Assembly (NCBI RefSeq): GCF_036588685.1
Contig: NC_086386.1
Location: 61,070,001-61,134,000, forward strand
Direction of reading: 5' to 3'
DNA: 64,000 nt
Source of the DNA: Mytilus trossulus
Taxonomy: Eukaryota
In this document: positions 1-64,000 of the stretch, one piece after another
How the letters are laid out: each line of letters starts with the position of its first letter
Numbering within the stretch: position 1 is the first letter of the stretch
Notes under the pieces: model-generated
Database searches by the model: none
Seen by the model: only the letters and a program-made list of their open reading frames with translations
What the model was told of the DNA's origin: nothing
Position numbers and translations under genes: made by a program

Positions 1-261
1 TCCAATGAGTGTGTAGACAAAGGTAATATCTTTGGTTAGCTTACTTTTTAGGTGAATCGCGAAGTCATTATAAGGTTAGGTATACAATCCTCATTTATGA
101 GTAGACTAGTCCAACAGATAACCAATCCATCAGTATGTATAGGGCTAGGCTACTTCAAAGGGAATGTAGTATACCTTACCAAATAATGACTTCACGGTTC
201 AGCTAGCAAGCAAGCTAACCAAAGATATTATCTTTGCCTACACACTTATTGGAATCGGCTG
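1..261. mobile_element. Fold-back MITE, Tc1/mariner-like (left end cut by window edge)
   Basis: 1-~110 is an imperfect inverted repeat of ~140-253 (tccaatgagtgtgtagacaaaggtaatatctttggttagctt vs aagctaaccaaagatattatctttgcctacacacttattgga). The right end is ...CTG|TA. A decayed copy of the same TIR starts TA|CAG at ~26996. Confidence 0.7.
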
Positions 262-725
262 TACTGTTAATATACTAAGTACTACTAGTAGTATGCCGCA
301 AGCTAAAATATAAATCATTGAACCTGAATATGATATAGATATGTAAGGATTGGATTACAAGGTTTCACATAACTGAAAATGATGTTCACTAAATTTAAAA
401 CAAGAAAACATTTGCTTGAAACGAAGTTTTTAGGTGTGAAGATGTAATCTTTTTAGACACTGACAAGAGTGCACATTTTATAATGTCTCCTTTTTTACTG
501 AAATGAACCGAGTATAATGCTGAATGTCCTTGAGTTCAATGCCTTACTACAGATAACACACTTATTAGATAACACACGTATTAGATAAATGAACTTTGAA
601 AACGAGGTCAGTTTGGTTTTGTCATTTGATAAGGAACTTTCCGTTTCAAATTTTTTTTGGCGTTGGAAATTTTTATTGTTTTTTTTTAACACTGTCTGAA
701 GGATATTAGTTTTCTTATACATTGT

Positions 726-878
726 CTTATCGGGACCTTTTTTAGCTGACTATGTGGTATGGGCTTTGCTCATTGTTGAAGGCCGTACGGTAACCTATAG
801 TTGTTAATGTCTGTGTCATTTTGGTCTATTATGGATAGTTGTCTCGTTGACAATCGTACCACATCTTTCTTTTTTATA
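726..878 (+). repeat. Abundant interspersed repeat family 1 (agctgactatgcggtatgggctttgctcattgttgaagg...cataccacatcttc)
   Basis: Recognisable copies also at ~6118-6285, 13518-13700, 23924-24095, 27218-27375 (minus), 32920-33030, 34540-34625, 46385-46450, 50665-50715 and 50866-51003. Confidence 0.75.
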
Positions 879-1089
879 TGTACTGTAACAATGTATGCAC
901 ACAAAAACTTATAATATTCTATCAAATAATAAGTTTAATAGGAATTAATTTAGTGTATATATATAAAAAGAAAAACGAATTATAAAATTATGAAATAAAA
1001 TATGAGATGATAGATCTATTAAAAAAAATCAGCACGAATTAAAGTACCATTGTGATGCACTCTTACATACCCCACGCATAGCATAGTCA

Positions 1090-1660
1090 CTGGGCTAAAC
1101 GACTCATAACTTCTAAAAAGCTTAGCTGATAAAAACAAATCTCGTTGATATACACATTTACATGTTATGTCCTCTTTATTACAAACTTTCGTGAAATTCT
1201 CGTGTGCTTTCAAAAGAGTTGCGATAGCAAACTGTTGAAGCAATAGTTTAGGCCAACATTCTACGAAAGAAGGGGAATAACTCCTAGAAAAAAGAATAAT
1301 AATAACTTCCTGTCGCTATTCAAATCTGCATACTAGTCCATATCATCTTTAAAGTTTCATGAAATTCTGTGGTTTTTGTTTCAGAGTAGTTGCGATTTCA
1401 AACTGTTGCAGTGGTATATTTCGGCCAAATTTCTAATTTCAAAAGGGCATAATTCGTGGATAAAATTTGAATCCTAATTTGTGGCGATATGCCGTCTATA
1501 TAGTACGGTCTAATCATCTATATTAAAGTTTTATAAAATTGTGTTGTGTGGTTTCAAACGGGAGTTGTAATGATAAGATCAGGACTGACGAACTAACAGA
1601 TGGACGGACAGACGAGTCAAAACATTTATACCCTGCGCGATTCGTTTCCGGGGAAATGAA
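1090..1660 (+). mobile_element. Decayed Helentron/HINE (DINE-1/pearl-like) non-autonomous element
   Basis: Degenerate internal core repeats followed by a GACG/GACA microsatellite (~1583-1615) and a terminal hairpin remnant. Same layout as the clearer copy at 62566-63021. Confidence 0.45.
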
Positions 1661-2414
1661 AATTATAGACGAATTGCCGATATCATTTTTCAAGCTATAA
1701 ATCGGTTAGGTTGAGAGTCAAAATAAGATCATATAAATGATTGTATAGCCTCTAGAGTACACTAAATTCATTATGTACAATTATTCACGAAACAAAGACA
1801 ACCGCTGGCAAACTAATAACAAAGAACAGGCAACTTGCAATCAGCTGATATACAAAATTTGCTTTCCAACACTGTAATATTAGCTGCTGTTCCCCCGAAT
1901 GAATTTTACACAGAAAGACAGACAAAAAAGTATGTTGTATCTGCTATGTTCAAAGTGAATTGAAGATTGTGTACACAATTTTAAAACATACCAACACGCC
2001 ACAGCACACACTATTAACTACGTAAAAAAACGGAAGAAAAATCATTTATGTATACATGTCTGCAGTTTAATTTGCGAAAAACATTCTCCGTTTCTTCCCT
2101 GCGTAAATTTTCACATTTCATTTTAAAAAGTATCTTCAGAAATTTTTCCTCTACTTGAATCATCACTTACTTTGTATATTCGAACCAGAAAAATTTATAT
2201 AGACACATGATCACACATTAAAGTTCTTTCGTTTTGTCAAACTTTTATTTCTAATTTAATGCTATTTTTTTCTGCTCTTTATAATTTTAATATTTTTCTT
2301 AAGCTTGTATTTTTTTTAAATCACTAAAATGAACCAAACCCATTCTGTATGTTCATATTATTAAGTTAGACTGATCGACCCTGACCCAAAGACACCTATT
2401 TATTCTGAAATGTA

Positions 2415-2530
2415 CTGGCCGAAATGTTTTCTGGACGTTGTGCTGTTGGACGTACTCATGGCCGAAATACTAGCGAGACTTTGTGCTGTCGGACTACCTA
2501 TGGCAGAAATACTAGCGATACTTTGTGCTG
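2415..2530. repeat. Short tandem repeat, ~42 bp x ~3
   Basis: tggccgaaatactagcgagactttgtgctgt-like unit repeated with divergence. Confidence 0.65.
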
Positions 2531-2542
2531 CTTTACGACCTG

Positions 2543-2634
2543 CAATCTAATTAAAATATTGATCTCTGATTACGTTATACTACATATGAGTATCTAGAAT
2601 AACGTAATCAGAGATCAATATTTTAATTAGATTG
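2543..2634. mobile_element. 92-bp micro-MITE with perfect 36-bp TIRs and 9-bp TSD
   Basis: 2543-2578 is the exact reverse complement of 2599-2634. Flanked by direct repeat TACGACCTG at 2534-2542 and 2635-2643. Confidence 0.9.
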
Positions 2635-4594
2635 TACGACCTGTCACAAGTTGACAGCTGTTTGTGTGTTTCATAAACGACGACGTCATAGACGATGAGA
2701 AAAAAACAACAACGAAAACATAACAAAAAAGTTGTTCATACAAGCAGAAATTTATAAACGTAGATAATCAAATGAATTTATAAAACATTATCTTGAAAAA
2801 ACTGTTTAGATTTAATTATTTGTATAAATTTCTCTTTGACATACACATAGATCTACGAAAACGCCCAACATCCGGTGAAAAAGCTGTAAAAATGAAACAT
2901 CCAATCGTACTATTATGTGATTGCGAAATTAAAGAAATTTTGTTATCAAAGACTACAATTTTCATTGAAATTTGAGGCTTTTTCCTTTAAATTATGTACT
3001 TCTGCTCTTACAGATCAACGAACGTGTTGTTATTTCATCAGCCTTTGCGCCTTTTGAATCCACAAGTCAAACACTCATTCTGTTGGTTTGTTTAGAAAAG
3101 AGGGACGAAAGATACCAAAGGGACAGTCAAACTCATAAATCTAGAAGACTTTTAACTGGCCCGAAAGTAATTTTACAAGTATGAAGTAAATGCCATAGAA
3201 CTTGTGGTTAAGCGTGAAGACTGTTTCGTATAACAATTTTCATGTTCTGGGTGCAGAAATTTGGTAAAACCTTAGATTTGCATATCGGTAATAAGTACAA
3301 GTAATTTGAAATGATTCCAGGCATAAAAAAAGAAAACAAATACTACATAGAATTTTGCAACAAAAGTCGGCAACTTATATTATCCGTTACCCCCATCCCC
3401 CTACACCCACCCCAAAAAAAAAACAGAAAGTGGATAACAAAAGGAGAGGGTGGCAGTTTATATTTTTTCTATTTTTTCTCTCTAATCAATCCTAAGGCTA
3501 AGTAAAGAGGAATGTGCAGTAATTGGCCAGAGTATGTTAGTGCTTTTATACTTGAAGTGCATTGTTCACTGATTGTATTGCGGAGTATAGCTACTTCCAT
3601 AACAAGAGGCGGATTTAGCGATTTTTATGGACCTTCATATGTTGTTGATTTATTATTTAGAGAATCACTGCGCGGAAGCATGACTGGATCGGGCCCGCTC
3701 TTAGGCAGTCATTGCCCCCTCGTATGAAAATTTCTGGATCCGCTATTGACTATATACTGCAGTGATATACTGTTATTCATATTTCAACAATGATTTCAGA
3801 ACTGTAGTTTGGTTGCAAGTTGTTGATCTTACAAATGCAGACACAAGTAAACAAAGATGTTTTAAACAATCATATACCCGTCATACATATACAGGATTAA
3901 ATATAACATGTACTAAAATTCATTCTAGTGTTATTTATTTCTTTTGAAGAGGTACACTTGTTGACAATCATCGCAATCTGGTCTACTATAATCAATAATT
4001 TAGTGTCGTTTGTTACAAAATTGGGGCGAAAGCACCCAGAGGGATAGTCAAATGTAGCATGGTTATTGATAGATCATGATACCAGAAGAATTCACGAAAA
4101 GACATAATAAAATATACTTGTTTTGTATAATTATTATAAAGAACATATCAGGTAACAATAAAATGAAATATTTTTGACACACAATTTCTTTACATTTGAC
4201 ATTTAATCAGTTTTCTGTAAATAATATTGATAATTTCTAAATGGCGCGATTGTTATCATTGTTGTTGCTCAAGCAAAAAAACGCGATAAAATAATTATTT
4301 TTCTGTTTCCTTTCGTTCCAAACATCAGCAAAAACATTTAATCAACCACAAGCAGTTATTTGAAATATATAGTTTACTGCATAAAACATTGGTAAATAAA
4401 TTATTAGCATATTGATGCGAGTGTCGTCTGGCTGAAATACAGATAAACACGTTGTCGAAATCCTTCTTTTGCAGCGCTTGGAAGTTTAATCCTTCCGCAA
4501 ATAGATTGTGTGTTAAACGCCCAGAATAAAAATATATATTTTTACCACAGCAACACTCACCATAGTGGTCTAATCACATTTTTTTCAGACACAA

Positions 4595-4687
4595 AAACAC
4601 AAATGGTCGTGACGGCCATTTTGGTTCATTGTTATGAGTGTAGCAACCGGGGTGCTCTCTATCACGTCCGCGTTCAAAAAATATAAA
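4595..4687 (+). promoter_or_regulatory. PL-III promoter: H1-box-like AAACACA, H4-box-like CGTCCG and TATA box
   Basis: AAACACA at 4595-4601, acgtccgc at ~4664-4671, TATAAA at 4682-4687, about 50 nt upstream of the ATG. These motifs are typical of H1-lineage genes. Confidence 0.55.
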
Positions 4688-4737
4688 CAAACGAGTTGTC
4701 TGTCCCAGCATCAGTCTTGTATCACCCAGCAAGAAGG

Positions 4738-5046
4738 ATGCCAAGCCCAACTCGTCGTTCATCCAAGTCCAGGTCCAGGAGCAGGAGCAGGTCAGCCTCC
4801 GCCTCCCCAGGAAAGGCAGCAAAACGTGCTCGTTCCAAGACCCCAAGAAAAGGAAAGAAGAGGGCAAGGTCTCCATCCAAAAAAGCAAGAAGGAGGTCTA
4901 GGTCTACCAAGAAGACAGCAGCTAAGAGGAGGAAGAGGTCCTCATCACCAAAGAAAAGGAGGTCTGCTGGAAAGAGGAGAGTAAGAGCAAAGAAAGGAGG
5001 AAACAGAAGGAGGTCCAGGGGAAAGAAAGCCGCAGCAAAGAAATAA
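4738..5046 (+). CDS. PL-III: Sperm nuclear basic protein, protamine-like PL-III (phi-1), 102 aa, intronless
   Basis: MPSPTRRSSKSRSRSRSRSASASPGKAAKRARSKTP...KKAAAKK. R/K/S/A-rich with an N-terminal RS repeat and no globular domain, matching the mussel PL-III pattern as I recall it. Real start is the ATG at 4738, not the TTG at 4696. Confidence 0.93.
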   Translation: MPSPTRRSSKSRSRSRSRSASASPGKAAKRARSKTPRKGKKRARSPSKKARRRSRSTKKTAAKRRKRSSSPKKRRSAGKRRVRAKKGGNRRRSRGKKAAAKK

Positions 5047-5082
5047 GACATGTAGCTGACGACCGCTAGTTTGCCACACAAC

Positions 5083-5120
5083 GGCCCTTTTAAGGGCCAA
5101 CCATATTTTTCAAAAAGAAT
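5083..5120 (+). terminator. Histone mRNA 3' stem-loop plus purine-rich downstream element
   Basis: GGCCCTTTTAAGGGCC (5083-5098) is the canonical 16-nt histone stem-loop, preceded by CACAAC and followed by AACCA. AAAAAGAA at ~5112-5119 is HDE-like. Confidence 0.9.
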
Positions 5121-5191
5121 TTAGATTTTGTTACATCAGTTCGTATAACCTAATAATTACAAGTTAAAAACAACGCCTAAAAAGAAAAAAG

Positions 5192-5487
5192 AAAACCTAG
5201 AACCCTTTTACAAATTAAAGGCAAATCATAAAACCCCTGTACAAATTAAACGCAAAACACAAAACCCCTGAATAAATTAAAAGCAAAAACCTCTGCACAA
5301 ATAAGATTAAAACAAAAAAACTCTAGTACAAATTAAAGATAAAACATAGAACCCCTGTGCAATCAAAAAAGTAAAACATTGAACCCCTGTGCAATCAAAA
5401 GGTAAAACATAGGACCCCTGTACAAATTAAGCCAAAACATAGAGACCGGGTACAAATTAAATGCAAAACATGCATAGAACCCCTCAG
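5192..5487. repeat. Degenerate ~30-bp minisatellite, about 9-10 copies
   Basis: Consensus roughly aaaacatagaacccctgtacaaattaaag(g/c), directly downstream of PL-III. Confidence 0.8.
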
Positions 5488-7154
5488 TAATCTTTATATA
5501 AACTTCTACCACCAAAGAAATATTTCCTCTTCCCCAACACCCTAACCCAAAACACGAAAGTAATTTCGCGTCACTTTAAATTTTTTAAATCAAAATTCAC
5601 AAATTCCAATCGAAATAAAAACAAAACCAACAAAGGATAATCCATATATAATATATTCTAAATAATAAAATAATGAACAACTTCAAAAAAATTATATATA
5701 CTCTTCAAAATCTATTTTGTTTATCCAAAATCTCTTAATTGTTCACCATAAACATATATTGTTTCTTTTTATGCAATGATTTTTTTTCATTACGAAGTTC
5801 CTACCAAACTAAAAAATGGAATCTTTTAAAAAAAAAAAGGAATATGTTTCAAACTTCTTTTTTTATCATTGCTAAATTTAAAACGAGAGAGTTCTTTTCC
5901 CAAAAGAAATATATTGTTTCAGATGTCATCAATAAAATATGTTTTCGTTGCATATCAATTATGACGACTGCGCGCAATCGAAAAAATATATCGGCTACTG
6001 CTCTCCTAGCTGAACTTCAAAAATGTTCATAAAAAGTAAAACCTTAGTCAGGAACCTTTAATTTTGTGGTTGTAGATTTATCATTATTTTTTTCGTTTAC
6101 TGTTTTGTATAGAAATTAACCCGTTAGTTTTCTCGGTGGAATTATTTTACATTAGTCAATTTGATTTCTTTTTTATATGACTTTTATCTTTTGCTCATTG
6201 TTGAAGACATTATGGTGACCTATGGCTGTTATTTATGTATGTTATTCGGTATCTGGTTATGAGTTGTCTCATTGGCGATGGTTTATACATGTGCTAGTTT
6301 TCAACAAGCGGTTGAATGCATTTGCCGACCCAAAATAGTTAGTAATCCATGTATTAAAAGTTTATATTAGTTTAACTCGCCCTTAACAAAACAGACCTCA
6401 CATTATTTCCTTTTCTTATCTCTAATGAAAGAAAAATATCCATTCATGGGCATGGGAATTTGGATGGGAATCATGTTTTGAATTTTAAAATTTTGTGTTC
6501 GTCCCATTTTCTTTGTTTTTGTATTTCTTTTTATTGGTTTCTTCTTTCACCTCTATTCTGTTAGTGCCATTAAGAAAATTATATCCATTTTTTTAACGAA
6601 TCCAGGTACACTCACAAATGAGTTATGAATACTAATAGAGAGCTTATATATATGTTTTGTGTAACAACACAAAAATACAACCAGGCTAAAACAAAATGTA
6701 CAATTTCACGGTAAAAATGTATAAAAACATTGTCTAATCAGTTGAGATTTGTATACAGTTTTATTTTAATATCGTGTTTCAACTTCTATCCCCACATACC
6801 CTTTTCATCGCAGGCATTTTTCTTTCGGATAATCTTTTCTTTTGTTCTTTTTCCAAATACTGCCCACATACATCATGATGAATATTTAGTTTGTTTGTTA
6901 CAAATTAAATCGTTTTATAAATCTTATTAGGTGATGAATTACTGAAAGGGGCATTATATACATAAATACAGAATAATTATCATACATTGTCTTAGACTGG
7001 TACCCATGATGAGTTTATTTATACCCACCCGGTCGATCGTTATTGAAATTGTACACAATAATATTTGTATATTACGAAGGCATATATTTCTAAATGTTGT
7101 ACGGTTGGAACCTAACTAACGTTGTCTAAAAATATAAAATGTATTTGTAAAAAA

Positions 7155-7226
7155 GGGGGGCTCGGTGGCCGAGTGGTCATAGTAATCACTAGCCAGTCAA
7201 CACTTAAGTTGTGAGTACGAACACCA
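7155..7226 (+). mobile_element. tRNA-derived SINE head fragment
   Basis: ggggctcggtggccgagtggtc (A box) and gagtacgaacacc (degenerate B box). No cloverleaf. Confidence 0.55.
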
Positions 7227-8555
7227 AAAAGAAACAAAAACAAACAATTTTGAAAAGGATTGGAAACAATACAATACAGGTAAAATACGAGGCTTTGTCG
7301 AGTAGCTTTTTCCTGTTTTTGGAGCAGAATACACACACATAACGTCACTCGAGACAATGTAATAGTTATTTTTATACTCCAACTCTTACAACTGCTCAAC
7401 TTTAAATATTTTCCGGTTAAAACTTTATTTGGATTAGAGCGGTCAACGTAAAATGTTTGGGATTTTTTATGCTTTGTATTTGTTATAAATTAAACCCTAT
7501 GGAAACGCATTGTCATCGTCATAAAAAAAACTCTATGGAAGCACATTGTCAACGTCATAAGCACGGCTAAAAATATCACTTTGACTGTATCCCAAATGAA
7601 TACACGGCCAATGCCAGTTGTCTTCTGTTTATATTAAAGTCCACGAGTATAGAATGAATACGTTATGTTTTAGAGGATAGCCAAAAACATTTATTTTTAT
7701 ATTACCATGTCAAAACATTGATTTTGCGTACCTTATCTTATTAAATGTGTGTATTGGTAACAATCACTTAACTTTGAAAGGGGAGAGGAGTCCTAAAAAC
7801 AGTCGGAAAGCAAGCCCTTAGAAACGACCGTTGTTGCTACTTTCTTAAGACAACAATGGAACTGATATTAAAACCCGCCATTCTGAAATTGCGTTAATTT
7901 CGCGAACTTTTTTTTGGCGCCAATTTGGAAGTTTATCCTTTTTTCAGTTTCCTACTTGCCATTAGGGTCTGAAATAGATTTATTTCGATTTTTTAAGCAT
8001 GGATTTTATTATCAAAAGGGAAACAATTTCTCAACATGTCAAATTGGCCGTCTGTTAACGATCCCGTAATGCCGTTGATCGTCGTTTAAAAATATTTTCT
8101 TCTCTTTTTTCATATATTTTATAACAAAGACTTTATGTACTATGCAAACAATTAATAATACGTATTTAAAAAAAAAAAACATCAAGTATAACGTTCTATC
8201 ACCCCTTGGGAAACCCCGTTTGAACTAAATTCCAAAATAAAGACATTTTTTGACATTGTAGTTTTTCGGTCTTACACATTGATGTCACCTTGCAACTAAA
8301 CACAGTCAATGTACACATATTTAGTAGGTTTGTTTGAAAAAGTAATGACGAGATCAGCTGTGAATATTTGACTGGATTAATTATTCTCTTTAAGTCAGTG
8401 AATTGTATGACTTAACTTAAACAAGGTAAGGAAATCTTATACTGTCTTTGCACAACACTAACTGCTTTAGATGACCGACATAAAACTCATTTTGTGATAT
8501 TAAGGAATCCTGCAATTTAAGTAAATGAAAAATTATTGTCCTAAATTTGAACTTA

Positions 8556-8811
8556 GGCAGCCAACAACCATTTCATTTTCTGGTGGGGGTAGGGGTGGCT
8601 ATTGAGTATTGATTGTTTTGAAGAAGAAAAGTTTGTTACCAATTTTTGGATAAAAAATAATTTGTTTTTGACCCTGTGAAAAAAAAATGTTTGTTTTACC
8701 CTCAGCTGCCATTTAATGAAATGCTTAAAAATTGAAAAGAGAAGAATTGTTTTCAACTTGTCAGGGAAAAATCCATAGTTCCCCCCTCCCTGAAAACAAA
8801 TGGTTGCTGCC
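8556..8811. mobile_element. MITE, PIF/Harbinger (Tourist)-like
   Basis: TTA|GGCAGC..AACCATTT ... AAATGGTTGCTGCC|TAA: terminal inverted repeats with TWA flanks. Confidence 0.65.
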
Positions 8812-10783
8812 TAAACAATCTCTTTCAGAGTATCATTTTAATCAATCTTATTCAAAGCATTATCATACTGACATGAAGTGTGACTTTATTTTGACTAGTG
8901 ATCTAAAACATAATTGTTGACTTTATAGCCCCCAGAAACTGCTCTAAAATACTTTCATATAAATATAAGAATGCATAGTTTTTTTCATGTTTTTATTATT
9001 TTTTTCAAATAGAAAAAGAAAATATTACTGAGTCTATTTTAATCTTATTTATTTTCAAGTTCATGATTAGCACCATTTATTTATTGGTTTAGTGTGTTAT
9101 TTCTATAATTTTAGTCCATTCATTAGAACTATAGAGACAACATTAAACTTTTATTGTTATATTTAGTTTGTTCATTGATTCTACAAGGATTGCAAACTAA
9201 TTTTCCTTTTATTTAAAACAATGAAGATTTTACATTCAGAATGCTTTCATTATGATCTCTTTTAAGTATAAATGAAAAAGGTAGGACCTACTTGCAAGTG
9301 TCAGTAATGAAAAGGAACTCCTGTTTTTTTTTGTCATTTTAATACTGTCTTGATGAATATTTAGACTACCCCTTGTATAAATTGAGTAGACATTTATTTC
9401 TGTGTTAAAATAATTTGGTTGCAGCAGTAAAAATACCTACCAAACATGAATATTAAATTAACTCTTGGAATTTCAAATTAATATTGAATTATTAATCCTA
9501 TTAAGGCACATAGGGACACATCTAGGGCCTATTTCACTGGGACTGAGTTCTGAAAAGTGATAAAATGTGTTTTTCTATTTTTTGGCACATGTTTACAGTA
9601 TCAAAATGTATTTTAGAGATTATTTTTAATAATATCCACTTGTAAATAACAGCATATGGTGTTTGATATAACAAAAGTATGTTCATGATAGTGTCAAACA
9701 AAGGGACGTAACTCGTGAATTACCGTCGGCCCCGCTTCGTCAGAAATATCGACACATCTAACTGGCACATTTGCGTATCTGTGCATATCAACTGGCACAA
9801 ATTTGACATATCATAGTCAAAGTTATGTTACATAACATAATTTAAATTCAGCATAGCTTCCCGAGAAGTTAAGAAAGAAAATTACGATTTAAATTTCTTT
9901 TGACCACATTTTTTGGTCAACACCTACACTTTGAAGACATATTTTGAAAGAAAAAAATGAGTTAAATCCATAATTGAGTTAATGAAAATATTCCTTCTAT
10001 ACTCAGGAATGTTCACTTAAAAGCAAATTAGTTTTAATTTATTGTAACAGCTACAAATTCAAAAAAACGGGCTTCACTTTTTTTGGTAAAAAAATGCCCA
10101 TATATGGTTATCACATGACGTCCATTGTTGCTTTAAGAAATGGGGTCAAACCGGGGTCAGCTTTCCGACTGAAAAAAATGTCCATCCCAAATATGACGGG
10201 GAAAAAATCTTGTCAAGCTGATGACAAAACAAAATACTCTGAATGCAAATTCCACGCATAGTGTTAAATTTAGAAATAAAAAATCTGATAAATACATTTT
10301 GTTCGCTTTGCGCAAGAGAAAAAAATCTTACAAAAAAAACCAGTTCTAAAGACTGTATAAAAGGAGTCAATATTTTTAACATGTTCCAAAATAAAGGATT
10401 GAACATTTCTTCAACTTTCTGTTCAGAGGTATGAGACATAAAACTACGAGAAGGTTAATTAACAATTTTCAAATAAAATATCCCTGAGCGTTTTGTTTGT
10501 TAATTTCACATTTAAGGGGGAAGTGTTTTTCATCCTCCAGCAAGTGGCAGTTTACATTGTGTATACTTTCTAGAAATTTCATAATATCGACCCTTTGATA
10601 TTTCTAAAGTATTTTTTTTTGTCACTAAAATTCTCAACTTAGTGAAGCATTTTCGTATAGAAAATTTATTGGAAGGCTATATTGACTTAGTAAGTCTTCA
10701 ATATGAGTACCAAATTGTCAAACTTTCAGCAACGCCAACAGCAAAAAATCTCCAGCTTTTATTACGGTCATTGTGATACTGTT

Positions 10784-11136
10784 TAGTTTAAACATATTTA
10801 TTTATAGTGGATTGGGAAACAAGTTTTGCAACTTATATTAATCCCTTTCCACTTTGCGGGTGCGAGTGCTGCCTTGTAGCGGCATTAGCCTACCCTTTTT
10901 CGAAATCTACAAGGGTGTCTTTAACGTGCAAGATATATGGCTCTCTCTTAACACGGGTCAGCCATTTATCGTCCCCTTCCGACGGACTATCATCGTGTCC
11001 TCAAGACCATACTCGCAGATGGTGTCAAGGGAGAGCCGAAAATTGAGTTCCTGAAATTTTCATCCCAAACGGGAATCGAACCAGGAACCTTTGTGTTAGT
11101 AGTCCGATGCACTAACCACTACACCACGGCTCTCTC
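10784..11136 (-). mobile_element. Full-length tRNA-derived SINE with Nin/Deu-like core
   Basis: Minus strand: A box TGGTGTAGTGG, B box GGTTCGATTCCC, core cggaaggggacgataaa...gcacgttaaagacaccc, AT-rich tail. 13-bp TSD TTGTGATACTGTT at 10771-10783 and 11137-11149. Confidence 0.88.
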
Positions 11137-12049
11137 TTGTGATACTGTTGTCTGCTCTTTGGTCGGGTTGTTATATCTTTGACATATTCCTCATTTCCAT
11201 TCTCAATTGTATTCTAATACCAGTCTGTAATATGTAATTTTTAATTCCATTTTTATACTTATCTAGGCCTATATATAGAAAACTAATTCATAGTCTTGAT
11301 ATAACATTTGTTCGTCTAATGCTTCGAAAGAAAAAGATGACGAGGACTTGCCGAGTACAACTAACAAACATGTGTTTAGACAATAATGGTTATTTTTTTT
11401 ATACTGCAACTTTTACAACTATCTAAATTTTTTGGATAAAAAAACATCAATTTTGATTGCGAAGAAAAAAATTGTCAAACTTGTATTCTTTATTGACGTC
11501 ATAAATGTAAATCCATGGAAACACATTGTCAACGTCATAAAGAAAGCGATATGAATTTATGAATACGTCCAGTGACTGTTTGTGGTCACTCCAATTTTAC
11601 TGCGCAAATAAAAAATCTACCTGAAGGTTAAATTAGAACTCACAACATACTAACCTCTTGGTCACAAAGGATCCTTTGACTAACAAAATAATAACTTCAG
11701 TTAATATTCCAAACACTAGAAAAATTTTAATATTTTTTGCATTTATATTATGCACTGATCCATATTTAGATTAAGACACTTATGGTCCCTCTTCCTTTTT
11801 GATGTGTCTGGTTGTGTCGTCAATCTATGAGTACTAAGTGTATATCAAGGCTGTGTAAATTTACAATTCAAATACAAGAACAAGAAGGCAACTAAGAATG
11901 GAATTGACAACAGTTAAATACTTAAGTGTTTCAAGTAAACACAAAGGCCTAAAAAACGTAAACTCTCAAAGTGTATCCTTCGACGACTCCATCAAACACT
12001 AAAAACGAATGAAAAACATTGATTAATTGATTGTTTGTTGCTAGCTTGC

Positions 12050-12172
12050 TTGAGGTCCAGTTGCAAATATTTCATGATGATTATTCGTGACTTTGAGGTC
12101 CAGTTGCAAATATTCCATGATTATTCATGACTTTGAGGTCCAGTTGCAAATATTTCATGATTATTCAGGACT
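12050..12172. repeat. Tandem repeat, ~39-42 bp x 3
   Basis: ttgaggtccagttgcaaatatttcatgattattcatgact repeated. Single related copies at ~33600 and ~61170. Confidence 0.8.
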
Positions 12173-12551
12173 TAAACTAAATATCAATTTATTCACAATA
12201 GTTAAGTTTTGCATGTTAGGACAGGCATGAATAGCGGGAAATTATTTACGAAAAAGACCCTTCAGAGAGTTTTTCCAATGCCAGGTTCGTTGCATGTAAA
12301 AGGCAGAGATCATGGTGCAACGTACTTATTCACGCCAAACGAGGCCGTGCATTTATTATACAATTCGATTCGAACAGTTGGACAAAAAAAAACATTACAA
12401 TAGCATGCTAGATACACATTAGAGGTGTAAATTACAATATGGTATTACATATGACATTTAAAACAGGAATAAAACTGCAGCTTACAACAAAAGTATAAGC
12501 GTTTAGACAACAGCTAACAAAACAAGAGGGTTAAATCCCATGGAAGGCAAC

Positions 12552-14556
12552 ATGTTGTTAGGTTTCTTCTACCTGTCTGTTCTTATTGTATGTGGAGAAA
12601 TAAACATGACTATAGAATCAGAGTTGGGTATGTACATTGCATACGTTTAGTTTATGCTTTAAAAAAAAATTATAATGTGGAAAAATAATCTTTATAAGAG
12701 AGTAAATGACAAGTTCACAAAAAAAAAAACGGATTAAAAAATTGGTAAAAAGCTCTAAGATAAAGATGGAAATTAAAATAAATCATATTAAGCAGAGGTC
12801 GCGGACGCTCGTCCTATGTTCACGACAAGGGAAAGGACGTTGACTATAGACTAAAATTAAGAATGGAAATGGGGAATGTATCAAAGAGACAACAACCCGA
12901 CCATACAGAAAAAAGCAACAGCGGAAGGTCACCAACAGGTCTTCAATGTAACGAGAAATTCCCGAACCCGGAGGTGGACTTCAGCTGGTCCCTAAACAAA
13001 TATATACTTGTTCAGTGATAATGAACGCCATAAAATATATATATATATTGGCTAGTACCCGGGGGTTCTTTGACACAAGTTTAACAATGGTCATACACAC
13101 TTTTACTTAGTTTTCAAAAAAAAGTTGGCACATAAAAAACACTTATACATACGCATGGATGTTTGCTTTGTAGATTCAACTTCTTTTAACGGAATTCAGT
13201 ATGACAACCATTAAGATTTAGTTTTAAAACATGTAAAGTTGTTGCCAAACTTACGACTGTTGACTTGTGTAAACGCTCTGCTTATTTATTTACAGCCTGT
13301 TCAGAAAAATCTAACATTGTCAACAAAGTAAAATTGTTGTGTAATGACATTGGAGCTGGTGGCAATGCGGGTGAGACTAAATTAAATATTTTCATAATCC
13401 TCTGCAGGCTTCAGGCTAGATGAAAATTTAGTTCAAAATATATTTTCTTTTATAGAACTTACATTGTTAAGCTTAAATTCAGACTACGTATGTTGTTTTG
13501 TGCTTCAATCAGTCTCGTTGTTTTCTCGTTTGAATGTTTTTAAATTATCTTTTCAATGGTGTTTTTTTTTTTGCTAACTATGCGGTCTGGGTTTTGTTCA
13601 TTGTTGAAGACATCACGCTGACATATAGTTTATATGTCATTTGGTCTCTGGTGGAGAGTTGTTTCATTGGTAATCATACCACATCTTCTTATTTTTTATA
13701 CTAGCCCTGTATAACCATGAAGGTGATCCGACGGAGAACGGCTGTCGTAAGGTAAACGTATATATGAGGCTAAAGAAAACAACCATAACCGGCACTGAAT
13801 TGTGTAGTTACAAAGAAAGAGTATCGGCTATAACAATCCTAATAAAAAAAAATTTTTTTTTTTAAATGTGAACAAGAAATCGTATTGATCAATATTTTGG
13901 CACAACAAATGACCCTCGTTAATGTCGAGCCCTGTTTAATTATGATTAAACGGTCCATTGTAAAGTTTATTTATTTAAGACAAAAAGAGTGATTATAAGT
14001 CAGACCTGGGATAAACAATATTTCATAATTTGTAATAAATTATAATGCAATTTTACAAAAAACAAAATGATTGCAATGACAAAAAGGACGATGATTTATA
14101 TATATTTTGATTACCTCTCAATACTGAAATTGCATTTTGTGTTTTTTTCCAGTGCATCCCAACACTTACACTGGTGTGTCGATTTTCACAGCTTCTGTGA
14201 GTAGGAGGAAATACGTGGTAAAAGGAAATATCGTGAGATTTGACAAAGTATGGTCAAACATCGGCAATAACTACGATCCACGCTCTGGTGTATATACAAC
14301 ACCAAAGGATGGTGCATATCATTTCTCTTGTACAGTGATGTCTCAAGGTAACAATGGCATTCGCGTCAACCTTTGGAAAAATGACGTAAAGACTGTTGCA
14401 ATTTATTCATATGGTTCTTATGGTGGAACACTGAATATGGCGCTTGACTTGAAAAGGGGGGACAGAGTGTACATTAAACAAAGTCATGTTGAAAACTACA
14501 TTTATGCTGAGCCGGAATATCATTTCAGTATGTTTTCTGGCTTTCATATTTCCTGA
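12552..14556 (+). CDS. C1q-domain-containing protein 1 (secreted globular C1q), 3 coding exons
   Basis: Exon 1 12552-12627 (signal peptide MLLGFFYLSVLIVCG; alternative in-frame ATG at 12540). Exon 2 13296-13370 (ACSEKSNIVNKVKLLCNDIGAGGNA). Exon 3 14153-14556 (gC1q: FTAS..FDKVWSNIG..YDPRSGVYT.P.DGAYHFS..L.RGDRVYI..FSMFSGF). All introns GT-AG, phase 1. AATAAA at 14616. Confidence 0.88.
12854..13032 (-). repeat. Interspersed repeat family 2 (in C1qDC-1 intron 1)
   Basis: gaatggaaatggggaatgtatcaaagagacaacaacccgacc...cagctggtccctaaacaaatatata. Reverse copies at ~34645-34815 and ~11150-11210, fragment at ~52198. Confidence 0.7.
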
Positions 14557-15458
14557 GAAACTTTATCACTTATATATCGACATACTGGTATCGTATCTAC
14601 AAAGAATATCACTGCAATAAAATATGTATACATTTACATTGTCTTTTAATGACTTAAACCTAGCCGATTTTAGAATGCATTTCCATCATGTATACCAAAA
14701 TTGGATTGCCCGGGTTAGACTATATACTTGGGTGATACCAACACTTTGACGTTTGAATTAGGTTTTAGATTTTCAATTATTTTTGCCTCTCCGATCTCAG
14801 AAGTAACATTTGTTTAATTGTGCATCTGGTGTAGAAACATGTTATTAATTGCAAGTTCGAAGATATTTTATTGTATTTGGAGACTTTAGACTATCGAATC
14901 GAAAATGATGCTAGCCAATCCAGATGCTATACAGGTATCTAAGTACTAACTCAACTGAACGAAAACACTTCTTAAACATACATTTCGAAATCAGTCAATC
15001 ATACTGTGGCTTTCTTTAATATATTTTTTTTTTCATTCGCAATATATGACAAACAAGAACAACAAAAAACATTTTTTAGACCGTATAGTAAGGTATAAAC
15101 CCCAAAATAACAATAAACCGACGAAGAAGGAACATAAAAGCTCATTAGTCGAAGATAAATTGATCCGTCATGTCAAAAAAAAGAAGAAAAAAACGACGAA
15201 AAGACTACATTCAGAAAAAGACAGCTTCAAAGAGCTAGCAACACTAACACCTTCAATAGCGGGGGTAATATAAGGTGTGTCGAAAGGGTAAGCAAATCCT
15301 GCTCCTCATTTTGGGAATCGTCGTCACGGTTCCTTGTGTAAGCACAGAATTCTACGATAAGTCTCTTTTTGAGTTGTCAATTTCGAAAGAAAAAAAAATA
15401 TAACGGGATTGACGTTACAAGAATATTTAAACATGCATATATATATATATATATATAT

Positions 15459-15797
15459 AAACGCCTAAAAAGTGTACATAACAACACCAATCACACAAAA
15501 AGGAACTATAAATGTAATTATTTATAAATATTTCGGATAACAGATATCCTTCGTCAGTCAAATTCTGATTTTAACATCAGAATTTGACTGACGAAAGAAT
15601 TTGACTGACGAAGGATATCTGTTATCCGAAATATTTATAAATAATTACATGTATAGTTCCTTTTTGTGTTATTGGTGTTGTTATGTACACTTTTTAGGCG
15701 TTTATATTATAATTTATTTTATTGTGTACATGTATCGTTACTTGTAACGATCCAGCGCCCTCGTGGGAAAAATCGTTGACTATTATTCAGACGTTTT
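15459..15797. mobile_element. Module C: short head-to-head (fold-back) non-coding Penelope-type element with hammerhead motifs
   Basis: 15459-~15570 is the inverted copy of ~15596-15705. A 17-bp local duplication agaatttgactgacgaa lies near the centre. Bounded by (TA)n on both sides. Confidence 0.75.
15600..15642 (+). ncRNA. Minimal hammerhead ribozyme-like motif (module C); mirrored on the minus strand at ~15520-15562
   Basis: CTGACGA-A-GGATA-tctgt-TATCC-GAAA-TATT: intact CUGANGA and GAAA cores with a 5-bp stem II. Stem I is weak. Confidence 0.65.
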
Positions 15798-15807
15798 ATA
15801 TATATAT

Positions 15808-16530
15808 ACCTGTTAGTCAAATGCGTTTTGTTTAAATATACTTTTTCACGCTTTTGGTCTTTTGGAAAATGTTGTTTGTGCTGTTTTTAGACCCTTCTAC
15901 AACGAAATTTGTTTGACATGCACACGTATAAAAATTGCGGTTTTTATCCAACGCAGTCATAGGTTTGAACGTAGTTTTCAATTTAGACTCGTTTATATTT
16001 TTTGTTTGGGCATGTAACATATTTTCCCTCCGGTTTATATGATCCGTTCATCCTATATATTGACTCTTAAAATTCAAGAGTTAATCTAAAAATGAGGGTA
16101 CTTTCTCTAAAAATTGAGGGTACTTTTTATATGGCCTTCCAAATACCGTTTCGATCCCTAACATCACTGAAGAGACATTTATTGTCGAAATCCGGATATG
16201 GTGTACTTAAGAAATATTGACACCGAATGTTTGTGGCACAACATCCTGTCCACAAGTTAACAATTTTTTTTTTTCTGTGACGTATCAATTTTATTTGGCA
16301 GTCGTCAATGGCAGTCAGCAGGGTTAAAGAACATCAGTTGTTCGACCTGTTAGTCAAATGCGTTTTGTTTAAATATACTTTTTCACGCTTTTGGTCTTTT
16401 GGAAAATGTTGTTTGTGCTGTTTTTAGACCCTTCTACAACGAAATTTGTTTGACATGCACACGTATAAAAATTGCGGTTTTTATCCAACGCAGTCATAGG
16501 TTTGAACGTAGTTTTCAATTTAGACTCGTT
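15808..16530 (+). mobile_element. Module A (left): hammerhead-bearing partial tandem (retrozyme / non-autonomous PLE), period 537 bp
   Basis: ~185-bp direct terminal repeat (15808-15992 and 16345-16530) around an internal segment containing the hammerhead. (TA)n on both sides. Confidence 0.8.
16161..16204 (+). ncRNA. Type I minimal hammerhead ribozyme (module A left)
   Basis: ACATCA-CTGAAGA-GACA-tttat-TGTC-GAAA-TCCGGA-TA-TGGTGT: stem I, core, stem II, palindromic stem III (ATCCGGAT), AUA cleavage triplet. Confidence 0.85.
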
Positions 16531-16552
16531 TATATATATATATATATATATA

Positions 16553-16620
16553 ACCATAAATTTGCGAAAGCAAATTTACAGATCTAACATTGTTGGTTTG
16601 ATGTTTAGACGAGTTGTATT
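16553..16620 (+). repeat. Module B 3' fragment
   Basis: aaatttgcgaaagcaaatttacagatctaacattgttggtttgatgtttagacgagttg is the reverse complement of 20726-20790. Flanked by (TA)n. Confidence 0.8.
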
Positions 16621-16801
16621 TATATATATATATATATAGTGTCTAAAAATAGCAACAATCAACATTCAATCTATATAGGTGTGGATCAGTTTGTAAATAA
16701 ACTGATGCAGTTACTAAATTGAATTATATAAGTGTCTAAGAATGTAACTTTAACACACTTATGAGTGTTATAAAATTAGGTGTTATATTTTATATATTAT
16801 T

Positions 16802-16842
16802 CACGCAATATTTCGCTAAACAAATTAGCTTCATCGGGCGTG
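16802..16842 (-). ncRNA. Hammerhead-like motif in PLE 3' UTR (left arm)
   Basis: Mirror image of 19251-19291. Confidence 0.6.
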
Positions 16843-17028
16843 TGCATCTATCAAGGTGAAATCGGATGCATGACAAAAAATATCTTTGTAGCTTGAGCTA
16901 CACAAAAGTTTAACATATTGATTAATGATCTGTATAAAACATTTTTTTGCCGTTTATTGTACATAAACATTTTTTTCAAAAATTTAAACAAATAGTTGTT
17001 TTAGTTAAATAGAAGTAAAATTGATGAG

Positions 17029-17961
17029 TTATTCCTTTGCTTTCGGGTAGAACTGTTTTTCATCCCTCTCATTAAGTCCATCAGGTTCAAGAGTACGTAG
17101 CTGATGCATCCAGAACCTTTCTCTCTTTTTCCTCATTTCTGAGTCCCAATTTTGGTTTACCTCAATTATTTGAAAGGTGATATTTTCAAAGGTATGTCCT
17201 GTTCTTAAGAGGTGTCTCGTAATTGGACAGTTTCTTCCTTTTGTATAAAACGACCGATGATTGTTTAGTCTGATGTTAAATGTGGTTTCTGTTTCACCAA
17301 CATATTGCAGCTTGCAAGTTCCACAAGTAAGAATATAAATACTATTTTCCGTTTTGCAATTAGATGTAACATAGATGTTGTATCGCTGCTTTGTTACTGT
17401 GCTGCTGAAAGAGTGGTCAGTGTTGGCGGCTTTACAGCACTTACAGTTCCTTCTACCGCATTGTTTGTAACACCCAAATTTTGAAGTTTCTTGTTTCTTT
17501 ACTTTTGATGTCACAAGTATGTCTTTGAGATTTTTGGGTCTGCGATAGGCAATAAGAGGAGGTGATGGAAAAATTTCTTTTAAGGACGAGTCATTTTCGA
17601 TTAGACGCCAGTGCTTTCGGATAAAAGATGAAATATTTGTCAAATCGGGATGGAATGTTACAACAAACGGAATTCTATCTGCACGGGTCGCCTTATTTTT
17701 GTATTCCATGAGGCTAGCTCGATCTTTTTCTTTAGCTTTATCAAAAGCGTCTGTGATGTTTTTGGTTTTATATCCTCTTGATTTCAGCTGTGTTTTTAGT
17801 TGTCCCAAACGATAGTTGAGTTTGGATTCAGAGGAGCAAATTCGCTTTAGTCTGATGGCTTGACTGTAAGGTATACTCCTGGAGCAGTGTTTCGGATGAA
17901 AACTTTTTGGAGAAAGGAACTGGTGTTTATCAGTTTTCTTTGTGTGGAGGTCAGTTGTCAT
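17029..17961 (-). CDS. PLE polyprotein C-terminal part: RT thumb, Cys-rich linker, GIY-YIG endonuclease (left copy)
   Basis: S.HP.H..RSIPYSQA.R..RIC thumb motif, CGRRNCKCC linker, IYILTCGTCKLQYVGET..RLNNH GIY-YIG, E.FW..L.T..P.GLN. The frame continues upstream through IKFT..FLD (RT motifs 6-7) to the palindrome centre. Confidence 0.88.
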   Translation of the reverse strand: MTTDLHTKKTDKHQFLSPKSFHPKHCSRSIPYSQAIRLKRICSSESKLNYRLGQLKTQLKSRGYKTKNITDAFDKAKEKDRASLMEYKNKATRADRIPFVVTFHPDLTNISSFIRKHWRLIENDSSLKEIFPSPPLIAYRRPKNLKDILVTSKVKKQETSKFGCYKQCGRRNCKCCKAANTDHSFSSTVTKQRYNIYVTSNCKTENSIYILTCGTCKLQYVGETETTFNIRLNNHRSFYTKGRNCPITRHLLRTGHTFENITFQIIEVNQNWDSEMRKKRERFWMHQLRTLEPDGLNERDEKQFYPKAKE

Positions 17962-18132
17962 GATCCCGTTTTTTACAAATGTGGTGGTGTCGAGAAAAGC
18001 AATTTTCTCGCTTGAAAATTCAGATGTAAATTTAATTAAATTTAATTTAAATACTCAATTAAATTTACATCTGAATTTTCAAGCGAGAAAATTGCTTTTC
18101 TCGACACCACCACATTTGTAAAAAACGGGATC

Positions 18133-19065
18133 ATGACAACTGACCTCCACACAAAGAAAACTGATAAACACCAGTTCCTTTCTCCAAAAAGTTGTCATCC
18201 GAAACACTGCTCCAGGAGTATACCTTACAGTCAAGCCATCAGACTAAAGCGAATTTACTCCTCTGAATCCAAACTCAACTATCGTTTGGGACAACTAAAA
18301 ACACAGCTGAAATCAAGAGGATATAAAACCAAAAACATCACAGACGCTTTTGATAAAGCTAAAGAAAAAGATCGAGCTAGCCTCATGGAATACAAAAATA
18401 AGGCGACCCGTGCAGATAGAATTCCGTTTGTTGTAACATTCCATCCCGATTTGACAAATATTTCATCTTCTATCCGAAAGCACTGGCGTCTAATCGAAAA
18501 TGACTCGTCCTTAAAAGAAATTTTTCCATCACCTCCTCTTATTGCCTATCGCAGACCCAAAAATCTCAAAGACATACTTGTGACATCAAAAGTAAAGAAA
18601 CAAGAAACTTCAAAATTTGGGTGTTACAAACAATGCGGTAGAAGGAACTGTAAGTGCTGTAAAGCCGCCAACACTGACCACTCTTTCAGCAGCACAGTAA
18701 CAAAGCAGCGATACAACATCTATGTTACATCTAATTGCAAAACGGAAAATAGTATTTATATTCTTACTTGTGGAACTTGCAAGCTGCAATATGTTGGTGA
18801 AACAGAAACCACATTTAACATCAGACTAAACAATCATCGGTCGTTTTATACAAAAGGAAGAAACTGTCCAATTACGAGACACCTCTTAAGAACAGGACAT
18901 ACCTTTGAAAATATCACCTTTCAAATAATTGAGGTAAACCAAAATTGGGACTCAGAAATGAGGAAAAAGAGAGAAAGGTTCTGGATGCATCAGCTACGTA
19001 CTCTTGAACCTGATGGACTTAATGAGAGGGATGAAAAACAGTTCTACCCGAAAGCAAAGGAATAA
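18133..19065 (+). CDS. PLE polyprotein C-terminal part: RT thumb, Cys-rich linker, GIY-YIG endonuclease (right copy)
   Basis: Same as the left copy except for 3 aa differences (F/C, C/Y, F/S). The RT catalytic core is absent because of 5' truncation. Confidence 0.88.
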   Translation: MTTDLHTKKTDKHQFLSPKSCHPKHCSRSIPYSQAIRLKRIYSSESKLNYRLGQLKTQLKSRGYKTKNITDAFDKAKEKDRASLMEYKNKATRADRIPFVVTFHPDLTNISSSIRKHWRLIENDSSLKEIFPSPPLIAYRRPKNLKDILVTSKVKKQETSKFGCYKQCGRRNCKCCKAANTDHSFSSTVTKQRYNIYVTSNCKTENSIYILTCGTCKLQYVGETETTFNIRLNNHRSFYTKGRNCPITRHLLRTGHTFENITFQIIEVNQNWDSEMRKKRERFWMHQLRTLEPDGLNERDEKQFYPKAKE

Positions 19066-19250
19066 CTCATCAATTTTACTTCTATTTAACTAAAACAACT
19101 ATTTGTTTAAATTTTTGAAAAAAATGTTTATGTACAATAAACGGCAAAAAAATGTTTATTCAGATCATTAATCAATATGTTAAACTTTTGTGTAGCTCAA
19201 GCTACAAAGATATTTTTTGTCATGCATCCGATTTCACCTTGATAGATGCA

Positions 19251-19291
19251 CACGCCCGATGAAGCTAATTTGTTTAGCGAAATATTGCGTG
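19251..19291 (+). ncRNA. Hammerhead-like motif in PLE 3' UTR (right arm), U4C core variant
   Basis: CACGC-CCGATGA-A-GCTAA-tttgt-TTAGC-GAAA-TATT-GCGTG: perfect 5-bp stems I and II, minimal palindromic stem III, CCGAUGA in place of CUGAUGA. Confidence 0.62.
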
Positions 19292-19746
19292 AATAATATA
19301 TAAAATATAACACCTAATTTTATAACACTCATAAGTGTGTTAAAGTTACATTCTTAGACACTTATATATATATATATATATATATATACGAGTCTAAATT
19401 GAAAACTACGTTCAAACCTATGATTGCGTTGGATAAAAACCGCAATTTTTATACGTGTGCATGTTAAACAAATTTCGTTGTAGAAGGGTCTAAAAACAGC
19501 ACAAACAACATTTTCCAAAAGACCAAAAAAGTGAAAAAGTATATTTCAACAAAACGTATTTGACTAACAGGTCGAACAACTGATGTTCTTGAACCCTGCT
19601 GACTGCCATTGGCGATTGCCAAATAAAATTGATCACAAGATGTAACAAAATGGATCTTAAAATAAATCTAATACTAAACAGAAAAACTTTTTAAACTTGT
19701 GGCCGCGATGTTATGCCACAAACATACGGTGTCAATATATCTTAGT

Positions 19747-19790
19747 ACACCAGATCCGGATTTCGACAATAAATGTCTCTTCAGTGATGA
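19747..19790 (-). ncRNA. Type I minimal hammerhead ribozyme (module A right, unit 1)
   Basis: Reverse complement reads CATCA-CTGAAGA-GACA-tttat-TGTC-GAAA-TCCGGA-TC-TGGTG (AUC triplet). Confidence 0.85.
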
Positions 19791-20316
19791 TAGGGATCGA
19801 AACGGTATTTGGAAGGCCATATTAAGAGTATCCTCATTTTAAGAAAAAGTACCCTAATTTTTAGATAAACTCTTGAATTTAAAGAGTCAATATAGGATGA
19901 ACGGATCATATAAACCGGAGGGAAAATATGATACAAAGCCCAAACAAAAAAATATAAACGAGTCTAAATTGAAAACTACGTTCAAACCTATGATAGCGTT
20001 GGATAAAAACCGCAATTTTTATACGTGTGCATGTTAAACAAATTTCGTTGTAGAAGGGTCTAAAAACAGCACAAACAACATTTTCCAAAAGACCAAAAAA
20101 GTGAAAAAGTATATTTCAACAAAACGTATTTGACTAACAGGTCGAACAACTGATGTTCTTGAACCCTGCTGACTGCCATTGGCGATTGCCAAATAAAATT
20201 GATCACAAGATGTAACAAAATGGATCTTAAAATAAATTTAATACTAAACAGAAAAACTTTTTAAACTTGTGGCCGCGATGTTATGCCACAAACATACGGT
20301 GTCAATATATTTTAGT

Positions 20317-20360
20317 ACACCAGATCCGGATTTCGACAATAAATGTCTCTTCAGTGATGT
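20317..20360 (-). ncRNA. Type I minimal hammerhead ribozyme (module A right, unit 2)
   Basis: Same motif as 19747-19790, 570 bp away. Confidence 0.85.
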
Positions 20361-20725
20361 TAGGGATCGAAACGGTATTTGGAAGGCCATATTAAGAGTA
20401 TCCTCATTTTAAGAAAAAGTACCCTAATTTTTAGATAAACTCTTGAATTTAAAGAGTCAATATAGGATGAACGGATCATATAAACCGGAGGGAAAATATG
20501 ATACAAAGCCCAAACAAAAAAATATAAACGAGTCTAAATTGAAAACTACGTTCAAACCTATGATTGCGTTGGCTAAAAACCGCAATTTTTATACGTGTGT
20601 ATGTTCAACAAATTTCGTTGTAGAATGGTCTAAAAACAGCACAAACAACATTTCCCATAAGGCCAAAAAAGTGAAAAAGTATATTTCAACAAAACGCATC
20701 TGACTAACAGGTCATATATATATAT

Positions 20726-21547
20726 AACTCGTCTAAACATCAACCCAACAATGTTAGATCTGTAAATTTGCTTTCGCAAATTTTTGGTTCTTCTCTCGCC
20801 GGGATTCGAACCCATGCTACTGTGATATCGTGACACCAAATCGCCTGCACTGCAGTCGTCCCGCTAGACCACATGACCACCTGGGCTCTAAAAAAAGAGC
20901 TTTCGCTGGCCATGTGTTACCTTTCCACGTCAGTTTTAATCTAGCGGCGTACTACAGTACATGATATATAAGGCATGAAGATGTTATTGTTACAGATCAA
21001 CTAAATTATCCATAGTAAAGGATCCTACAAATTATTGTAAGATACAGTCACAGAAAATAATTATATTCATAAGTACGTCTGAGTCAGTGACAACCCTACA
21101 ACAGATGTATCCATCGGATCGCCATTAATGATGGTTATACATGGCTGTGTACATAATGTATATACAACTCGTCTAAACATCAACCCAACAATGTTAGATC
21201 TGTAAATTTGCTTTCGCAAATTTTTTGTTCTTCCCTCGCCGGGATTCGAACCCATGCTACTGTGATATCGTGACACCAAATCGCCTGCACTGCAGCCGTC
21301 CCGCTAGACCACACGACCACCTGGGCTCTCAAAAAAAGAGCTGTCGCTGGCCATGTGTTACCTTTCCACGTCAGTTTTAATCAAGCGGCGTACTACAGTA
21401 CTTGCTATATAAGGCATGAAGATGTTATTGTTACAGATCAGCTAAATTATCTATAGTAAAGGATCCTACAAATTAATGTAAGATACAGTCACAGAAAATA
21501 ATTATATTCATAAGTACGTCTGAGTCAGTGACAACCCTACAACAGAT
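20726..21547 (-). mobile_element. Module B: 440-bp tandem (~1.9 units) with an internal tRNA-like Pol III promoter
   Basis: aactcgtctaaacatc at 20726 and 21166. Minus-strand A box (TGGTC(A/G)TGTGG) and B box (GGTTCGAATCCC) within 20791-20886 and 21231-21326. A T7 run lies just upstream of each head. (TA)n on both sides. Confidence 0.8.
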
Positions 21548-22168
21548 ATATATATATATATATGTTTGTTGTCATTTGTAATCATTTAGATGCAGCTCCC
21601 TTGTAACATTTTAATGACACTAACAATCGTATTCGGTTTCTAAAAACTTATTATGTTAAAGAATACTTCGGTTGATGATCTTTGTGCCATACAAAAAGTT
21701 GTACCAACCTCGACTTCGTCTCGGATAACATTTATATATTTAGATGCAGTCTACCAAAACACACTAAACTATCGACAAATAGTTTATTCTATGTAAAACA
21801 CAGTTTAATATAAAAATAAGGAGAATTTTGAATAACCAAATCTGAAAATGAATTAGACAAAATACATAAATCTAAAGCTGAAAACCGAAAAAGCTTGCTT
21901 AACAAGTTGGACAACTATTTCTCTAAACAGCACCAATCTTTATTAAAAGTCGGTCAATTTTGAAGCTGTGTTTACTTAAAAGTGAAACTATTGTACCTAT
22001 CAATACAATAGCATGATATATACATACAAGAGGTATACTATTTCAGTATGATATTACAAGGGACACGGTAACATATTTAAGATCAGAACATGCATAAAGT
22101 ATACACTGCTAGGACAAACATTAAACACACTCGGAAGAAACGATAGATTAATTTCTAAAGAGGACAGT

Positions 22169-23443
22169 ATGCCTCTTTTCTTCTTCGTGTCTGTTCTGAT
22201 TTGGTGTGGAGAAATATGTATGACGCAATGTTCCAGTTGGGGTATGTAAAATAGAATATACAACTATATTATCATGATCCTTGTCCAATCAGAAGAAGGA
22301 TTTGCAAAATTTGGTCGTTTTTTACGCCACAATATTTTCTCGTATTAAAAACAAACGCATGTGCATATCTAGCTTTTAAAAGAGTAAGAATATCCAGCCT
22401 GTTAAAAAAAAGCGAATCGAGTTATATATACAACACCATCATGACATGCATGATCAAAATAAAACTTGCCACTCTGGTTCACTGGTTAACATATTAAGAA
22501 TATCTTATATGCATACACCCCCTTTTCAAAAATTCGCACCTGGAGTGATAGAACTAATTTTAATCAGATTAATTACTACAGTGTATCGACGATAAATTGT
22601 GCCAATGATAGTAAATTGATTACAATGGTAAAAAAAATCTTCACTAGCACTGTCGGAACATTGAAATTACAGCTGCAACATACCAGTCATGTGCAACTTC
22701 TTACAATATCTTACCATATCATTTATGTTCCGATACACATTTTAATATGCACCCACCATTCCATATAGCATCGTCCCTTTGTGCCTCCTGCAGTTCAGCT
22801 AAATATATAGTTAGCCTACTTTCTAGGGGTGTGTCAGAGACGAAGGTTTTATAAATACTCCTGTATATTATAATACATGAAAACTGTTGTTTCTTTTTTG
22901 TGTTTGTAACTATGTTTACTGTTGTTTTATTTTATATTTGTACAAGAATAATATTATAATGATATCATAGCATGCTCCTTGTGACTCACAAGTTGTGAGC
23001 CCAGTTTATGGAAATAAAGCATATTCTTCTTCTTTTCTATTGATTTTTTAGGTGCGTCGGGTTTCTCAGCTTCTATAAGTAAAAGTAAACACGTGGTCAG
23101 AGGAGGCATCATAAGATTTGACAAAGTATGGAGCAACATAGGGAACAATTTTGATCAATATTCTAGTGTGTATACAGCTCCAAGAAATGGCGCATACCAT
23201 TTCTCATGTACCGTAATGTCTCATAGAAACAATGCTATTCGAGTCAATCTGTGGAAAAATCACTCAAAGACTGTTGCAGTTTACTCGAATAGTCACTATG
23301 GTGGTACACTCAATATGGTACTTGACCTAAAGAGAGGAGACAGGGTGTACATTAAACAAGGTCATGTTGAAAACTACATATATGCTGAACCTGATTATCA
23401 TTTCAGTATGTTTTCTGGCTTTCTCATTCAAGTTCATGAGTAA
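22169..23443 (+). CDS. C1q-domain-containing protein 2 (secreted globular C1q), 2 recognisable coding exons
   Basis: Exon 1 22169-22241 (MPLFFFVSVLIWCGEICMTQCSSW, paralogous to gene 1 exon 1, GTATGT donor). Exon 2 23052-23443 (gC1q, closely similar to gene 1). The phase-1 join keeps the frame. AATAAA at 23488. Confidence 0.87.
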
Positions 23444-24975
23444 CTTTTTGAACTAAATCAGAATATTTGCGATGAATATAAATAAGTAATAAAATACTTG
23501 CATTTATTTCTTAGACTACATTGTTTTATTATTCAAAAATTAATAAACATTCTGTACTTGCTTGTCTCAGTGGTTGTCGTTTGCCACGGGTCATATATGA
23601 GTAAAAAAGACTAGCTACAACGTAGACCTATATGCACGTGTAGTTAATAAATAAAAAAAACTGTTATGAAACAGACACACATCTATCTATGATACTAGAT
23701 ACGAAATAAATACCGAAGGTCGGCCTCTGATGAAGGTTTACTTGGGAATACTCCCGAAAAAACCCGAAACATTGCATATTAAATTCTTAAGAATTAAGCG
23801 ATAAAAAGTACGTAGTGTCAGGTCAGAAATATTGATACCATACCATGAATAAGTGGGTTTATGGTCAATTTATAAAACTATATGATATTTTTTAATTGGC
23901 CTGTGGTTTTGTTAATAAACAATGCCGTTAGTTTTCCTGTACGAATTGTTTTACATTTGACATTTTACGATCATTTGTTTAGCTTAGTATGCTGTATTGG
24001 TTTTGCTCATTGTTGGGGGTCGTATACGGTCACTTATTGTTAGATGGACTCTTGTTGGGAGTTGTCTAATTGACAATCTTACCACAACTCTTAAGTTGTA
24101 TATATGAGAAATCGTGCATTTGATTGTGGATTTCGCAAAGGTCGGATTGATTGTCCCAGTTTGAATATATATGTTTAGTCCCTCTCGTTTTATATCAGCT
24201 CTTCGACGCTCGTATTGGATTTTGGAATTCCGAATATTTTGACCTTCAGATTATCTGAAAACAATTTATTTTTCGAGATTCAGTGAGAAGTTGTTTCCTA
24301 TGTCTTAACCAAACCCCTTTCCATTCCGGACTATGCACCTCCGTGCAGCATTGTTATAGGTGCATGTTTCAAGTACTACTAACTAATCAACCATTCAACC
24401 TCTCCACATTATTGTGACTATACCTAGAAGTTGCTGTATTTATAATAGTCACTTTTTTTTCTAGATATACAATATGTGTACATTGTCGGAAAACAAAACA
24501 AAAATATTTGTACGTGCTTTAGAAATAAGACAAAAAGCGAGGTTCGCCAACCAAATCTCAGTCTAGTTGTGCAGCGGGTACAAACAAATTTTATATTTCC
24601 GACTATGTTGTTTTTTATTTTGCAATTTATCCCCAGCACTTGAAGCTTTATATATTAGTATTTGTCTAAATTGAAATAGTTGTCTCTCATTTTTCAAAAA
24701 AAACCAAAAAACGACATACTTTAAACGCCGACATCGAAGAAGAACGGTTACCACAAATAAACTGTTATGCTACAATAAATATTCACATTATAACTTGCTC
24801 AAGATGGAAAAAGGTAGACTAAAAAATACCAAACTCCGAGGATAATTAAAAACGGAAGGTCCTTTATAATATTGCAAAATCAAAAGCTCAAAAACATCAA
24901 ACTATTCAATGGAAAACTACTATCATGTGAAGCGGGATAACAGGAGACTTTATTTGAACAAGTACATATAAAGCA

Positions 24976-26840
24976 ATAGATTAGCTCATTGGGTAGATGA
25001 TAACAATGTACTGGCGGACGAGCAGAATGGTTTCCGGCAACAACGTAGTACAATTGACCAATTGTCTAGTCTTACTAATTTGATTGATGTAAGAAAAAAA
25101 CTTCGTAAATCAACCTTTTGCGCCTTTATTGATTTTAAAAAGGCTTACGACACTATACAAAGGGATATTTTATGGTATAAATTAAATAAAATGGGTGTTG
25201 CACAGACTTTTTGTTCTGCTATTAAGTCAATTTATACAAATGTTTTATGTTCTGTAAGAATAAACGGTCATTTCACAGACTGGTTTGATGTTAACTGTGG
25301 CTTGAAACAAGGATGTCCCTTGTCGCCCATTTTGTTCAACTTGTATATTAATGATTTAGTTACATTTCTTAAGTCCTTTGACTGCGGAATAGAAATAGGT
25401 GATGAAAAACTATGTATTTTGTTATATGCTGATGACGTTGTAATTATAGCAAACGATGAAAAAGAACTTCAACTTATGTTAAATGCTTTATCTACATGGT
25501 GTAAAGACAATTGTATGAAAATTAATGCAAACAAGAGTAACATTGTACATTTTAGACCGCCATCTATACCTAGATCTGGTGTAATTTTTAATTGTAATGG
25601 TCATACTATTAAGTTTTCTAGTAATTATACTTATCTTGGTCTCGTTTTAAACGAGCATTTAGACTATAATGTTACTGCAAAAGCCGTTGCATCTTCAGCA
25701 AATAGGGCTTTAGGGTTGGTAATAGCCAAGTGTAAACTTTTAGGTGGTGTTTGTTTCGATGTATTTGTAAAATTATATGAAAGTTTAGTTTGTCCTATAA
25801 TAGAATATGGAGCAGGTATATGGGGTGTAAAATCATATTCTTGTATTAACTCCATTCATAATAGGGCTTGTAGATTTTTTCTCGGTGTAGGAAAATATGC
25901 ACCAAATGCTGCAGTTACTGGAGACTTAGGTATAACACCTATTTTTGATAAGCAGTGGAAAAGTATTATTCGTTTGTGGTGTAGATTAAATAACATGAGC
26001 TCAAACCGTTTAAATGCGAAAGTTCACAAGTGGGCTGATAGTATGAGTATTAAGCATAAGTGTGTCAAAAACTGGAATTTTGTAGTAAAGAAAACCTTCT
26101 GTGAACTAAATTTAAGTCATTTATCGTGTCCTGAAAATATGGACACTAACTATGTTATAAAAAATTTTATGTCAAAATTACATAGAAAACATGTCGATAA
26201 TTGGCATGCTGTTTTGCATTCTGATAAATCTATATCGGGTAGAGGTGGCAATAAGCTACGAACTTACAGACTGTTTAAGGAAAATTTTGAACCAGAGGAA
26301 TACTGCAAAATAGCTTTACCCTTCAGTCACAGAAGTGCTTTCGCCAAATTTAGATGTGGTGTTGCTCCCCTTAGAATTGAAACAGGGAGATATGAAAATA
26401 TTGTTTTAGAAAATAGAGTGTGCCATATATGTGACGTTTTTATTGAAGATGAAGCGCATGTTTTATTAAGATGTCCTCTTTATGACGATTTTAGAAACCA
26501 TTTATATCATGTTGCTGAAACTTTTAATGATAATTTTGATACTTTAGATGATAATCAAAAGTTAGTGTTTTTATTCTCAGATGTAAATATGATTCGTGTG
26601 TGTGCCAAAACCTGTCATTTAATTTTAAAAAGACGTAGGAATTTTATATATTGTACATAATATTTTATTTCATATTATGTATTATTATTATCTATGCATT
26701 TTAATAGTCTCTTATAATTCTGTATAGAATGGCTCTCATTTTATTTAGTGTTATTTTACAATGTTACTATTGTATAAAGATTGATTGTACTTGTTGAGAG
26801 ATGAGACTTTAATAAAACATTGAATTGAATTGAATTGAAT
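24976..26840 (+). mobile_element. 5'-truncated non-LTR retrotransposon (CR1/L2-group LINE)
   Basis: RT homology from ~24972 (EQNGFR..RSTIDQ), 3' UTR with AATAAA and a (TTGAA)4 tail. 9-bp TSD TATAAAGCA at 24967-24975 and 26841-26849. Confidence 0.9.
25062..26660 (+). CDS. LINE ORF2 fragment: reverse transcriptase and C-terminal Cys/His domain
   Basis: FIDFKKAYD, GLKQGCPLSPILF, LLYADD, YTYLG, C..C....EDE.H....C. Uninterrupted frame, but no APE endonuclease domain and no true start codon. Confidence 0.88.
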   Translation: MSSLTNLIDVRKKLRKSTFCAFIDFKKAYDTIQRDILWYKLNKMGVAQTFCSAIKSIYTNVLCSVRINGHFTDWFDVNCGLKQGCPLSPILFNLYINDLVTFLKSFDCGIEIGDEKLCILLYADDVVIIANDEKELQLMLNALSTWCKDNCMKINANKSNIVHFRPPSIPRSGVIFNCNGHTIKFSSNYTYLGLVLNEHLDYNVTAKAVASSANRALGLVIAKCKLLGGVCFDVFVKLYESLVCPIIEYGAGIWGVKSYSCINSIHNRACRFFLGVGKYAPNAAVTGDLGITPIFDKQWKSIIRLWCRLNNMSSNRLNAKVHKWADSMSIKHKCVKNWNFVVKKTFCELNLSHLSCPENMDTNYVIKNFMSKLHRKHVDNWHAVLHSDKSISGRGGNKLRTYRLFKENFEPEEYCKIALPFSHRSAFAKFRCGVAPLRIETGRYENIVLENRVCHICDVFIEDEAHVLLRCPLYDDFRNHLYHVAETFNDNFDTLDDNQKLVFLFSDVNMIRVCAKTCHLILKRRRNFIYCT

Positions 26841-28248
26841 TATAAAGCATCAATTTATTTGTGTAACTGTTTTTTTTACCGAGCGTGCCAGACCTTCTCG
26901 GTTAGTCAAAGTCGTTTAGTTCCCCCTATAGTAGAAGTGTACCTGTAATTTCTACAATAGTTGGCCAATTGCGGGATGGTATCTTTTAATTATATTACAG
27001 TCGATTGCATTGAGTGTGTAGGTAAAGGAAATATGTTTTGCTAGCTTGCTTGCTTATTGAACCCTGAAGTCATCCCTAGGTTATGTAAACTACATAAAGA
27101 CTTGGAGAATGATCAAAGAACTTAACACGATTATGTTGAAAACAAATTTAACATGCCGCAATACGCATTTTACATGTAGATATGTTTCCAGGAAAAATAC
27201 GTTGGTAATAATATGAGAATAAGAAGATGTGGTATGAATGCCAATGAGACAACTATTCACCACAGTTCAAATAAAGTGGATGTAAACAATTAGAGGCATG
27301 CAACCGTGCGGCCTCATTCGGCCTTCAACAATAAGAATAACCCATGCTGTATGGTCGGCTATTTAAGGCCCCGACATGAAAAATGAAAATAATCAATTTG
27401 GAAAATTGACGGTATAATTTATAACAAACTTCATGAAAAGCAAATATGACAGACATGCACTAACGACAACCACTGATCGAACTACAGGTTCCTGACTTAA
27501 GACAGACACATATAGAATGTGGCGGTGTAAACATATTTTAGCGCTCAACACTAACCTGGGATAGTGATGTAACAGAACAAAACAAAAAAAAAACTGTAAA
27601 AATCAGATGAAAAAATTTTAACTCGTCGGATAGATACAAAGAAAAATATAACCGTTGAAGGACAATAACTCTACACAAAACTATCAGACTGGAAAAAAAT
27701 TCAAACTTGGACTGTAACTTGTCATGATTAAACTATATACAATTATCAAGTCAATATCTTCAAGAATGTCCAAAACTGATTACTAATAAGTGAATTTTTC
27801 TAAGCCAAAGGACCATAACTCTGCACAAAATCATCATGCAGACGGGAGTGAAATTCGAACTTGATCTTGATCTGTAACTTGTCACGATAAAAAAATACAA
27901 CAAATATCAAATCAATATCTTCAAGTATGAAGAAAAAAAGTGTGGAAAACTGATTTGCCGGACCGACGGATGGACAGACAGACATATCTACAAATATAAC
28001 GAAACATCCAATCAATATATATAACCTGTCAAAAATTTGCATTTATAAAACACTTAAGATAAATTTTATTGATTATTTACAGTACTTATTTAACAAATAC
28101 AAAATTAATACAAAATGGAATATGAACTTTAACAGTCTGGTATTTCAAAATGATAATATGACAATGGTTTAATATATGAACCAAATAAATCTGAATGACA
28201 TTATTCTAGAGTCAACTATGGTATTTTTTTCTTGTTCAATTTTTTTTT

Positions 28249-30067
28249 TCAGCTATCTTCTTTCTTTTCTTGTTCAGTGTTAACTTCTTTGTTTTCTTGT
28301 TCAATCTGTTTTCGTTCAATGTTAACGATGCGTTCCTTCGATTCTTCAGCTCCTTTTGCTCTGCCTTGAATCATTAACATACCTTCTTCCGATAAAGTAG
28401 AAGTTATTCCATCTACATCAATATTCTAAAAGAGAAATTAAAACATGATAACAGTTTGCCAATGGTGATGAATAAGATTAATTATTAGTCATAAGCATAG
28501 AAATGGGGGGGGGGGGGGGGGGGGGTCAGATTTAAATATAAATAATAAGCACTGTAAATGCAAAATAGGAGCTAGCCCTGGCTGCCCTAATATCATTTAG
28601 AATTATGACAAACAACAGTTCACATATTACACAACACATAATACTTATATGAAGCCCGGCAACACGAAACCCCAATAAGGAGTGATCAAGCTTCGAAATG
28701 GGTAACATGGATCTTGCTCAACATGTGGTACCCGTAGTGTTAAACTCTCGTTGAACTTCACAATATTACTTTTTATTTATCAAATTGTTTAAACCGTTTG
28801 CTCGATTGCCGTGCTAATCATACATTTTAAATTTATAAAGAACCAAGTTGAACCAAGTCAGGAAATGACAATTGTTTTCCGTTCGTGTTTGGGCGTTTGA
28901 ATTTGTCATTTGATGAACCGTTACTTGTTGTTTGGAATTTTCTTTATTATTTTACGTTTTAAAACGAATTACCTCTGGAATAACAAATTCCCGTGTAAAT
29001 TCTCGTGTAATGAAACCATGATTATCTTCTTTCTGTTCGTGTTTTCCTTTGATGATCAGTCTGTCTTCAGCTATGGTGACATTAAGTTCCTCTGGTTCAT
29101 ACATAGATAGGTCTAATTTTATTTCCAGCTTCTTGCTGTCATATTTGACCTAATGAAATAAAACAAGAATTGTGCTCAATTAATATTTTCAACAGGTAGG
29201 TTTTTTGTTCACTGTGATCTTAGAAATTCATGACAATATTCAACAACAAAAAATGCAAACCTTTGCTCTTTATTAACAAAGGTTTAACTAGTTAAACTTG
29301 TACTTGTACATGAGCAGATGCTGTCCATAGGACAATTTGGTTGGTTATATGAGAAATCATTGAAGCATGACTGAAGCCCCCCCCCCCCCCCCCCCCCCCC
29401 TCCCCGCTTTATTTTTTTAGCCTGGTTAGTCAGTGGGGCCTCCTTATGAAAAGTTTTGGATCCGTAACTGCTGTCTACGATTTTTTAATTCCGCCTCTAT
29501 TAAGCATTTCTGAGAAACAACGTATATTTGGGTATATTTGGATATATTTGTTTGAAAAATATTGATATTAGTTGAACATGTTGAAATGATAGGACATTCA
29601 GTTTGGACATGTTGGAGTTGGAACTTACTTTTGTCCTAGCTATGACTGTATATAATTCCGTCGGATATCCGATAATAAATTATCTAATTGTTGTCTTTAT
29701 AATGAGCGAATTCTAAATCAATTTTCTTTTTCCAAATTCAATTAGAATATAAAAAAAAACCACACTATTTTATACCGAAATTATAAAGACTTACTTCTGC
29801 GACTTCAGATTTTGCAAATGCCTCAGCTACTTCCTTTGATCTAACAAAATCCTCATTATACCATGGACTTCGGGTAAAATTGTCAAACATCTTCGCCATG
29901 TCCCGAAATTGAGATTCAAAAGGTTTGACGAAAAAGTTGTCATTTCTAACAGAATCCCAGGGATCTCTTCGATGCCAAAACATTGGTACATTTCTCCTGG
30001 AACTCATCCACCTCGGACTGCAGCTAGTTATATGGCGGCATGCTCTTGGGATAAATTTCACCAACAT
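28249..30067 (-). CDS. Small heat-shock protein (HSP20/alpha-crystallin family), 208 aa, 3 exons
   Basis: Exons 30067-29795, 29149-28973 and 28425-28249, all GT-AG phase 0. Alpha-crystallin domain LDLSMYEPEELNV...GKHEQKEDNHGFITREFTREFVIPENIDVDGITSTLSEEGML, followed by an IXI-like ERIVNI motif. Confidence 0.92.
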
Positions 30068-30148
30068 CTTTGCAGCTTGTCGTTTTCTTTCTGATGAAAT
30101 CTTTCAAAAGTTTGCGAATAAATAGTCAGCTGATTACATAATACTAGT

Positions 30149-30270
30149 ACGCAAATTCTTGAGCTTTCTATAAATAACACGCAAATTCCCGATTTTTCTA
30201 TATAAAGTTCAAGGTTTGTTATTGGGGTATCGTGTTAAAATTCGAAAAGCTCCGAGTATATCCGAACTAA
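30149..30270 (-). promoter_or_regulatory. sHSP promoter with imperfect heat-shock elements and TATA-like motifs
   Basis: aTTCt-tGAGc-tTTCt (30155-30169) and aTTCc-cGATt-tTTCt (30185-30199) lie in a 30-bp duplication. A further degenerate nTTCn/nGAAn array is at ~30240-30265. Confidence 0.45.
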
Positions 30271-30991
30271 TCTTAAAATAATGATTTGAGTTATTTCCCT
30301 TTACCCATGGAAACTTAAAAATTATTTTTTTGGGAAAGAAAATTTTACTCTTAATTTATATCAGAAGTCTGTTGCAACATGTGCAAGGACTCTAGACTTC
30401 TGTAATTATTAAATTGACCAAAAATAAACTAAACATGATTAATTTTACATGCACAGAACTCAGTGCACAATTTTCTATACAGCTTAAAGATGTACTTGCG
30501 GAGAAAGATTATATATGTAGGGGGAAGTCAAAAACTTTACAATTCAACAACATGAAAAAAAATATCGAATTGGTTATTGGGCACAATATGGCTTATAACG
30601 TGATTCTTCTAAATTCTAAAGTTATAACTGAAAATGTCAGAAAAAAAGAAGAAGCTGATCATTAGTCTCTTTCTATTGTATACAAACAATTTGTAAATTA
30701 GTGAACTTTCCTTAAATCAATGGAAACATTTTTTGAAAAAAACAAACTAAAAAACTTAGCTGATATTAATTTGACCAATCCAAAACCACGTTATAAATCA
30801 GTCACAATTGGTAAACGTGTCATGGAAGATCACATGTTATTGCAAACCAAATTAATTTGTCTCTGGTTTTACATCCCTGACATCGAAGTACACTACAGCA
30901 AAAATCATTGCGTATTGGACATGGATGCATAGCAACCACACTTGAAAACAATTTTATCGTATTAAACGTTCACGAGAAAAATCTTTCAGAG

Positions 30992-31638
30992 AAAGGAGTA
31001 GGTTCAGTAAGACCCCTTTTTGGCCCCAAAATATAAAGCAGTTTTAGAAAATTGTGAAAATGTAATCTTAAAGCAATATTTTGAAGAGTAAAATGCTTCT
31101 GCTACATAAATATGAGCTGTTTTTGACAATACAATGCAAACATATCGCGTTCTAGCACCATTAAGTCATGCTAAATTACCGAAATCTTGAAAATTTTAGC
31201 ATTTTGATTAACTTTCAGACCATTTTAGACGGAAACAATGAAAGTGGCCGCATTCGTCTTCATTCATAATATTGAAATGTAAGTTGTATTTGATGATAAA
31301 ACAAAACATATATTAAGGTTGAGGATGAACACGGATGAGGCCACTTTCATTTTTGACAAAAACCATCCGAAAAGTGACGTTTTTGCATATTTGATAGATT
31401 TCTCATATTTAAAATTTTAAGCTTGAATCAGAGCGTTTTTAATGACTAAATCAGTTAAAATCTTTCACATAAACTAATCGAATCAATTGAAAATAGACAC
31501 TTAAGAGTCTAAAAGCTTTCGTTAGATCAAGGAGGAAGGAGGTTATATATAACCATATATAACCTCCTTGATAACCTCCTTGGTTATATGAACCTGAAAT
31601 TTGAGGCCAAAATCGGCCCTTACCGGACCTACTCCTTT
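30992..31638. mobile_element. MITE with ~35-bp imperfect TIRs, containing a nested 55-bp fold-back insertion
   Basis: aaaggagtaggttcagtaag... / ...cttaccggacctactccttt. Internal inverted repeat at ~31240-31350. Nested CAAGGAGG...CCTCCTTG at 31528-31582. Confidence 0.75.
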
Positions 31639-31870
31639 GTTCTCCTTAAAATTCCAGTTCTGATCTCCAAACATGGAAAGCAGGCTATTTGGGCTCATTC
31701 ATATTGTTTTCCCCCTGCATTGCATTTGTCATGATTTTTTATGACAAAGTTTTTGTTTTCCCTACCACCAACTCAACATCATCTTTCGGTGCCAAAGCAT
31801 TACAGTGTCCATGGATATGGATTCCTACCACTGCTGAGCAAAGATTTTACCAAAATCTAGTATAACTAAC

Positions 31871-32556
31871 TGTAATAGATGTGCTTTGATGTGCCTGATT
31901 AATTCCCCTTAATTTGGACAAATTAATTATTTAGTATTTAAATGTTTATTTTAGGTTTGATTTGGTTTAAACATAGTAAGATAAAAGTAAGGTTTATTTA
32001 TTTAACTGTTTTAGTATTTAACTTTTGATGTTTTTATAATGTTTTAAGAATATTCATTTATTTAACTTTTCTTCAGTACCTTTTATGTTAAAGTTAGCCT
32101 GTTTAATGACAAGTTTAGGATATCATTTGATATTCAGTCGGAGTCGGCCTTGCACAGGCCTCCAAATACTCGCCGGAACTAATATTAGTACTAATCGAGT
32201 CTAGAGTTAGTCACCCTTTTTGGTGCAATTTTACCACTTTAAAACACAACGCGAAGCAAATTTACCTTATTTTAATTAAAAGACTAACTCTGGGAACACT
32301 CCATTTTTCATTTTACATTTGAAATTACTTTATTTTTGAACTCCATTTTAGAAAGTTTTCTGACTCCTGTTTATTTCCGACTTTGTTTAATATTCATGCA
32401 ATTACTGTACATTTGTGAATAAAATTATAGTTTCATTTGATTCATTGTCTGTTGTTCAGCCATAATCTGATATCAGGTATCCCAATGGTCGAATAGGGGC
32501 GAAGTACTGGCCGCTACACGTCCCGGGAGGTGTCGTCACCGACCCCCTCCGTTACA
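31871..32556 (+). mobile_element. Solo LTR, 686 bp
   Basis: TGTAA...TTACA termini, 5-bp TSD CTAAC (31866-31870 and 32557-32561), internal AATAAA at ~32418. Confidence 0.8.
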
Positions 32557-34827
32557 CTAACAATATCAAACTGAGGAAAGACTGATATGCTATAGACCAC
32601 ACCATATTGTCAAGTTTGAAAAGTAAATAATCTCAAAACCAGAAAACCAAACTAAGCAGAATGTTAACGTAACTCAAAGTTTCTCGATATATATTTAAAT
32701 GCTAAGTGTATACAAAATCTGAATTTAAAGGGGAACAATTAGACTGAGCATCACATGCGTTTTCACATGCACAAAATAACAAATATCAACTGACAGACAC
32801 CGATGTTTAAGTCGAAGATGCATGATATATTTTTTTTTACAGTTGTTGCCTTTGAATTAGTTGCCTGCAGTAACTACATGTACTACTAGTTTTGTTCTTT
32901 CTGTCTATATATATTATTTACTGACTATACGATATGGGGTTTTCTCATCGTTGGAGGTCATATGGTTGCCTAATTACTAACATCAACTTCATTTGGACTT
33001 TGGCTGCTAGTTGTTTTATAATTGGCATTTTCATTGGAATGACACTTCTAAAATAAAAATGTCTTAAGTAAGAAAGTTCACATTCCCCTGCTATACATTA
33101 TGATTTAGATAGTAATTTTGTCTTATGCCAATTCATTCTTAGCACGTATGACCTTGACAGATACCAAACAACTTGAAAACCAATAGTGATCCTCTCTTCA
33201 ACTTCTTAATATATTTGACCAATTATCAAATTTTAGGGATTAATCCCATAAAATACATTATGAAATATCCTTTTCAAATTTCAGTCCTTTTCTTTCATTT
33301 AAGTTATAGATATATCGACAAAAAAATAAAAAAAAAAGATCTGTCATTGAATGGGACAGTATATCTCAGGCAAATTGCAATCCTATATGTACAAATGTAG
33401 TATTTGATATAGAATCAGGAAACCTTTTTTATCCATTTTAGTAACTTTGAATTTGACCTCAACATCAAAATGAACATACCCCTACTCAATGTTAGGTTGC
33501 ATTTCAATTATGTAGTATTGATTTAGCACTATTTTATTTGAACACATCTAGTATTTTTGTTTTAGTAATTATGACATCGACTGGTGATTTAATTAATTGA
33601 TTGTTGTTCAGTGGCAAAATTTTCATGCATGTTCATAACTTAAATCAATAGTGGTCTTCCTCTCATTATTTGTGACCATAAAAGGGAGGATTCAACCACA
33701 ATTACTGAGAAAAATTGAGTTGGCATCCAGAAACCATTTTTGTAAACAGATTTTGGTTTATTTCTAAGTACTTGAATTTGCATACATTAAATGGGGAAAG
33801 GGGGGTTAATTTTTATATTTAAAAAAATTAGCAGGCATTAATTATATTGCAATTAACTGTATGCTTGTTGTAGTTTTTTATTGGTAGAATTTTGAATGTT
33901 TGCTGCAGTGTTTCTAAATGTAATAGCCTAGCATGCTTTAGTCGTTTTTCACCTTTTTTATTGTGAGTGGACATTATTATTTGCCATAAAGATGGTACAT
34001 GATGAAGGGGACCATGGTGGTCAAATGCTCCTAGGAATCAATCTTCATTTCCATTAGCCTGTCAACACTGGGATTGTAAGTTATAACATTGCATGTGGGA
34101 GGTTTATTGGACTAAAATCTTAGTTTTGATAGTGTTGCCATATCCCTGTTGAAGGTGGAAGGTAGGTTTAATTCCATCTAAATGAGTAGGAATGCTACTG
34201 AGTTTTCCTAGTCTGAACATCAAGGGTCCGACCGCTCCTTTCTGCTTCAACCAACAACAAAATCTGCTGAAAGTTGTGTTTTGGGGATATTTATTTACTG
34301 GTCAACATCCCCTATGTGTTGTTGTTAGATGTATTTCTATTTGCACCACTGTCCAAGATTAGGAGAGTAGAGCTCTCACTAACATGTTTAGACCCCCACA
34401 TAATTGACATTTCTTATGTGGTTGTCCCAAGTCAGGAGCCTTTAGTTTAAAAGTGTTTGTTGTTGGTTCATGTTTGTTAAATTTGTTTTTTGTGTTGGGC
34501 CATTAATTCATACTATTTTTATCAGGTTCTTTCATAGCCGACCATACAGCATGAGTTTTTCTCATTGTTAATGTCCTACAGTTGCCTTTATTCGCTAACA
34601 TACACTTCATTTGAAATTTGGTAGATACAATTTGGAAATTAGAATGGCTTTCATTATCACTGAACTAGTATATATTTGTTTAGGGGCCAGCTGAAAGACG
34701 CCTCTGGGTGCGGGAATTTCTCGCTACATTGAAGACCTGTTGGTGACCTTCTGCGGTTTTGTTTTGTCTATGGTTGGGTTGTTGTCTCTTTGACACATTC
34801 CCCATTTCCATTTTTATGACTTTTTAT

Positions 34828-34863
<36 letters not shown>
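34828..34863. repeat. (TCAA)n microsatellite
   Basis: About 8-9 tandem ATCA/TCAA units. Confidence 0.9.
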
Positions 34864-36611
34864 GTATTTATAGCCAAAACAGATAATATCTAAGTAAGGA
34901 ACAAACAAAACATTTCAATTATTATTCTGTTTTATTATAATAGCTGCACTTTTGAATGGAATATATTCTTAAAAACATACAAACATTTGATTTCTCATGT
35001 CTAAAAATTCACAATACAGTCACAATGTTATGATTAACATGAAAAAAAGGAGAAGGTACAATTCTGGACCAAGCCAGTCTTAAAATAAAATGTATTTCAA
35101 GATGTCACTGATTTAAAGAGTTCATTAAATTTTATATAAAATTATCATGGCTATAAAAAATGCATTATTTTGTTTAAAATATCACTTTCATGTATATATA
35201 CTAGGAACTTTTTAAAACTTCACTGAAATGGAGAACTTGCAAAAAAAAATAAAAATATTTGATTGTACATTTTTTAAAATAATAACAAGTAAAACTTTAT
35301 TTGTTCAAATTGTAAAAAAGATATAAATTTGGACTGAATTTAAAGGGTATAATAAACTTCAAATTGTACCTTTTTATTCCTTATAGATCTTTATTATAAA
35401 ATCCTCAAAATGGATTGGTTTATAAAAGCATTTTCCTTAACAATTTCTGACCATATCTGCTTTTAAAGTTACACCAACTGGTTACATGAGAAATCACATT
35501 GGAATAGTAACCAGTTCAAATATTCAAATTTATTAATAACATAAATCATTCAAATGTGCAAAAGTAATATTAACAAATAACAAACAAACAAATAACATGC
35601 TTTAACAAATATCTTCACAAGAACAAAATAAAAATATTTTACTGAATTAGAAATGTATAAATATCATTTAACGATTTTTAATAATAAAGCCAAATTCCCT
35701 GTGATGTTAATTTTTTTAAAGATTTTTTTCCCCAATATCTTGTGAAAACATATAACATTAATTGTTATCAATATAAATAAAATATTTTCACATTATATAC
35801 AAAGCCAACTTTCCTGGCTTTTAAATAATTTACAAATAATTTGGGAATGTAAGTTTTGTTAAAAAATTTAACGAGGTGAGCACATGCACTGTACAAGAGT
35901 GCGAAGGAGTTAAAAGGTTAAAATTGAGGTAGATCAACATATAAAGATAAACTAGAAGAGTTATTATTCTCTCCAAGTCTTTCTAACATAATTAAAGCTA
36001 TGAAATAGTACATTAGAAATGGGTGAAATAGGTTTTTGAAAGCAATACAAAAGGTTGACAAAATTGTTAACATGAATTTGTGTCTTTGGTATTAAATACT
36101 GCTTGGCGTTCTCAACAAAAATGTCATTGACTGCTTATAGCAAAACAATTTCCTTAAAACTCATGGCAGGTACCTTAATGTTTTAAAATATTGATCCATT
36201 AACAATAAACTATGAAAATTTATGTTATACCAGATTGAGATATTGGAATTCAGATATTAAAACTTTAAATAAGAGTTATCTCCCCTTCATCAGCTTACTT
36301 AAAAAATACATGGTGAAAATATATATTGCTATTTTTTAAGGTGCTGATTTACTTGGCAGTTTCTTGAATATCAAAATCAATTTTATAATTCCAACTATAG
36401 CACATACAATTAGATATTAAAACTTCTAGGGTACAAAATCTGAGATCAGTATAAATGCACAAATGTTTGCAAATGTATCACGATTATGCAAATTAGAATG
36501 TCATGGCAAAATAATAAACACTTCCATCATTATTTCTCTGTCTATCAGCAGTTCATCTTATGCATTAGAAACATGAAAATGAGAAGTTTACAATGAGAAA
36601 ATCACAGAATT

Positions 36612-39600
36612 TCACACGACAAGATCTCTCTGTGCATGAAACAATTCATCCTCGAGTTCCTCTGGATTTATAGTATAACTCCCTGAAGTGGTTGTGGCAG
36701 CATCATCATCATCGTCTCTCGACCTTAATGTACTCAAACTTTCAGGACGCAAGTGAAAATAATCTCTGTCTTTTCTTGGATATTGTGCATATGCACTTTG
36801 CTGCAGAAAATCCCATGAATGATATTGCAAGTCTTTTGAACTATTGTCTAAATATGGCTGACTTGTAGACAGATTGTTCACAATATTAGCACTAGCGTTG
36901 TTTTTAATATTATATGAGTTTGGTCTGACCATGTGTCTATTATCACTGTTTTTGTTTCTATAAACATTTAACTTGTCTTTGGAATAAGAATTTGAACTAT
37001 AATATGACGGTGGAGGACTCTGGAACTCAAACGATCGGGAGTCATCTGTGAATAGAAAATAGAAACAGTTAATACAAATATCTACTGGTACATTCAGTAA
37101 ACTAGTTACAAAATAAACTGGTACCCAGTTCCTAATCAGTTTTGCTTTGACAAGTATAAGAATTTTGAAAGTGAACACCAAACATCTCCTTCAAAAACTT
37201 TCAATCACCATGGAAACATCCAATTTGAAGGAAATTTGTGACATTTCTTAGCTGTTTGTTCTACTCTATAAACTCCAAAGATAACGCTTCAGGAATCAAT
37301 TTGAATATTGTATATGCAGTTGTAAGGATTCTGACTGCTGGCAAAAAGGGGTAATAACCTAGTGATTTTCAGGATGGTGTGCTTATTTTTTCACCTCCAC
37401 TCATTGCTCATAATTTTTTCTTGTCATTTGATGTATGCAGTTATTAAACTATTTTTTCAATTGATATTTTGATCAGACATATAAATGCAAGCATCATTAC
37501 TAAGCAAACTGCATAAAGCAATTTTTCACATGTATAGTTTGTTGACGCATGCATGAGCAATGAGAATCAATACTAACGCCTAAGACAGTGAAAAGATTTA
37601 CGTATATATATTTTGCATTATGAGAAAAGCGAAATGATTTTTGTATAATACTTTTGTACTATGAGAAAAGTAAAAGGATAATATATGTAATATATAAGTT
37701 TTACTATAAAGCCTTTTGTAGTGCAAAGTAAAATTCATACATCCATATAGGATTTCATTAACCTGTGCACTCATGCATATCTTATTAGATTCGTACTATT
37801 ATTTGTAATATTGGATATAATCTTGATCAATATTGTAACTTAACTGTTTTGTTAACTTTGAAGATTAATAAATATTTATTTATGTGGGATCAAAATCTTC
37901 TTCTTTAATGATGTAGACACATTAAAGCCACAAACTGTACATGAAGATTTGAAATTTGTAATTAATAGGATTTTTTCATTAAATAATTTATGGGGTAAAG
38001 ATTTAGTAGATAAATTTTATTATGATACAGACTTATCCATAATTTATAATTTCAAAAGTAAGTAAATAACATATCAATACTTCCTTGAAACCTTTAAATT
38101 GTCTGTGAAAATGTGCACAAAAGAGGCAATTTAATAAGTTTGAAATTTTCTTTTTTCATGATTTGATTTTGGCACTACATTGGTGTTTTGTAAAACTCTT
38201 CATTTCTTTCCATAAAAAAGAATACAACTGATTAATAATAAAACATGCCAAAATTTTACCGAAAACAATTTCAATTTTCGAGTTCTTACCTAATGTACTT
38301 CCTGGTACCTCATCTTCACTGCCACCTCTACCGCTATCACTGGTAGTTGTCTCCCCTGAACTGTCACTATGGTTATCACTAGGATGTGGTCTTTGAAGAC
38401 GAGCCTATAACAAAAGTAATCGAATAATGAAAATACTGTTTCTTAAATTATTAAAATGTGTAAACAATTAATGTTTTAAGATTCAATATTTTTAATAGTA
38501 TATGTTATATGGTGTTGTCACTTTATTTTCGATTATGAGTTTGACTGTCCCTTTGGTATCTTTCGTCCCTCTTTTATAGTATAATTTAAAAAAATTGTGT
38601 TGTTGGGATGCCGTTTCATTGGCACAAAGCACAAACTTCATTGAAGTTTACTTTGGTCATTATTTTTAAAAGTTAAATCTGAGATCAGATTGTGTTGTGC
38701 AATCTGTGTACTATATGCCATAAACTAGATATATTTCATTTTTTCTTATGTCATAAACACATTTTATATTTTGTGCATAAAATGAAATGATGAAGCAGAT
38801 AGACAGCTGGTTACAATTTTCGAAGTGAGTTATAAAATTAATTTGCTCCAGTATTTGTTGAACAAAAGACTGAATACCGATTATATTACAAGATATAAAT
38901 AACTGCAATATTTTGCATCTGACATCAGCTCACAATATATGTGATCATTCTGAACTCTTACAAGAAAAGAGATTTTTCCAAATGAAATGTCAACATTGGA
39001 AACTCTATGTCAACTCTTTGGGCGGGGTGGAGGTGCTCCCATCCAAGGAGGTTTGCAGAATGATAGTTTCCTTACCTCTGTTTCTGTGTTATTTTTCAGC
39101 AGTATTTGTTTTAGCTGTAGAGCTTGGGTATTAGAATCACTGTAAGGCTGACTATGGTGAACTGAGGGTTTATCATATAAATAGGGCTCCTGAAAAACAT
39201 AAATAATGTTTTTTTTTAAGTTTGATAATAAGTAATTAAAATTTTGATTGCAAAACAATAAAAAAAAATATTATTCAGTCATTTTTACAAAATCTTTAGA
39301 AGGATTAAAGGGAGATAAATCTTACACTCCTCAAAATATTAACTTAATTAACTGACAGGTTAAAATTTTTGGGGTACAAGTAAAATAATTTGATGCAACT
39401 TAATTAAAACTACATTATGAACTTTAATTTATAAATGGTAATTTAGATAAAAAAAAAAAAATGTGTTTTCAGATTGTGTAAAATAGTTATCTGAAATCTA
39501 CAAATTTTCAACAAACATTTGTTTATCAAAGATTATAAGTTATCACATTTTGTTTTGATAATTTACAGGTCTATAATCCTATCTAAAAATAATCATGTTG

Positions 39601-42600
39601 ACTTTATCAAATTAATCATAGACTAATTTACCGATTGTCTGAGAATATTTGTCAACATTTTGACCACAGAACAAAACATTGTTAATCCTGGCCATGTGGA
39701 CACTGACCAACTTTCTATTTATTTTTGGGGAAAGTTAATTATTTTGTAAAAATAGTGGTTCTGATTAAAATGACAAGATTGAAAAAATGTTGTGTCATTA
39801 TGTTAATTTGCTGGATAAGTGTGGCTTTAGCTTAACCAAATATGGCGACACAATGCTAAAATCTAACAGATTATGAAAAAAAATATTTTTCTTTTTTTAA
39901 GTTGATAGAGGATTTTTCTATATTAAAAAAGCATAAATAACCATAAACCCCTGTCCTTTTTCATTCAAAAATAGTGCCTTAATTCATATTCTTCTTTGAA
40001 TGCTTAATTAGTTAAATAATTAGCTACAGACCAAAAATTTTAGTTTTCAACAACTTGAAAGGTTATTATCATTTGGCAAAAATTTGATAGCATTTTTTTT
40101 TTCAATGAAAATACTGCATGAAAAATTTGAAGTTAAAATTTAGCTGATTTCAATCTTTAAATCTTTGCTTGAAAGGTGTTACAGTAAAACTTATTTATTA
40201 AAAATCTCAATAAATTACAATTTAATATGACCTGATATAACAATCGAAACAAATCAAAGAATAAAAACACATTTAGTTTGATCAAAAACCTGGGAGGCCA
40301 AAAAAAAAATGTGAAAAATATTCAACCATTAAACTTCAAATTCCATATATATAACAGACATTAAAAAGAAATCGAAGATCAGATTAAAACTTATGTTAAT
40401 AAATATGCCATAAATTTTCATAAATTCAGAGTAATAAGACGCAAATCTTTCACCATATTAAAATCATAAAACTAATTTAATACATTATATTTGACACCTT
40501 ATAACATAAAAAGACAATTTTGAGAATTTTGTGCCATCAACCATTTTATGAAATGTAAATTAAATTTATGATACAACAAATTATGCAATATTTCACGGTT
40601 CTCATCTTCCGACCAGTGACAATGCTAAATCGAACTTGATAAGATTCTCCAAGGGAACAAATATCCTATACTTAATATTCAAAAATATCAAAAGGATAAC
40701 AATAATTTTCATGTAATGCATTTTGATGATGAAATTCGAATTAACCAACAGATTTTTTCAACAGAAAAAACATGTTGTGTATGGAGAAAATAAATATCTG
40801 ATTAAATTCGACACAAACGTACAAATTTCATATTTTTCTACAGATGTCACATGAAATGTTTTATTAATATTGAGTGTTTTTCAGTGATCTTTTATTAAAA
40901 GCATTTTTGTGCTTTGTTCCCTACACTTGTATATGAAAAGTATGATCTCCAAAGAGTCAAAGGTAAATCGGCAGGTTCAATACAAATTCAAAAGCAAGGG
41001 TTTACAAATATTTGGCGATTAAAGACAGTCGTTATGTTCAAATATTGCTACCTTTAATCGTCACCTGTATTTAGTCTTCTCATTGAGAAAAATCACAATA
41101 TTAAAGATTTAAAATTGACATGAATTGTTTAAAACTTATTTTCTATTTTTATTATGGATTTTTAGAACCCATTTGATTATTTTGGTTCCTACTTTATTTG
41201 AATCAAAGGAAAGACACTTCAACTGTAATTCACAATTATTTACCGTGGGATTTTAATTTTGATGATCAAATCCTCAAACCTCCACTCGGGCTATCGAATA
41301 AATTGAAATGCGTTAATACCCCTTCGTGTTCAATCGTTCAAATTCACCTTAAAACTTGACTGAATTAATTCCGTGGAACAAATATTGTTTCTATATTCTA
41401 CGATTTGACACCCAGAACAAAAGATTCTTTCATTTGATACCTTAAAATGAACAAACAATCTTTAAAACTGTTTTGATGTGTCGATGTTAAAGTACTTTTC
41501 CGAGGGTGGGTCACAGTAAATAAAATTTGGCATAAAAATTTCACTAATGTGTGATAGAAGACTTTACGCATTTATTTTTCTGAGATTTATGGTCAAAATG
41601 CTTTTAAAATAATTTCAGTACTTGGTATTCTGTTTCATATACACCTGAACTACCAAGTCTTAAGCTGTATCCATCCACAAGATTAATTTTATTCATGTAA
41701 TGATCATGATGATAAATTACCCTTTCAACTTTGTACCATATGCAGCTTTTAATAAAATGTTCAATTTAGAATTTAGATGAAAGTGCTTTTTTTGTTTTCA
41801 TAGTAATAACAAATTTCTATTTTATGGTACATTTGCTGTTTTGTTTGAAGTTAAGTAGTATTTGAAAACAAATTTTAACAATTACTGACATTTTAAGATA
41901 AATGACCATGTACTTTTTCACCCAATTTTGACTGAAATGTTCAACTAATCATATATGACAAATGATTTGACAAACTTCAAAAGAAATGACCATCTCTTCA
42001 AGGCCAATGTTTCCATTTGTCCCAATTGCATATTTAATAAATAGCCATTAATTTATCACAAGAATATGACAATTTTTCACACATTTAGTTATATATCTTA
42101 AAGTTACAGTTATTTCTTGTTGTGAATCATCATTTGCCTGTACCTTGAATTTATTGAAAAATTTAAAATAATCTTATACATGTATATTTGAATATAAACA
42201 ATTTATTTCATTTTTGTTTTTGAATCTTTTCATAAATATTTCATTATTTTGTACTAAGGCAAATCTTTGAGAAAAATATTTTTATATCATAATACCAAAT
42301 GGACATTTGTTTCAAAATTAAATAACATTCTAATCATCTACCATTATCTGATGTTATAACATATGTTATACCAGGTGATATAAGTTTTAAAAATCGTAAA
42401 ATAAATATTTAAAACATTATCTATCGTTTAAAAATCCAAACGTCTTTATTATTTTAAGATTTCCAATTGTCTAAAATCAGAAAGTCTGTATTTTCTCAAG
42501 ATCTTTGATTGAATGTTAAAACAAAATGTCTATTTTGAAAATCTAAAATCTTTAAAGGGATACTAGTGACACAATATTTACTTTTCTTTACTTAACCCCA

Positions 42601-45600
42601 AATTCTAAAGCTGTCAATTAAATTAACCAGTCATAGTAAACTAAGAAAACAAATTTTAAACAATTTTTTTCCCCAACTGTAACAAATTTTCGCAAGGAAA
42701 TAAGATTTTTTAAAGCCGCATTTCAATATCAACCATTTACAGATAAATTTAAGGAAAGAAAAAAATACCATAAAATTATTTAAAATTTAAAAAAAATGTG
42801 AACAATAATTAATGACTTTTTTCTGAAGGCATCAATTTCAAAATATTTATTCCCCCTATGGACCCCTAATTTGTCAGTTACACCTGACCAGTAAGATAAT
42901 TAACAGGTATCATAGTGTGACCTGTCAAGATGTCCAGTATCTCTATCATAGAACCTACTGGCTGGAGGGGTATGATACTAGATGACCAGTTTTACTGGAC
43001 TTTTACTGTTAGATCTTTTTACAAATATGACTAATGAACTGTAATAAATGACAAACTAGTAGAAGAAGATATCATGCATTTATTGCATAATTTAATATGT
43101 CCTTTAATTTCTCATTTATCACTTACTTAATATTGTGTTATTTTTATGAAAAAAGCCTAAACTGATACAAGTTTTTAATATTTGTTCCCAGAAACTCAAA
43201 CTGAACATTTCCAGACAATTCATTACTTTTAAATCAATTTCTTACTTCTTGTATGATTTGTTTAGAATAAAAGCACCTATTTATAAAGGATAAAATAACC
43301 TTCTTTTCAAGCATTTTTAACAGCAGGTTGAGCAAAATTTTTATAATCATGATAATTCTGGATTTTTTTTATTAACTTACATAAATGTTTCGCAAAAAAT
43401 ATCTTTATTGCAATGAATTTTTCAAGCTCCTTTGAGCAAACTTTACAAGCACTAAATACAAAATAACAAACCTGTTTTTCATTTGAGTTGGGACTAATAC
43501 TCCTTTGGAAGCTGTTATCGAAAGATGTGCCTGGTGAAAATGATACTTCTTTTCTTTTCTTATCGCCATTTTCAAATGAATCCGGCAGAGAAGTGTTGGA
43601 GGTGGAATGTTCAGAATAGCCAGTCTGCATCGGAACTCCAAGTGGACCATTTCCAGCCGTGTATTTCTGTTCTTGTCTTTTCTTATCAATTTTCCATAAG
43701 AAATAAATTGTCAATCCTATGGCTGCCGAGATAAGTAAAGTTACGATTACCACAATTATTGAAATTGTAATATACTTATTTGAATCTCCATTAGCAGATA
43801 AATGTGTTGAATTACTGATGATTACCAGAACATTTAAATCGGCACAATCAGAATGGACGGGATTTCCAGCATCTTGAACACATACTCGAATACTTTGCGA
43901 CGTATCCTTCGAAAAATGATATTGTTTGTTGAGAAAAAGTTCTCCAGATGTAGGATTCAAATAAAACATATTTGCTTCATTCCCGGAGAAAATATAATAT
44001 GATAATTGTCTATTGACACCAATATCTTTATCCTCGGCAATAATGGTCGTAACAGGAAGTGATGTTATTGCCGTAGTAACAGTATTATTTCCTTTTTTAG
44101 GAAATAAAATTGTTGGTTCATTATCGTTTACATCCAAAACTGTTATAATTACTTGAACAGAGTTATTTTTTGATGGAATTCCTTTATCAGTGGCAAACAC
44201 AACAAAACTATATTGACTGTGTTTCTCACGATCTAAGATTTCTCGTGTTCTAATTGTTCCGTCTAAAAGAACCACAAACGGTACAGTGAACTGGTCTTTT
44301 TCAGCAATGGTGAAGGAAACATCCCCATTTAAACCATCATCTTTATCAATAGCTACAACTGAACCAACAGTTTCATCTGGTTTCAGACCTTCAGCAACCT
44401 CAAATGCAAATCTACTTTTATTGAAGACAGGTATATTGTCATTTTCGTCACGAATGGTAACAATCACAGATGCTGTTCCCGTCCTTCTTGGATCGCCATT
44501 ATCTACTGCCAAAACATGAAACATGTGCTCCGACTGCTTTTCTCTATCATAAATATCACTAGCAGATATAACTCCAGTGTTAGAATTAATAGCAAACTTA
44601 GATACAGCGTCACTGTGTAGAAAATATTGAATATCAGCATTGATACCGATGTCCTTATCCCTGGCCGAAACTTGTTTGATTGGATTTCCCAATTTATTAT
44701 TTTCATCCACATAAGCTAAGTATACTTTCTCCAAAAATTCTGGATCATTGTCATTATCATCTGATACTGTCACATTAAAACTTGCTTCCGCACTGAGTCT
44801 CGGTGTTCCATAATCATGACAAACAATGGTGACAATATGAGCATCTTGTTTTTCTCTGTCTAATTTCTGCTTCACAACAACTTTAAATCCTTTATCAGAC
44901 ACTGGTAGTTTTTTAACATCAAAATAAGGATTAGGCGTTGAGCATGTTACATTACCATTGTTCCCAATATCAGAATCTTCAACATTCACATGAGCGACAA
45001 AATTATCAATGTTGGTTGCTTCTGACAGCATCACAACACCACCAGTTCCAGCAGACGGTAAGTTAATCTTGACGACAGGCTTGTTGTTGCCAACATCTTC
45101 AACTTTGACATTGACCTTGACCTGTGAAATCTGAGGACTTGTTCCATGATCACTTGCCTCTACGATAATACTATATTCCTCATTAGGTTCGTAAACTAAA
45201 TTCTTTAGCAGAGTTATATCCCCTGAATCACTACCAATACTAAAGAACTGGTTGATACTCTCTAAATCTGTCTGCACCTGACTGAAATGATAGGAGACAA
45301 GTCCATTTTGGTCTTTATCTGGATCTTCAGCGGTCACTTTTAGAATGACAGTATTTGGCGGAACATCTTCCCGAACTGTAACATTGTACATTGGCAAGCC
45401 AAATTTAGGTGCATGGTCGTTTACATCCAGGACAGTCACATCAATGTTTAGTATACCAGTTTGAGGCTGTTCCCCACCATCCTTGGCTGCTATCTGTAAT
45501 GTATATGTTTCTTTAAACTCTCGATTCAATGGTTGTTTTAAAACTATATGGAGGAGAAAACTGCCATCTAATTTTTTGGTATTGTTAAGTCCAAAAGGTC

Positions 45601-46144
45601 CATTGTCTGGATAAATATCGTAATTTTGGATCCCATTTCTTCCGGTATCTTTATCCAATGCTGCTGGGACTGAAAAACGTGTCCCTACAGGTGTAGATTC
45701 AGACACGTTTAATTTCATTATGGGTTGTGGAAAAGATGGAGCATGATCGTTGATATCCTGTACATGAATGGAAGTAGTAATCAACTTGAAAAAGTTTGTT
45801 TTTTGTGAGTTGGCTACAAAATTTAACACAAGAATACAATCAGAAACATCACTGCATTCTGGAATTATTTCTCGATCAATCAGCATGATAGTTTGTAAAG
45901 CACCTGTAGATTTGTCAATTGAAAACATATTTTGATAAACATTATCTCCAATGTAACCATAACTAATACTATCAAATTCTTCACTCGTCAAGTTTTCTGT
46001 TAATCTAGCCTCAGTGGCAATATTCCCCACAGGAGTATTCATAGGCAGTTCTTCCTGAATTGAGAACGAAATCTGTATGGTGTCATCTCCAAAACATGCC
46101 ACAAAGAATAAAGTCAAAATCGAAAGATAAAATGAATAGCACAT
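36612..46144 (-). CDS. Protocadherin, delta1-like (7 cadherin repeats, TM, CM1-like motif), ~1111 aa, 4 coding exons
   Basis: Exon 46144-43472 encodes the signal peptide, 7 EC repeats with DRE/DxNDxxP/AxDxG motifs and the TM (acceptor at 46220, so a non-coding exon lies further upstream). Exon 39189-39076. Exon 38404-38290 (DNHSDSSGETTTSDSGRGGSE, CM1-like). Exon 37045-36612 ends in DLVV. Phases 0/0/1 are consistent and introns are GT-AG. Confidence 0.9.
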
Positions 46145-49100
46145 GTTGATAAATCCAAGTTATATATTCCAAGTATATCCAATCTTTAAAGTTGACATTA
46201 CATGTTCTCATGAGCTAACCTGAAAAGAGAAAAAGAAATAAAAATTAAAGTCTTGCAAAATTTTCTTACCTTATAAATGATTTCACTAAATTGTAATGGA
46301 GTTCATACATTGTAAAGTTTAATTTTTTTTCTACAAAGTATTTTTTTATCACTCATTATATATAGATCAAACAGTCAGCAATGGACCATATTTGGTCTCT
46401 GGTGGAAATCTATCTCATTGGCAATAATAATCTCATTTTCTTATTTTTACAATAAGAACAGACTTTGCATTTTATTAATTCACAATACAAAAGAAACTGT
46501 CATGTTGTAAATGTTAAAACACTATTTTCTGAAAAATAATTTGAAGTAGAAAATAAATTGTATTTCAATATATAATTATTGAAACAGACAAAAAACCATG
46601 AAAAACATCAAAATATTTATAACCACAAAATAAAATTAAATTCTACCTTACATTTTTCCAGTTTAAATCCAAAAACTAATTTAAATTCTGTTGGTGGAAG
46701 TCAAAAATGAATTAAAAACCACTTTAATCAAGTGACCCATGCATCACTGTGTACTGACCATTCTACAGACTATAAACTGACCAGTCAATTAAAGACCCTT
46801 TCTAAAGGTGTAAATCCTCTTGTCTAAATGCTACAGGCTAAAGCTTGAAGTTCATATTGACATAGCTTGATTGGTCAGATATTTACCTTGTATTGGTCAA
46901 GAGGGATAAAAATCTCGTCCACAAGTTTATTCTCCATTTTGATATATTTCAATAATAATGTTTATTAACTGTATCCAGCTAAAATCAACATTTGACTATT
47001 TATTTTAAATGTCTGTTCTTTAAAAATCCTGTCCTATCACACTGAAGGATAATACCGAAGCACAAACAAAATTTTGGTAATCGTGTCCCTTTAATAATAT
47101 CCAAAATCTGTACTACGATTTATCATTGGTTTGTTTAAATCTCAATCGCTATGAAAGACACTTTTTGACGAGTGATCATTCACATCAGTAGCGTCGTAAA
47201 ATGTAAAAATCCACATTTTTTTAAAAAGATGTCCTAATATCAAACCAACCGAAAATTAATTAACTCTTATGAATGTTACTTTCTGAATTCTTTCACTTTA
47301 CAATCTTTTTGAACATGTCAATATTATCAGTTCGGCATGATACACTCTTCTGTCAAAAATGAATTAAACATATAGCACTCTCCAATGTTCAACTACTGTG
47401 CTTAACAATTCCGCTAATTTTCTACGCTGTGGATAATTTGAGAAATCGGCGGGTATTAGCTCATCTACTTGATACCGTGAAATCTGTCACACTGGGTACT
47501 GGTTTAAAAATATGATTCAGAATATCTCAAGCTCATTTTATCGATATGACATTATTAAACTTTAGCTCCGCCCCCTCCTAGGATTACTGGCCATGGGACT
47601 TGAACAAAGGGATGCGATTCACTTTTTAGTTATGATAATATCGGCAAATATATAAATGATAGGTTACAAGCTTTTTATTATTTGATAATGAGAAAGAATT
47701 GATTTAAAGTTTAAGTTCATTTTTTCATACACGGTAGTATAAGTGACGACTTCTTGTCAATTTAAAGTATAGGAAATTAAATAATTACAAGGTTGAAAAT
47801 TAAATAGGTTCAAACAGTAAATGAACTCAAAGCTCTCTTCATAATGGTCATTTAGCTGACCATTGAAATACCTTAACATTTTTCAAAACTTTGAAGAAAT
47901 CTTTTTCTCAATACTCATATTAGTATTTTATACGGTTCAATTTTGCAACACAACTTTTATAAAGCCTTTAAATCATTTCAATAAAAGAAAGAGGTATTCA
48001 TTCAATTCTCATCTAATTCAATTATTTCAAACATTAAAAACAAACTACATTTTGCAAAAAAATGATGACCAATGCAAAAAAACAAATCCTACCTTGTACA
48101 ATGACCAGACAAAAAACACATGTTATTCACTGACCAGTGTCCAATCTCCTTTTTACAAAACAACAATATACCATTTATCAATGTAGAGGTCACTGAATTC
48201 CTGCACATTAAAGTGCCACCTAGTGAGCTGACACAATTGTGTTTTATCCCAAAAATCGACATGCATTTGTACAATGGTTAGCCATACATCACAACCGTGA
48301 GCAATCGTTTGTAATAATTCTGTCATTCTACGATATTTGTCACAGTTTTTTGAATTTGTCGTATACTTGTCAATAATTTCTACTAAGGGAACATTACCTA
48401 ACATGTAAAGGGGTATTTATCACAATTATAGATATTAAATTATATTACTGAGGTATTATAATAGATAATTTTACAATAATCAATGGTTGTATATCTTTTG
48501 ACCTTTATATAACTCCCATAATGTGTATACAATTACAACTAATATTTTAAATTGCTATATAGAATATACCAATATGACATCATGGACATGTTCATATATC
48601 ATAATTTAAATTGGTGAAAACTTGAACCATGTACATGAAAAGTTATATTCAATTTTCTATTTAAAAAGAAATATATTTAAACCTTGATATGATACATATT
48701 AAACAAAATTGCTAAAGACACCAAATATGTCATTAATTTTACAATTGTTATCACTATAAGCCTTCGGATATTTTTTAAAACAGCATCTATGGATAGTGCA
48801 TATAAACCAAAAGTCTAGTAAATAAAGAAAGTAGCTTTTTATGAACATTCAAGACATTTTCTAAGAAAATTCAGAAATTTTCATGTTTTTAAACTATTTT
48901 CATTACCATAATTACTATTATCTTATCAATAAAAATTGCACATGTATTTTTTGTTGAATCTGCATTTAAAATTATTAACTAAAAAAATAAAATGATAAGA
49001 ATTTCACCAACTTTTCTCTCTTGGCAATTCTTTGTAATATGATTTTTCTTCTTTTGACACAAGCTATGATGCAAAATATGATTAATTGTCAATCAAAACT

Positions 49101-50631
49101 TTAGCTTATATAGTTCATTTCAACTTCAAAGAGAGTAGTTCTGGCCACAGGTAAAACTTAGGTAGAACTCACAACCTGCTTAACCAGGTGAGTGGTCATG
49201 TCTGACAGGTTACTCAGTGTGCCAAAGGCTCATTAATTTGTCCAAACATTATCAATGATCATTAAAAAAAACATTTTTATAAACAAGTTGACCAGGTACT
49301 AATTTTGATTTAATCACCCATTATAATTTGTAATAACAAATTTATGATTTTTTAATCTACATGATTCCTCTAAGGACTTATTAAAATTTTATATTAACTG
49401 AACACCAAGTCCATTTAAGATGCTTTGAAGTACATCAAAAAGGTAATTGATGAATTAAACTTTATGATCATTTTATAATTTTATTTCCTCAAATTTTTCT
49501 ACTTGAGTTAAATTTATGAGGCACTGGTTGAAGAAATTTGTAAAGACTTAGCGTTTTCATATTTCAAAATCAAGTTGTTAAAAAAGTACAAATTTAAAGT
49601 TAATTTTCTAGTTAGTTTTGATTTTGGGCACGATCGAATGAAAAAGGACACTGTTAAGAATATTTTCACCTATGTGTCAAAAAATTCAGATAGGATACTT
49701 ATACAAATGGAAAAGCTATGTTCAATTTGCATTAGAATAATAGCTGGGTAACAATAATTTACTTTTGTAGTAGAATCACAAGTTTTTCGGTTGTCCATTT
49801 ATTAACAATTCTCTAATGGCAAAATATGAATAAAATGAATTAAAGAAGAGAAATGACTAAGGTCAATGAGACAGCAACCTCATGAACTAAAAAGAAAAAT
49901 TGAAGGAAGTCAACTGTATAGTTTCTGTAATGATTTTTTGGAAATAACCAACAACATATAAATTTCCATGTAAACGGTTAAAAATGCAAATCCATCTTTA
50001 AAATCTTTAAAATCTGAACACTATTGATGCAACATCAGAACTTCAAACTTAATAAAAGTGCAGCATTTTAAGTTATTTCAAATATAAATAATAACTAATG
50101 AATATTTCAACAATAAACAATAATTCATAACACCTTTTATGACATTGTTACAAGTTAAGTATTTTTTAGAATATTAATTAAGGTGTGACAATAGATAGGA
50201 TATTTGTGCAATAAACATGTCATATAACTGTATCACTTAAATTTGTGTATTCAATATTCTTTAATGAAAAAAGTGTTGTAAATATTAATTGATTCTCATA
50301 TTTTACAAGGTTAGGAATATTAATAAGTTTAAAACTACTTCTTGACCTTTTTATATGAAACTGGACTATGAGTGAAATAATACACTAAAATTTAATTACT
50401 CCAGATTCATTTGTCAGAGAGAACCAGTTTTTCAATGATATTTTGATGAATTGATTAAATTGTTAAACCATAAAATCATTATTGTATTTTTTATTCGCCA
50501 GTATTCTAATATAAATTATGATTTATGACATGTTACATGTGAAGTATCCTTCAAATGAATGCACCTTTTAAGATTAAATGAGGATAAACAAATGTTACAT
50601 GAATGAAATTGAAGTAAACCTATAATGGTTA

Positions 50632-50662
<31 letters not shown>

Positions 50663-53600
50663 TGATTTGGATGGAGAGTTGTCTCATTGGCACTCACACC
50701 ACATCTTCCTATACCTACTAAATTGTCCTATCTGTTGATATCACTTTTTTGCAAGTATATAGAAACAATGTTGCAGTCTAGTATCTCAGACTAGATTTTT
50801 GTCCTAGGTCAAATACAAAAGTAAGATTAGAGCTTAAATTAAGCCTCAAATGTTTGGATAAAACATTATAGCTGACTATGCGGTATGGGCTTTGCTCATT
50901 GTTGAAAGCCGTACGGTGACCTATAGTTGTTAATGCTTGTGTCATTTTAGTCTTTTGTGGATAGTTGTCTCATTGGCAATCATACCACATCTTCTTTTTT
51001 TAATCATGTCATTTGTCCTTCCCTTTAAATATTTCATATACTTGTACATCTTCATATTGACAAAAAAAACCATAAAGAATGCAGGACACAATTAATGATA
51101 TGCATAAATACAAAAAAAACATACATTAGTGTGTCACATTGCAAATCATATCCTTTTACATGGCCAGCCCACACAATTTGAATAGTACATATTTACAAAT
51201 ATATTGTCAAAGCAATGTTATCATAAGACTGCAATTCTAAAGCATGATATACATTTGTATTTCATTTACTTTTATAAAACTTGACTCATCAACTTTAAAA
51301 TTCAGTACTCGTTTAAAAAAAAAAGAAAATTATCCTAAAAATAGAAATCATTTTAATATATGTATTTTTGTATGCTTGATGAAGTTTATATCTACTGTAC
51401 TGTTACAATTTCAAGGCATATATCAGACAAAGCAATATTGTTAATCAAATTAAAATTAACATGGGTAATTTAATATTAGATCATCAACAAGGGCCAATAA
51501 CTCTGATTATCAACACAAGTACCTGAGAAATTTAACAAGTCACAAAGGGAGTGAGACAAAGAGACCTGATAATGCCACACCTATTACAAAGTCACTTATC
51601 ACACCAAAAAGAAAAGGTAGATTACATACCAACAAAAGACTAAGCCGAAAGCTCATTGACCAACAATGACGTAATAAAATCTACAAGGTTAGATAGCCAG
51701 GTGTAAGAAGCTTTGTTATGACTTTGATACATGTACATATCGTCATGAAATCAACGATCCAAGTTTATTGACTGGATAATCTTGATTACCATACTTAATG
51801 ATAAAAGACAAACAAAACAGTGTGACAGGTCCATTGTGGTGTTGATATTATTGTGAATATTTGTTTGTTTTTTAGTAATGATTGAGAAAGTCTTAATGAA
51901 AAGTGTCATATTTGTAAACATTTAATAAGGATGTCAAAACTAACAATAACAAAGATGTTCCTGTGTTTTCATAGAAGTTTCCTTGGTGTTTAAGGATTCC
52001 CCTTATCACAGGAAGGGGAGTATACATTTTGATAAAACTTAGAAGTATGAGCTGTTTTGTTTTTAAAGATTAACTGATTGATAAGATTATGGCCAAAACT
52101 GAAGACCTAAAAAAAATCCCATTTTTGTGTAATGCTTGCTAGTATATTCTGTTTTTCACCTTGTGCCTCAATATTGGATCTTCATCAAGAGATACAACTG
52201 AAAATGGAAAAGGGTAATGTGCCAAAGGGACAACAACCCAACCAAAATGAAGACTATCAAATTAAGGCCGCCTGTCTTTTTTCATTGCATCAATCCTAAA
52301 TCAATTTCCTTTTGTATACATGACAGCAAAAAAACAACTTCAAGATTTTAGCTTTTTACTAACGCCTCCCGTATTAAAGTACAAAAGTATTAAAACAATG
52401 ATTAATTGTTAACCAAAATCTTTCAAAAAATATCCCACAATCTTATGTTTTAAGTCAATTTTACAAGGGGTGTGCAACATTATAGGAAACCCAAAAAGTT
52501 AATTGTGATCAACAACGAGTTACCTAGGAAATGATTCATCAAACTTAATGAACAAAACAACATGAGGTTCGGTTTTCCGTTGGCGTCATTTCAAAGTAGC
52601 TATTTGATGTATGGCTATTTATGACATAGGTAAAACAATGGATCAAGTCTGAATACACTTATGACCCTACTTTGACTCTTTAATTAGGTTGATGTCATAG
52701 TATGAAGGAGCTGTATGTTGACATTGATCAGCGTAAAAAAAGATCAAGAGAAAATGGTTAATATTTCTTTGAAAACATTTTTAAGCACATTTGAAGAAAA
52801 AGAAGAGATAAAGTATATTGTATATGGATACTTTATCCTAACACATACTACAAGGCAGAAGAACGTCAATGACATATTATGGCTGCTCTTCATATAAAAA
52901 TCACATTGACATGAAAGAAGCCAAACAAAAGATACATATTTATATTGCAAAGTAAAGACAGTCCTTATTATACATGATTGTGTAAAACCCTTTATTTTGC
53001 TTGCTAGATGCTAAAATGTAAACTTGAAAATTTGTGTTGCAATTTCTTTTCTTCTTTAAGTAATATTTGAAGGCATCATTAAATATATTTAACAGTTACA
53101 AATATTTCTAACCATCAACCCATATTTAAGTAAATTCAAAAGTACAACCTTTGGCAATCTTTTTTTTAAATGGAAGTAGTTCTACTTAGCTCAACCAGAA
53201 GACTTACAAACCAAGAGAGTCACAGAATTTCTTGCTTAAAATTTATTTAGCATTATCCACTCAGAATTATTGCTATAAACATTTTTCAAGTATATAGCAG
53301 ATAGGGTGTACAGTGTGATGTACATGCACTCATATGCAGCTGTGTACAAGATTACAGTCTTATTGAACTTCAAAGTTTTAATCATTGATATTGTGCAGTA
53401 AATGATAACCTACTAAAGTTGTCCTTCAGTTTTGTGTTACAAACAATGCACAAATCTTTATTTAAATTTATATAATTGAAGGACTAAACCTGGGTCAACT
53501 ATACAGTGGTAAATCCAGAACTTTTTATAAGCAATGACCACATACTGCCATAAGAGGGGGCTTACTACAGTCATGCTTCATAGCAAATTTTCACCACAAA

Positions 53601-56600
53601 ATTCCTCCCCCCTGGATAAGCCTATGCTATAACATAGTAATCTCAGGACCAAATTGAATTGGGTTCAATTCCAAAATTTGATATAATTTACAACGGTTTA
53701 AAAAAGAAAATAATTTATCCACATCAGAAAAATTGAGCTTACTTTTATTTGATTTCTAATTTATTTCATTATTAACTGAGCTTTCTTTAAGTTTGTCCAA
53801 TTTTTCCACTTTCATCTTAAAATCATAATACTAACCTGATTTAAAATATATCCACATGTGTATAATATCCCATACAGAAAATAAAGTCCCCTGTTTTACA
53901 GTTCACAACACTGTTATATAGAATTGATTAATAGATAGGTAAAAATCCATACTATCTTATACAAGTAAATATATTCCAAATGTCTTTGATAAAAAAAATC
54001 AACTGTCTAATCATCACTTTCCAATATTCTTGCAAAGATTTCCAATTTCTTTAACAGTTACTATAGAATTCCACGGTCATACATATATTCTGAATGTTCT
54101 AATACAGACCAGGCAAAAACACAATCCTTTAACAGTAAATATTAATACATCAAAAACAATACTCGAACAATGAATTACCTTGTCAAAATGATGATCCCCT
54201 AAGGCATTGTGGGATGGATGACAACAACTCTTTCCAAGCTAAATGATCAGATTTGTCTACGGTTGAAAAAAAGAGGCGGGATAAACATCTTCACACACGA
54301 GGCCAAACTTTGACCAGTCTAATTACTGCATATAGATTTTCAGATAGGAAACCAGATTAGATATTTTTAATTGATAAAAAAAACGAGCTGTTGAAAATTG
54401 CCCAAGGGCTTTTTCATGTCTTTCTTTTTATGCCTTATACAAATACACGATCGTTAATTGATTAGAGATCAATAGATCATAGATAATAATTTGTCATCAA
54501 GACCTATGTTTTTTTAAGAAATTGAGGAACAATAGATCAATAGTTTTGGTGTTGTGAAAGTTGAACAGGTAAATCCTTTAATCTTTTGTAATCCTTTGAT
54601 CTTGAAAAAGACAACTTGAAAGTTTTGAGACAACTTGGGTGTTTTGTTAAGAATTGAAAAGGATGTCTAAATTAAAACAATAGACTGGGGTTAAATTATA
54701 GTTACAAACAATAAACTGTTAAATATTCAAGGTTTTCGTTTTTAAAACAGTTTCAATACAGTAGAAAGAATACAAAAGTTCAAAGGAAAATAACAATCAG
54801 AAGCTTTTTGACATTTTGCATTTGTTGCACTTTTTCCCCTCTGTTATTTTCAGTTTATTTAAGCGCATTATGAAACTAATTAAGTTATTTCACCTGAGGT
54901 ATACTTTCGATCACATTATAAATTAATTAAATAAATAAAACAATACTTAAATTTCTATGTTTACATATTATTAATTAATTAAAATAACAATACTGAAGTA
55001 TCAATGTTTACATAATATTAACAATTTATTAATCCATATATCAGAACTACTAGTATGCAAATGGACAATTTTATTTGATGGAATTAATGAGTAATAATAT
55101 ATTAATTATGTCAAAATAATAATAATGAAATGCAATTCTATAAGGCAATCAAATATGGATGAGAATAATTCAAGTCTGATTCAAAAAATGAAAATCATCT
55201 GTAAAATAATTTTCACTCCAAAGTTTTAAACATTTAAAATGTAGCAGAACAAATTATGATTCAACTCACCAATTATAAATTCCAAACAATTTCCCACTAA
55301 ATCTGCATACAATGACAGAACACTCAATTGCAATGGACAATGCTAATATAGTCAGCAAAAAAGAAAGAACCTAAATGCAAAATTGATTTCAAGGAATGTC
55401 TAGTTCATTTGTATGACAAAATGAAAAATGACTAACTTGGTCAGTAGATTTGACACTATAATTTTGCACTGCATCTTTGTAAGGACTCTTGCTTGATAAA
55501 TGCAGTTATAAACTGTAAACAAAGGCCTTGGCGTCAAACCCTACAAGCTTGCTACTTAATTTCCGTTTATACGATCGGCAGATCAATTTTTCACCTATCA
55601 TTAATTTCTGTAATCTCTTGCAGGTCCCTGCCGCTTCAGACACGACTTATACAATAGTGTCCAGCGGCCAAGATTTATACGATTTCATGTAGTTAAATAT
55701 CTTGTCTCTTTGGGAAACTTTCATTAGACTTGAGGACCCTGCTGTTCAAATAATTTTAGTACAACTGTAATTTTCTTTTTCTATCAATAGACTTTAAATT
55801 TTATAGTCCATTTTTAACATGGGTCAATCTATAAGACTGACCAAATGACCCTATCTAATAACTAGAATTTGTTCAACTGACCATTGAATCAAGTTAAATT
55901 ATGATTGACCATTGTCCAGTATTGTAATCGGTAGTTATGATGTCCTGTAAAAAATCTCACTTTTAACCAGTGGTCAGTTTTTCTATTGGTCACTCAATTA
56001 TTTATTACTGACCATTGTCCAGTACACAATGTAATAAATTGGCCGGAGTTATGACATGCTGTTTTATTAAGGGAGATCATCCTATCATTTTCTTTGATGT
56101 GGACATCTTAGTCGAATTTTATGATCAAGGTCTTACGTCACAAGATCATACAATTTAGGTTAAAGAGACTTTATTTGGACATTTGTTAGAAAATCAAGAA
56201 GACAAATTTAAATCAAACAATTAAATGCATTTATTGGCAGTTAGCGTTAGCATCAAAAGTTTGACCACTGATTTTGTATCAGAATTAATGGATTAACACC
56301 TATTTTTAATACAGGTGTTCCAATTTCCTTAAGTTTTTATATCCCCTCTTCTTTTAAAACTTTGAAACATTAGTTTTGGTCGTCTTTGGTTTTATCAGTT
56401 ATTAATCGTTTGTTTTTAGATTCAATTTTACTTTTAAATGTTTTCGCTTCAGGCCTCACTGAAGAGACTTTTTTAGTCTTGTGCAGAAAATAACAACTTT
56501 CACCAAATAATAAAATACATCTCAGTAATTTTTCCAACTTGCATCTAAAAATACACTTCTGGTTAAATATTATAAATTTCATGTTACTTTAACTATATTT

Positions 56601-56805
56601 TGCATAGAATTTTATATTTTTATATTTGAGGTCCATTTCCATTTAGGAGCCTTGTTCAGAATCTTGATAACGATTACATAAGTTTGAATTTTTCCATTCT
56701 TCAAGTCGTGACAACCTTCAAATGTCTATTTTATAAACTCGTGTTTTTGGGTTGCTGTCTGGTATATGTTTACCCCAAACTATCTTTCCTTCATTTGTTT
56801 TTTAA

Positions 56806-57080
56806 GGTGGTACCTAACACTACAGGGAGATTAAACTCTGTAAAATCAGCAGAACGTTTCAATAATGTGGTGTTGTTGAAGGAATGTTAAGCTTCTCAAT
56901 GATCATAATAAGTTTTTGTCAAACTGCTATATAACCAGTGTAATTTTTCTGATTAAACAGTTGGTTTAAATTTTTTGAAATTTTTATATTTTTTTCAGAG
57001 GGTCAAAGTAAATACTTTGTCAAAATTTAAAGAAAATTAAAGGAGCCAAATCAATTTAAGCTCAGGTGTTGGGTACCACC
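56806..57080. mobile_element. MITE with TTAA TSD, Kolobok-like
   Basis: TTAA|GGTGGTACCTAACAC ... GTGTTGGGTACCACC|TTAA. Purine termini fit Kolobok better than piggyBac. Confidence 0.82.
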
Positions 57081-60000
57081 TTAAATGCAATTTTTTTACT
57101 CACATTTTATGTCTGTCCAGTCATTTCAAACATTGTTAAAGGCTATAAACAAGTCAAAGATAAAGAGATGGCATCAATAATACCAATACTCCCTAGTTTA
57201 TCTTAGACAAACATGGGTAACCAAGCATCTTCATAGATACTATGGACGGCCATCAAAAAGACAAAAACAACATACTTGAGTTTCAAATAGAAAATATTCT
57301 ATCTATTTTTATAACTGAAAATAAAAGCCTCAAATTGAAATCTTTCTGACTATTTTTATAACCGCATAAAAGCATAAAAATATGAATGCCTAAATTTTTT
57401 GCCCTGCATGAATTAGTGAAAAATATAAGTATTAAACAGTTAGTGATTTTTATTTGGAAAAACAAAACTAAGAAATTCATTTTATGTATGCATGCTAAAT
57501 GATCAGCTTAAAAGGATGCTACAAATGTAATTATTTTCAAGGGAATCCTATTAAAGATGCAAATTGTCTACAAACTCGTTATCTGCAAGGCTATAGACTG
57601 TATAATTCCTTGGTCATGATACTGTAGGCATGGATATTGAAAGATATTCTGCCATATTCTACGACTATAATTTCATGCTATCTCAACTATAACTATGCCA
57701 TTAAACCATTGCCATGTATGGAGAATTTTGTGAAATTACTAGATTTGTAGATGACAGAGACGACCAAGGGATCAATTATATTCAATCATAGTTAAGCGAT
57801 TTGATCCATCATGTTCCTTGTTTACAGTAATGGATGGTGAAAAAACAAGATGCTTCTTAATTTCAAATTAATCTTCTGTTTATGCGTCCTCAGATCCGCA
57901 AGTAATTTTTTTGAAATTTGTTTTTCTCCGAAATGACATCGCTTTAAGTCCCGTTTATCCTTTCGTCATTGGCACATCTTTTTTTATTTGTTAATAAATC
58001 CCTAGTATTTTTCATTTAATCTCTTTCCAATTTCACCCTTCAATCAAAGCAGTATTTGCAATTAATTTTGAACTTATTCTTTTCCGCGACATCTTAGAAA
58101 ATGTTTTCTCGATTTAATAGATCGAGGTTCTTGACAATGAAATTTTTCTAAATGTGTCATCAGGTCATTTTCAAAGGTTTCCGATACTTTAAAGCCTAAT
58201 TTAAAAATTAATAGCAAAAAATTGTAAATTGAGAAAATAATTGCATTTCAATTTTTGATGGAATTAAGTTTTGCTGCAAATTCCATGAAATAACATTTTC
58301 TAAAAAAATCTTGTTTTAAATGATGTGTAATTCCATCGAGGAAATTTAAATCTGCTATAATTAAACAAATCTCTATTTATACATAAAATGTTAAAAAAAC
58401 AATTCTCTGTGTTGCTTAATCTTGTTTTCTAGCTGCTTAATTAATCTCAACAAAAATAAAATAAATATAAAATGTATACAAACAAATAGAGAATATCGAT
58501 GTTAGGATGAAGGTCAATAGGACAGCAACCAACCAAGAAAACAAAATAACACAAATTCACATGTTATAGTCAAGGGACATTAGTCAAACACTTAACTGCC
58601 AACAATCAGAGAGCAATAAGCAATCAGAGTTCGTGAAATCTTTTTTCCCTGGTGGTCCTTGAAGAATATCTACTGGTCATCACCTATATAAATTCTACTG
58701 AAAAATGCTAAATTTGTGTCGGTCCTTTGCAAAATTTGGGTGGTAAAATCCTGAGGACTGCCACTTTTTAGCAAAGTTGAAGGCTCAGGCAAAGGGCACC
58801 CCTCTTTGTTTTCTGACAGATTTTAAATATAATTTAGGTCCCTCTTGGTTAAAGTGCTTTTGAAAGTTAATGCATTCATGATGTGCATAAGCGACAACTT
58901 CCATCTTTTCCTTGTATAATTTGACTTTTTCACATATTCCAATGGCTGCAAATATATTTCCGTTGTAAAACAAAATAATATTGGATCAATAATTGTAAAA
59001 AAAGAAAATGTAATAGTTATTTCACCTAGCTATTAATTGATATTGAGAACTAGAGAAATGCTGTCTCAAATGGCAGAAAAAAAGACCAATTTTAAAAGAT
59101 AGAAATATACAAATACTCACAAAAATCCATAAAATAATAAGAGCATGTATTCCTGAGCATCTAATATAGTACTAGCATACCAATACACAACTATACAACT
59201 ATACTACATGTTCTAACCTTTCTCGTAAGAAAGTGAGAAAATTAACACTCGATTGTATCCTACCAAGACTACCCACTGACAAAGTCGCCAATTCTTTCAA
59301 ACATTTACAGTTTTTGTTCGTAATTATCACTTCAAAACTACTATACAATATGGGTATACAAACGATTACTCAGATAGGTCCCATGGGTCAATCCCCCAAA
59401 TCTATTGGTCAATACTGATAAGAAATGGATGTTTGGAAGAAACCAAACACCATCACGGACAAATGGAATTTGATTACCCGAGGAATAAAACGCTGTTTGC
59501 AATAGACAACAGCATGGGGAAGGTGTGAAATGATATTGCGTTGCGTAATCCGAGGATTAAAGTTATCAATGGTCAATATTTATCGATTGGCTTAAAATCT
59601 TTAAAGACACATGTTGTGATGATACTAAAGTGTTAAATATAATACAAAGTTTTCCTTTCTAATGCCTCTCTGTTGTAAACTTATTATGGTGTTTTTTTTT
59701 CTAAACTTTTCCTGATCATATTATTGATAACCAGGTAATATCACTCACGAGAAATGTGATGTTCTAAAAATTCATATATTTTTCATTTGTTCCAATATCT
59801 ATCCCCCCTCCCGCTCCCCTAAACTTTTTTTTTATCAAATCTTGAAATACTATTTTGCAAGTATAAAATTGATGATTGACTAATGTCTTAAGTCAATTTC
59901 AGCCTACTTGGTTAATCTTGGTAGCCAAGGTGATTATCCTAAGAAATTAAAATTGGTATAGAGTGCACCTTGCCAAATTTGGGGTTGAGGTCCCAACCTT

Positions 60001-61244
60001 GTTTTAACAGGCATTTAATGACTGTAGATGAACTTGGACACATTTTTTTGTGAAATCACATATTTTTAATAAATGAAAACCTATTACAGCAAGTGCTAAT
60101 AGCCTAATCCTCAATTAATTTCTCATTTTTAATGTTCTCTTATTGAAAACAGTTACAAATTAAATTCAGAACTAAGAAAACACATTGTAAAATAAAACAA
60201 AACATGATCCATCTTAAATGAAGAAACATATCAAAATTCTTTATGTGTTCTTATCATTCAATTTATATAAACTAAACTTCCAAATACTATTTGTACGATT
60301 AATTATTTATCTATTACCGTAGCACAAAGATACAAATACTGTCTTTATCAAGATTCGATGTAAAACATTTCACTATATTACCGACAGAAATACCTGGAAA
60401 CCCTGCTCATTGTTAGGGAGAAAACCATCTCTCAGTAGCAAAGTTTATAAACAATTTTCGTAGCGTGGAACATGTCACAATATTTCAAAGGGATTAAGTT
60501 GAAGAGGTATATTTCACTGGAGAGCACTTGAACTTAATGCATGTTTGGACTAAGGGATTCACTTTAAGTTCTAAATTATTGATTTAGGCCATTTTTCAAA
60601 ACTGAACATGCTTACTTAAACTGAAGATACAAATATTTCAATACAAAGAATATCTTAATATGGACACAATTTTCAAAGAAGAAATCAATTTTTATTGACA
60701 AATATCAATTTTTGAGAAACATAATGAAATTCTTCAGTTTTGTAAAAAAAAAAAAAAATATGCAGATAGTGTTTTAATATATATGTTTTGTTATCATTCA
60801 ACTGATACATACATTTCTCCACCTGCTCAAAAGATTTCAATTCATTTTACATATTAAGTTATTTTGATCATACAAAAATTGTCAGGTCAAGATGAAGTTA
60901 GTTTACATAATAGAGAGAAAGAAAAAAAAATTGGGTGCTAAAGATATGAAGAATAGACATAATAGCAACATAATAAAGAATAAAAAAAATATGCCTACAA
61001 ATCAAAGAACAGAGAAAAAATTCAAAATATTAAAGAAGTAAAAAATGAAGACCCTCCCTGTCTGAGAGTATTACTGACTGTCTGTACCTATAAATAATTA
61101 GATTAAGCTTAATACTTTGTGCTCTATCTGTCAGAGGTTGGCATTTACATGTTTATTGATTAATTGCTCTAAAGCTTAACATTCAGGGGCAAATATTTCA
61201 TGCATATTCAGGACTATAAATAAAGTTGATGCTAAATCTCATTA

Positions 61245-61421
61245 CAGCGTAACCTGTCTAATCTGACACAATGGGGGACAAGAAAAAAATGTCAGATTAA
61301 GCAGGGTGTCGGAATACTCAGCTTTTTTCTGCAAGGATAGACATTTTTCGACACCAGAAAAATGTGTTGGTTAAAGCAAGATGTTGAAATACCCAGGTGT
61401 TGGATTAGGCAAGTTACACCG
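61245..61421. mobile_element. MITE, Tc1/mariner-like
   Basis: TA|CAGCGTAACCTGTCTAATCTGACAC ... GTGTTGGATTAGGCAAGTTACACCG|TA. Confidence 0.7.
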
Positions 61422-62565
61422 TATAAAAAAATATGACAGCCAATTTTTTTCAATTCTGTCCCAGTGTTGAAAAGTGGGGAACGCTCTGAAAAATATACAT
61501 ACTTATATACTTAAATATCTTAGTTGTATATTTTTTAAATGTTAAGTTTTTGATCAGTGTTCTACCATGAGACAGCATTTTGTGTAAGATAGTCTAGTGC
61601 ACTTTTCAGTAATTTAACTTGCTATTAGACTAATCTATAATGCGTTTTCACATTGCAAATTTACTTAAGATCACTGGCAACTGGAAAAACCATGTTTACA
61701 CTAAACAATATAAATATGTCCATCATTGTCAAAACTCGATACAAACCTATCAAATATAACGCCCTTCAAAGACTATGTTGTAACAATCACGGAATTTGTC
61801 AAGTATGTCGTTTTTGGGTAATGGGAAAGTTGATGTTCGGCTGAAACCCCCCGTCACCTAACAAATTAAAATGTAAAATGTGTTTGTACAGTCAGAATTA
61901 CTTCCACACAACAAAGTCTACCTACTTAATCCGCTTGTCACCATAAAATATCTTTTTCACTGAACGATTGTTTATGTTGATCATATATTGGCAAATCAAG
62001 TTTTCAACATAAAAAGACATGAATCCTTTGAATCAGAATTTGTTGTTTACTAAGAAACTTTAACCTTATTTCATGCCTAGGTGTGTATCACATGCTATAT
62101 CAATTGCATTGAGAAATTTTAAATATGAATTAACACTACTTATAGACATGAGACTTTTTTTCCAAGCTTATGAATGTATACCCCCTGCCCTGTCTTTTAC
62201 ATAATCACTTTTCCATGAAAAAATACTGACTATGACCTAATCATTTTTACATTTGAAGTGTGCCTTGAGTCTGCAGATTGTTTTATGTTACATGGCTTGG
62301 TGATAAGATATACACACAAAAACACCTCTGCTTACCCTTCTAACATTACTGGGTTCAGACCAGTTCTAATTTGGTTTTCTTCGTTTTGTCTTTAATTTTC
62401 TTTATAATCTGGTTGAATACTACTGTTTTCCTTTTTTCTTTCAGCAATGAGTTTTATCTTCTATCACAATGTACAATTTTGGAGTTCTGAATTCATATCT
62501 TCAAATTCTAAAAACCTAATAAAGAGAAAAATAAACATAAACATGCATTACATAGGTATCTAAAA

Positions 62566-63021
62566 ACAAGAATGTGTCCACAGTACACGGATGCCCCACT
62601 CGCACTATCATTTTCTATGTTTAGTGGACAGTGAAATTGATATAAATTCTCAAATTTGGCATTAAAATTAGAATGATCTTATCAAGGGAACATGTATACT
62701 AAGTTTCAAGTTGATTGGACTTCTACTTTATCAAAAACTACCTTGACCAAAAACTTTAACCTGAAATTTGCACTATCATTTTCTATGTTTAGTGAACCGT
62801 AAAATTGGGGTAAAAACTCTAATTTGGCATTTAAATTAGAAAGATCAAATCATAGGGCACATGTATACTAAGTTTCAAGTTGATTGGACTTCAACTTCAT
62901 CAAAAACTACCTTGACCAAAAACTTTAACCTGAAGCAGGACAGACGGACGAACTAACAGATGAACAGACGCACAGACCAGAAAACATAATGCCCCTCTAC
63001 TATCGTAGGAGGGGCATAAAA
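62566..63021 (+). mobile_element. Helentron/HINE (DINE-1/pearl-like) element with two 168-bp core repeats
   Basis: gcactatcattttctatg at 62602 and 62770, GACA/GACG microsatellite at ~62938-62978, terminal hairpin atgcccctctactatcgtaggaggggcat. Related decayed copy at ~27640-27985. Confidence 0.78.
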
Positions 63022-64000
63022 TCGTGTATGACAGACAAACTCACAGTGTAATAGTTTTATTTGAGATTAGCTACAGCAAGCAGAAATATACTAAAGTTAG
63101 AGAAGTTTTAAAAAATCAATTCAATAAAAGTCATGCACATATAAGAATCATTTTTAAAGCTTATATAATGTTTTGTCAATATATATAGTATTTAAAATAA
63201 AATAAAATAATAAAAAATATTAAACACCAAAAAAAAACATGTGACAAGCCAATATACAATAAATATTATAACAGATAAGTCAATATTTTAGAAATATTAA
63301 AAACTTAATTGACATGACTCTAAACAGATGTTGTGATGTAACAATATTGATCAGAATATGAACTTTTACATTGTTCCTAAACACATGCAATTCTCCAATG
63401 TATCAACGATAACTTCCATCTCAATGCATGTATATGACTTCTGGGTAAACAAGCACAGTGAACCTTATAATATACATATTGTTATAGTTGCATGTTAGCT
63501 TATGAAAGTGTTACAAACGTCCTTGAAAGTTCACTTCACTGATTTCTTGATAGATATTTTAATTTCACTTTAAAAGCGTATATTATAAACCATGCATTTA
63601 CATATATAACATGTTTAACCTAAAGAAGCTTTAAAATAAAATTTGTCATATGTATGAAACTGCCTTGGTTTTTTTTTTATAGAATTTATGAGAAGCTTAT
63701 AGGTTTTCTAGTTAACTTTTCGTAAATGCATTCAGTTCATTAGCTCTATTTTGTAAAAATCAAACAGAAGAAAAAGAAATTCAATCGATTTCTGGTTTCC
63801 ACATGGATTCTATTGGCATCAAGTATGGATTTACAAGAATTTACTATTTTCTTACTGTATATATAAGTCATGCTTGAATGAACATTTTTTTTTTAACCAG
63901 AGTCTGTATGCTAGTAATGAACTTAGATGCAAATTTACTCAAGTATAAAATGTAGGTCAAGGTGACTTGTATTTTGATTATAAATGATGACACAAAAAAA

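What the first reader, a model, noticed from the sequence alone, without database searches (positions are those of the whole stretch)
15437..21563. A (TA)n-targeted nest: one Neptune-type Penelope element and three unrelated non-coding RNA modules stacked in one microsatellite
Seen: 6.1 kb built entirely of modules separated by seven (TA)n tracts, in the order C(-)/C(+), A(+), B fragment(+), PLE(-)/PLE(+), A(-) x2.3, B(-) x1.9. Three module types carry three different hammerhead motifs and the fourth carries a tRNA-like promoter. Established: Penelope-like elements encode RT plus GIY-YIG, carry hammerheads, form partial tandems and inversions, and are the proposed mobilisers of retrozymes. Inference: this is a helper-and-satellite system in which one (TA)n-specific PLE enzyme repeatedly inserts several RNA parasites into the same self-regenerating target.
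Basis: partly seen in the sequence, partly recalled or inferred. Interest (0 to 1): 0.88.

Follow-up and report, generated by a model that had tools for sequence, protein, structure and literature searches.

The report
Penelope-element nest in a TA microsatellite
One (TA)n microsatellite of a mussel genome has been hit at least six times by two families of Penelope-like retrotransposons and by two abundant non-coding RNA elements that carry the same short 3' entry signal; the general phenomenon is published, but the shared signal gives a testable handle on how these RNAs are copied.

Summary
The layout is real. Seven (TA)n tracts, 7 of the 9 (TA)>=5 tracts in the 64-kb window, separate repeat modules in the stated order.

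- Module C plus the unlabelled 91 nt after it is not an independent RNA module. It is the 5'-truncated tail of a second Penelope-like (PLE) family, 54% identical in protein to the first.
- The large PLE is a 5'-truncated head-to-head unit with the GIY-YIG domain but no reverse transcriptase (RT) core. It is a product, not the helper. Full-length 926-aa copies lie elsewhere.
- Only module A has a canonical minimal hammerhead. Both PLE tails carry non-canonical relatives.
- Module B has no ribozyme. It has only A-box/B-box remnants, which the Rfam tRNA model does not detect.

Genome-wide:
- About 1,800 A ends and about 4,000 B ends abut (TA)>=4.
- A and B ends share one TA tract about 300 times more often than chance.
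- Every recurrent 3' end in all four families is TYAGRC-N2-11-TATA.
- In stranded RNA-seq, B and A are far more abundant than the PLE, and an RNA end falls within 1 nt of A's predicted cut.

(TA)n bias of such PLEs and PLE-dependence of retrozymes are published. This scan had already described B (s1-820576) and a retrozyme-PLE link (s1-826654) elsewhere in this genome. Verdict: a new variant of a known kind.

The parts
15437..15459 (.). TA tract 1. The left unique flank ends ...catgca.
15460..15566 (-). Inverted arm of the PLE-2 tail (element positions 1-116). Its 3' end is the internal signal TTAGGCGTT-TATAT, abutting TA tract 1.
   Evidence: The same 1-116 arm is seen at L006, L020 and L058.
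15567..15595 (.). Centre of the PLE-2 fold-back, with a 17-nt duplication (AGAATTTGACTGACGAA x2).
15596..15796 (+). It ends TCAGACGTTT next to TA tract 2. The hammerhead-like motif is at 15605-15635.
15797..15808 (.). TA tract 2
15808..16530 (+). Module A, 537-nt subfamily, 1.3 units (87% identical to the A(-) units). Minimal hammerhead at 16161-16204. It ends TTAGACTCGTT.
16531..16552 (.). TA tract 3
16553..16620 (+). Strongly 5'-truncated copy of module B (about the last 65 nt). It includes the hairpin AAATTTGC-GAAA-GCAAATTT and the end TTAGACGAGTTG.
16621..16638 (.). TA tract 4, shared tail-to-tail by the B fragment and the PLE-1 tail.
16639..18037 (-). PLE-1 arm in the long form: 85-nt tail (16640-16724), internal TATATA (16725-16730), then 1307 nt of 3' UTR and GIY-YIG coding sequence. 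Hammerhead-like motif at 16802-16842.
18038..18056 (.). 19-nt spacer at the head-to-head junction.
18057..19362 (+). PLE-1 arm in the short form, ending at the internal signal TTAGACACT. Open frame 18058-19065 (335 aa) with GIY-YIG only. Hammerhead-like motif at 19251-19291.
19363..19388 (.). TA tract 5, shared tail-to-tail by PLE-1(+) and A(-).
19389..20713 (-). Module A array; in sense order [386-570][1-570][1-570]. Hammerheads at 19747-19790 and 20317-20360, with the predicted cut between 20323 and 20322. Non-coding.
20714..20726 (.). TA tract 6
20727..21551 (-). Module B array, 1.9 units of 441 nt. Box A at 20861-71 and 21301-11. Box B at 20802-12 and 21242-52. T7 run at 20890-96. Hairpins at 20764-83 and 21204-23. 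No ribozyme, non-coding, highly transcribed.
21546..21563 (.). TA tract 7. The right unique flank starts tgtttg...

Best explanation
The locus is an insertion nest. One (TA)n microsatellite has received at least six separate target-primed reverse transcription events of Penelope-like (PLE) type.

Two of these are autonomous-family products:
- PLE-1, a 5'-truncated head-to-head unit with the one-sided tail typical of PLEs.
- PLE-2, a very short fold-back of its last 200 nt.

Four are copies of two non-coding families:
- A, a 570-nt tandem unit with a minimal dimer-type hammerhead, that is, a retrozyme-like element.
- B, a 441-nt tandem unit with tRNA-gene remnants and no ribozyme.

Proposed mechanism:
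1. A GIY-YIG endonuclease of a Neptune-like PLE nicks (TA)n.
2. The exposed TA 3' end pairs with a UAUA stretch in the RNA, lying 2-11 nt after a UYAGRC motif.
3. The RT starts there, even when the signal is internal to a multimeric or circular RNA.
4. It runs for a variable distance. This gives a fixed 3' end, a variable 5' end, tandem multimers, and TA on both sides, which can be hit again.

Shown: the anatomy, the genome-wide TA adjacency and co-occurrence, the shared two-part 3' signal, sense transcription of A and B, and an RNA end at A's predicted cut.

Inferred: the nicking specificity, the pairing step, which PLE serves A and B, and whether the RNA template is circular.
For: Families and ends:
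- A has more than 2,000 candidate loci, B more than 2,100, PLE-1 912 and C 746. Partial units always run to the last base (x-570, x-441).
- C continues upstream into a GIY-YIG reading-frame end and an RT.
- PLE-1 has a full 926-aa frame with RVT_1 plus GIY-YIG and is 54% identical to PLE-2.

TA adjacency:
- Sampled loci: C 26/29, PLE-1 31/31, its tail 18/18, A array ends 29 of about 32. Background is 1.8%.
- About half of the 5'-truncated starts also touch TA.
- Whole-genome pattern counts: A end plus (TA)>=4 gives 2,166 matches against 5,569 A end words; B end plus (TA)>=4 gives 4,188; reversed-pattern controls give 0.
- On the first 28 Mb of contig 1, 37 of 54 A array ends abut (TA)>=4, counted by hand from the listed rows.
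- 7 of those 37 share the tract with a B end, where 0.02 would be expected (hand count).

Nesting in sampled loci: 10/20 C loci, 11/20 A loci and 9/14 PLE-1 loci hold another family within about 800 nt.

Signal:
- TYAGAC lies 7-11 nt from every 3' end, where P is about 0.005 per random 14-mer.
- All 7 sites with the motif followed by TATAT are used as ends, against 0 of about 9 TA-only sites and 0 of 3 motif-only sites.
- A holds a 26-nt block that is 23/26 identical to the PLE-1 tail terminus.

RNA:
- First mates lie 10-100 times more often on + than on - over A(-) and B(-).
- Depth is 1,100-2,400 for B, 100-330 for A and 0-7 for PLE-1.
- 786 and 951 reads cross the B unit junction.
- The strongest pile-up of molecule ends is at 20324, 1 nt from A's predicted cut.

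Hammerhead of A: intact in about 60 units. The helix III loop variants UCCGGA and UCUAGA both stay palindromic. The region varies 2.3 times less than the rest of A.

Published context: PMC8557442 reports (TA)n bias, the CX2-5CxxC linker, and inverted units with a one-sided tail.
Against: - No enzyme test was done. The EN specificity and the UAUA pairing are inferred.
- B shares only the short motif with the PLE tails; alignment scores are at shuffle level. Its helper is therefore unidentified.
- Four singleton A ends (positions 180, 309, 401, 449) next to TA do not fit the signal rule.
- The loci sampled for flanks were the best-scoring candidates, not a random sample. Only the pattern counts are unbiased.
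- The RNA reads come from a run labelled as another organism code and map at 93-99% identity, so they speak for the families and not for this locus.
- The end pile-up is seen in one of two runs and is 1 nt off.
- Contigs of the DNA run were too short to confirm the assembly of this particular locus.
Confidence: 0.8

Rival explanations
1. The (TA)n tracts are not a pre-existing target. They are 3' tails made at each insertion, by reiterative copying of the terminal UAUA by a telomerase-related RT. The nest then arises only because such tails lie next to each other.
For: The seven tracts add up to 132 nt, more than a single ordinary microsatellite. 7 of the 9 long TA tracts in the window touch these elements. 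PLE RTs are the sister group of telomerase RTs (PMC8557442).
Against: About half of the 5'-truncated starts of A and B also abut TA. Many tracts are shared tail-to-tail by two elements of opposite orientation. Published PLE work reads the bias as target choice (PMC8557442). Tail synthesis and target choice may both occur; only the exclusive version is the rival.
Confidence: 0.12
2. A and B are ordinary satellite DNAs that spread by DNA-level processes (unequal exchange, extrachromosomal circles reinserting at fragile TA tracts), with no reverse transcription and no PLE involvement.
For: They form long tandem arrays, up to 13 or more units. (TA)n is a known fragile, recombinogenic sequence (general knowledge).
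Against: The 3' end is fixed and the 5' end variable at thousands of dispersed sites. The end signal is the same as that of two RT-encoding families. Alternative ends occur only at internal copies of that signal. Sense-strand transcription is strong.
Confidence: 0.04
3. The order of modules in this window is an assembly artefact: mis-joins or a collapsed palindrome at TA tracts.
For: PLE structures are known to trouble assemblies (PMC8557442). The two PLE arms are 100% identical over 1101 nt. No read set tested here spans the locus.
Against: The same junction types recur on many chromosomes: PLE head-to-head pairs with one long and one short arm, A/B and C/B tail-to-tail across one TA tract, and 5'-partial plus full units.
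Confidence: 0.04
4. B is a classical tRNA-derived SINE, transcribed by RNA polymerase III and copied by a LINE. Its closeness to PLEs is coincidental.
For: Box A-like and box B-like words lie 59 nt apart, with a T7 run just upstream of the next head.
Against: - No tRNA model hit even at E<=10 on 121 nt.
- RNA reads run through the T7 run at full depth, and no discrete RNA start is seen.
- Copies are tandem multimers that end in TTAGACGAGTTG(TA)n, like the PLEs, and not in a LINE-type tail.
- The alternative end at position 107 carries TCAGAC...ATATA.
Confidence: 0.06

Closest known systems
Neptune-clade Penelope-like elements (Arkhipova 2006, as summarised in Craig et al. 2021, PMC8557442)
   Same: Single ORF with RT then a C-terminal GIY-YIG. 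A cysteine linker of CX2-5CxxC type before GIY-YIG. Frequent 5' truncation, partial tandems and adjacent inverted 5'-truncated copies. An extension ('tail') at only one end. (TA)n insertion bias. A hammerhead-type motif in the terminal non-coding part.
   Different: The tail here is 85-93 nt rather than 30-40 bp, and it is bounded by two copies of a defined signal. The hammerhead-like motifs deviate from the core (C4, extra A). Clade placement by RT phylogeny was not done.
Metazoan non-LTR retrozymes, including the mussel 350-390-bp family (Cervera and de la Pena 2020, PMC7229834; Li, Clavereau and Pollet 2026, bioRxiv 10.64898/2026.07.22.740005)
   Same: A is a non-coding, AT-rich tandem repeat with one type I hammerhead per unit. 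It is strongly transcribed from the ribozyme strand and co-resides with PLEs. The published mussel hammerhead itself is present in this genome.
   Different: A is 570 nt, outside the published 170-400 nt range. Its sequence is different and its helix III is reduced to one pair plus a palindromic loop. B has the same genomic behaviour but no ribozyme. The shared TA target and the 3' signal are not in the parts of those papers that I read.
Non-autonomous Chlamys PLE derivatives such as MRC1 (Craig et al. 2021, PMC8557442)
   Same: [quoted passage not shown]
   Different: Those belong to the N-terminal-EN clade in green algae and share longer 3' similarity. Here the similarity is a 6-nt motif plus UAUA, with one 26-nt block for A.
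LINE-SINE pairs with a shared 3' tail and terminal short repeats (for example UnaL2/UnaSINE1, Kajikawa and Okada 2002; cited from PMC4758252)
   Same: It works alike: a parasitic RNA borrows the helper's RT through a short 3' recognition element followed by a simple repeat that can pair with the nicked target.
   Different: Different RT and endonuclease classes. The products here are tandem multimers and inverted units, which LINE-type integration does not give.

Membership tests
Penelope-like element, canonical EN+ type (PLE-1, PLE-2) | RT domain followed by a C-terminal GIY-YIG endonuclease in one ORF | tested here: met
   L041:2760-5537 has RVT_1 (2.3e-10) and GIY-YIG (2.7e-6). The PLE-2 frame shows an RT, then the linker, then ...VVYLLQCKCGKQYVGES.... 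The window copy itself holds GIY-YIG only.
Penelope-like element, canonical EN+ type (PLE-1, PLE-2) | 5' truncation, partial tandems, adjacent inverted 5'-truncated copy, tail at one end only | tested here: met
   Tandem spacing is 3.25 kb. There are 8 PLE-1 and 4 PLE-2 head-to-head pairs, and each has one long and one short arm.
Penelope-like element, canonical EN+ type (PLE-1, PLE-2) | Hammerhead ribozyme in the terminal non-coding region | tested here: inconclusive
   PLE-1 reads CACGC-CCGAUGA-A-GCUAA/UUAGC-GAAAUAUU-GCGUG in 27 copies. It has three helices but C at core position 4. PLE-2 has no helix I in cis. Rfam gives no hit. Cleavage was not tested.
Neptune clade of PLEs | CX2-5CxxC zinc-finger-like linker upstream of GIY-YIG | tested here: met
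   PLE-2 reads C-GNKR-C-LT-C and PLE-1 reads C-GRRN-C-KC-C, read directly from the translations. Nematis shares this feature according to PMC8557442.
Neptune clade of PLEs | Placement with Neptune references in an RT phylogeny | not tested
   No named reference sequences were available in the tools. According to PMC8557442 the clade is itself weakly supported.
Neptune clade of PLEs | (TA)n insertion bias | tested here: met
   31/31 PLE-1 ends, 18/18 tail ends and 26/29 PLE-2 ends abut TA, against a 1.8% background.
Metazoan non-LTR retrozyme (module A) | Short non-coding tandem repeat with one type I hammerhead per unit that has an intact core | tested here: met
   The motif is CUGAAGA / 4-bp helix II / GAAA / A-UCCGGA-U / C17 with a 6-bp helix I, present in about 60 units. 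The longest stop-free frame is 69 codons. The unit length of 570 nt exceeds the published range.
Metazoan non-LTR retrozyme (module A) | Self-cleavage and circular RNA in vivo | tested here: inconclusive
   The strongest RNA-end pile-up (70 of 320 molecules, one of two runs) lies 1 nt from the predicted cut. Circles cannot be told from multimers with these reads.
tRNA-derived SINE (module B) | tRNA-related head recognisable as such | tested here: not met
   ARAGORN finds none. The Rfam tRNA model gives no hit at E<=10 on 1.5 kb or on 121 nt. The fold z-score is 0.01. Only box A-like TGGTCTAGCGG and a perfect box B GGTTCGAATCC remain, 59 nt apart.
tRNA-derived SINE (module B) | Pol III transcript from the head to a T-run | tested here: not met
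   Reads cross the T7 run at full depth (1,028-1,369). No start pile-up is seen at the head, and coverage is even across the unit and its junction.
tRNA-derived SINE (module B) | 3' tail shared with an autonomous partner | tested here: inconclusive
   Only TTAGAC plus TA is shared with PLE-1 and PLE-2. Tail alignments score at shuffle level.

The most novel reading that the evidence does not exclude
A portable two-part 3' entry signal, UYAGRC followed within 2-11 nt by UAUA, is sufficient for any RNA to be copied by a (TA)n-nicking Neptune-like PLE. Such RNAs include the PLE's own mRNA, a hammerhead RNA, and a ribozyme-free RNA with tRNA remnants. The RT starts at this signal even inside a circular or multimeric RNA, so tandem arrays are run-on (rolling-circle) cDNAs. 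The puzzling inverted PLE units with a one-sided tail arise because the two TA ends of one break prime at the two copies of the signal that bound the tail. This fits the 12 of 12 pairs with one long and one short arm.
Probability: 0.35. Interest if true: 0.75.

Novelty: new variant of a known kind. Interest (0 to 1): 0.5.

Why it matters
How Penelope-like elements integrate is called an open problem in the field's own review of it (PMC8557442). The open points are why they prefer microsatellites, why they form tandem and inverted units with a one-sided tail, and whether they really mobilise hammerhead retrozymes.

This locus and its genome-wide relatives give three concrete, testable items:
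- A defined cis-signal shared by helpers and passengers.
- Internal use of that signal, which explains alternative ends and the tail.
- A very abundant passenger RNA (B) that does without a ribozyme.

If bench tests confirm them, they would turn the proposed retrozyme-PLE link from co-occurrence into mechanism. The locus itself is not exceptional in this genome, which holds thousands of such insertions.

Tried and rejected
- **Rfam, whole region.** At E<=1 it gave only microRNA-precursor models matching the PLE palindrome. These are artefacts of a long perfect hairpin. No hammerhead or tRNA family matched.
- **ARAGORN.** No tRNA found.
- **Hammerhead in B.** None found with a relaxed descriptor.
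- **tRNA genes of this genome for comparison with B's head.** The tRNA-Glu resemblance I recalled therefore stays untested.
- **Extended tail similarity.** Between B and either PLE, and between PLE-1 and PLE-2 tails, scores are at shuffle level.
- **Snap-back copying as the origin of the inverted PLE pairs.** Rejected, because the arm that lacks the tail reaches further 5' in L047, L048 and L049. A self-primed copy could not then carry the extra tail.
- **DNA contigs of the best-holding run (X1).** Too short to test the assembly.
- **Literature searches for a published PLE-dependent SINE.** Nothing found.
- **RT phylogeny for clade placement.** Not attempted, for lack of named references.

Full report
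**Observation**

The 6.1-kb stretch is built as described.
- Seven (TA)n tracts of 12-26 nt separate blocks that are all repeats. The remaining 57.6 kb of the window has only two (TA)>=5 tracts.
- The order C(-)/C(+), A(+), B fragment(+), PLE(-)/PLE(+), A(-) x2.3, B(-) x1.9 is correct.

Three details needed correction.
1. The 91 nt after C(+) (15706-15796) belong to C. All 40 scored genomic copies match 15596-15796 as one piece.
2. The 85 nt at 16640-16724 are the 'tail' of the large PLE. In many copies the order is PLE 3' part, TATATA, these 85 nt, then (TA)n.
3. Rfam finds no hammerhead and no tRNA anywhere in the region. Its only hits are microRNA models fitting the long PLE hairpin, which are artefacts.

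**What the modules are**

Module C is not an independent RNA module.
- In longer genomic copies the sequence continues upstream through about 570 nt of untranslated region into the end of a GIY-YIG reading frame.
- A further copy gives a 639-aa frame with RT, a C-x4-C-x2-C linker and GIY-YIG.
- This second family (PLE-2) is 54% identical in protein to the first.

The large element (PLE-1) has about 900 candidate copies at 96-99% identity and a full length of about 3.25 kb. [quoted passage not shown] The window copy starts after the RT core and keeps only the GIY-YIG part (335 aa open). It is a dead-on-arrival product, not a helper.

Its head-to-head form is the norm for the family.
- Seven other pairs were fetched. 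In each, as in the window, one arm carries the tail and the other ends at the internal TTAGACACT-TATATA.
- The four PLE-2 fold-backs behave the same way, with arm ends at positions 116 and 201.

Module A is a non-coding unit of 570 nt, with a 537-nt subfamily.
- It has more than 2,000 candidate loci, and arrays of up to 13 or more units.
- It carries a complete minimal type I hammerhead: helix I ACAUCA/UGGUGU, core CUGAAGA, helix II GACA/UGUC, GAAA, helix III reduced to A-U around a palindromic UCCGGA, and C17.
- About 60 units keep it. The divergent subfamily has UCUAGA, still a palindrome, as expected if two ribozymes pair through this loop. The region varies 2.3 times less than the rest of the unit.
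- The published mussel retrozyme hammerhead is a different sequence and is also present in this genome. A is therefore a further family, longer than the 170-400 nt reported (PMC7229834).

Module B is a 441-nt non-coding unit with more than 2,100 candidate loci.
- It has no ribozyme by Rfam or by my descriptor.
- Its 'tRNA-like' part is a box A-like TGGTCTAGCGG and a perfect box B GGTTCGAATCC, 59 nt apart. Neither ARAGORN nor the tRNA covariance model sees it, and it does not fold better than shuffles.

The PLE-1 and PLE-2 tails carry related hammerhead-like motifs: (C/U)GA(U/C)GA-A, a 5-bp helix II with a UNUGU loop, then GAAAUAUU. PLE-1 has all three helices but C at core position 4 in all 27 copies seen. 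PLE-2 lacks helix I in cis. Their activity is unknown.

All four families have a fixed 3' end and variable 5' ends.

In fetched loci the 3' end is followed at once by (TA)>=3 as follows:

| Family | 3' ends abutting TA |
|---|---|
| PLE-2 tail (C) | 26/29 |
| PLE-1 | 31/31 |
| PLE-1 tail | 18/18 |
| A array ends | 29 of about 32 |
| Background | 1.8% of random positions |

About half of the 5'-truncated starts of A and B also touch TA. The tract is therefore on both sides, as expected for insertion into it.

Unbiased whole-genome pattern counts agree.
- The A terminal 15-mer occurs 5,569 times.
- It is followed within 0-3 nt by (TA)>=4 in 2,166 matches, roughly 1,800 distinct.
- The B end is followed by (TA)>=4 in 4,188 matches.
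- Reversed-pattern controls give 0-1.

I counted by hand from the listed rows for the first 28 Mb of contig 1.
- 37 of 54 A array ends abut (TA)>=4.
- 7 of those 37 share the same tract (under 100 nt) with a B end, mostly tail-to-tail. About 0.02 would be expected if the two were independent.

In the fetched loci, 10/20 C loci, 11/20 A loci and 9/14 PLE-1 loci hold another of the families within about 800 nt.

**A shared two-part 3' signal**

Every 3' end reads T(T/C)AGAC 7-11 nt before the TA tract. The chance is about 0.005 per random 14-mer. Every TA tract of the window is abutted by at least one such end, nine ends in all.

The recurrent alternative ends are informative.
- B position 107: five fetched loci, plus two further 1-107 matches in the listing.
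- PLE-2 position 116 or 100: six loci.
- The PLE-1 short end.
- Each lies at an internal copy of the motif followed by TATAT.

Of all TATAT/ATATA sites in the four elements, the 7 with the motif within 22 nt upstream are used as ends. The roughly 9 sites without the motif, and the 3 motif-only sites, are not used. Four singleton A ends are exceptions.

The PLE 'tail' is thus the segment between two copies of the signal. A also contains a 26-nt block that is 23/26 identical to the PLE-1 tail terminus, with an alignment score of 35 against 17.8 +/- 2.4 for shuffles. B shows no such extended similarity.

**RNA**

Two raw, stranded RNA-seq runs of a related organism label were laid on 18057-21168 at 93% identity or more.
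- First mates lie 10-100 times more often on + than on - over A(-) and B(-). In the usual library type this means RNA of the ribozyme or 'head' strand.
- Mean depth is 1,100-2,400 for B, 100-330 for A and 0-7 for PLE-1.
- 786 and 951 reads cross the B unit junction, about the local depth.
- Reads run through the T7 run, and no discrete B ends appear. B RNA is therefore multimeric or circular, and the DNA 3' end is not an RNA end.
- The strongest pile-up of molecule ends in the whole stretch (70 of 320, one of the two runs) is at 20324. That is 1 nt from A's predicted cleavage between 20323 and 20322.
- These reads speak for the families, not for this locus.
- The DNA contigs tested were too short to check the assembly here.

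**How it most likely works**

*Shown:*
- A nest of at least six insertion units of four families.
- Each unit ends in the same signal at TA.
- The passengers are far more transcribed than the PLE.

*Inferred:*
1. A Neptune-like PLE endonuclease nicks (TA)n.
2. The TA 3' end pairs with UAUA just after UYAGRC.
3. The RT starts there, also internally on multimeric or circular RNA, and runs on. This gives a partial unit plus n full units.
4. Each event leaves TA on both sides, so the site stays a target. The tracts now total 132 nt.

Which PLE serves A and B is open. PLE-1 has intact copies and a tail block in common with A.

The rule of one long and one short arm (12/12 pairs) suggests that the two ends of one break prime at the two signals. 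The short arm reaches further 5' in three pairs, which excludes simple snap-back copying. This is a hypothesis.

**Comparison with what is known, and novelty**

Already published:
- The (TA)n bias of Neptune and Naiad PLEs, the cysteine linker proposed to mediate it, pseudo-LTRs, and inverted units with one-sided tails (PMC8557442).
- Non-autonomous PLE partners that make head-to-tail arrays (PMC8557442).
- Retrozymes as likely PLE passengers (PMC7229834; bioRxiv 10.64898/2026.07.22.740005).

Already noted by this scan elsewhere in this genome:
- B as a PLE-type element landing in (TA)n (s1-820576).
- A retrozyme with PLE-type ends (s1-826654).

Added here:
- C is a second PLE family.
- Unbiased genome-wide numbers for TA adjacency and for shared tracts.
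- The two-part signal rule, including alternative ends and the origin of the tail.
- The expression ranking B > A >> PLE.
- An in vivo RNA end at A's cut site.

I rate it a new variant of a known kind, with moderate interest.

Noticed in passing
G000 contig C10, about 51.257-51.302 Mb (outside the window): More than 60 high-scoring tRNA genes sit in a 1505-bp tandem repeat, with two tRNAs 441 and 1064 nt apart, in blocks of both orientations. The 441-nt spacing equals B's unit length, which is probably coincidence.
   Followed up: no
L031:545-610 and L039 (reverse strand, about 2320-2390): The flanks of A arrays hold the published Mytilus galloprovincialis retrozyme hammerhead (CTGATGA-GTCTTTTGTAGAC-GAAACGCGCGTC), as in the Mg353 construct in the supplement of PMC7229834. 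The genome is therefore a Mytilus-type mussel, and A is a separate family.
   Followed up: partly
window 16639-19362; L043-L049; L006, L020, L058: In 12 of 12 head-to-head PLE pairs (8 PLE-1, 4 PLE-2) one arm starts at the terminal signal and the other at the internal signal about 90 nt upstream. In L047-L049 the arm without the tail reaches further 5'.
   Followed up: partly
genome-wide; window 20764-20783: About 20 of 45 5'-partial B units start at positions 391-394, inside the perfect hairpin AAATTTGC-GAAA-GCAAATTT. This gives a canonical 1.11-unit copy. No explanation was found, and the RNA reads show no matching end.
   Followed up: partly
window 20889: In RNA reads the T7/A7 run of B carries an extra A (about 26%) or an extra C (about 28%). 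Many expressed copies therefore have an interrupted or longer T-run.
   Followed up: no
window 17943-18151: Rfam microRNA-precursor models (MIR8007 and others, E down to 1e-18, all below the gathering score) match the centre of the PLE palindrome on both strands. This is a generic long-hairpin artefact.
   Followed up: yes
I read the sequence but did not test the claim.
   Followed up: no
runs X1-X14: DNA runs under four different organism codes each hold about half of the sampled words of the stretch. The families are therefore shared by several related species.
   Followed up: no

What the first reader, a model, noticed from the sequence alone, without database searches (positions are those of the whole stretch)
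15459..20740. All four module types share a 3'-terminal motif, T(T/C)AG(A/G)C-N2-5-TATA
Seen, reading each module in its sense orientation. PLE: CTTAGACACT-TATA (19353) and TTTAGACAC-TATA (minus, 16639). A: TTTAGACTCGTT-TATA (16520) and TTTAGACTCG-TATA (minus, 19388). B: TTTAGACGAGT-TATA (minus, 20726) and TTTAGACGAGTTGTATT-TATA (16604, a slightly longer spacer). C: TTTAGGCGTT-TATA (minus, 15459) and TTCAGACGTTT-TATA (15786). Internal copies of these ends are also followed by an element-encoded TATA. The modules are otherwise unalignable. Inference: this is a cis signal marking where reverse transcription starts, with the element's own UAUA pairing to the nicked (TA)n target. I do not know of a description of this motif.
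Basis: partly seen in the sequence, partly recalled or inferred. Interest (0 to 1): 0.85.

Follow-up and report, generated by a model that had tools for sequence, protein, structure and literature searches.

The report
Start-site signal of mussel Penelope retroelements
A short word (TTAGAC or a close variant) followed by TATA marks the points where a group of Penelope-like jumping genes of the mussel Mytilus trossulus, and two families that depend on them, join (TA)n repeats; it is the core of a larger conserved RNA module and fits a start-site mechanism shown in vitro in 2024 for a lizard element.

Summary
The motif is real. All eight quoted sites are in the window. In the whole genome (Mytilus trossulus) 3,760 of 17,955 flanks of (TA)8+ tracts (21%) carry TTAGAC 1-7 nt before the tract, against 24 for the reversed pattern.

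- Module C is not a separate non-coding module. It is the 3' end of a fourth Penelope-like element (PLE) family.
- The modules are alignable. PLE families with 45-79% protein identity to the window element's family, plus A and B, share a module of about 115 nt. Its order is site 1 (TTAGRC-N2-5-TATA), a hairpin with covarying pairs and an invariant ATCC box, a GTTG box, then site 2 (T[T/C/A]AG[A/G/T]C-N1-4-TATATA).

Both sites serve as alternative 3' ends. In 10 of 11 head-to-head PLE pairs, one arm ends at site 1 and the other at site 2. TATATA sites without the word are never ends (0 and 0 against 55).

This matches the published finding that a Poseidon PLE starts reverse transcription internally at two sites that delimit the "tail" (PMC11167929). 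New here are the sequence-defined word, the TA homology to the target, the covarying hairpin, and the sharing with two dependent families. The roles of the 6-mer and of UAUA pairing are inferred, not shown.

The parts
15437..21563 (.). Nest of retroelement insertions in one (TA)n microsatellite. TA tracts at 15437-15459, 15797-15808, 16531-16552, 16621-16638, 19363-19388, 20714-20726 and 21546-21563.
15460..15796 (.). Module C: two head-to-head, heavily 5'-truncated copies of the 3' end of PLE family 4. The minus arm ends at site 1 (TTAGGC 15463-15468). The plus arm carries site 1 internally (15694-15699) and ends at site 2 (TCAGAC 15787-15792).
   Evidence: module hit 15684-15802 (+), E~1e-12
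15809..16530 (+). Module A, 1.35 units of 537 nt. The terminal site TTAGAC 16520-16525 is homologous to PLE site 2. The upstream word 16424-16429 (also 15887-15892) is homologous to site 1 but has no TATA. Internal junction word at 15983-15988.
   Evidence: module hits 15877-15997 and 16414-16536
16553..16620 (+). 5'-truncated 68-nt fragment of module B, ending with TTAGAC 16605-16610.
   Evidence: I12
16639..18037 (-). PLE family 1, 5'-truncated, left arm of the palindrome. ORF 17029-17961 (310 aa, GIY-YIG). Site 1 is internal (16734-16739); the arm ends at site 2 (16641-16646), so it includes the 93-nt tail.
   Evidence: module hit 16631-16748 (-), E~1e-12
18057..19362 (+). PLE family 1, right arm of the palindrome. 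The inverted-repeat arms are 100% complementary over 1101 nt. ORF 18133-19065. The arm ends at site 1 (TTAGAC 19354-19359) and has no tail.
19389..20713 (-). Module A, 2.3 units of 570 nt. Terminal word 19392-19397; internal junction words 19962-19967 and 20532-20537.
   Evidence: module hits 19383-19503, 19953-20073, 20523-20643
20727..21545 (-). Module B, 1.86 units of 441 nt. Terminal word 20731-20736, internal junction word 21171-21176. A second used site is TCAGAC (21077-21082, and by the 441-nt period about 21518-21523). Hairpin module at 20965-21091 and 21406-21532.

Best explanation
The word T[T/C/A]AG[A/G/T]C followed within 1-6 nt by TATA(TA) is the conserved core of the sites where the reverse transcriptase of a (TA)n-targeting group of mussel Penelope-like elements begins cDNA synthesis on nicked (TA)n DNA.

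Each element RNA carries two such sites about 90-100 nt apart. They flank a conserved hairpin (G.AUC...GAU.C base with a covarying upper stem, followed by CCA) and a GUUG box. The whole 115-nt module sits at the junction between tandem units, so the start sites are internal to read-through transcripts.

Initiation at site 1 gives a copy without the 'tail'. Initiation at site 2 gives a copy with it. In head-to-head insertions the two DNA ends use one site each.

Two dependent families carry the same module and are copied by the same enzyme: A (tandem) and B (with a tRNA-like part).

Shown here:
- The ends, their frequencies and the negative controls.
- The homology of the module and the covariation of the hairpin.

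Inferred:
- The protein binds the hairpin or the word.
- The encoded UAUA pairs with the TA 3' end of the nicked target.
For: 1. Enrichment: 21% of all (TA)8+ flanks carry TTAGAC, against 24 control hits. All recurrent termini among 362 flanks in 81 loci carry the word or a close variant.
2. Two alternative termini in every family examined. PLE1 ends at +297 and +390, about equally. The same holds for PLE2, PLE3, PLE4 (=C), PLE6 and B. In tandem PLE1 copies both sites are followed by encoded TATATA.
3. Natural controls. The PLE1 main site is followed by (TA)5+ at 55 places. The two TATATA sites without the word in the same 160 nt are so followed at 0 and 0 places. A's upstream word without TATA is an end at about 10 places, against roughly 900 estimated for its terminal site.
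4. The shortest copies between TA tracts (13, 27 and 38 nt) keep the word.
5. The word is invariant in modules of families with 45-79% protein identity, while mean column identity is 61%. Hairpin: 6 of 9 pairs have compensatory changes; 94.9% of cells are paired, against 70.9% in shuffles (0/500) and 23-40% when slid.
6. PLE-only models find A and B.
7. 10 of 11 head-to-head pairs have one end of each kind.
8. Precedent: internal initiation at two sites that delimit the tail in Poseidon PAc (PMC11167929).
Against: - No experiment or RNA end mapping supports it. The RNA reads laid were sparse, came from both strands and were uninformative.
- The only PLE tested in vitro initiates at sites without homology to the cleaved DNA, so TA pairing may not be needed.
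- The word varies (TTAGGC, TCAGAC, TCAGTC, TATAGGC, TTTGAC). Distant (TA)n-adjacent PLEs from metagenomes lack it, so it is lineage-specific.
- The independent lineages are few, and A is clearly derived from a PLE module. Part of the sharing is therefore common descent.
- B's similarity to the PLE-only model is marginal (E 0.02-0.07, rough calibration).
Confidence: 0.7

Rival explanations
1. Common descent only. A, B and C inherited or captured a PLE 3' module. The 6-mer is merely a slowly diverging piece, and the working determinants are the hairpin and/or TA microhomology alone.
For: C is a PLE end. A is homologous to the PLE module along about 120 nt. Other blocks (ATCC, GTTG, hairpin) are equally conserved.
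Against: The word is invariant at both sites in families with only 45% protein identity, and it occurs twice per module. TATATA without the word is never an end (0 and 0 against 55). A word without TATA is still used occasionally.
Confidence: 0.15
2. DNA-level signal. The GIY-YIG endonuclease recognises the word or tail in DNA next to TA, so elements home to each other's ends and the word marks cleavage sites rather than RNA start sites.
For: Nests and facing 3' ends are common. The Drosophila Penelope endonuclease was reported to need the tail sequence in its DNA substrate (as summarised in PMC11167929).
Against: About 79% of (TA)8+ flanks lack TTAGAC, and the outer flanks of nests are unique DNA. 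Among the first 100 motif flanks, 28 face another motif flank, against about 21 expected if independent (my count), so there is little homing. Ends at site 1 are true ends, not interruptions, because no tail follows further on.
Confidence: 0.1
3. The encoded TATA(A) and the word serve transcription (a TATA box in the pseudo-LTR driving the downstream unit) or RNA 3'-end formation, and the coincidence with insertion ends is secondary.
For: Site 1 reads TATAAT(T) in all seven PLE modules, and site 2 lies about 80 nt upstream of the PLE1 start codon. PLE promoters are known to lie in pseudo-LTRs (PMC8557442).
Against: It does not explain why truncated copies of every length end exactly there, nor why A and B keep the word at their ends. 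No RNA start or end was seen in the reads.
Confidence: 0.05

Closest known systems
Poseidon PAc of Anolis carolinensis: internal initiation of reverse transcription at two adjacent sites (Frangieh et al. 2024, PMC11167929)
   Same: A PLE with tandem units. Two alternative start sites lie near the unit junction. The 'tail' is the stretch between them and is present at only one end of insertions. A stem-loop lies at the start region. Both DNA strands are used, which fits the head-to-head copies.
   Different: PAc starts in an AC-rich stem-loop 111-118 nt inside the ORF, has a 30-40 nt tail, and shows no homology to the cleaved DNA. Here the sites lie 80-170 nt upstream of the ORF and are 90-100 nt apart. 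Each has a defined word plus TATA that matches the (TA)n target, and they flank rather than lie in the hairpin. Nothing here is tested biochemically.
(TA)n-targeting PLE clades and the PLE 'tail' (Craig et al. 2021, PMC8557442)
   Same: C-terminal GIY-YIG with CX4CxxC and CCHH motifs, insertion into (TA)n, pseudo-LTRs, inverted 5'-truncated copies, and a tail at one end. Non-autonomous Chlamys elements share 3' ends with autonomous ones.
   Different: That paper attributes the tail to endonuclease-mediated resolution and describes no terminal word or conserved 3' RNA structure. Clade assignment of the mussel families (Neptune or Nematis type) was not tested here by phylogeny.
SINE/LINE partners with shared 3' tails (stringent type, such as eel UnaL2/UnaSINE1; from my own knowledge)
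   Same: Dependent elements carry the partner's 3' stem-loop plus a short terminal repeat needed for priming.
   Different: The enzyme here is a PLE RT with a GIY-YIG nuclease. There are two internal start sites, tandem copies are produced, and the terminal repeat equals the target microsatellite.
Animal non-LTR retrozymes as PLE-dependent elements (PMC7229834; bioRxiv 10.64898/2026.07.22.740005)
   Same: A is a tandem, non-coding family related to a PLE terminal region, as reported for Xenopus retrozymes and pseudo-LTRs.
   Different: No hammerhead in A was recognised by Rfam. Those papers do not define a start-site word.
EN-minus PLEs (Athena, Coprina) and telomerase
   Same: RTs of the same lineage use short RNA stretches complementary to the DNA 3' end (reverse-complement telomeric repeats at element 3' ends; Fig. 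1 legend of PMC8557442).
   Different: Those act at chromosome ends without a nuclease. Here the complementary stretch would be UAUA and the DNA end is made by the nuclease in (TA)n.

Membership tests
Penelope-like element (EN+, C-terminal GIY-YIG) | Single ORF with a reverse transcriptase followed by a C-terminal GIY-YIG nuclease | tested here: met
   L051 ORF of 926 aa: RVT_1 E=2.3e-10 and GIY-YIG E=2.7e-6 at residues 823-906. Window ORFs: GIY-YIG E=2e-6.
Penelope-like element (EN+, C-terminal GIY-YIG) | Partial tandem copies (pseudo-LTR), frequent 5' truncation, inverted adjacent copies, and a tail at one end | tested here: met
   Three tandem units of 3,251 bp on C7. Truncated copies. 11 head-to-head pairs, 10 of them with the tail on one arm only.
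Neptune/Nematis-type PLE | CX2-5CxxC linker upstream of GIY-YIG, CCHH inside it, and (TA)n target | tested here: met
   Invariant C784, C789 and C792, plus C829, C832, H851 and H866/H872, in alignment A1. (TA)n junctions. Clade phylogeny was not done.
Canonical PLE | Hammerhead ribozyme in the pseudo-LTR | tested here: not met
   No hammerhead family in Rfam scans of 15000-22000 at E<=1 or of 16100-16260 at E<=10. Minimal PLE hammerheads may escape these models.
PLE with two internal RT start sites (as PAc) | Two alternative 3' termini that delimit the tail | tested here: met
PLE with two internal RT start sites (as PAc) | Initiation mapped biochemically inside the RNA template | not testable with these tools
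   Needs an in vitro assay. RNA reads were uninformative.
tRNA-derived SINE (module B) | tRNA-derived head with pol III boxes | tested here: inconclusive
   ARAGORN calls no tRNA. A GGTTCGAATCC-like box and a preceding T7 run are visible by eye.
Non-LTR retrozyme (module A) | Tandem repeats carrying a type I hammerhead | tested here: inconclusive
   Tandem arrays of up to more than 10 units. A CUGAAGA...GAAA core with a palindromic helix III can be read by eye at about 16165-16195, but Rfam gives no hit.

The most novel reading that the evidence does not exclude
A telomerase-like alignment step in an endonuclease-bearing PLE. The TA 3' end made by the nuclease base-pairs with an internal UAUA that is positioned by an adjacent TWAGRC anchor. 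One ribonucleoprotein, bound to the hairpin between two such sites, serves the two DNA ends with one site each. This would explain the one-sided tail and the head-to-head palindromes, and it would let any RNA carrying the 115-nt module (tRNA-like, ribozyme-like, circular or multimeric) be copied from an internal point.
Probability: 0.35. Interest if true: 0.7.

Novelty: new variant of a known kind. Interest (0 to 1): 0.5.

Why it matters
PLE retrotransposition is poorly understood, and only one element has been reconstituted in vitro. This mussel lineage offers sequence-defined start sites, a covarying hairpin, and natural 'mutants': a word without TATA, TATA without the word, and variant words.

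It also offers two abundant dependent families, which by my estimate supply some 3,400 ends at long TA tracts. Together these give direct, cheap predictions for binding and priming assays.

The case contrasts with the reported lack of template-target homology in PAc. It suggests how PLE RTs, the sister group of telomerase RT, align a DNA end on an internal RNA site. It also improves annotation: short 'unknown' repeats next to (TA)n in bivalve genomes can be assigned to PLE partners.

Tried and rejected
- Chance is rejected.
- Rfam gives no known family for the module. The microRNA hits at 17943-18151 are artefacts of the 1.1-kb palindrome.
- No hammerhead in A was recognised, and no tRNA in B.
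I used the one metagenome scan instead. Close relatives (52-85% protein identity) have the module and the word. Relatives at 35-43% that abut (TA)n do not. L121 has TTAGAC 12 nt from a TA tract, which may be chance.
- RNA reads from four runs (three RNA runs kept as raw reads, one run of contigs) gave low depth on both strands and none beyond site 2. (TA)n loose ends at both sites show the same two junction types in runs of two other coded organisms (one raw-read RNA run, one contig run), but say nothing about RNA ends.
- My first alignment placed an ATCC box downstream of A's terminal site. The profile search showed that the true homologous register is upstream.
- B's module register also differed from my first guess.
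- A search of the scan's own findings for this motif returned only unrelated Naiad twister notes.
Full report
**Setting.** The window is G000:C14:61070001-61134000 of a 1.30-Gb animal genome. A protein identical to the window's element family is annotated in Mytilus trossulus on a contig of exactly the length of C14, so the genome is M. trossulus. Positions 15437-21563 are one (TA)n microsatellite filled with retroelement copies, each bounded by TA tracts.

**Observation.**
- The degenerate pattern T[TC]AG[AG]C-N1-6-TATA occurs 19 times in the window, against 6.9 +/- 2.6 in shuffles. Thirteen lie in the 6.2-kb nest; the six outside are at chance level.
- The genome has 17,955 flanks of (TA)8+ tracts. 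Of these, 3,760 (20.9%) have TTAGAC 1-7 nt upstream, against 24 for the reversed pattern.
- A motif-blind list of 100 such flanks has about 35 with the word: about 22 from B, 9 from A and 3-4 from PLEs. No other recurrent terminus appears.

**What the modules are.** The 310-aa ORFs at 17029-17961(-) and 18133-19065(+) carry a GIY-YIG domain. [quoted passage not shown] It also has the CX4CxxC and CCHH cysteines of (TA)n-targeting PLE clades (PMC8557442).

The genome holds at least three related families: family 1, and families 2 and 3 at 79% and 65% protein identity to it. Copies of module C lie about 0.6-0.8 kb downstream of an ORF with 42-47% identity to family 1. C is therefore the 3' end of a fourth PLE family, not an independent non-coding module. 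Related families 5 and 6 turned up in the same loci. A (units of 537-576 bp, arrays of more than 10 units) and B (441-bp units, copies 96-98% alike) are abundant non-coding families.

**Two sites per element.** Family 1 copies end at one of two places: +297 or +390 after the stop codon, each with the word directly before (TA)n.
- In tandem copies both places are internal, and each is followed by encoded TATATA.
- The same holds for family 2 (TTAGACATT / TTAGACAT), family 3 (TTAGGCAATC / TATAGGCACT), family 4 = C (TTAGGCGTT / TTCAGACGTTT), family 6 (TTAGACTTGT / TTCAGTCATTT) and B (TTAGACGAGTT / TCAGACG...). Spacing between the sites is 90-100 nt, and both sites are used as ends.
- Among 362 distinct TA flanks in 81 loci of this genome, nearly every recurrent terminus carries the word or a one-letter variant. 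The one clear exception is the far side of B's own internal TA site.

**A shared module.** Aligning the stretch from site 1 to site 2 of nine modules shows several invariant features: TTAG.C, an ATCC box, the GT of a GTTG box, AG.C and ATATA. The nine are families 1-4 and 6, two metagenome relatives, A and B; mean column identity is 61%.
- Between the sites lies a 9-bp hairpin. Six of its pairs show compensatory changes. 94.9% of cells are paired, against 70.9% in shuffles (0 of 500 reach it) and 23-40% when the partner is slid.
- A profile built from five PLE modules alone finds A at E=1.8e-8 (TA-flanked end) and 7e-4 to 0.05 (internal copies). In this alignment A's terminal word corresponds to PLE site 2, and an upstream TTTTTAGACCC corresponds to site 1.
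- A covariance model of seven PLE modules alone finds all five A copies (E 3e-4 to 0.04). It also finds both B units (E 0.02 and 0.07 window-wide; calibration is rough), with B's module beginning at its TCAGAC site.
- So the modules are alignable, and the motif is the core of a module of about 115 nt.

**Natural controls.**
- PLE1 site 1 is followed by (TA)5+ at 55 places in the genome. The two TATATA sites of the same region that lack the word are so followed at 0 and 0 places.
- A's upstream word, which has no TATA, abuts a TA tract at about 10 places. I estimate roughly 900 for A's terminal site, taking 24% of 3,760.
- The shortest copies between TA tracts are 13, 27 and 38 nt, and all keep the word.
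- In 10 of 11 head-to-head family 1 pairs, one arm ends at site 1 and the other at site 2. With equal use of the two sites, the chance of this is about 0.006. The window's palindrome and the small palindrome of C follow the same rule.

**Breadth.**
- Metagenome relatives at 52-85% protein identity have the module and the word or a variant (L084 TTCAGAC, L086 TATAGAC).
- A 44% relative has the hairpin and boxes upstream of its ORF, but CTAGAA in place of the word.
- Relatives at 35-43% have no module hit, and those abutting (TA)n lack the word.
- The signal is therefore specific to one PLE lineage.

**Known work.** (TA)n targeting, pseudo-LTRs, inverted copies and a one-sided tail are described for PLEs. 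Non-autonomous Chlamys elements share 3' ends with autonomous ones (PMC8557442). Animal retrozymes are related to PLE termini (PMC7229834; bioRxiv 10.64898/2026.07.22.740005).

Most important is Frangieh et al. 2024 (PMC11167929). They showed in vitro that Poseidon PAc starts reverse transcription internally at two adjacent sites, that the tail is the stretch between them, that both DNA strands are cleaved and extended, and that the start site has no homology to the cleaved DNA. I found no description of the word itself.

**Mechanism.** The genomic signatures fit internal initiation at two sites, as in PAc. Specific to this lineage are the defined word, the encoded TATA that matches the target, the covarying hairpin between the sites, and the sharing with two dependent families. 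Two steps are inferences: that the protein reads the word, and that UAUA pairs with the nicked TA end.

A DNA-level homing role is unlikely to be the main one. 79% of TA flanks lack TTAGAC, and facing motif pairs are only slightly more common than independence predicts (28 against about 21 per 100, my count). A promoter role for TATAAT at site 1 is possible in addition.

**Limits.**
- RNA reads were sparse and uninformative.
- Covariance-model E-values are rough.

**Verdict.** The finding is real and statistically solid. It is a new, sequence-defined variant of a mechanism published in 2024.

Noticed in passing
L001-L030 (own genome); window 16639-19362 and 15460-15796: In 10 of 11 head-to-head PLE family 1 pairs, one arm ends at site 1 and the other at site 2. 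The window's large palindrome and the small C palindrome do the same. This is the 'tail at one end only' signature, now tied to defined sites.
   Followed up: yes
coordinates (A unit positions 486-491 of 537; B unit positions 391-393 of 441): Many A and B arrays begin with a partial unit of about 50 nt, then full units. In A this start falls at the ATCC box on the 3' side of the module hairpin. This suggests a preferred stop or second junction about 50 nt upstream of the start site.
   Followed up: partly
L054, minus strand, just after the C site-1 end: An A array starts with reiterated scraps of its own terminal 8-14 nt (gactcgtt, ttagactc, aatttagactcgtt) before the first full junction, as if the start region had been copied several times.
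   Followed up: no
window 16165-16195 (+) and the equivalent places in 19389-20713 (-): A carries a hammerhead-like core (CUGAAGA, a GACA/UGUC helix II, GAAA, and a palindromic AUCCGGAU where helix III would be). Rfam models do not recognise it at E<=10.
   Followed up: partly
window 20780-20890 (-): B has a tRNA-like stretch with a GGTTCGAATCC-like box, preceded by a run of seven T. ARAGORN calls no tRNA. The stretch lies just upstream of B's dominant terminus, so the unit looks circularly permuted relative to a classical SINE.
   Followed up: partly
window 17943-18151: Strong but sub-threshold Rfam hits to plant and animal microRNA precursor families are artefacts of the perfect 1.1-kb inverted repeat of the PLE.
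   Followed up: yes
window 5078-5122 (+): Histone 3' UTR stem-loop (Rfam RF00032, 37.8 bits), so a replication-dependent histone gene lies just upstream.
   Followed up: no
window 15076-15087 (+): An isolated TTAGACCGTATA lies 360 nt left of the nest. It may be chance or an old relic.
   Followed up: no

What the first reader, a model, noticed from the sequence alone, without database searches (positions are those of the whole stretch)
15808..20713. Module A: retrozyme-like tandem with a dimer-type hammerhead and fixed ends
Seen: two insertions in opposite orientation from different subfamilies (537 vs 570 bp period, different internal segment) start and stop within 1-2 nt of the same positions, giving 1.35 and 2.3 units. 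There is one hammerhead per unit, with palindromic stem III ATCCGGAT. Established: minimal type I hammerheads cleave as dimers, and tandem hammerhead repeats in metazoans can yield monomeric circular RNAs. Inference: the array could release a 570-nt monomer or circle, and the fixed ~185-bp terminal redundancy acts as a pseudo-LTR.
Basis: partly seen in the sequence, partly recalled or inferred. Interest (0 to 1): 0.72.

Follow-up and report, generated by a model that had tools for sequence, protein, structure and literature searches.

The report
Mussel retrozyme with Penelope-type insertion ends
These are two copies of an abundant ~570-base non-coding repeat that carries a hammerhead self-cutting RNA motif; the family is transcribed, many reads stop at the predicted cut, and its copies share one fixed end and a TA-repeat target with neighbouring Penelope-like jumping genes, which likely copy it, so it is a new member of a known kind that points to the probable copying enzyme.

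Summary
The two arrays and three type I hammerheads are real. They belong to a family with at least 3,600 hammerhead copies in this genome (three subfamilies, periods about 550, 570 and 573), in arrays of up to 15 units. 'Fixed ends' is half wrong. The 3' end is fixed at TTAGACTCGT|(TA)n (1,859 exact matches), but 5' ends are spread round the unit (2 of 120 at the window's start point). The 185-bp redundancy is therefore 5' truncation, and the 537 period is a private deletion. Between the arrays lies a head-to-head palindrome of a Neptune/Nematis-type Penelope-like element (PLE). Four such PLE families and module A share paired TAGAC/TAGGC end sites 89-96 nt apart and the (TA)n target; a Naiad family and the ~350-bp retrozymes do not. 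In two stranded RNA runs the family is expressed in sense, and about 35-40% of reads over the ribozyme stop within about 2 nt of the predicted cut (family-level, from binned depth). A circle is not shown. Metazoan retrozymes and a PLE driver are in print, and this scan noted the 551-bp subfamily earlier (e1-9257930). Verdict: new member of a known kind.

The parts
15808..16529 (+). Module A left copy: 1.35 units, ~573-bp (AUA) subfamily with a private 39-bp deletion near 16284 (period 537); 5'-truncated, 3' end at TTAGACTCGT|(TA)n
16161..16204 (+). Type I hammerhead: stem I 16161-66/16199-204, core CUGAAGA 16167-73, stem II 16174-86, GAAA 16187-90, palindromic helix III; predicted cut 16198|16199 after AUA
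   Evidence: RNA depth step at 16198-16200 in X21 and X22
19388..20713 (-). Module A right copy: 2.33 units of 570 bp (AUC subfamily); its first ~150-188 nt are more diverged than the rest, so it is likely a composite
20317..20360 (-). Hammerhead of unit 1 (core starts 20354; predicted cut 20323|20322 after AUC)
19747..19790 (-). Hammerhead of unit 2 (core starts 19784; predicted cut 19753|19752; outer stem I pair lost)
19753..20322 (-). Predicted 570-nt cut-to-cut monomer; folding as a circle no better than shuffles; no ORF over 48 aa
16520..16535 (+). Main 3' end site TTAGACTCGT plus TATAT microhomology (also 15983; 19388, 19958, 20528 on the minus strand)
16424..16433 (+). Weak upstream end site TTAGACCCTT, 96 nt before the main site; 23 of 26 nt match a PLE end site (also 15887; 19484, 20054 minus)
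16639..18040 (-). Left arm of a 5'-truncated Neptune/Nematis-type PLE palindrome; ends at the family's downstream end site (94-nt tail 16639-16730); minimal hammerhead at 16837
18046..19363 (+). Right arm of the PLE palindrome: 339-aa frame with GIY-YIG (18046-19065), minimal hammerhead at 19256, ends at upstream site CTTAGACACTT|(TA)n
15797..15808 (.). (TA)n target tract at the left 5' junction; further tracts at 16531-16552, 16621-16638, 19363-19388, 20715-20726
16552..16620 (+). Short 5'-truncated copy of the 441-bp 'module B' repeat inserted in the same (TA)n tract

Best explanation
Module A is a non-coding, hammerhead-bearing tandem repeat family (a non-LTR retrozyme) whose copies share a fixed 3' end and (TA)n target with Neptune/Nematis-type Penelope-like elements, and it is likely copied in trans by their reverse transcriptase-endonuclease, probably from an RNA circle. 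Steps: (1) Arrays are transcribed on the hammerhead strand (shown at family level, if the libraries have the usual strandedness). (2) The RNA is cut after AUA/AUC (supported by read ends; probably as a dimer through the palindromic helix III, inferred). (3) Cut monomers or dimers are likely ligated into circles, as published for the ~350-nt mussel family (not shown here, about 55%). (4) The PLE protein would nick (TA)n and start copying inside the RNA at TTAGACTCGT|UUAUAU, with a short TA match to the primer (inferred from 1,859 junction matches). (5) It runs on for a variable distance, through any number of units, and stops at random, giving a fixed 3' end, a variable 5' end and intact internal hammerheads (anatomy shown, enzymology inferred). 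(6) Every insertion leaves (TA)n next to it, so later insertions nest there. The window's near-symmetric cluster is a nest of independent insertions around one PLE palindrome, and the shared 5' start is mostly coincidence.
For: Copy number, and arrays up to 15 units on many chromosomes. Near-identical young arrays (0-2 differences) on different chromosomes. 3' end fixed in 87 of 120 elements and followed by (TA)n in 80 of 87; 5' ends roughly uniform; 3 of 120 near the ribozyme cut and 6 distinct genome-wide for one subfamily pattern. Four C-terminal GIY-YIG PLE families each carry two TAGAC/TAGGC+TA sites 89-96 nt apart; the window's family uses them 14:14 in 30 loci. Module A has two sites 96 nt apart, the upstream one used 9 times against 1 and 1 at control positions (5 of 5 checked are true forward ends). 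The window's PLE family has intact 959-codon RT+GIY-YIG frames in tandem. RNA: sense:antisense about 100:1 in X21 and X22, 174 and 277 reads per million, coverage over the whole unit and the unit-to-unit joint. Depth drops at 16198-16200 and rises at 16046-47, one read length upstream. Alternating unit lengths in 5 arrays fit dimeric templates.
Against: No extended homology between module A and any of the PLE end regions tested: the best match is 23 of 26 nt (4 of 1,000 shuffles as good), and it pairs module A's upstream site with the PLE's downstream site. The exact partner family is not identified. The tool's own table of begin/end places did not flag the cut site; the step is computed from 18-nt bins. 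About 60% of reads run through the site, and X23 and X24 show little or no step. Reads come from coded organism B and mostly from the AUA subfamily, so nothing is shown for this locus. Cutting may have happened during library preparation. Reads across the joint do not separate circles from linear multimers. The monomer folds no better than shuffles (-105.6 against -102.6 +/- 5.9), unlike the 'highly self-paired' circles of PMC7229834. In the one PLE studied in vitro, uncut RNA was the main template and priming needed no homology (PMC11167929). 5' ends show a mild excess at unit positions 1-29 (17 of 120, p=3e-4 uncorrected, partly from query phase).
Confidence: 0.72

Rival explanations
1. Same family and same PLE driver, but the template is linear uncut multimeric RNA from long arrays. 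Hammerhead cutting is a side reaction or a brake, and circles are minor or absent. This overlaps with the best explanation except for step 3.
For: About 60% of reads span the cut. Long source arrays exist (15 units). Poseidon PLE uses unprocessed RNA in vitro (PMC11167929). The monomer is not unusually structured.
Against: Arrays of 11-14 near-identical units, identical between chromosomes, and ABAB patterns are simplest by rolling on a circle. Sense depth barely falls at the genomic 3' end (252 to 223 in X21, 509 to 481 in X22). A ~352-bp tandem family in this genome has nearly the same ribozyme, and the published mussel family of that size is mostly circular (PMC7229834).
Confidence: 0.3
2. 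The driver is a Naiad (N-terminal endonuclease) or another PLE clade, as earlier scan notes propose for the ~350-390-bp mussel retrozymes.
For: Naiads are reported to favour (TA)n (PMC8557442). A 1,056-aa Naiad family with many intact frames is present.
Against: Seven Naiad frames in 5 loci show no TAGAC end site, no (TA)5 within 1.5 kb after the ORF and no match to module A. The ~350-bp families end in (TA)n in 0 of 17 cases against 80 of 87 for module A. Only one Naiad family, and only the region after its ORF, was tested.
Confidence: 0.08
3. A satellite born from a PLE terminal repeat and amplified locally by unequal crossing-over, with no RNA step of its own.
For: Proposed as one route in bioRxiv 10.64898/2026.07.22.740005. 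Higher-order patterns in some arrays could also arise this way.
Against: Copies are dispersed with one precise 3' junction, random 5' truncation, inverted 5' pieces (L041, L056) and identical young arrays on different chromosomes.
Confidence: 0.04
4. One reading: an element with two defined ends and a fixed ~185-bp pseudo-LTR, or one large palindromic element spanning 15808-20713.
For: Both window copies start within 1 nt of the same unit position, and they flank a palindrome.
Against: 2 of 120 other elements start there. The copies are 88-90% identical while the PLE arms are 99.4%. The outer flanks differ, and the right copy's first ~188 nt are of a different age (9 of 188 against 3 of 382 differences, p=0.003).
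Confidence: 0.03

Closest known systems
Mytilus galloprovincialis non-LTR retrozymes (Cervera and de la Pena 2020, PMC7229834; parts 2-4 of 6 read; supplement too large to read)
   Same: Non-coding tandem repeats with one type I hammerhead per unit, low GC, thousands of copies, transcribed. A ~352-bp tandem family in this genome has a near-identical ribozyme (37 of 42 nt).
   Different: Unit about 550-575 bp against 350-390. Little or no homology outside the ribozyme and ~30 nt after it. Ends at TTAGACTCGT|(TA)n about 370 nt after the cut, whereas the ~350-bp families stop within about 110 nt of theirs and never in (TA)n (0 of 17). Circles not shown. The published sequences could not be compared directly.
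Neptune/Nematis-type EN+ Penelope-like elements (features from PMC8557442, passages read)
   Same: Fixed 3' end, 5' truncation, partial tandems, inverted 5' pieces, microsatellite target, hammerhead in the repeat, two alternative ends ('tail').
   Different: No ORF. Canonical rather than minimal hammerhead. No pseudo-LTR homology beyond 26 nt. Tail 94-96 nt rather than the 30-40 bp described.
Xenopus retrozymes as non-autonomous PLE derivatives (Li, Clavereau and Pollet, bioRxiv 10.64898/2026.07.22.740005; parts 1-3 of 5 read; supplements closed)
   Same: Same general claim of PLE mobilisation; unit sizes 51-972 bp include this size.
   Different: Their link is pseudo-LTR homology and co-occurrence. 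Here the link is a short shared end signature and target site; no mollusc is named in the parts read.
Poseidon_Ac internal initiation (Frangieh et al. 2024, PMC11167929; parts 1-2 of 4 read)
   Same: Reverse transcription starts at two internal RNA sites that define the genomic tail; AT-rich target.
   Different: There, no homology to the target and no RNA-seq ends at the ribozyme cut. Here a TATAT match follows the end sites of the PLE families and module A's main site, and read ends pile up at the cut.

Membership tests
Metazoan non-LTR retrozyme | Type I hammerhead in each unit of a short tandem repeat | tested here: met
   (180 cut-to-cut units from 56 arrays)
Metazoan non-LTR retrozyme | Non-coding; dispersed in many copies | tested here: met
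   longest ATG frame 48 aa; at least 2,868 + 764 cores
Metazoan non-LTR retrozyme | Transcribed | tested here: met
   family-level sense reads in X21-X23, weak and unstranded in X24
Metazoan non-LTR retrozyme | Self-cleavage at the hammerhead | tested here: inconclusive
   depth step at 16198-16200 in 2 of 4 runs; not flagged by the tool's end table; no in vitro test
Metazoan non-LTR retrozyme | Accumulates as monomeric circular RNA | not testable with these tools
   short reads across the joint fit circles and linear multimers equally
Metazoan non-LTR retrozyme | Highly self-paired predicted circle | tested here: inconclusive
   58% paired but energy within 1 sd of 40 shuffles; one monomer only
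Metazoan non-LTR retrozyme | Target-site duplication longer than 4 bp when present | not testable with these tools
   the target is (TA)n, which hides a duplication
Minimal PLE-type hammerhead | No helix III insert, long helix II with an unpaired 5' base | tested here: not met
   module A has helix II of 4 bp and a 6-nt helix III insert; the neighbouring PLE motif does fit
Dimer-acting hammerhead | Self-complementary helix III kept through changes | tested here: met
   CCGG, CTAG, GCGC and CGCGCG variants; 764 CTAG against 42 CTGG; one founder event could explain the CTAG subfamily
Dimer-acting hammerhead | Cleaves better as a dimer than as a monomer | not testable with these tools
   needs in vitro assay
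Non-autonomous PLE derivative | PLE-type insertion anatomy (fixed 3' end, 5' truncation, partial tandem, inversions, tail) | tested here: met
Non-autonomous PLE derivative | Extended homology to an autonomous PLE's pseudo-LTR | tested here: inconclusive
   only 23 of 26 nt with the families sampled; not all PLE families were sampled
Neptune/Nematis PLE (the neighbour) | RT followed by C-terminal GIY-YIG with a CX2-5CxxC linker | tested here: met
   RVT_1 and GIY-YIG Pfam hits, linker in the printed frame; Neptune against Nematis not resolved, no reference tree
Element with fixed pseudo-LTR length | Both ends fixed among copies | tested here: not met

The most novel reading that the evidence does not exclude
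Retrozymes are modular: one hammerhead lineage in this genome rides on two different Penelope-like machines. The 550-575-bp family carries a Neptune-type TAGAC start site and is rolled off RNA circles into (TA)n, while the ~350-bp family with almost the same ribozyme uses another end and another driver. A 10-26-nt signature, not pseudo-LTR descent, is enough to hijack the enzyme.
Probability: 0.35. Interest if true: 0.7.

Novelty: new member of a known kind. Interest (0 to 1): 0.48.

Why it matters
Which enzyme copies animal retrozymes, and where it starts on the RNA, is proposed in print but not shown in the papers read here. This family supplies a precise start site, a target, young identical arrays and an intact young RT-endonuclease family in the same genome, so the question can be tested directly in vitro. 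The read pile-up at the predicted cut, if confirmed from raw reads, would be evidence from animal RNA that such a ribozyme cuts; the Poseidon study did not find this. The locus itself is an ordinary nest of insertions.

Tried and rejected
Rfam found no hammerhead family in the window at E<=1; its miRNA hits at 17963-18133 are the palindrome centre and lie below the gathering scores. Assembly artefact for the palindrome was rejected: arms differ at 5 sites outside the centre, end at different tail sites, and head-to-head pairs of this family recur on other contigs. A 5' hotspot at the window's start point and one at the ribozyme cut were both rejected. A 537-bp subfamily was rejected. An autonomous parent was looked for by tblastn in 79 loci and by blastn against the PLE end regions; none was found. 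Single-strand folding gave no common hairpin across the eight end sites, and the module A hammerhead does not fold into its active form as an isolated monomer. No tRNA gene in 15000-22500. Searches for a printed description of this family found none: retrozyme+hammerhead+Mytilus, Mytilus+hammerhead (25 of 50 listed), Mytilus+satellite DNA+Penelope+tandem repeats, retrozyme+Neptune+Penelope. Repbase and the supplements of PMC7229834 and of the 2026 preprint were not seen and may list it.
Full report
What is there. The window lies on contig C14 of a 1.3-Gb genome. Self-comparison confirms a left copy at 15808-16529(+) with period 537 and a right copy at 20713-19388(-) with period 570, 88-90% alike. 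Each unit has one type I hammerhead with stem I of 6 bp, stem II of 4 bp and the palindrome ATCCGGAT in helix III. The left triplet is AUA and the right ones are AUC. By the definitions in PMC4209133 (passages) this is the canonical metazoan form, not the minimal PLE form. Rfam did not detect it.

Family. The core occurs 2,868 times exactly (control 0), and a CTAG-loop subfamily with periods near 550 adds 764. I fetched 79 other loci: 39 from the best hits, biased to long 570-type copies, and 40 of the 42 hit clusters listed on C1 (one was already held, one was not fetched). Periods centre on 568-574. The 537 period is a 39-bp deletion seen in 1 of 96 junctions of its type, and RNA reads carry extra letters at that place.

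Ends. Of 120 elements of 70 nt or more outside the window, 87 end at unit position 178-200, and 80 of these 87 run into (TA)n. 5' ends are spread round the unit (KS p=0.21), with 2 of 120 at the window's start point and 3 of 120 near the ribozyme cut. Genome-wide there are 1,859 exact 3'-end matches (some are internal in arrays). Against that stand 16 distinct (TA)n-flanked starts at the window's start point, one being the left copy (7-13 expected if uniform), and 6 at the cut for one subfamily pattern. A mild excess at positions 1-29 remains (17 of 120). The right array's first ~188 nt differ from the later units more than those differ from each other, so it is likely two events. The 'fixed pseudo-LTR' is therefore the overlap left by 5' truncation.

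The neighbour. Positions 16639-19363 are a 99.4% head-to-head palindrome of a 5'-truncated PLE with a GIY-YIG domain and its own minimal hammerhead. The family has intact 959-codon frames with RVT_1, a cysteine linker and GIY-YIG, in 3,250-bp tandems. That is the Neptune/Nematis layout of PMC8557442 (passages). Each repeat has two TTAGACAC+TATA sites 94 nt apart. Genomic copies end at either site, 14 and 14 in 30 loci, and the window's two arms use one each. Three more C-terminal-EN families show paired TAGAC/TAGGC sites 89-96 nt apart; a fifth does not.

The link to module A. Module A has its main site and a second one 96 nt upstream. The second is used 9 times against 1 and 1 at control positions, and its context matches a PLE site at 23 of 26 nt (4 of 1,000 shuffles). 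The order of the homologous sites differs and no longer homology was found, so the partner family is unnamed. Seven frames of a 1,056-aa Naiad family show no such site after the ORF. The ~350-bp hammerhead families, one with 37 of 42 nt of the same ribozyme, end in (TA)n in 0 of 17 cases.

Ribozyme. All four amplified loop variants are self-complementary and form 8-bp duplexes of -7 to -13 kcal/mol. The double change CTAG could arise by CpG decay, but it has 764 copies while the single change CTGG has 42, almost all solitary. This favours selection for dimer pairing, with the caveat of a single founder. The left array has one ribozyme and cannot release a unit. The right array could release 20322-19753.

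RNA. Four raw runs of coded organism B (2 studies; about 6% of each of X21-X23 and 18% of X24 read) were laid on each unit type. Assuming the usual strandedness, X21 and X22 show the hammerhead strand at about 100:1 in the subfamily-specific part, at 174 and 277 reads per million; X23 has 67 and X24 has 13. Coverage spans the unit and the head-to-tail joint, and barely falls at the genomic 3' end. Depth drops from 501 to 319 (X21) and from 725 to 473 (X22) at a position computed as 16198-16200, and rises at 16046-47, one 151-nt read upstream. On the other unit, counts away from read ends jump by 214 and 325 between 20326 and 20329 in X21 and X22, but not in X23 or X24. This fits about 35-40% of reads ending at the predicted cut. 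Against it: the tool's end table did not list the site, the estimate uses bins, duplicates were not removed, cutting may be post-extraction, and the reads are family-level and mostly of the AUA subfamily. Reads through the site may come from uncut or religated RNA, so a circle is not shown.

Mechanism. The most likely path is transcription of arrays, hammerhead cutting (probably dimeric), ligation to circles (about 55%), then PLE-catalysed target-primed copying that starts internally at TTAGACTCGT on nicked (TA)n and stops at random. Arrays of 11-14 near-identical units shared between chromosomes and ABAB arrays suit rolling copying, but a linear multimer template is not excluded. Internal initiation at two sites is shown for Poseidon_Ac in PMC11167929 (parts 1-2 read).

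Known and new. Mussel retrozymes of 350-390 bp with circles, and PLEs as candidate drivers, are in PMC7229834 (parts 2-4 read; supplement unreadable). PLE derivation is argued in bioRxiv 10.64898/2026.07.22.740005 (parts 1-3 read). This family was not found in print; Repbase and supplements were not seen. Earlier notes of this scan describe a 551-bp mussel family with a fixed end (e1-9257930), which probably matches the CTAG subfamily here, and link the ~350-bp family to Naiads; the latter prompted my Naiad test. What this locus adds is the Neptune-type end signature, the (TA)n targeting and the read pile-up at the cut. Score: new member of a known kind, interest 0.48.

Noticed in passing
window 20716-21551 and 16552-16620: 441-bp tandem repeat ('module B'), matched in 24 of 39 fetched loci besides the window. 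It has two AGAC+TA end sites about 94 nt apart, both used, and no canonical hammerhead core; it looks like a second non-autonomous passenger of the same PLEs.
   Followed up: partly
window 15450-15711: Small head-to-head palindrome of another PLE family's 3' end, with minimal hammerheads on both strands and TTAGGCGTTT ends.
   Followed up: partly
window ~15750-15797: 3' end of a further repeat (TTCAGACGTTTT|(TA)n) seen in 5 other loci and resembling PLE ends in L045 and L069.
   Followed up: partly
L067 6734-7086; L045 6560-6915; L129 5444-5792: Two ~352-355-bp hammerhead tandem families, about 69% alike, probably the published mussel retrozymes; they end outside (TA)n.
   Followed up: partly
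L032, L042, L047, L102, L132, L136: Arrays with alternating unit lengths (for example 572/530, 567/547), suggesting dimeric or larger templates.
   Followed up: partly
L180, L197-L200, L203, L208: A C-terminal GIY-YIG PLE family ending in (TA)n without the TAGAC signature, with two ends 40 nt apart.
   Followed up: no
window 14128-14556 and 23018-23443: Two C1q-domain coding exons, 79% alike, flank the insertion nest.
   Followed up: no
window 5078-5122: Histone 3' UTR stem-loop above the Rfam gathering score.
   Followed up: no
L171 7552-9704: Mab-21 nucleotidyltransferase gene in two overlapping frames directly after a PLE tandem.
   Followed up: no
window 62602-62934: 169-bp two-copy tandem repeat.
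   Followed up: no

What the first reader, a model, noticed from the sequence alone, without database searches (positions are those of the whole stretch)
16725..19368. 2.6-kb near-perfect palindrome of an endonuclease-only PLE fragment with both ORFs open
Seen: ~1.31-kb arms with a 19-nt spacer and only a few substitutions (3 aa changes, one indel in the UTR). Truncation falls in RT motif 6 and leaves an in-frame ATG ahead of the thumb, linker and GIY-YIG. Established: PLE insertions often have 5' inversions, but these are usually short. Inference: fold-back or template-switch synthesis copied the whole cDNA. Read-through transcription would give a 1.3-kb hairpin (possible siRNA/piRNA source). 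Divergent transcription could give a stand-alone endonuclease. The DNA should be prone to cruciform formation.
Basis: partly seen in the sequence, partly recalled or inferred. Interest (0 to 1): 0.7.

Follow-up and report, generated by a model that had tools for sequence, protein, structure and literature searches.

The report
Head-to-head Penelope insertion, one tail
This 2.6-kb mirror repeat is a pair of cut-short copies of a young mussel jumping gene joined head to head, a known by-product that recurs at many places in this genome; its one-sided tail likely means that each half was started separately, and its open reading frames likely reflect youth, not a working gene.

Summary
The palindrome is in the sequence: 1.31-kb arms, 4 substitutions, 1 indel. 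It is a 5'-truncated, head-to-head insertion of a young Penelope-like (PLE) family of a Mytilus mussel into (TA)n; an intact 3,251-bp RT+GIY-YIG unit lies elsewhere. It is not exceptional: 9 of 29 complete pairs overlap by over 1 kb, and one has 2.1-kb arms with no mismatch. Genome-wide, 21 of 22 diverging end pairs have one tailed and one untailed end (p=4e-6), and 6 of 29 junctions are symmetric within 10 nt (0.5 expected). This argues for two priming events, one per RT start site, with fold-back or co-termination at the centre, not for one cDNA copied whole. Open ORFs fit youth: 25 of 36 family segments are open. No promoter or RNA evidence supports an endonuclease-only product. Hairpin-derived siRNA is plausible and precedented, but untested. 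The scan noted a similar 680-bp PLE palindrome elsewhere in this genome. Known kind; modest mechanistic value.

The parts
16621..16638 (.). left (TA)n target run
16633..16724 (-).
   Evidence: 98.9% to bases 1-93 of the tandem unit L027:1594-4844
16725..18037 (-). left arm: 3' 1,313 nt of the PLE unit (unit positions 1939-3251), two private substitutions
16802..16842 (-). minimal type I hammerhead-like motif (core CCGAUGA, extra A before stem II), 3' UTR/pLTR of left arm
   Evidence: pattern scan, 0 hits in 10 shuffles of the window; cleavage untested
17029..17961 (-). left truncated ORF from the internal ATG (thumb, CX4CxxC linker, GIY-YIG)
   Evidence: start mirrored from 18133
18038..18052 (.). 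15-nt junction insert, not element sequence; 10 nt repeat the adjacent arm start
18053..19368 (+). right arm: unit positions 1935-3251, no tail, two private substitutions and likely the 1-nt deletion; first 4 nt absent from the left arm
18133..19065 (+). right truncated ORF, 310 aa from the internal ATG; GIY-YIG PF01541
19251..19291 (+). minimal type I hammerhead-like motif in the right arm
   Evidence: the CCGAUGAA core is in 101 of 110 matches across fetched loci
19363..19388 (.). right (TA)n target run
15808..16535 (+). flanking 570-bp-family repeat with a canonical type I hammerhead (16161-16204), retrozyme-like; a separate insertion pointing at the palindrome
16552..16627 (-). end fragment of the 441-bp repeat family (95% to 20714-20789); a separate insertion
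19382..20713 (-). flanking 570-bp tandem repeat (about 2.3 units) with hammerheads at 19748-19789 and 20317-20360, retrozyme-like; a separate insertion pointing at the palindrome

Best explanation
The locus is a 5'-truncated, head-to-head insertion of a young Penelope-like retrotransposon into a (TA)n run, likely made in one event in which both ends of the cut target primed reverse transcription, one at the element's tailed start site and one at the untailed site 93 nt upstream. Shown: family identity, (TA)n at both ends, a tail on one arm only, one source for both arms, the genome-wide one-tail rule and the excess of symmetric junctions. Inferred: a dimeric protein primes both ends on RNA from one source copy; the untailed (right) cDNA stopped at unit position 1935, added 15 nt by stuttering on its own AT-rich end, folded back and copied itself, and that strand annealed to the tailed cDNA (about 55%); or both cDNAs ran to the same RNA end and were joined (about 35%). 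Since then the arms have gained 4 substitutions and 1 indel without selection. It is a dead-on-arrival copy; its most likely effect is double-stranded RNA if read through from the flanks.
For: Full-length unit of 3,251 bp with a 959-codon stop-to-stop RT+GIY-YIG frame, arms 98.9% identical to it. 59 untailed and 78 tailed exact ends, all followed by TATATA by pattern design; 22 diverging pairs within 12 kb: 21 tail/no-tail, 1 no-tail/no-tail, 0 tail/tail, p=3.7e-6 against random pairing. In 13 of 20 asymmetric pairs the untailed arm reaches further 5', so neither arm can be a copy of the other; in 7 of 29 the tailed arm stops at unit positions 3240-3310, at or within the tail, as in twin priming. 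Junctions within 10 nt: 6 of 29, 0.49 expected, p=1e-5; within 25 nt: 9 of 29, 1.0 expected, 0 of 100,000 shuffles; all 9 are tail/no-tail. Window arms: all 4 differing alleles are private, 2 per arm, and the arms share 11 minor alleles; nearest other copy is 0.9% away against 0.3% between arms; 2 of the 3 alleles private stay private over L021-L140. Separate insertions at one site differ at many polymorphic sites (L030: 22 of 34, L043: 19 of 36). Abortive fold-back tracts starting where the final arm starts: 10 nt here, 34 nt in L078. In vitro, the anole PLE cuts and extends both strands, starts RT at two sites that bound the tail, and is predicted to be a dimer (PMC11167929, main text parts 1-2 of 4 read).
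Against: The junction sequence cannot tell fold-back in cis from joining of two cDNA ends. The 4 extra nt of the right arm could reflect later trimming of a hairpin centre. L028 is a no-tail/no-tail pair. L038 (4 of 9 differences) and L021 (1 of 2) have arm differences with both alleles seen in other copies, so some pairs may use two templates or have been converted. The first 31 regions were chosen for long matches, which inflates the share of long arms. The 29 pairs were compiled by hand. In the anole element RT starts at sites not homologous to the cut DNA, whereas both ends here end in TATATA, so an untailed end could also arise by strand transfer onto (TA)n. No long reads and no empty allele were seen.
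Confidence: 0.72

Rival explanations
1. One priming event only: a tailed cDNA folded back, was copied almost whole, and the copy jumped onto the other (TA)n end at the TATATA of the untailed site.
For: Excess of symmetric junctions (6 of 29 within 10 nt); stutter tracts at the centre; arms from one source; self-priming proposed for Adineta palindromes (PMC3846280, discussion read).
Against: The untailed arm has 4 nt that the tailed arm lacks; the untailed arm is longer in 4 of 9 near-symmetric and 13 of 20 asymmetric pairs; fold-back of untailed cDNAs would give no-tail/no-tail palindromes, seen in 0 of 9 near-symmetric pairs although 59 of 137 ends are untailed.
Confidence: 0.13
2. Inverted duplication after insertion (break repair or replication fold-back of an older single copy).
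For: AT-rich, self-complementary centre with a locally templated insert; inverted 570-bp repeats on both sides.
Against: The palindrome stops exactly at the element's untailed end; the flanking repeats are only 88-96% alike and differ in structure; the same rule holds at 21 other-chromosome and same-chromosome pairs.
Confidence: 0.06
3. Assembly artefact from fold-back chimeric reads.
For: No run examined bridges the junction (4 contig runs); PLE inversions are known to trouble assemblies (PMC8557442, passages).
Against: A chimeric read would mirror the flanks and the tail as well; here the tail is one-sided, the flanks differ, each arm has private changes, and the centre holds element bases from one arm only. 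The runs are other samples and short-read contigs, so the missing bridge says nothing.
Confidence: 0.04
4. A functional, divergently transcribed gene pair making a stand-alone GIY-YIG endonuclease.
For: Both frames open, in-frame ATG at 18133 with A at -3, linker and catalytic motifs present.
Against: The ATG is an internal Met codon of the full ORF; only 33 AT-rich nt separate the arms and the pLTR ends point outward; 25 of 36 family segments are equally open; 3 of 3 coding changes are non-synonymous (P about 0.5 by chance; no stop expected with P about 0.8).
Confidence: 0.04

Closest known systems
Inverted / head-to-head insertions of EN+ PLEs (general scheme in Craig et al. 2021, PMC8557442; passages read)
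   Same: 5'-truncated inverted copy at the 5' end, partial tandems, tail at one end only, (TA)n targeting, CX2-5CxxC linker and CCHH motif
   Different: Tail is 93 nt here against 30-40 bp; the one-tail rule and junction symmetry are counted here over one family
Adineta vaga Pen2a/Pen3a palindromic junctions (Arkhipova et al. 2013, PMC3846280; passages and discussion read)
   Same: Head-to-head arrangement, palindrome at the inverted junction, optional tail on one inverted end, self-priming proposed
   Different: There the palindromes named are 18-38 bp at about 200-bp pLTRs, with TSDs; here the arms are 1.3 kb of ORF and no TSD can be read in (TA)n
Anolis Poseidon PAc in vitro (Frangieh et al. 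2024, PMC11167929; parts 1-2 of 4 read)
   Same: Two RT start sites bounding the tail, both target strands cut and extended, predicted dimer, hammerhead in the pLTR
   Different: Poseidon clade lacks the linker Zn finger; its start sites are not homologous to the target, whereas both ends here carry TTAGAC..TATATA; the parts read do not derive inverted insertions from the two sites
Long inverted-repeat Penelope copies in transgenic Drosophila melanogaster (review PMC3681739; passages read)
   Same: Rearranged copies with long inverted repeats; siRNAs mapped precisely to the inverted regions
   Different: No small-RNA data were examined for the mussel locus
L1 twin priming (recalled, no call)
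   Same: Two primers from one target break give an inverted, 5'-truncated insertion; 7 of 29 pairs here have such near non-overlapping arms
   Different: L1 arms do not overlap and the second primer site is not fixed; here most arms overlap and the second site is the untailed start

Membership tests
EN+ Penelope-like element, C-terminal GIY-YIG | Single ORF with RT followed by GIY-YIG endonuclease | tested here: met
   L027:1661-4537, RVT_1 E 2.5e-10 then GIY-YIG E 3e-6; the window holds only the 3' part
EN+ Penelope-like element, C-terminal GIY-YIG | DKG motif and CCHH motif in the endonuclease | tested here: met
   DKG, SIYILTCGTCKLQYVG, RLNNH, RHL, RERFW, GLN found; motifs as described in PMC8557442
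EN+ Penelope-like element, C-terminal GIY-YIG | Partial tandems / pLTRs, inverted 5'-truncated copies, optional tail | tested here: met
   3,251-bp tandem units, 93-nt tail, 29 complete inverted pairs
EN+ Penelope-like element, C-terminal GIY-YIG | Minimal type I hammerhead in the pLTR | tested here: inconclusive
   Stems I and II, extra base between positions 9 and 10.1 and palindromic stem III are present (features in PMC4209133, passages), but the core reads CCGAUGA in 101 of 110 matches; Rfam gave no hammerhead match; cleavage untested
Neptune/Nematis clades | CX2-5CxxC linker between RT and EN; (TA)n targeting | tested here: met
   CGRRNCKCC; ends in (TA)n
Neptune/Nematis clades | Placement in an RT tree with named reference elements (Neptune versus Nematis) | not tested
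   No named reference PLE proteins came back (one search gave unnamed or 'uncharacterized' relatives; no PDB match)
Naiad / Chlamys (N-terminal EN) | Endonuclease upstream of RT, DKA motif | tested here: not met
   EN is C-terminal and the motif is DKG
Domesticated stand-alone endonuclease gene | Purifying selection, own promoter, own transcript | tested here: not met
   3 of 3 coding differences non-synonymous, openness matches family background; promoter and transcript not testable for this individual
Non-LTR retrozyme (flanks only) | Short tandem repeat, no ORF, canonical type I hammerhead in each unit | tested here: met
   570-bp units with hammerheads at 16161, 19748, 20317; unit longer than the 350-390 bp reported for M. 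galloprovincialis (PMC7229834, passages); circular RNA not tested

The most novel reading that the evidence does not exclude
This mussel family records how PLE inversions are made: one protein dimer primes both ends of a (TA)n break at the two fixed RT start sites of RNA from one source copy, which forces exactly one tail per inverted insertion, while displacement and fold-back yield perfect palindromes up to 4.2 kb that feed family-wide siRNA silencing; a shared TTAGAC end signal lets retrozyme-like repeats use the same machinery.
Probability: 0.4. Interest if true: 0.55.

Novelty: new member of a known kind. Interest (0 to 1): 0.32.

Why it matters
The locus alone is ordinary transposon debris. 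Its family is useful: how PLEs form tandem and inverted structures is named as an open question in PMC8557442 (passage), and the counts here (21 of 22 one-tail pairs, symmetric-junction excess, one source for both arms) tie the two RT start sites found in vitro to inverted insertions in vivo and give predictions that the existing in vitro system can test. Kilobase palindromes flanked by inward-pointing, likely transcribed repeats are also candidate siRNA sources and fragile sites.

Tried and rejected
Rfam scan of 14500-22500: 30 matches, miRNA-like hairpin hits far below gathering scores caused by the palindrome; no hammerhead model hit. PDB sequence search: 0 matches. Run search: 24 runs listed, 23 as contigs, 1 as raw short reads, none recorded as long reads. 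Four runs laid on the locus: no listed contig bridges the junction; other samples and short-read contigs cannot test it. Four RNA or possibly-RNA runs laid on the full unit: 106 reads from 8.7 million raw records (about 6% of run X24, a different organism label from most holders), mostly one mate direction along the ORF, no strand-switch joints, no pile of starts near the internal ATG; too thin, and not the carrier, so no evidence for or against a hairpin or an endonuclease-only transcript. Using arm-shared private alleles to separate fold-back from co-termination: rates were alike in symmetric and asymmetric pairs, so not informative. Exact-extension junction ends are shifted by polymorphisms in some loci; BLAST ends gave the same counts for the 29 pairs (9 within 25 nt; 6 within 10-12 nt). 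Dropped before counting: apparent duplicates L046 (of L048), L134 (of L133), L136 (of L108), L125 (same place as L126), L137/L138 (decayed, stuttered), and L130 (300 nt between arms); 13 junctions with an incomplete or unresolved partner were counted only. Paper searches: 'Penelope + twin priming + inverted' gave 2 unrelated papers; searches listed no paper stating a one-tail rule with counts; subscription papers (for example the 2004-2006 PLE papers) are not in the library and no supplements were read, so absence from print is not established. Dating in years was not attempted (no rate in hand).

Full report
Observation. The inverted repeat is present: arms 16725-18037 and 18057-19368, 19 nt apart, differing by four substitutions and one 1-nt indel. 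Both frames are open and encode a GIY-YIG domain. The first in-frame ATG is at 18133 (310 aa). The window has no N.

What it is. The window is G000:C14:61070001-61134000 of a 1.3-Gb genome; the arm has 45 listed matches from 40 scored of 915 candidates, mostly 96-99% identical. A relative at 100% identity over 75% of the protein is labelled Mytilus trossulus. A tandem array (L026/L027) gives a 3,251-bp unit with a 959-codon stop-to-stop frame, RVT_1 then GIY-YIG, with DKG, FIDD, a CX4CxxC linker and the CCHH residues. These features place it among C-terminal EN+ PLEs of the Neptune/Nematis type (PMC8557442, passages); no tree was built. The window arms are unit positions 1939-3251 (left) and 1935-3251 (right), so the catalytic RT motifs are lost by 5' truncation.

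The left arm continues into 93 more bases of the element, the tail (16633-16724); the right arm stops at the untailed end. Both ends sit in (TA)n. The spacer is 15 nt of non-element DNA plus 4 element bases found only in the right arm; 10 of the 15 repeat the adjacent arm start. Each arm holds a minimal hammerhead-like motif with a CCGAUGA core, and the flanks are 570-bp repeats with canonical hammerheads, both pointing at the palindrome (0 hits in 10 shuffles). The flanks are 88-96% alike and are separate insertions.

Origin and age of the arms. Against 46 other family segments, all four differing alleles are private, two per arm, and the arms share 11 minor alleles; they are 0.3% apart and 0.9% from the nearest other copy. 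Two of three locus-private shared alleles stay private over all fetched loci, one is seen once more. So both arms came from one source and have since drifted. All three coding changes are non-synonymous (chance about 0.5), no stop is expected with chance about 0.8, and 25 of 36 segments that span the same stretch are open (insertions not seen by that test). Open ORFs therefore need no selection.

The family rule. Exact patterns found 59 untailed and 78 tailed ends. Of 22 diverging pairs within 12 kb, 21 are tail/no-tail, one is no-tail/no-tail (L028) and none is tail/tail; p=3.7e-6. From 120 fetched regions and the window I compiled 29 complete tail/no-tail pairs and 13 junctions with an incomplete or unresolved partner (dropped rows are listed under Tried and rejected). 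Nine of 29 overlap by more than 1 kb; L031 has 2,118 aligned bases with no difference. The first 31 regions were picked for long matches, so that share is inflated. Junctions are symmetric within 10 nt in 6 of 29 (0.49 expected, p=1e-5) and within 25 nt in 9 of 29 (1.0 expected); the untailed arm is longer in 4 of those 9 and in 13 of the 20 asymmetric pairs; in 7 of 29 the tailed arm stops within 12 nt of the untailed site or inside the tail. Of 42 junctions, 30 have inserts, 9 microhomology, 3 are blunt. Paired arms share their source in most cases; L038 and L021 are partial exceptions.

Mechanism. The anole PLE protein cuts and extends both target strands, starts reverse transcription at two sites that bound the tail, and is predicted to be a dimer (PMC11167929, parts 1-2 of 4). 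The counts above fit one priming at each site, one on each end of a (TA)n break (inference). A single cDNA copied whole cannot give an untailed arm longer than the tailed arm, and would give no-tail/no-tail palindromes, which were not seen among the 9 near-symmetric pairs. The symmetric excess still needs a cause. I favour fold-back of one cDNA followed by annealing of the new strand to the other, complementary cDNA, because abortive copies starting where the final arm starts are seen here (10 nt) and in L078 (34 nt). Two cDNAs running off one broken RNA end fit the same junctions and are not excluded. These steps are inferred.

Consequences. A read-through transcript would form a 1.3-kb hairpin; the centre folds with the arms paired almost to the tip. 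siRNAs matching inverted Penelope copies are reported in transgenic flies (PMC3681739, passages), and mussel retrozymes are highly transcribed (PMC7229834, passages), so the inward-pointing flanks are a possible source of read-through. None of this was shown here: the RNA runs were thin and from other samples. An endonuclease-only product lacks a promoter candidate and any sign of selection. Cruciform formation was not tested.

Artefact. No long reads were available and short-read contigs of four other runs do not bridge the junction. A fold-back read would mirror tail and flanks too, so the one-sided tail, unlike flanks, private changes per arm and the recurring rule make an artefact unlikely.

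Known versus new. Inverted 5'-truncated copies, a tail at one end, (TA)n targeting and palindromic junctions are all described (PMC8557442; PMC3846280). What my searches did not find in print is the counted one-tail rule and the symmetric-junction excess; subscription papers and supplements were not seen. Verdict: real, a new member of a known kind, interest 0.32.

Noticed in passing
TA-run flanks in window 16531-16638, 19363-19388, 20715-20726 and loci L021-L139: A TTAGAC motif lies a few bases from the TA run at both PLE ends and at the ends of about five other repeat families: 101 of 551 non-family flanks hold TAGAC in the last 16 nt, 6 expected. The count reflects a few families, not independent events; it may be a shared RT start signal for non-autonomous repeats.
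   Followed up: partly
L031:2492-6829 (G000:C20): A 4.2-kb palindrome of the same family, 2,118 aligned bases with no difference, 2-nt spacer, both 618-codon frames open: a more extreme case than the finding.
   Followed up: partly
L026/L027 (G000:C7:21291.5-21302.2 kb): Three tandem full-length units with near-identical sequence and two intact 959-codon frames; a likely active source array.
   Followed up: partly
window 15413-15749: A separate 154-bp-arm inverted repeat (86%) with a hammerhead-core-like stretch near 15610 read by eye; likely an older head-to-head end of another PLE or retrozyme family.
   Followed up: no
   Followed up: no
window 14128-14556 and 23018-23443: Two C1q-domain exons (PF00386 E 6e-20 for the first; 76% alike) bracket the repeat cluster.
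   Followed up: partly
window 4687-5046: Arg/Lys/Ser-rich frame resembling a mussel sperm protamine-like protein (resemblance recalled).
   Followed up: no
window 43307-46159 (-): 950-codon open frame with cadherin-like repeats, protocadherin-like by eye.
   Followed up: no
window 24972-26660 (+): 562-codon open frame of a 5'-truncated LINE-type reverse transcriptase, by eye.
   Followed up: no
L046:3416-3549 and L048:6588-6717: Short inverted piece with a template jump (unit 2090 to 2465) that runs into the 570-bp repeat family; the same structure occurs twice on C5 in opposite orientation.
   Followed up: no

What the first reader, a model, noticed from the sequence alone, without database searches (positions are those of the whole stretch)
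20726..21547. Module B: a circularly permuted, tandem tRNA-headed element, possibly a Penelope-dependent SINE
Seen: A and B boxes sit inside the 440-bp unit rather than at its 5' end. A T7 Pol III terminator in a GCTCT-T-run-AGAGC hairpin lies immediately before each head. A GAAA-tetraloop hairpin (AAATTTGC-GAAA-GCAAATTT) follows the head. There is no TSD or poly(A), and the ends abut (TA)n with the shared TAGAC motif. Inference: Pol III could make a roughly unit-length RNA from one head to the next terminator, and the permuted insertion ends point to a circular or multimeric template copied by the PLE RT. SINEs normally depend on LINEs, so a PLE-mobilised tRNA-promoter element would be unusual.
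Basis: partly seen in the sequence, partly recalled or inferred. Interest (0 to 1): 0.78.

Follow-up and report, generated by a model that had tools for sequence, protein, structure and literature searches.

The report
Non-coding Penelope-style tandem retroelement
A 441-base non-coding repeat that carries a tRNA-like piece is one copy of a young family of thousands that lands in TA microsatellites the way Penelope-like retroelements do, so it is a ribozyme-less variant of a known kind of genomic parasite, not a classical SINE.

Summary
The 441-bp tandem (1.9 units, window 20726-21537, sense = minus strand) is one copy of a very young family. Exact-match counts for the whole genome give 3,246 ends in (TA)n and 3,631 unit-to-unit joints.

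Support for Penelope-like (PLE) mobilisation:
- Copies share a fixed 3' end, ...TTTAGACGAGTT(G)+(TA)n.
- 5' ends are scattered; 29 of 40 copies are shorter than one unit.
- Multimers are head-to-tail with an invariant joint, and inverted partners occur.
- An active RT+GIY-YIG PLE in the same nest ends in TTAGACAC(T)+(TA)n.

PLE-type copying of a multi-unit RNA is therefore well supported, but the evidence is circumstantial.

The 'Pol III SINE' part is not supported:
- ARAGORN and Rfam find no tRNA.
- Only 3 of 40 copies start at the head.
- The T-run is the loop of a larger hairpin and is replaced in subfamilies.
- Abundant strand-biased RNA runs through head, T-run and unit joint without a step.

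No hammerhead was found, and RNA circles remain untested. The scan noted this family twice before on other pieces of this genome. I class it as a new variant of a known kind.

The parts
20714..20725 (.). (TA)n abutting the element's fixed 3' end
20726..21537 (-). Module B array: one full 441-bp unit plus a second unit 5'-truncated at unit position about 381-385
20726..20763 (-). 3' tail ending ...GGGTTGATGTTTAGACGAGTT; least variable part of the unit (0.0028 minor-allele instances per site)
20764..20783 (-). GAAA-loop hairpin (second copy at 21204-21223); recurrent 5' limit of short copies at unit positions 52-58
20797..20886 (-). tRNA-derived segment (second copy at 21237-21326): B box 20802-20812, A-box-like 20861-20871
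20885..20900 (-). GCTCT-T7-AGAGC hairpin (second copy at 21325-21341); apex of a longer imperfect hairpin
20840..20975 (-). long imperfect hairpin: the A-box half of the head pairs with a diverged inverted copy upstream
   Evidence: whole-unit fold, z -4.15; 10-nt arms; local alignment, 2 of 500 shuffles as good
20924..20940 (-). discrete end of RNA molecules at 20924, 11 nt 3' of the unit's only ATTAAA (20935-20940) on the sense strand
   Evidence: 261, 300 and 214 molecules begin there in three runs; reading as a poly(A) site is inference
21062..21166 (-). 5' sub-module of the unit (unit positions 337-441) with its own end motif CAGACGTACTTAT, used as an alternative 3' end in other copies
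21538..21564 (.). (TA)n at the truncated 5' side
16553..16617 (+). separate 64-nt copy of the Module B 3' end (hairpin plus tail) between two (TA)n tracts
   Evidence: (I14)
18057..19362 (+). 5'-truncated Penelope-like element: 310-aa open frame with GIY-YIG, ending TTCTTAGACACT+(TA)13
16639..18037 (-). inverted partner of that PLE fragment, ending at the distal site ...TTTTTAGACAC+(TA)n
19389..20713 (-). Module A, an unrelated 570-bp tandem with the same kind of end (TTTAGACTCG+(TA)n), directly beside Module B

Best explanation
Module B is a non-autonomous retroelement that is copied into (TA)n microsatellites by the machinery of a GIY-YIG Penelope-like element. It is not a LINE-dependent, Pol III-defined SINE. 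Its sense strand is the window's minus strand.

Shown:
- The family is dispersed and young.
- It has one fixed 3' end next to (TA)n and 5' ends scattered along the unit.
- Head-to-tail multimers have an invariant joint, and inverted partial copies lie beside them.
- Abundant strand-biased RNA crosses the unit joint.
- An active RT+GIY-YIG PLE family with the same target and the same kind of end is present.

Inferred:
- A multi-unit sense RNA, probably not made by Pol III, serves as template.
- The nicked (TA)n target primes on the UAUAUA that follows ...UUUAGACGAGUU(G) at every unit joint. It sometimes primes instead on the TA-rich site after CAGACGUACUUAU.
- The RT runs for a variable distance, often across several units.
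- The 5' end is joined back into the microsatellite by TA microhomology or to an inverted copy.
- The conserved hairpin-plus-tail at the 3' end is the likely RT recognition part.
- The tRNA-derived segment is a captured remnant whose promoter use is unproven.
For: - Fixed 3' end: every uncut array in 30 top-scoring loci ends at unit position 1 (...TTTAGACGAGTT[G/A]+(TA)n) or at the second site near position 337-346.
- Whole-genome exact counts are 3,246 ends in (TA)n, 3,631 unit-unit joints and 5,541 heads. The reversed-pattern controls gave 0.
- Unbiased sample: the first 43 ends listed on contig C1. Of these, 29 are shorter than one unit, 5 hold 1-2 units, 6 hold 2 or more, and 3 run beyond the 2.6 kb fetched. 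The 5' positions range from 42 to 400. (TA)3 lies at the 5' flank in 21 of 40.
- The joint is invariant: GTATATAC in 60, ATATATAC in 16 and GTTTATAC in 2 of 78 joints.
- The family is young. For 74 full units, the mean difference is 0.78% within arrays and 1.38% between arrays, and some arrays are 0-0.2%.
- Inverted partial copies and 30-58-nt end fragments lie beside arrays. Passages of PMC8557442 describe the same for PLE insertions.
- PLE partner: the search gave 4,184 candidates, of which 128 were scored, with copies at 99-100% identity and open frames up to 959 aa. A 775-aa frame holds RVT_1 at 291-455 and GIY-YIG at 672-755. Its 3' ends are TTAGACAC(T)+(TA)n at two sites, and diverged subfamilies end in TTAGACAT or TTAGGCA.
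- AGAC lies within 14 nt of a (TA)n tract in 54 of 257 distinct ends, against 7 of 257 in a control window.
- The 3' tail is the least variable part of the unit.
- RNA: first-mate-on-plus depth is about 100 times first-mate-on-minus. Depth at the unit joint is about 1,290, 1,595 and 1,060. Only 17-24 reads at 21159 and 24-57 at 20714 carry a (TA)n flank.
Against: - No homology to the PLE beyond short motifs. BLAST of units A and B against 12 PLE loci finds only neighbouring insertions. Eight 80-nt tails align at 52% mean column identity with 2 invariant columns.
- 19 of 40 5' flanks lack (TA)3.
- Higher similarity within arrays could also come from unequal crossing-over after insertion.
- The sense of the RNA rests on the usual library convention.
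- At 9 listed places at least 97% of the reads of X21 carry another letter than the window, so the window's own copy is not shown to be transcribed.
- Nothing here shows that the RNA is the template, or which PLE clade does the work. Naiad elements, which passages of PMC8557442 say prefer (TA)n, were not examined.
- The loci behind the motif counts were picked for Module B and the PLE, so those counts are not an unbiased genome sample.
Confidence: 0.72

Rival explanations
1. It is a true Pol III SINE that uses a PLE instead of a LINE. The A and B boxes drive transcription from the head, RNAs end at the next T-run, and these RNAs are the template.
For: - The B box is a perfect 11/11 match, the A box is 9/11, and the boxes are 47 nt apart.
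- The boxes are kept in most units: 62 of 74 share one A-box string and 70 of 74 one B-box string.
- T>=6 is present in 61 of 74 units.
- Two independent copies start exactly at AGCCCAGG with non-(TA) flanks (L014 and L057).
- 3 of 40 5' ends fall at unit positions 160-165, where about 0.5 is expected if ends were uniform (my arithmetic).
Against: - 37 of 40 copies do not start at the head.
- 491 genome places have a non-G base before AGCCCAGG. Of the 9 distinct contexts I could read, 7 were internal apex variants and only 2 were real ends. Neighbouring control positions gave 45 and 120 places.
- RNA depth shows no step at the head or across the T-run.
- The T-run is the most variable segment, and subfamilies replace it with other loops.
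- ARAGORN and Rfam find no tRNA.
- The libraries are ordinary long-RNA libraries, so a minor small Pol III RNA cannot be excluded.
Confidence: 0.15
2. The template is a unit-length circular RNA copied by rolling-circle reverse transcription, as proposed for animal retrozymes, but made without a hammerhead.
For: - The joint is invariant and some arrays have identical units.
- RNA reads at unit position 1 almost always continue into position 441.
- The whole unit folds much better than shuffles: -131.7 against -108.6 kcal/mol, z -4.15.
- Mussel retrozymes accumulate as circles (PMC7229834, passages).
Against: - No self-cleaving ribozyme family was found at E<=1, and the hammerhead core pattern gave no match.
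- Genomic tandems give the same joint reads, so the RNA data cannot tell circles from multimers.
- The only discrete RNA end (20924) is one-sided, unlike a cleavage site, which should give both a begin and an end.
Confidence: 0.2
3. It is a satellite that spreads and grows at the DNA level (unequal crossing-over, segmental duplication, extrachromosomal circles), with no RNA step.
For: - Arrays of more than 10 units exist.
- Units are more alike within arrays than between arrays.
- Two loci on different chromosomes (L007, L008) share the same complex 5' structure.
Against: - Thousands of dispersed sites share one precise end in (TA)n.
- 29 of 40 sampled copies are sub-unit fragments truncated only on the 5' side.
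- Flanks differ from site to site.
- The asymmetry of fixed 3' and variable 5' ends is the mark of target-primed reverse transcription.
Confidence: 0.06
4. It is carried by a DNA transposon: a Helitron/Helentron with internal tandem repeats, or a TA-duplicating MITE.
For: Insertion in TA-rich DNA.
Against: - The element shows no terminal inverted repeats. Its 3' end is ...GAGTT(G), not CTRR (consensus recalled). Its hairpin lies 38 nt, not about 10 nt, from the end.
- 5' ends vary, and no constant 5' terminus exists.
Confidence: 0.03

Closest known systems
Animal non-LTR retrozymes (Cervera and de la Pena 2020, PMC7229834, passages read; Li et al. 2026 preprint 10.64898/2026.07.22.740005, abstract and discussion read)
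   Same: Both have non-coding units of a few hundred bases in dispersed tandems, from dimers to large multimers. Both are strongly transcribed, co-exist with PLEs, and are argued to be their non-autonomous partners.
   Different: Retrozymes are defined by a type I hammerhead in each unit, and in mussels by units of about 350-390 bp. Module B is 441 bp, has no hammerhead detectable by Rfam or by the core pattern, and carries a tRNA-derived segment. Circular RNA is not shown here.
Non-autonomous Chlamys PLE derivatives such as MRC1 (Craig et al. 2021, PMC8557442, passages read)
   Same: Both lack an ORF, form pseudo-LTRs and multicopy head-to-tail insertions, lack a canonical hammerhead, and show a microsatellite bias.
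   Different: Those elements are in green algae and resemble their autonomous partner over the 3' end. Module B shares only TYAGAC-N2-6-(TA)n, and possibly GATCC[AG], with the PLE tail.
tRNA-derived SINEs of bivalves (PMC11481361, passages read)
   Same: Both have A-box and B-box motifs of tRNA origin, a length of 200-700 nt, and a microsatellite at the 3' end. Tandem and palindromic arrangements are reported for some.
   Different: SINE heads sit at the 5' end and define it, partners are LINEs, and TSDs are seen. Here the head is internal, 5' ends are scattered, and the target and end motif are those of a PLE.
(TA)n-targeting PLEs (Naiad, and Neptune-type with the CX2-5CxxC linker; PMC8557442, passages read)
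   Same: Both show a (TA)n insertion bias, frequent 5' truncation, partial tandems, adjacent inverted copies and short extra tails. The window's PLE has C-x4-C-xx-C just before GIY-YIG.
   Different: Those are autonomous and coding. I did not place the window's PLE in a clade by phylogeny.

Membership tests
tRNA-derived SINE (SINE2) | tRNA-related head at, and defining, the 5' end | tested here: not met
   The head lies about 280 nt inside the unit. 3 of 40 sampled copies start at unit positions 160-165.
tRNA-derived SINE (SINE2) | Head recognisable as tRNA, or A and B boxes present | tested here: inconclusive
   B box 11/11, A box 9/11, 47 nt apart. ARAGORN gives 0 calls in the window and in 59 loci. 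Rfam gives no tRNA at E<=10. No cloverleaf is predicted. The parent tRNA was not identified.
tRNA-derived SINE (SINE2) | Pol III transcript from head to T-run | tested here: inconclusive
   There is no depth step or end pile-up at the head or T-run in three stranded RNA runs. These are long-RNA libraries, and small RNA was not examined.
tRNA-derived SINE (SINE2) | LINE-derived or poly(A) tail with target-site duplications | tested here: not met
   Copies end in (TA)n, median 18 nt. Only 4 places genome-wide have an A-run after the RNA end site. TSDs are not discernible in a microsatellite.
Non-autonomous PLE partner | Frequent 5' truncation with a fixed 3' end | tested here: met
Non-autonomous PLE partner | Partial tandems or multicopy head-to-tail insertions | tested here: met
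   3,631 exact joints. 14 of 43 sampled ends carry more than one unit.
Non-autonomous PLE partner | Adjacent inverted truncated copies and short extra tails | tested here: met
   L002, L003, L007, L008, L015, L017, L028-L030
Non-autonomous PLE partner | Same microsatellite target as a resident autonomous PLE | tested here: met
   PLE ends in (TA)n in the window and in 7 of the 10 copies of the 8 loci examined. Module B shows 3,246 ends in (TA)n.
Non-autonomous PLE partner | Sequence similarity to the autonomous element at the 3' end | tested here: inconclusive
   Only TYAGAC-N2-6-(TA)n and GATCC[AG] upstream in some families (14 of 44 against 27 of 306 clusters). No alignable homology.
Non-autonomous PLE partner | Mobilisation depends on the PLE RT/EN | not testable with these tools
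   Needs a retrotransposition assay.
Animal non-LTR retrozyme | Type I hammerhead ribozyme in each unit | tested here: not met
   No ribozyme family at E<=1 over 20000-22400. The pattern CTGANGA-N4-30-GAAAC gave 0 matches in the window. Minimal or atypical variants could escape both tests.
Animal non-LTR retrozyme | Accumulates as circular RNA | not testable with these tools
   Genomic tandems give the same joint reads.
Helitron/Helentron-borne tandem repeat | Constant 5' terminus, and a 3' CTRR with a hairpin about 10 nt before the end (recalled) | tested here: not met
   The 3' end is ...GAGTT(G), the hairpin is 38 nt from the end, and 5' ends vary.
Classical satellite DNA | Long arrays without defined insertion ends | tested here: not met
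   29 of 40 sampled copies are sub-unit fragments with one precise end.

The most novel reading that the evidence does not exclude
Module B may be a ribozyme-free counterpart of retrozymes. In this reading, a PLE-dependent element has replaced the hammerhead with host-processed RNA signals: the tRNA-derived segment, the long hairpin, and the discrete end at 20924. It would make defined unit-length or circular template RNAs, with Pol III or tRNA-processing enzymes involved. That would make it the first SINE-like family tied to Penelope-like elements rather than LINEs.
Probability: 0.12. Interest if true: 0.8.

Novelty: new variant of a known kind. Interest (0 to 1): 0.5.

Why it matters
Penelope-like elements are the least understood class of retrotransposons. 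How they start reverse transcription, why they build tandems and inverted copies, and why they prefer microsatellites are all open questions (PMC8557442, passages).

This family offers a small natural substrate. It is young, abundant and transcribed, it has no ORF and no ribozyme, and it keeps only a short conserved hairpin-plus-tail and a TYAGAC-(TA)n end. That defines the minimal cis requirements and allows a marked-element assay.

It also warns annotators. tRNA-type boxes plus a microsatellite tail meet the usual SINE criteria (PMC11481361, passage), yet the insertion pattern here is not that of a SINE.

Tried and rejected
- Hammerhead and other ribozymes. Rfam at E<=1 on 20000-22400, on 13500-20100 and on three PLE loci gave no ribozyme. 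The palindrome gave only spurious miRNA-hairpin matches. The core pattern gave 0 matches.
- tRNA identity. ARAGORN and Rfam at E<=10 on the head alone were negative. A search for the parent tRNA with RF00005 returned only one tRNA gene array on C10, and its DNA could not be fetched.
- Homology of Modules A and B to the PLE body or tail: none.
- LINE-type retroposition of polyadenylated Module B RNA. Only 4 places at up to 1 mismatch have an A-run after the RNA end site, so I rejected it as a route.
- A genome-wide count of copies starting at the head. The raw count of 491 looked like a hot spot, but it was mostly internal apex variants (7 of the 9 contexts I could read). I do not use it as support.
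- Solved structures for the PLE protein: none at E<=0.001.
- Papers. I found no description of a tRNA-bearing, hammerhead-less PLE partner in searches. This is weak evidence. Repbase and Dfam are not on hand. Supplementary files were not opened: Craig et al. file S1 with the family lists, and the mussel retrozyme sequences in the supplementary figures of PMC7229834. Either could already hold this family under another name.
- I did not identify the species. A mussel is my guess from genome size and chromosome-scale contigs, and I did not test it.
Full report
WHAT IS THERE. The window is G000:C14:61070001-61134000 of a 1.30-Gb animal genome. TRF reports a 441-bp period, 1.9 copies, 96% matches at 20719-21551.
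- a perfect B box (20802-20812, 21242-21252);
- an A-box-like motif 47 nt upstream (20861-20871, 21301-21311);
- a GCTCT-T7-AGAGC hairpin just 5' of it (20885-20900, 21325-21341);
- a GAAA-loop hairpin 3' of it (20764-20783, 21204-21223);
- (TA)n on both sides.

I number unit positions q from 20726 (q1) to 21166 (q441). The sense strand is the minus strand, so sense RNA runs from q441 down to q1.

IS IT A tRNA? ARAGORN calls nothing in the window or in 59 loci holding copies. Rfam gives no tRNA match even at E<=10 on the head alone. The head does not fold better than shuffles (z 0.29). In the fold of the whole unit, which is well above shuffles (-131.7 against -108.6 kcal/mol, z -4.15), the A-box half of the head pairs with a diverged inverted copy of itself upstream. 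The local alignment is reached by 2 of 500 shuffles, and there is a further 10-nt arm pair. The T-run is the loop of this long hairpin. So the 'head' is a tRNA-derived remnant set in a fold-back, and the 'terminator' sits where two inverted arms meet.

THE FAMILY.
- The own-genome search found 2,172 candidate places. 40 were scored, giving 171 matches at 89-100% identity on many contigs.
- Exact-pattern counts over the whole genome are 3,246 3' ends followed by (TA)4, 3,631 unit-to-unit joints and 5,541 heads. The reversed-pattern controls gave 0 in all three.
- In 30 top-scoring loci, every uncut array ends on the sense 3' side at q1 (...GGGTTGATGTTTAGACGAGTT[G/A] then (TA)n) or at a second site near q337-346 (...CAGACGTACTTAT then (AT)n). 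The 5' sides end anywhere, and inverted partial copies and 30-58-nt end fragments lie beside many arrays.
- For an unbiased sample I fetched the first 43 ends listed on contig C1. Of these, 29 are shorter than one unit, 5 hold one to two units, 6 hold two or more, and 3 run past the 2.6 kb fetched.
- The 5' positions of the 40 uncut copies range from q42 to q400, with small clusters at q52-56, q160-165 and q394-400. (TA)3 lies in the 12 nt before the 5' end in 21 of 40. The 3' (TA)n is 8-54 nt long, median 18.
- The joint between units is fixed: GTATATAC in 60, ATATATAC in 16 and GTTTATAC in 2 of 78 joints.
- For 74 distinct full units, the mean difference is 0.78% within arrays and 1.38% between arrays, and several arrays are at 0-0.2%. 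The family is therefore very young.
- The window's own two units differ by 4%.

THE PENELOPE LINK.
- The nest at 15.4-21.6 kb holds a 100% palindrome (arms 16937-18037 and 18057-19157). Each arm carries an open 310-aa frame with a C-terminal GIY-YIG domain.
- This belongs to a large family: 4,184 candidates, 128 scored, with copies at 99-100% identity and open frames up to 959 aa. A 775-aa frame holds RVT_1 at 291-455 and GIY-YIG at 672-755. This is the domain order of canonical C-terminal-endonuclease PLEs.
- Its copies end at either of two sites...ATTCTTAGACACT or ...TTTTTAGACAC, each followed by (TA)n. Subfamilies at 79% and 65% protein identity end in TTAGACAT, TTCGACAT, TTAGGCACT or TTAGGCAATC plus (TA)n.
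- Modules A, B and C end in TTTAGACTCG, TTTAGACGAGTT(G) and TTCAGACGTTTT plus (TA)n. In the window, AGAC-N1-8-(TA)4 occurs at 6 distinct ends (13 matches against 0.13 expected).
- Over all DNA held, AGAC lies within 14 nt of a (TA)n tract in 54 of 257 distinct ends. The control window gave 7 of 257, and the reverse motif gave 13 of 257. The loci were picked for Module B and the PLE, so this is not a genome-wide rate.
- A second short motif, GATCC[AG] 25-65 nt upstream, is found in 14 of 44 clusters of AGAC ends against 27 of 306 other ends. It occurs in the PLE distal tail, in Module C, and in the q441-337 part of Module B. In the two PLE subfamilies, hairpins with different stems are predicted just before it. 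This is suggestive only.
- Beyond these motifs there is no alignable homology.
- Passages of Craig et al. 2021 (PMC8557442) describe the same insertion signature for PLEs: frequent 5' truncation, partial tandems, adjacent inverted copies, 30-40-bp extra tails, and a (TA)n bias linked to the CX2-5CxxC linker. The window's protein has C-x4-C-xx-C before GIY-YIG. The same passages describe non-autonomous PLE derivatives that form multicopy head-to-tail insertions.

RNA.
- Twenty indexed runs from three organism labels and 12 studies hold part of the stretch.
- I laid four raw RNA runs of the same species label on 20600-21700. In the three stranded-looking runs, first-mate-on-plus depth is about 100 times first-mate-on-minus (for example 1,593 against 9.5). 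By the usual convention this means RNA of the minus strand, the sense strand inferred from the ends. I could not calibrate this on a known gene.
- I added the two units by unit position, from X21's depth table. Depth is about 1,080-1,340 over q359-441 and q1-210, which includes the head, the T-run and the unit joint. It is about 1,730-1,890 over q211-358.
- No pile-up of molecule ends is listed at the head or the T-run.
- Reads with a (TA)n flank at q1 are few: 17-24 at 21159 and 24-57 at 20714. Depth at the joint is about 1,060-1,600. In the genome the two contexts are nearly equal (3,246 against 3,631). Reads in long (TA)n may be under-mapped.
- 261, 300 and 214 molecules begin exactly at 20924 (q199). 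This end is one-sided, and no loose letters are listed. On the sense strand it lies 11 nt after the unit's only ATTAAA, and the extra depth lies just upstream. A poly(A) site of a Pol II transcript is my inference, and it is not shown.
- At 9 listed places at least 97% of the reads of X21 differ from the window. The reads therefore come from other copies, and this copy is not shown to be expressed.

POL III.
- Only 3 of 40 copies begin at q160-165.
- A genome count of heads preceded by a non-G base (491) looked like a hot spot next to controls of 45 and 120. Of the 9 contexts I could read, 7 were internal variants of the hairpin apex and 2 were true ends.
- These variants keep a hairpin but not the T-run. 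Among 74 units the run is T>=6 in 61, T5 in 10 and T4 in 3.
- The apex is the most variable segment (0.021 minor-allele instances per site) and the 3' tail the least (0.0028). The head (0.0085) is no better kept than the body.
- Together with read-through of the T-run in RNA, this argues that the abundant RNA is not a head-to-terminator Pol III product. A minor small RNA cannot be excluded with these libraries.

MECHANISM. Best reading, confidence 0.72:
- A multi-unit sense RNA is copied by a (TA)n-targeting PLE.
- The nicked microsatellite primes on the UAUAUA that follows the AGAC motif at each joint, or at the q337 site.
- Extension stops after a variable distance, often several units.
- The 5' end is joined by TA microhomology or to an inverted copy.

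Steps shown: the ends, the joints, the target, the RNA, and the presence of an active PLE. Steps inferred: the template, the priming site, and the partner.

Rivals are a functional Pol III SINE on PLE machinery (0.15), rolling-circle copying of an RNA circle (0.2, compatible with the main reading), DNA-level satellite spread (0.06) and a DNA transposon (0.03).

COMPARISON AND NOVELTY.
- The element works like animal non-LTR retrozymes (PMC7229834, passages; preprint 10.64898/2026.07.22.740005, abstract and discussion). It also works like the non-autonomous Chlamys elements of PMC8557442. It fails the defining hammerhead test for retrozymes.
- It meets the loose criteria used to call bivalve SINEs (PMC11481361, passage), but it fails the test that the head defines the 5' end.
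- My four literature searches found no description of such an element. Repbase, Dfam and the papers' supplements were not seen.
- Earlier notes of this scan describe the same family on two other pieces of this genome, with follow-ups reaching much the same reading. I treat these as leads, not as evidence.
- Verdict: a real feature; a new variant of a known kind; interest 0.5.

Noticed in passing
window 16639-19362: Palindrome of a 5'-truncated Penelope-like element: arms 16937-18037 and 18057-19157 are 100% complementary with 19 nt between them. Both 310-aa GIY-YIG frames are open. The two arms end at different TAGAC sites (16639 and 19362). Perfect identity could also be an assembly effect.
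   Followed up: partly
window 19389-20713 and 15808-16552: Module A is a 570-bp tandem present on both sides of the palindrome in inverted orientation. It ends in TTTAGACTCG+(TA)n. RNA reads show the same strand bias (137 against 37). Minimal variants might escape Rfam.
   Followed up: partly
window 13703-13770: A diverged relative of the 5' part of the Module B unit (unit positions 441-337). It keeps ...GTATAACCAT...GATCCGA...GG and ends in AAACG+TATATAT. That part therefore looks like a module of its own.
   Followed up: partly
window 20924: One-sided pile-up of RNA molecule ends (261, 300 and 214 in three runs), 11 nt after ATTAAA on the sense strand. A poly(A) site is possible. It is unexplained.
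   Followed up: partly
L007, L019, L023; L051, L073: 5' ends recur at unit positions 147-152. Read on the antisense strand they are ...GCTAGACCAC+(AT)n, so the A box in antisense mimics the TAGAC-N3-(TA)n end motif.
   Followed up: no
L050 2200-2320: A small palindromic PLE tail fragment ends at TTAGACACT and is joined through TATAT directly to a Module B copy truncated at unit position 307, in the same orientation. This could be a template switch or a neighbouring insertion.
   Followed up: partly
G000:C10:51257126-51302119: An array of about 60 tRNA genes (71.8 bits each) with alternating spacings of 441 and 1064 bp. The 441 equals the Module B period.
   Followed up: no
window 25062-26660: A 532-aa open frame with RVT_1 (E 8.6e-32) and a long C-terminal part. 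It looks like a LINE-type reverse transcriptase, not the PLE.
   Followed up: no
window 43307-46144: A 945-aa open frame on the minus strand with seven cadherin repeats (E 2.1e-93). It is a host gene exon.
   Followed up: no
window 14173-14472 and 23051-23350: Two 300-nt stretches that are 76% alike and 8.9 kb apart. They may be exons of paralogous genes flanking the nest.
   Followed up: no
window 62602-62934: 169-bp tandem repeat, 2.0 copies, 89% matches.
   Followed up: no
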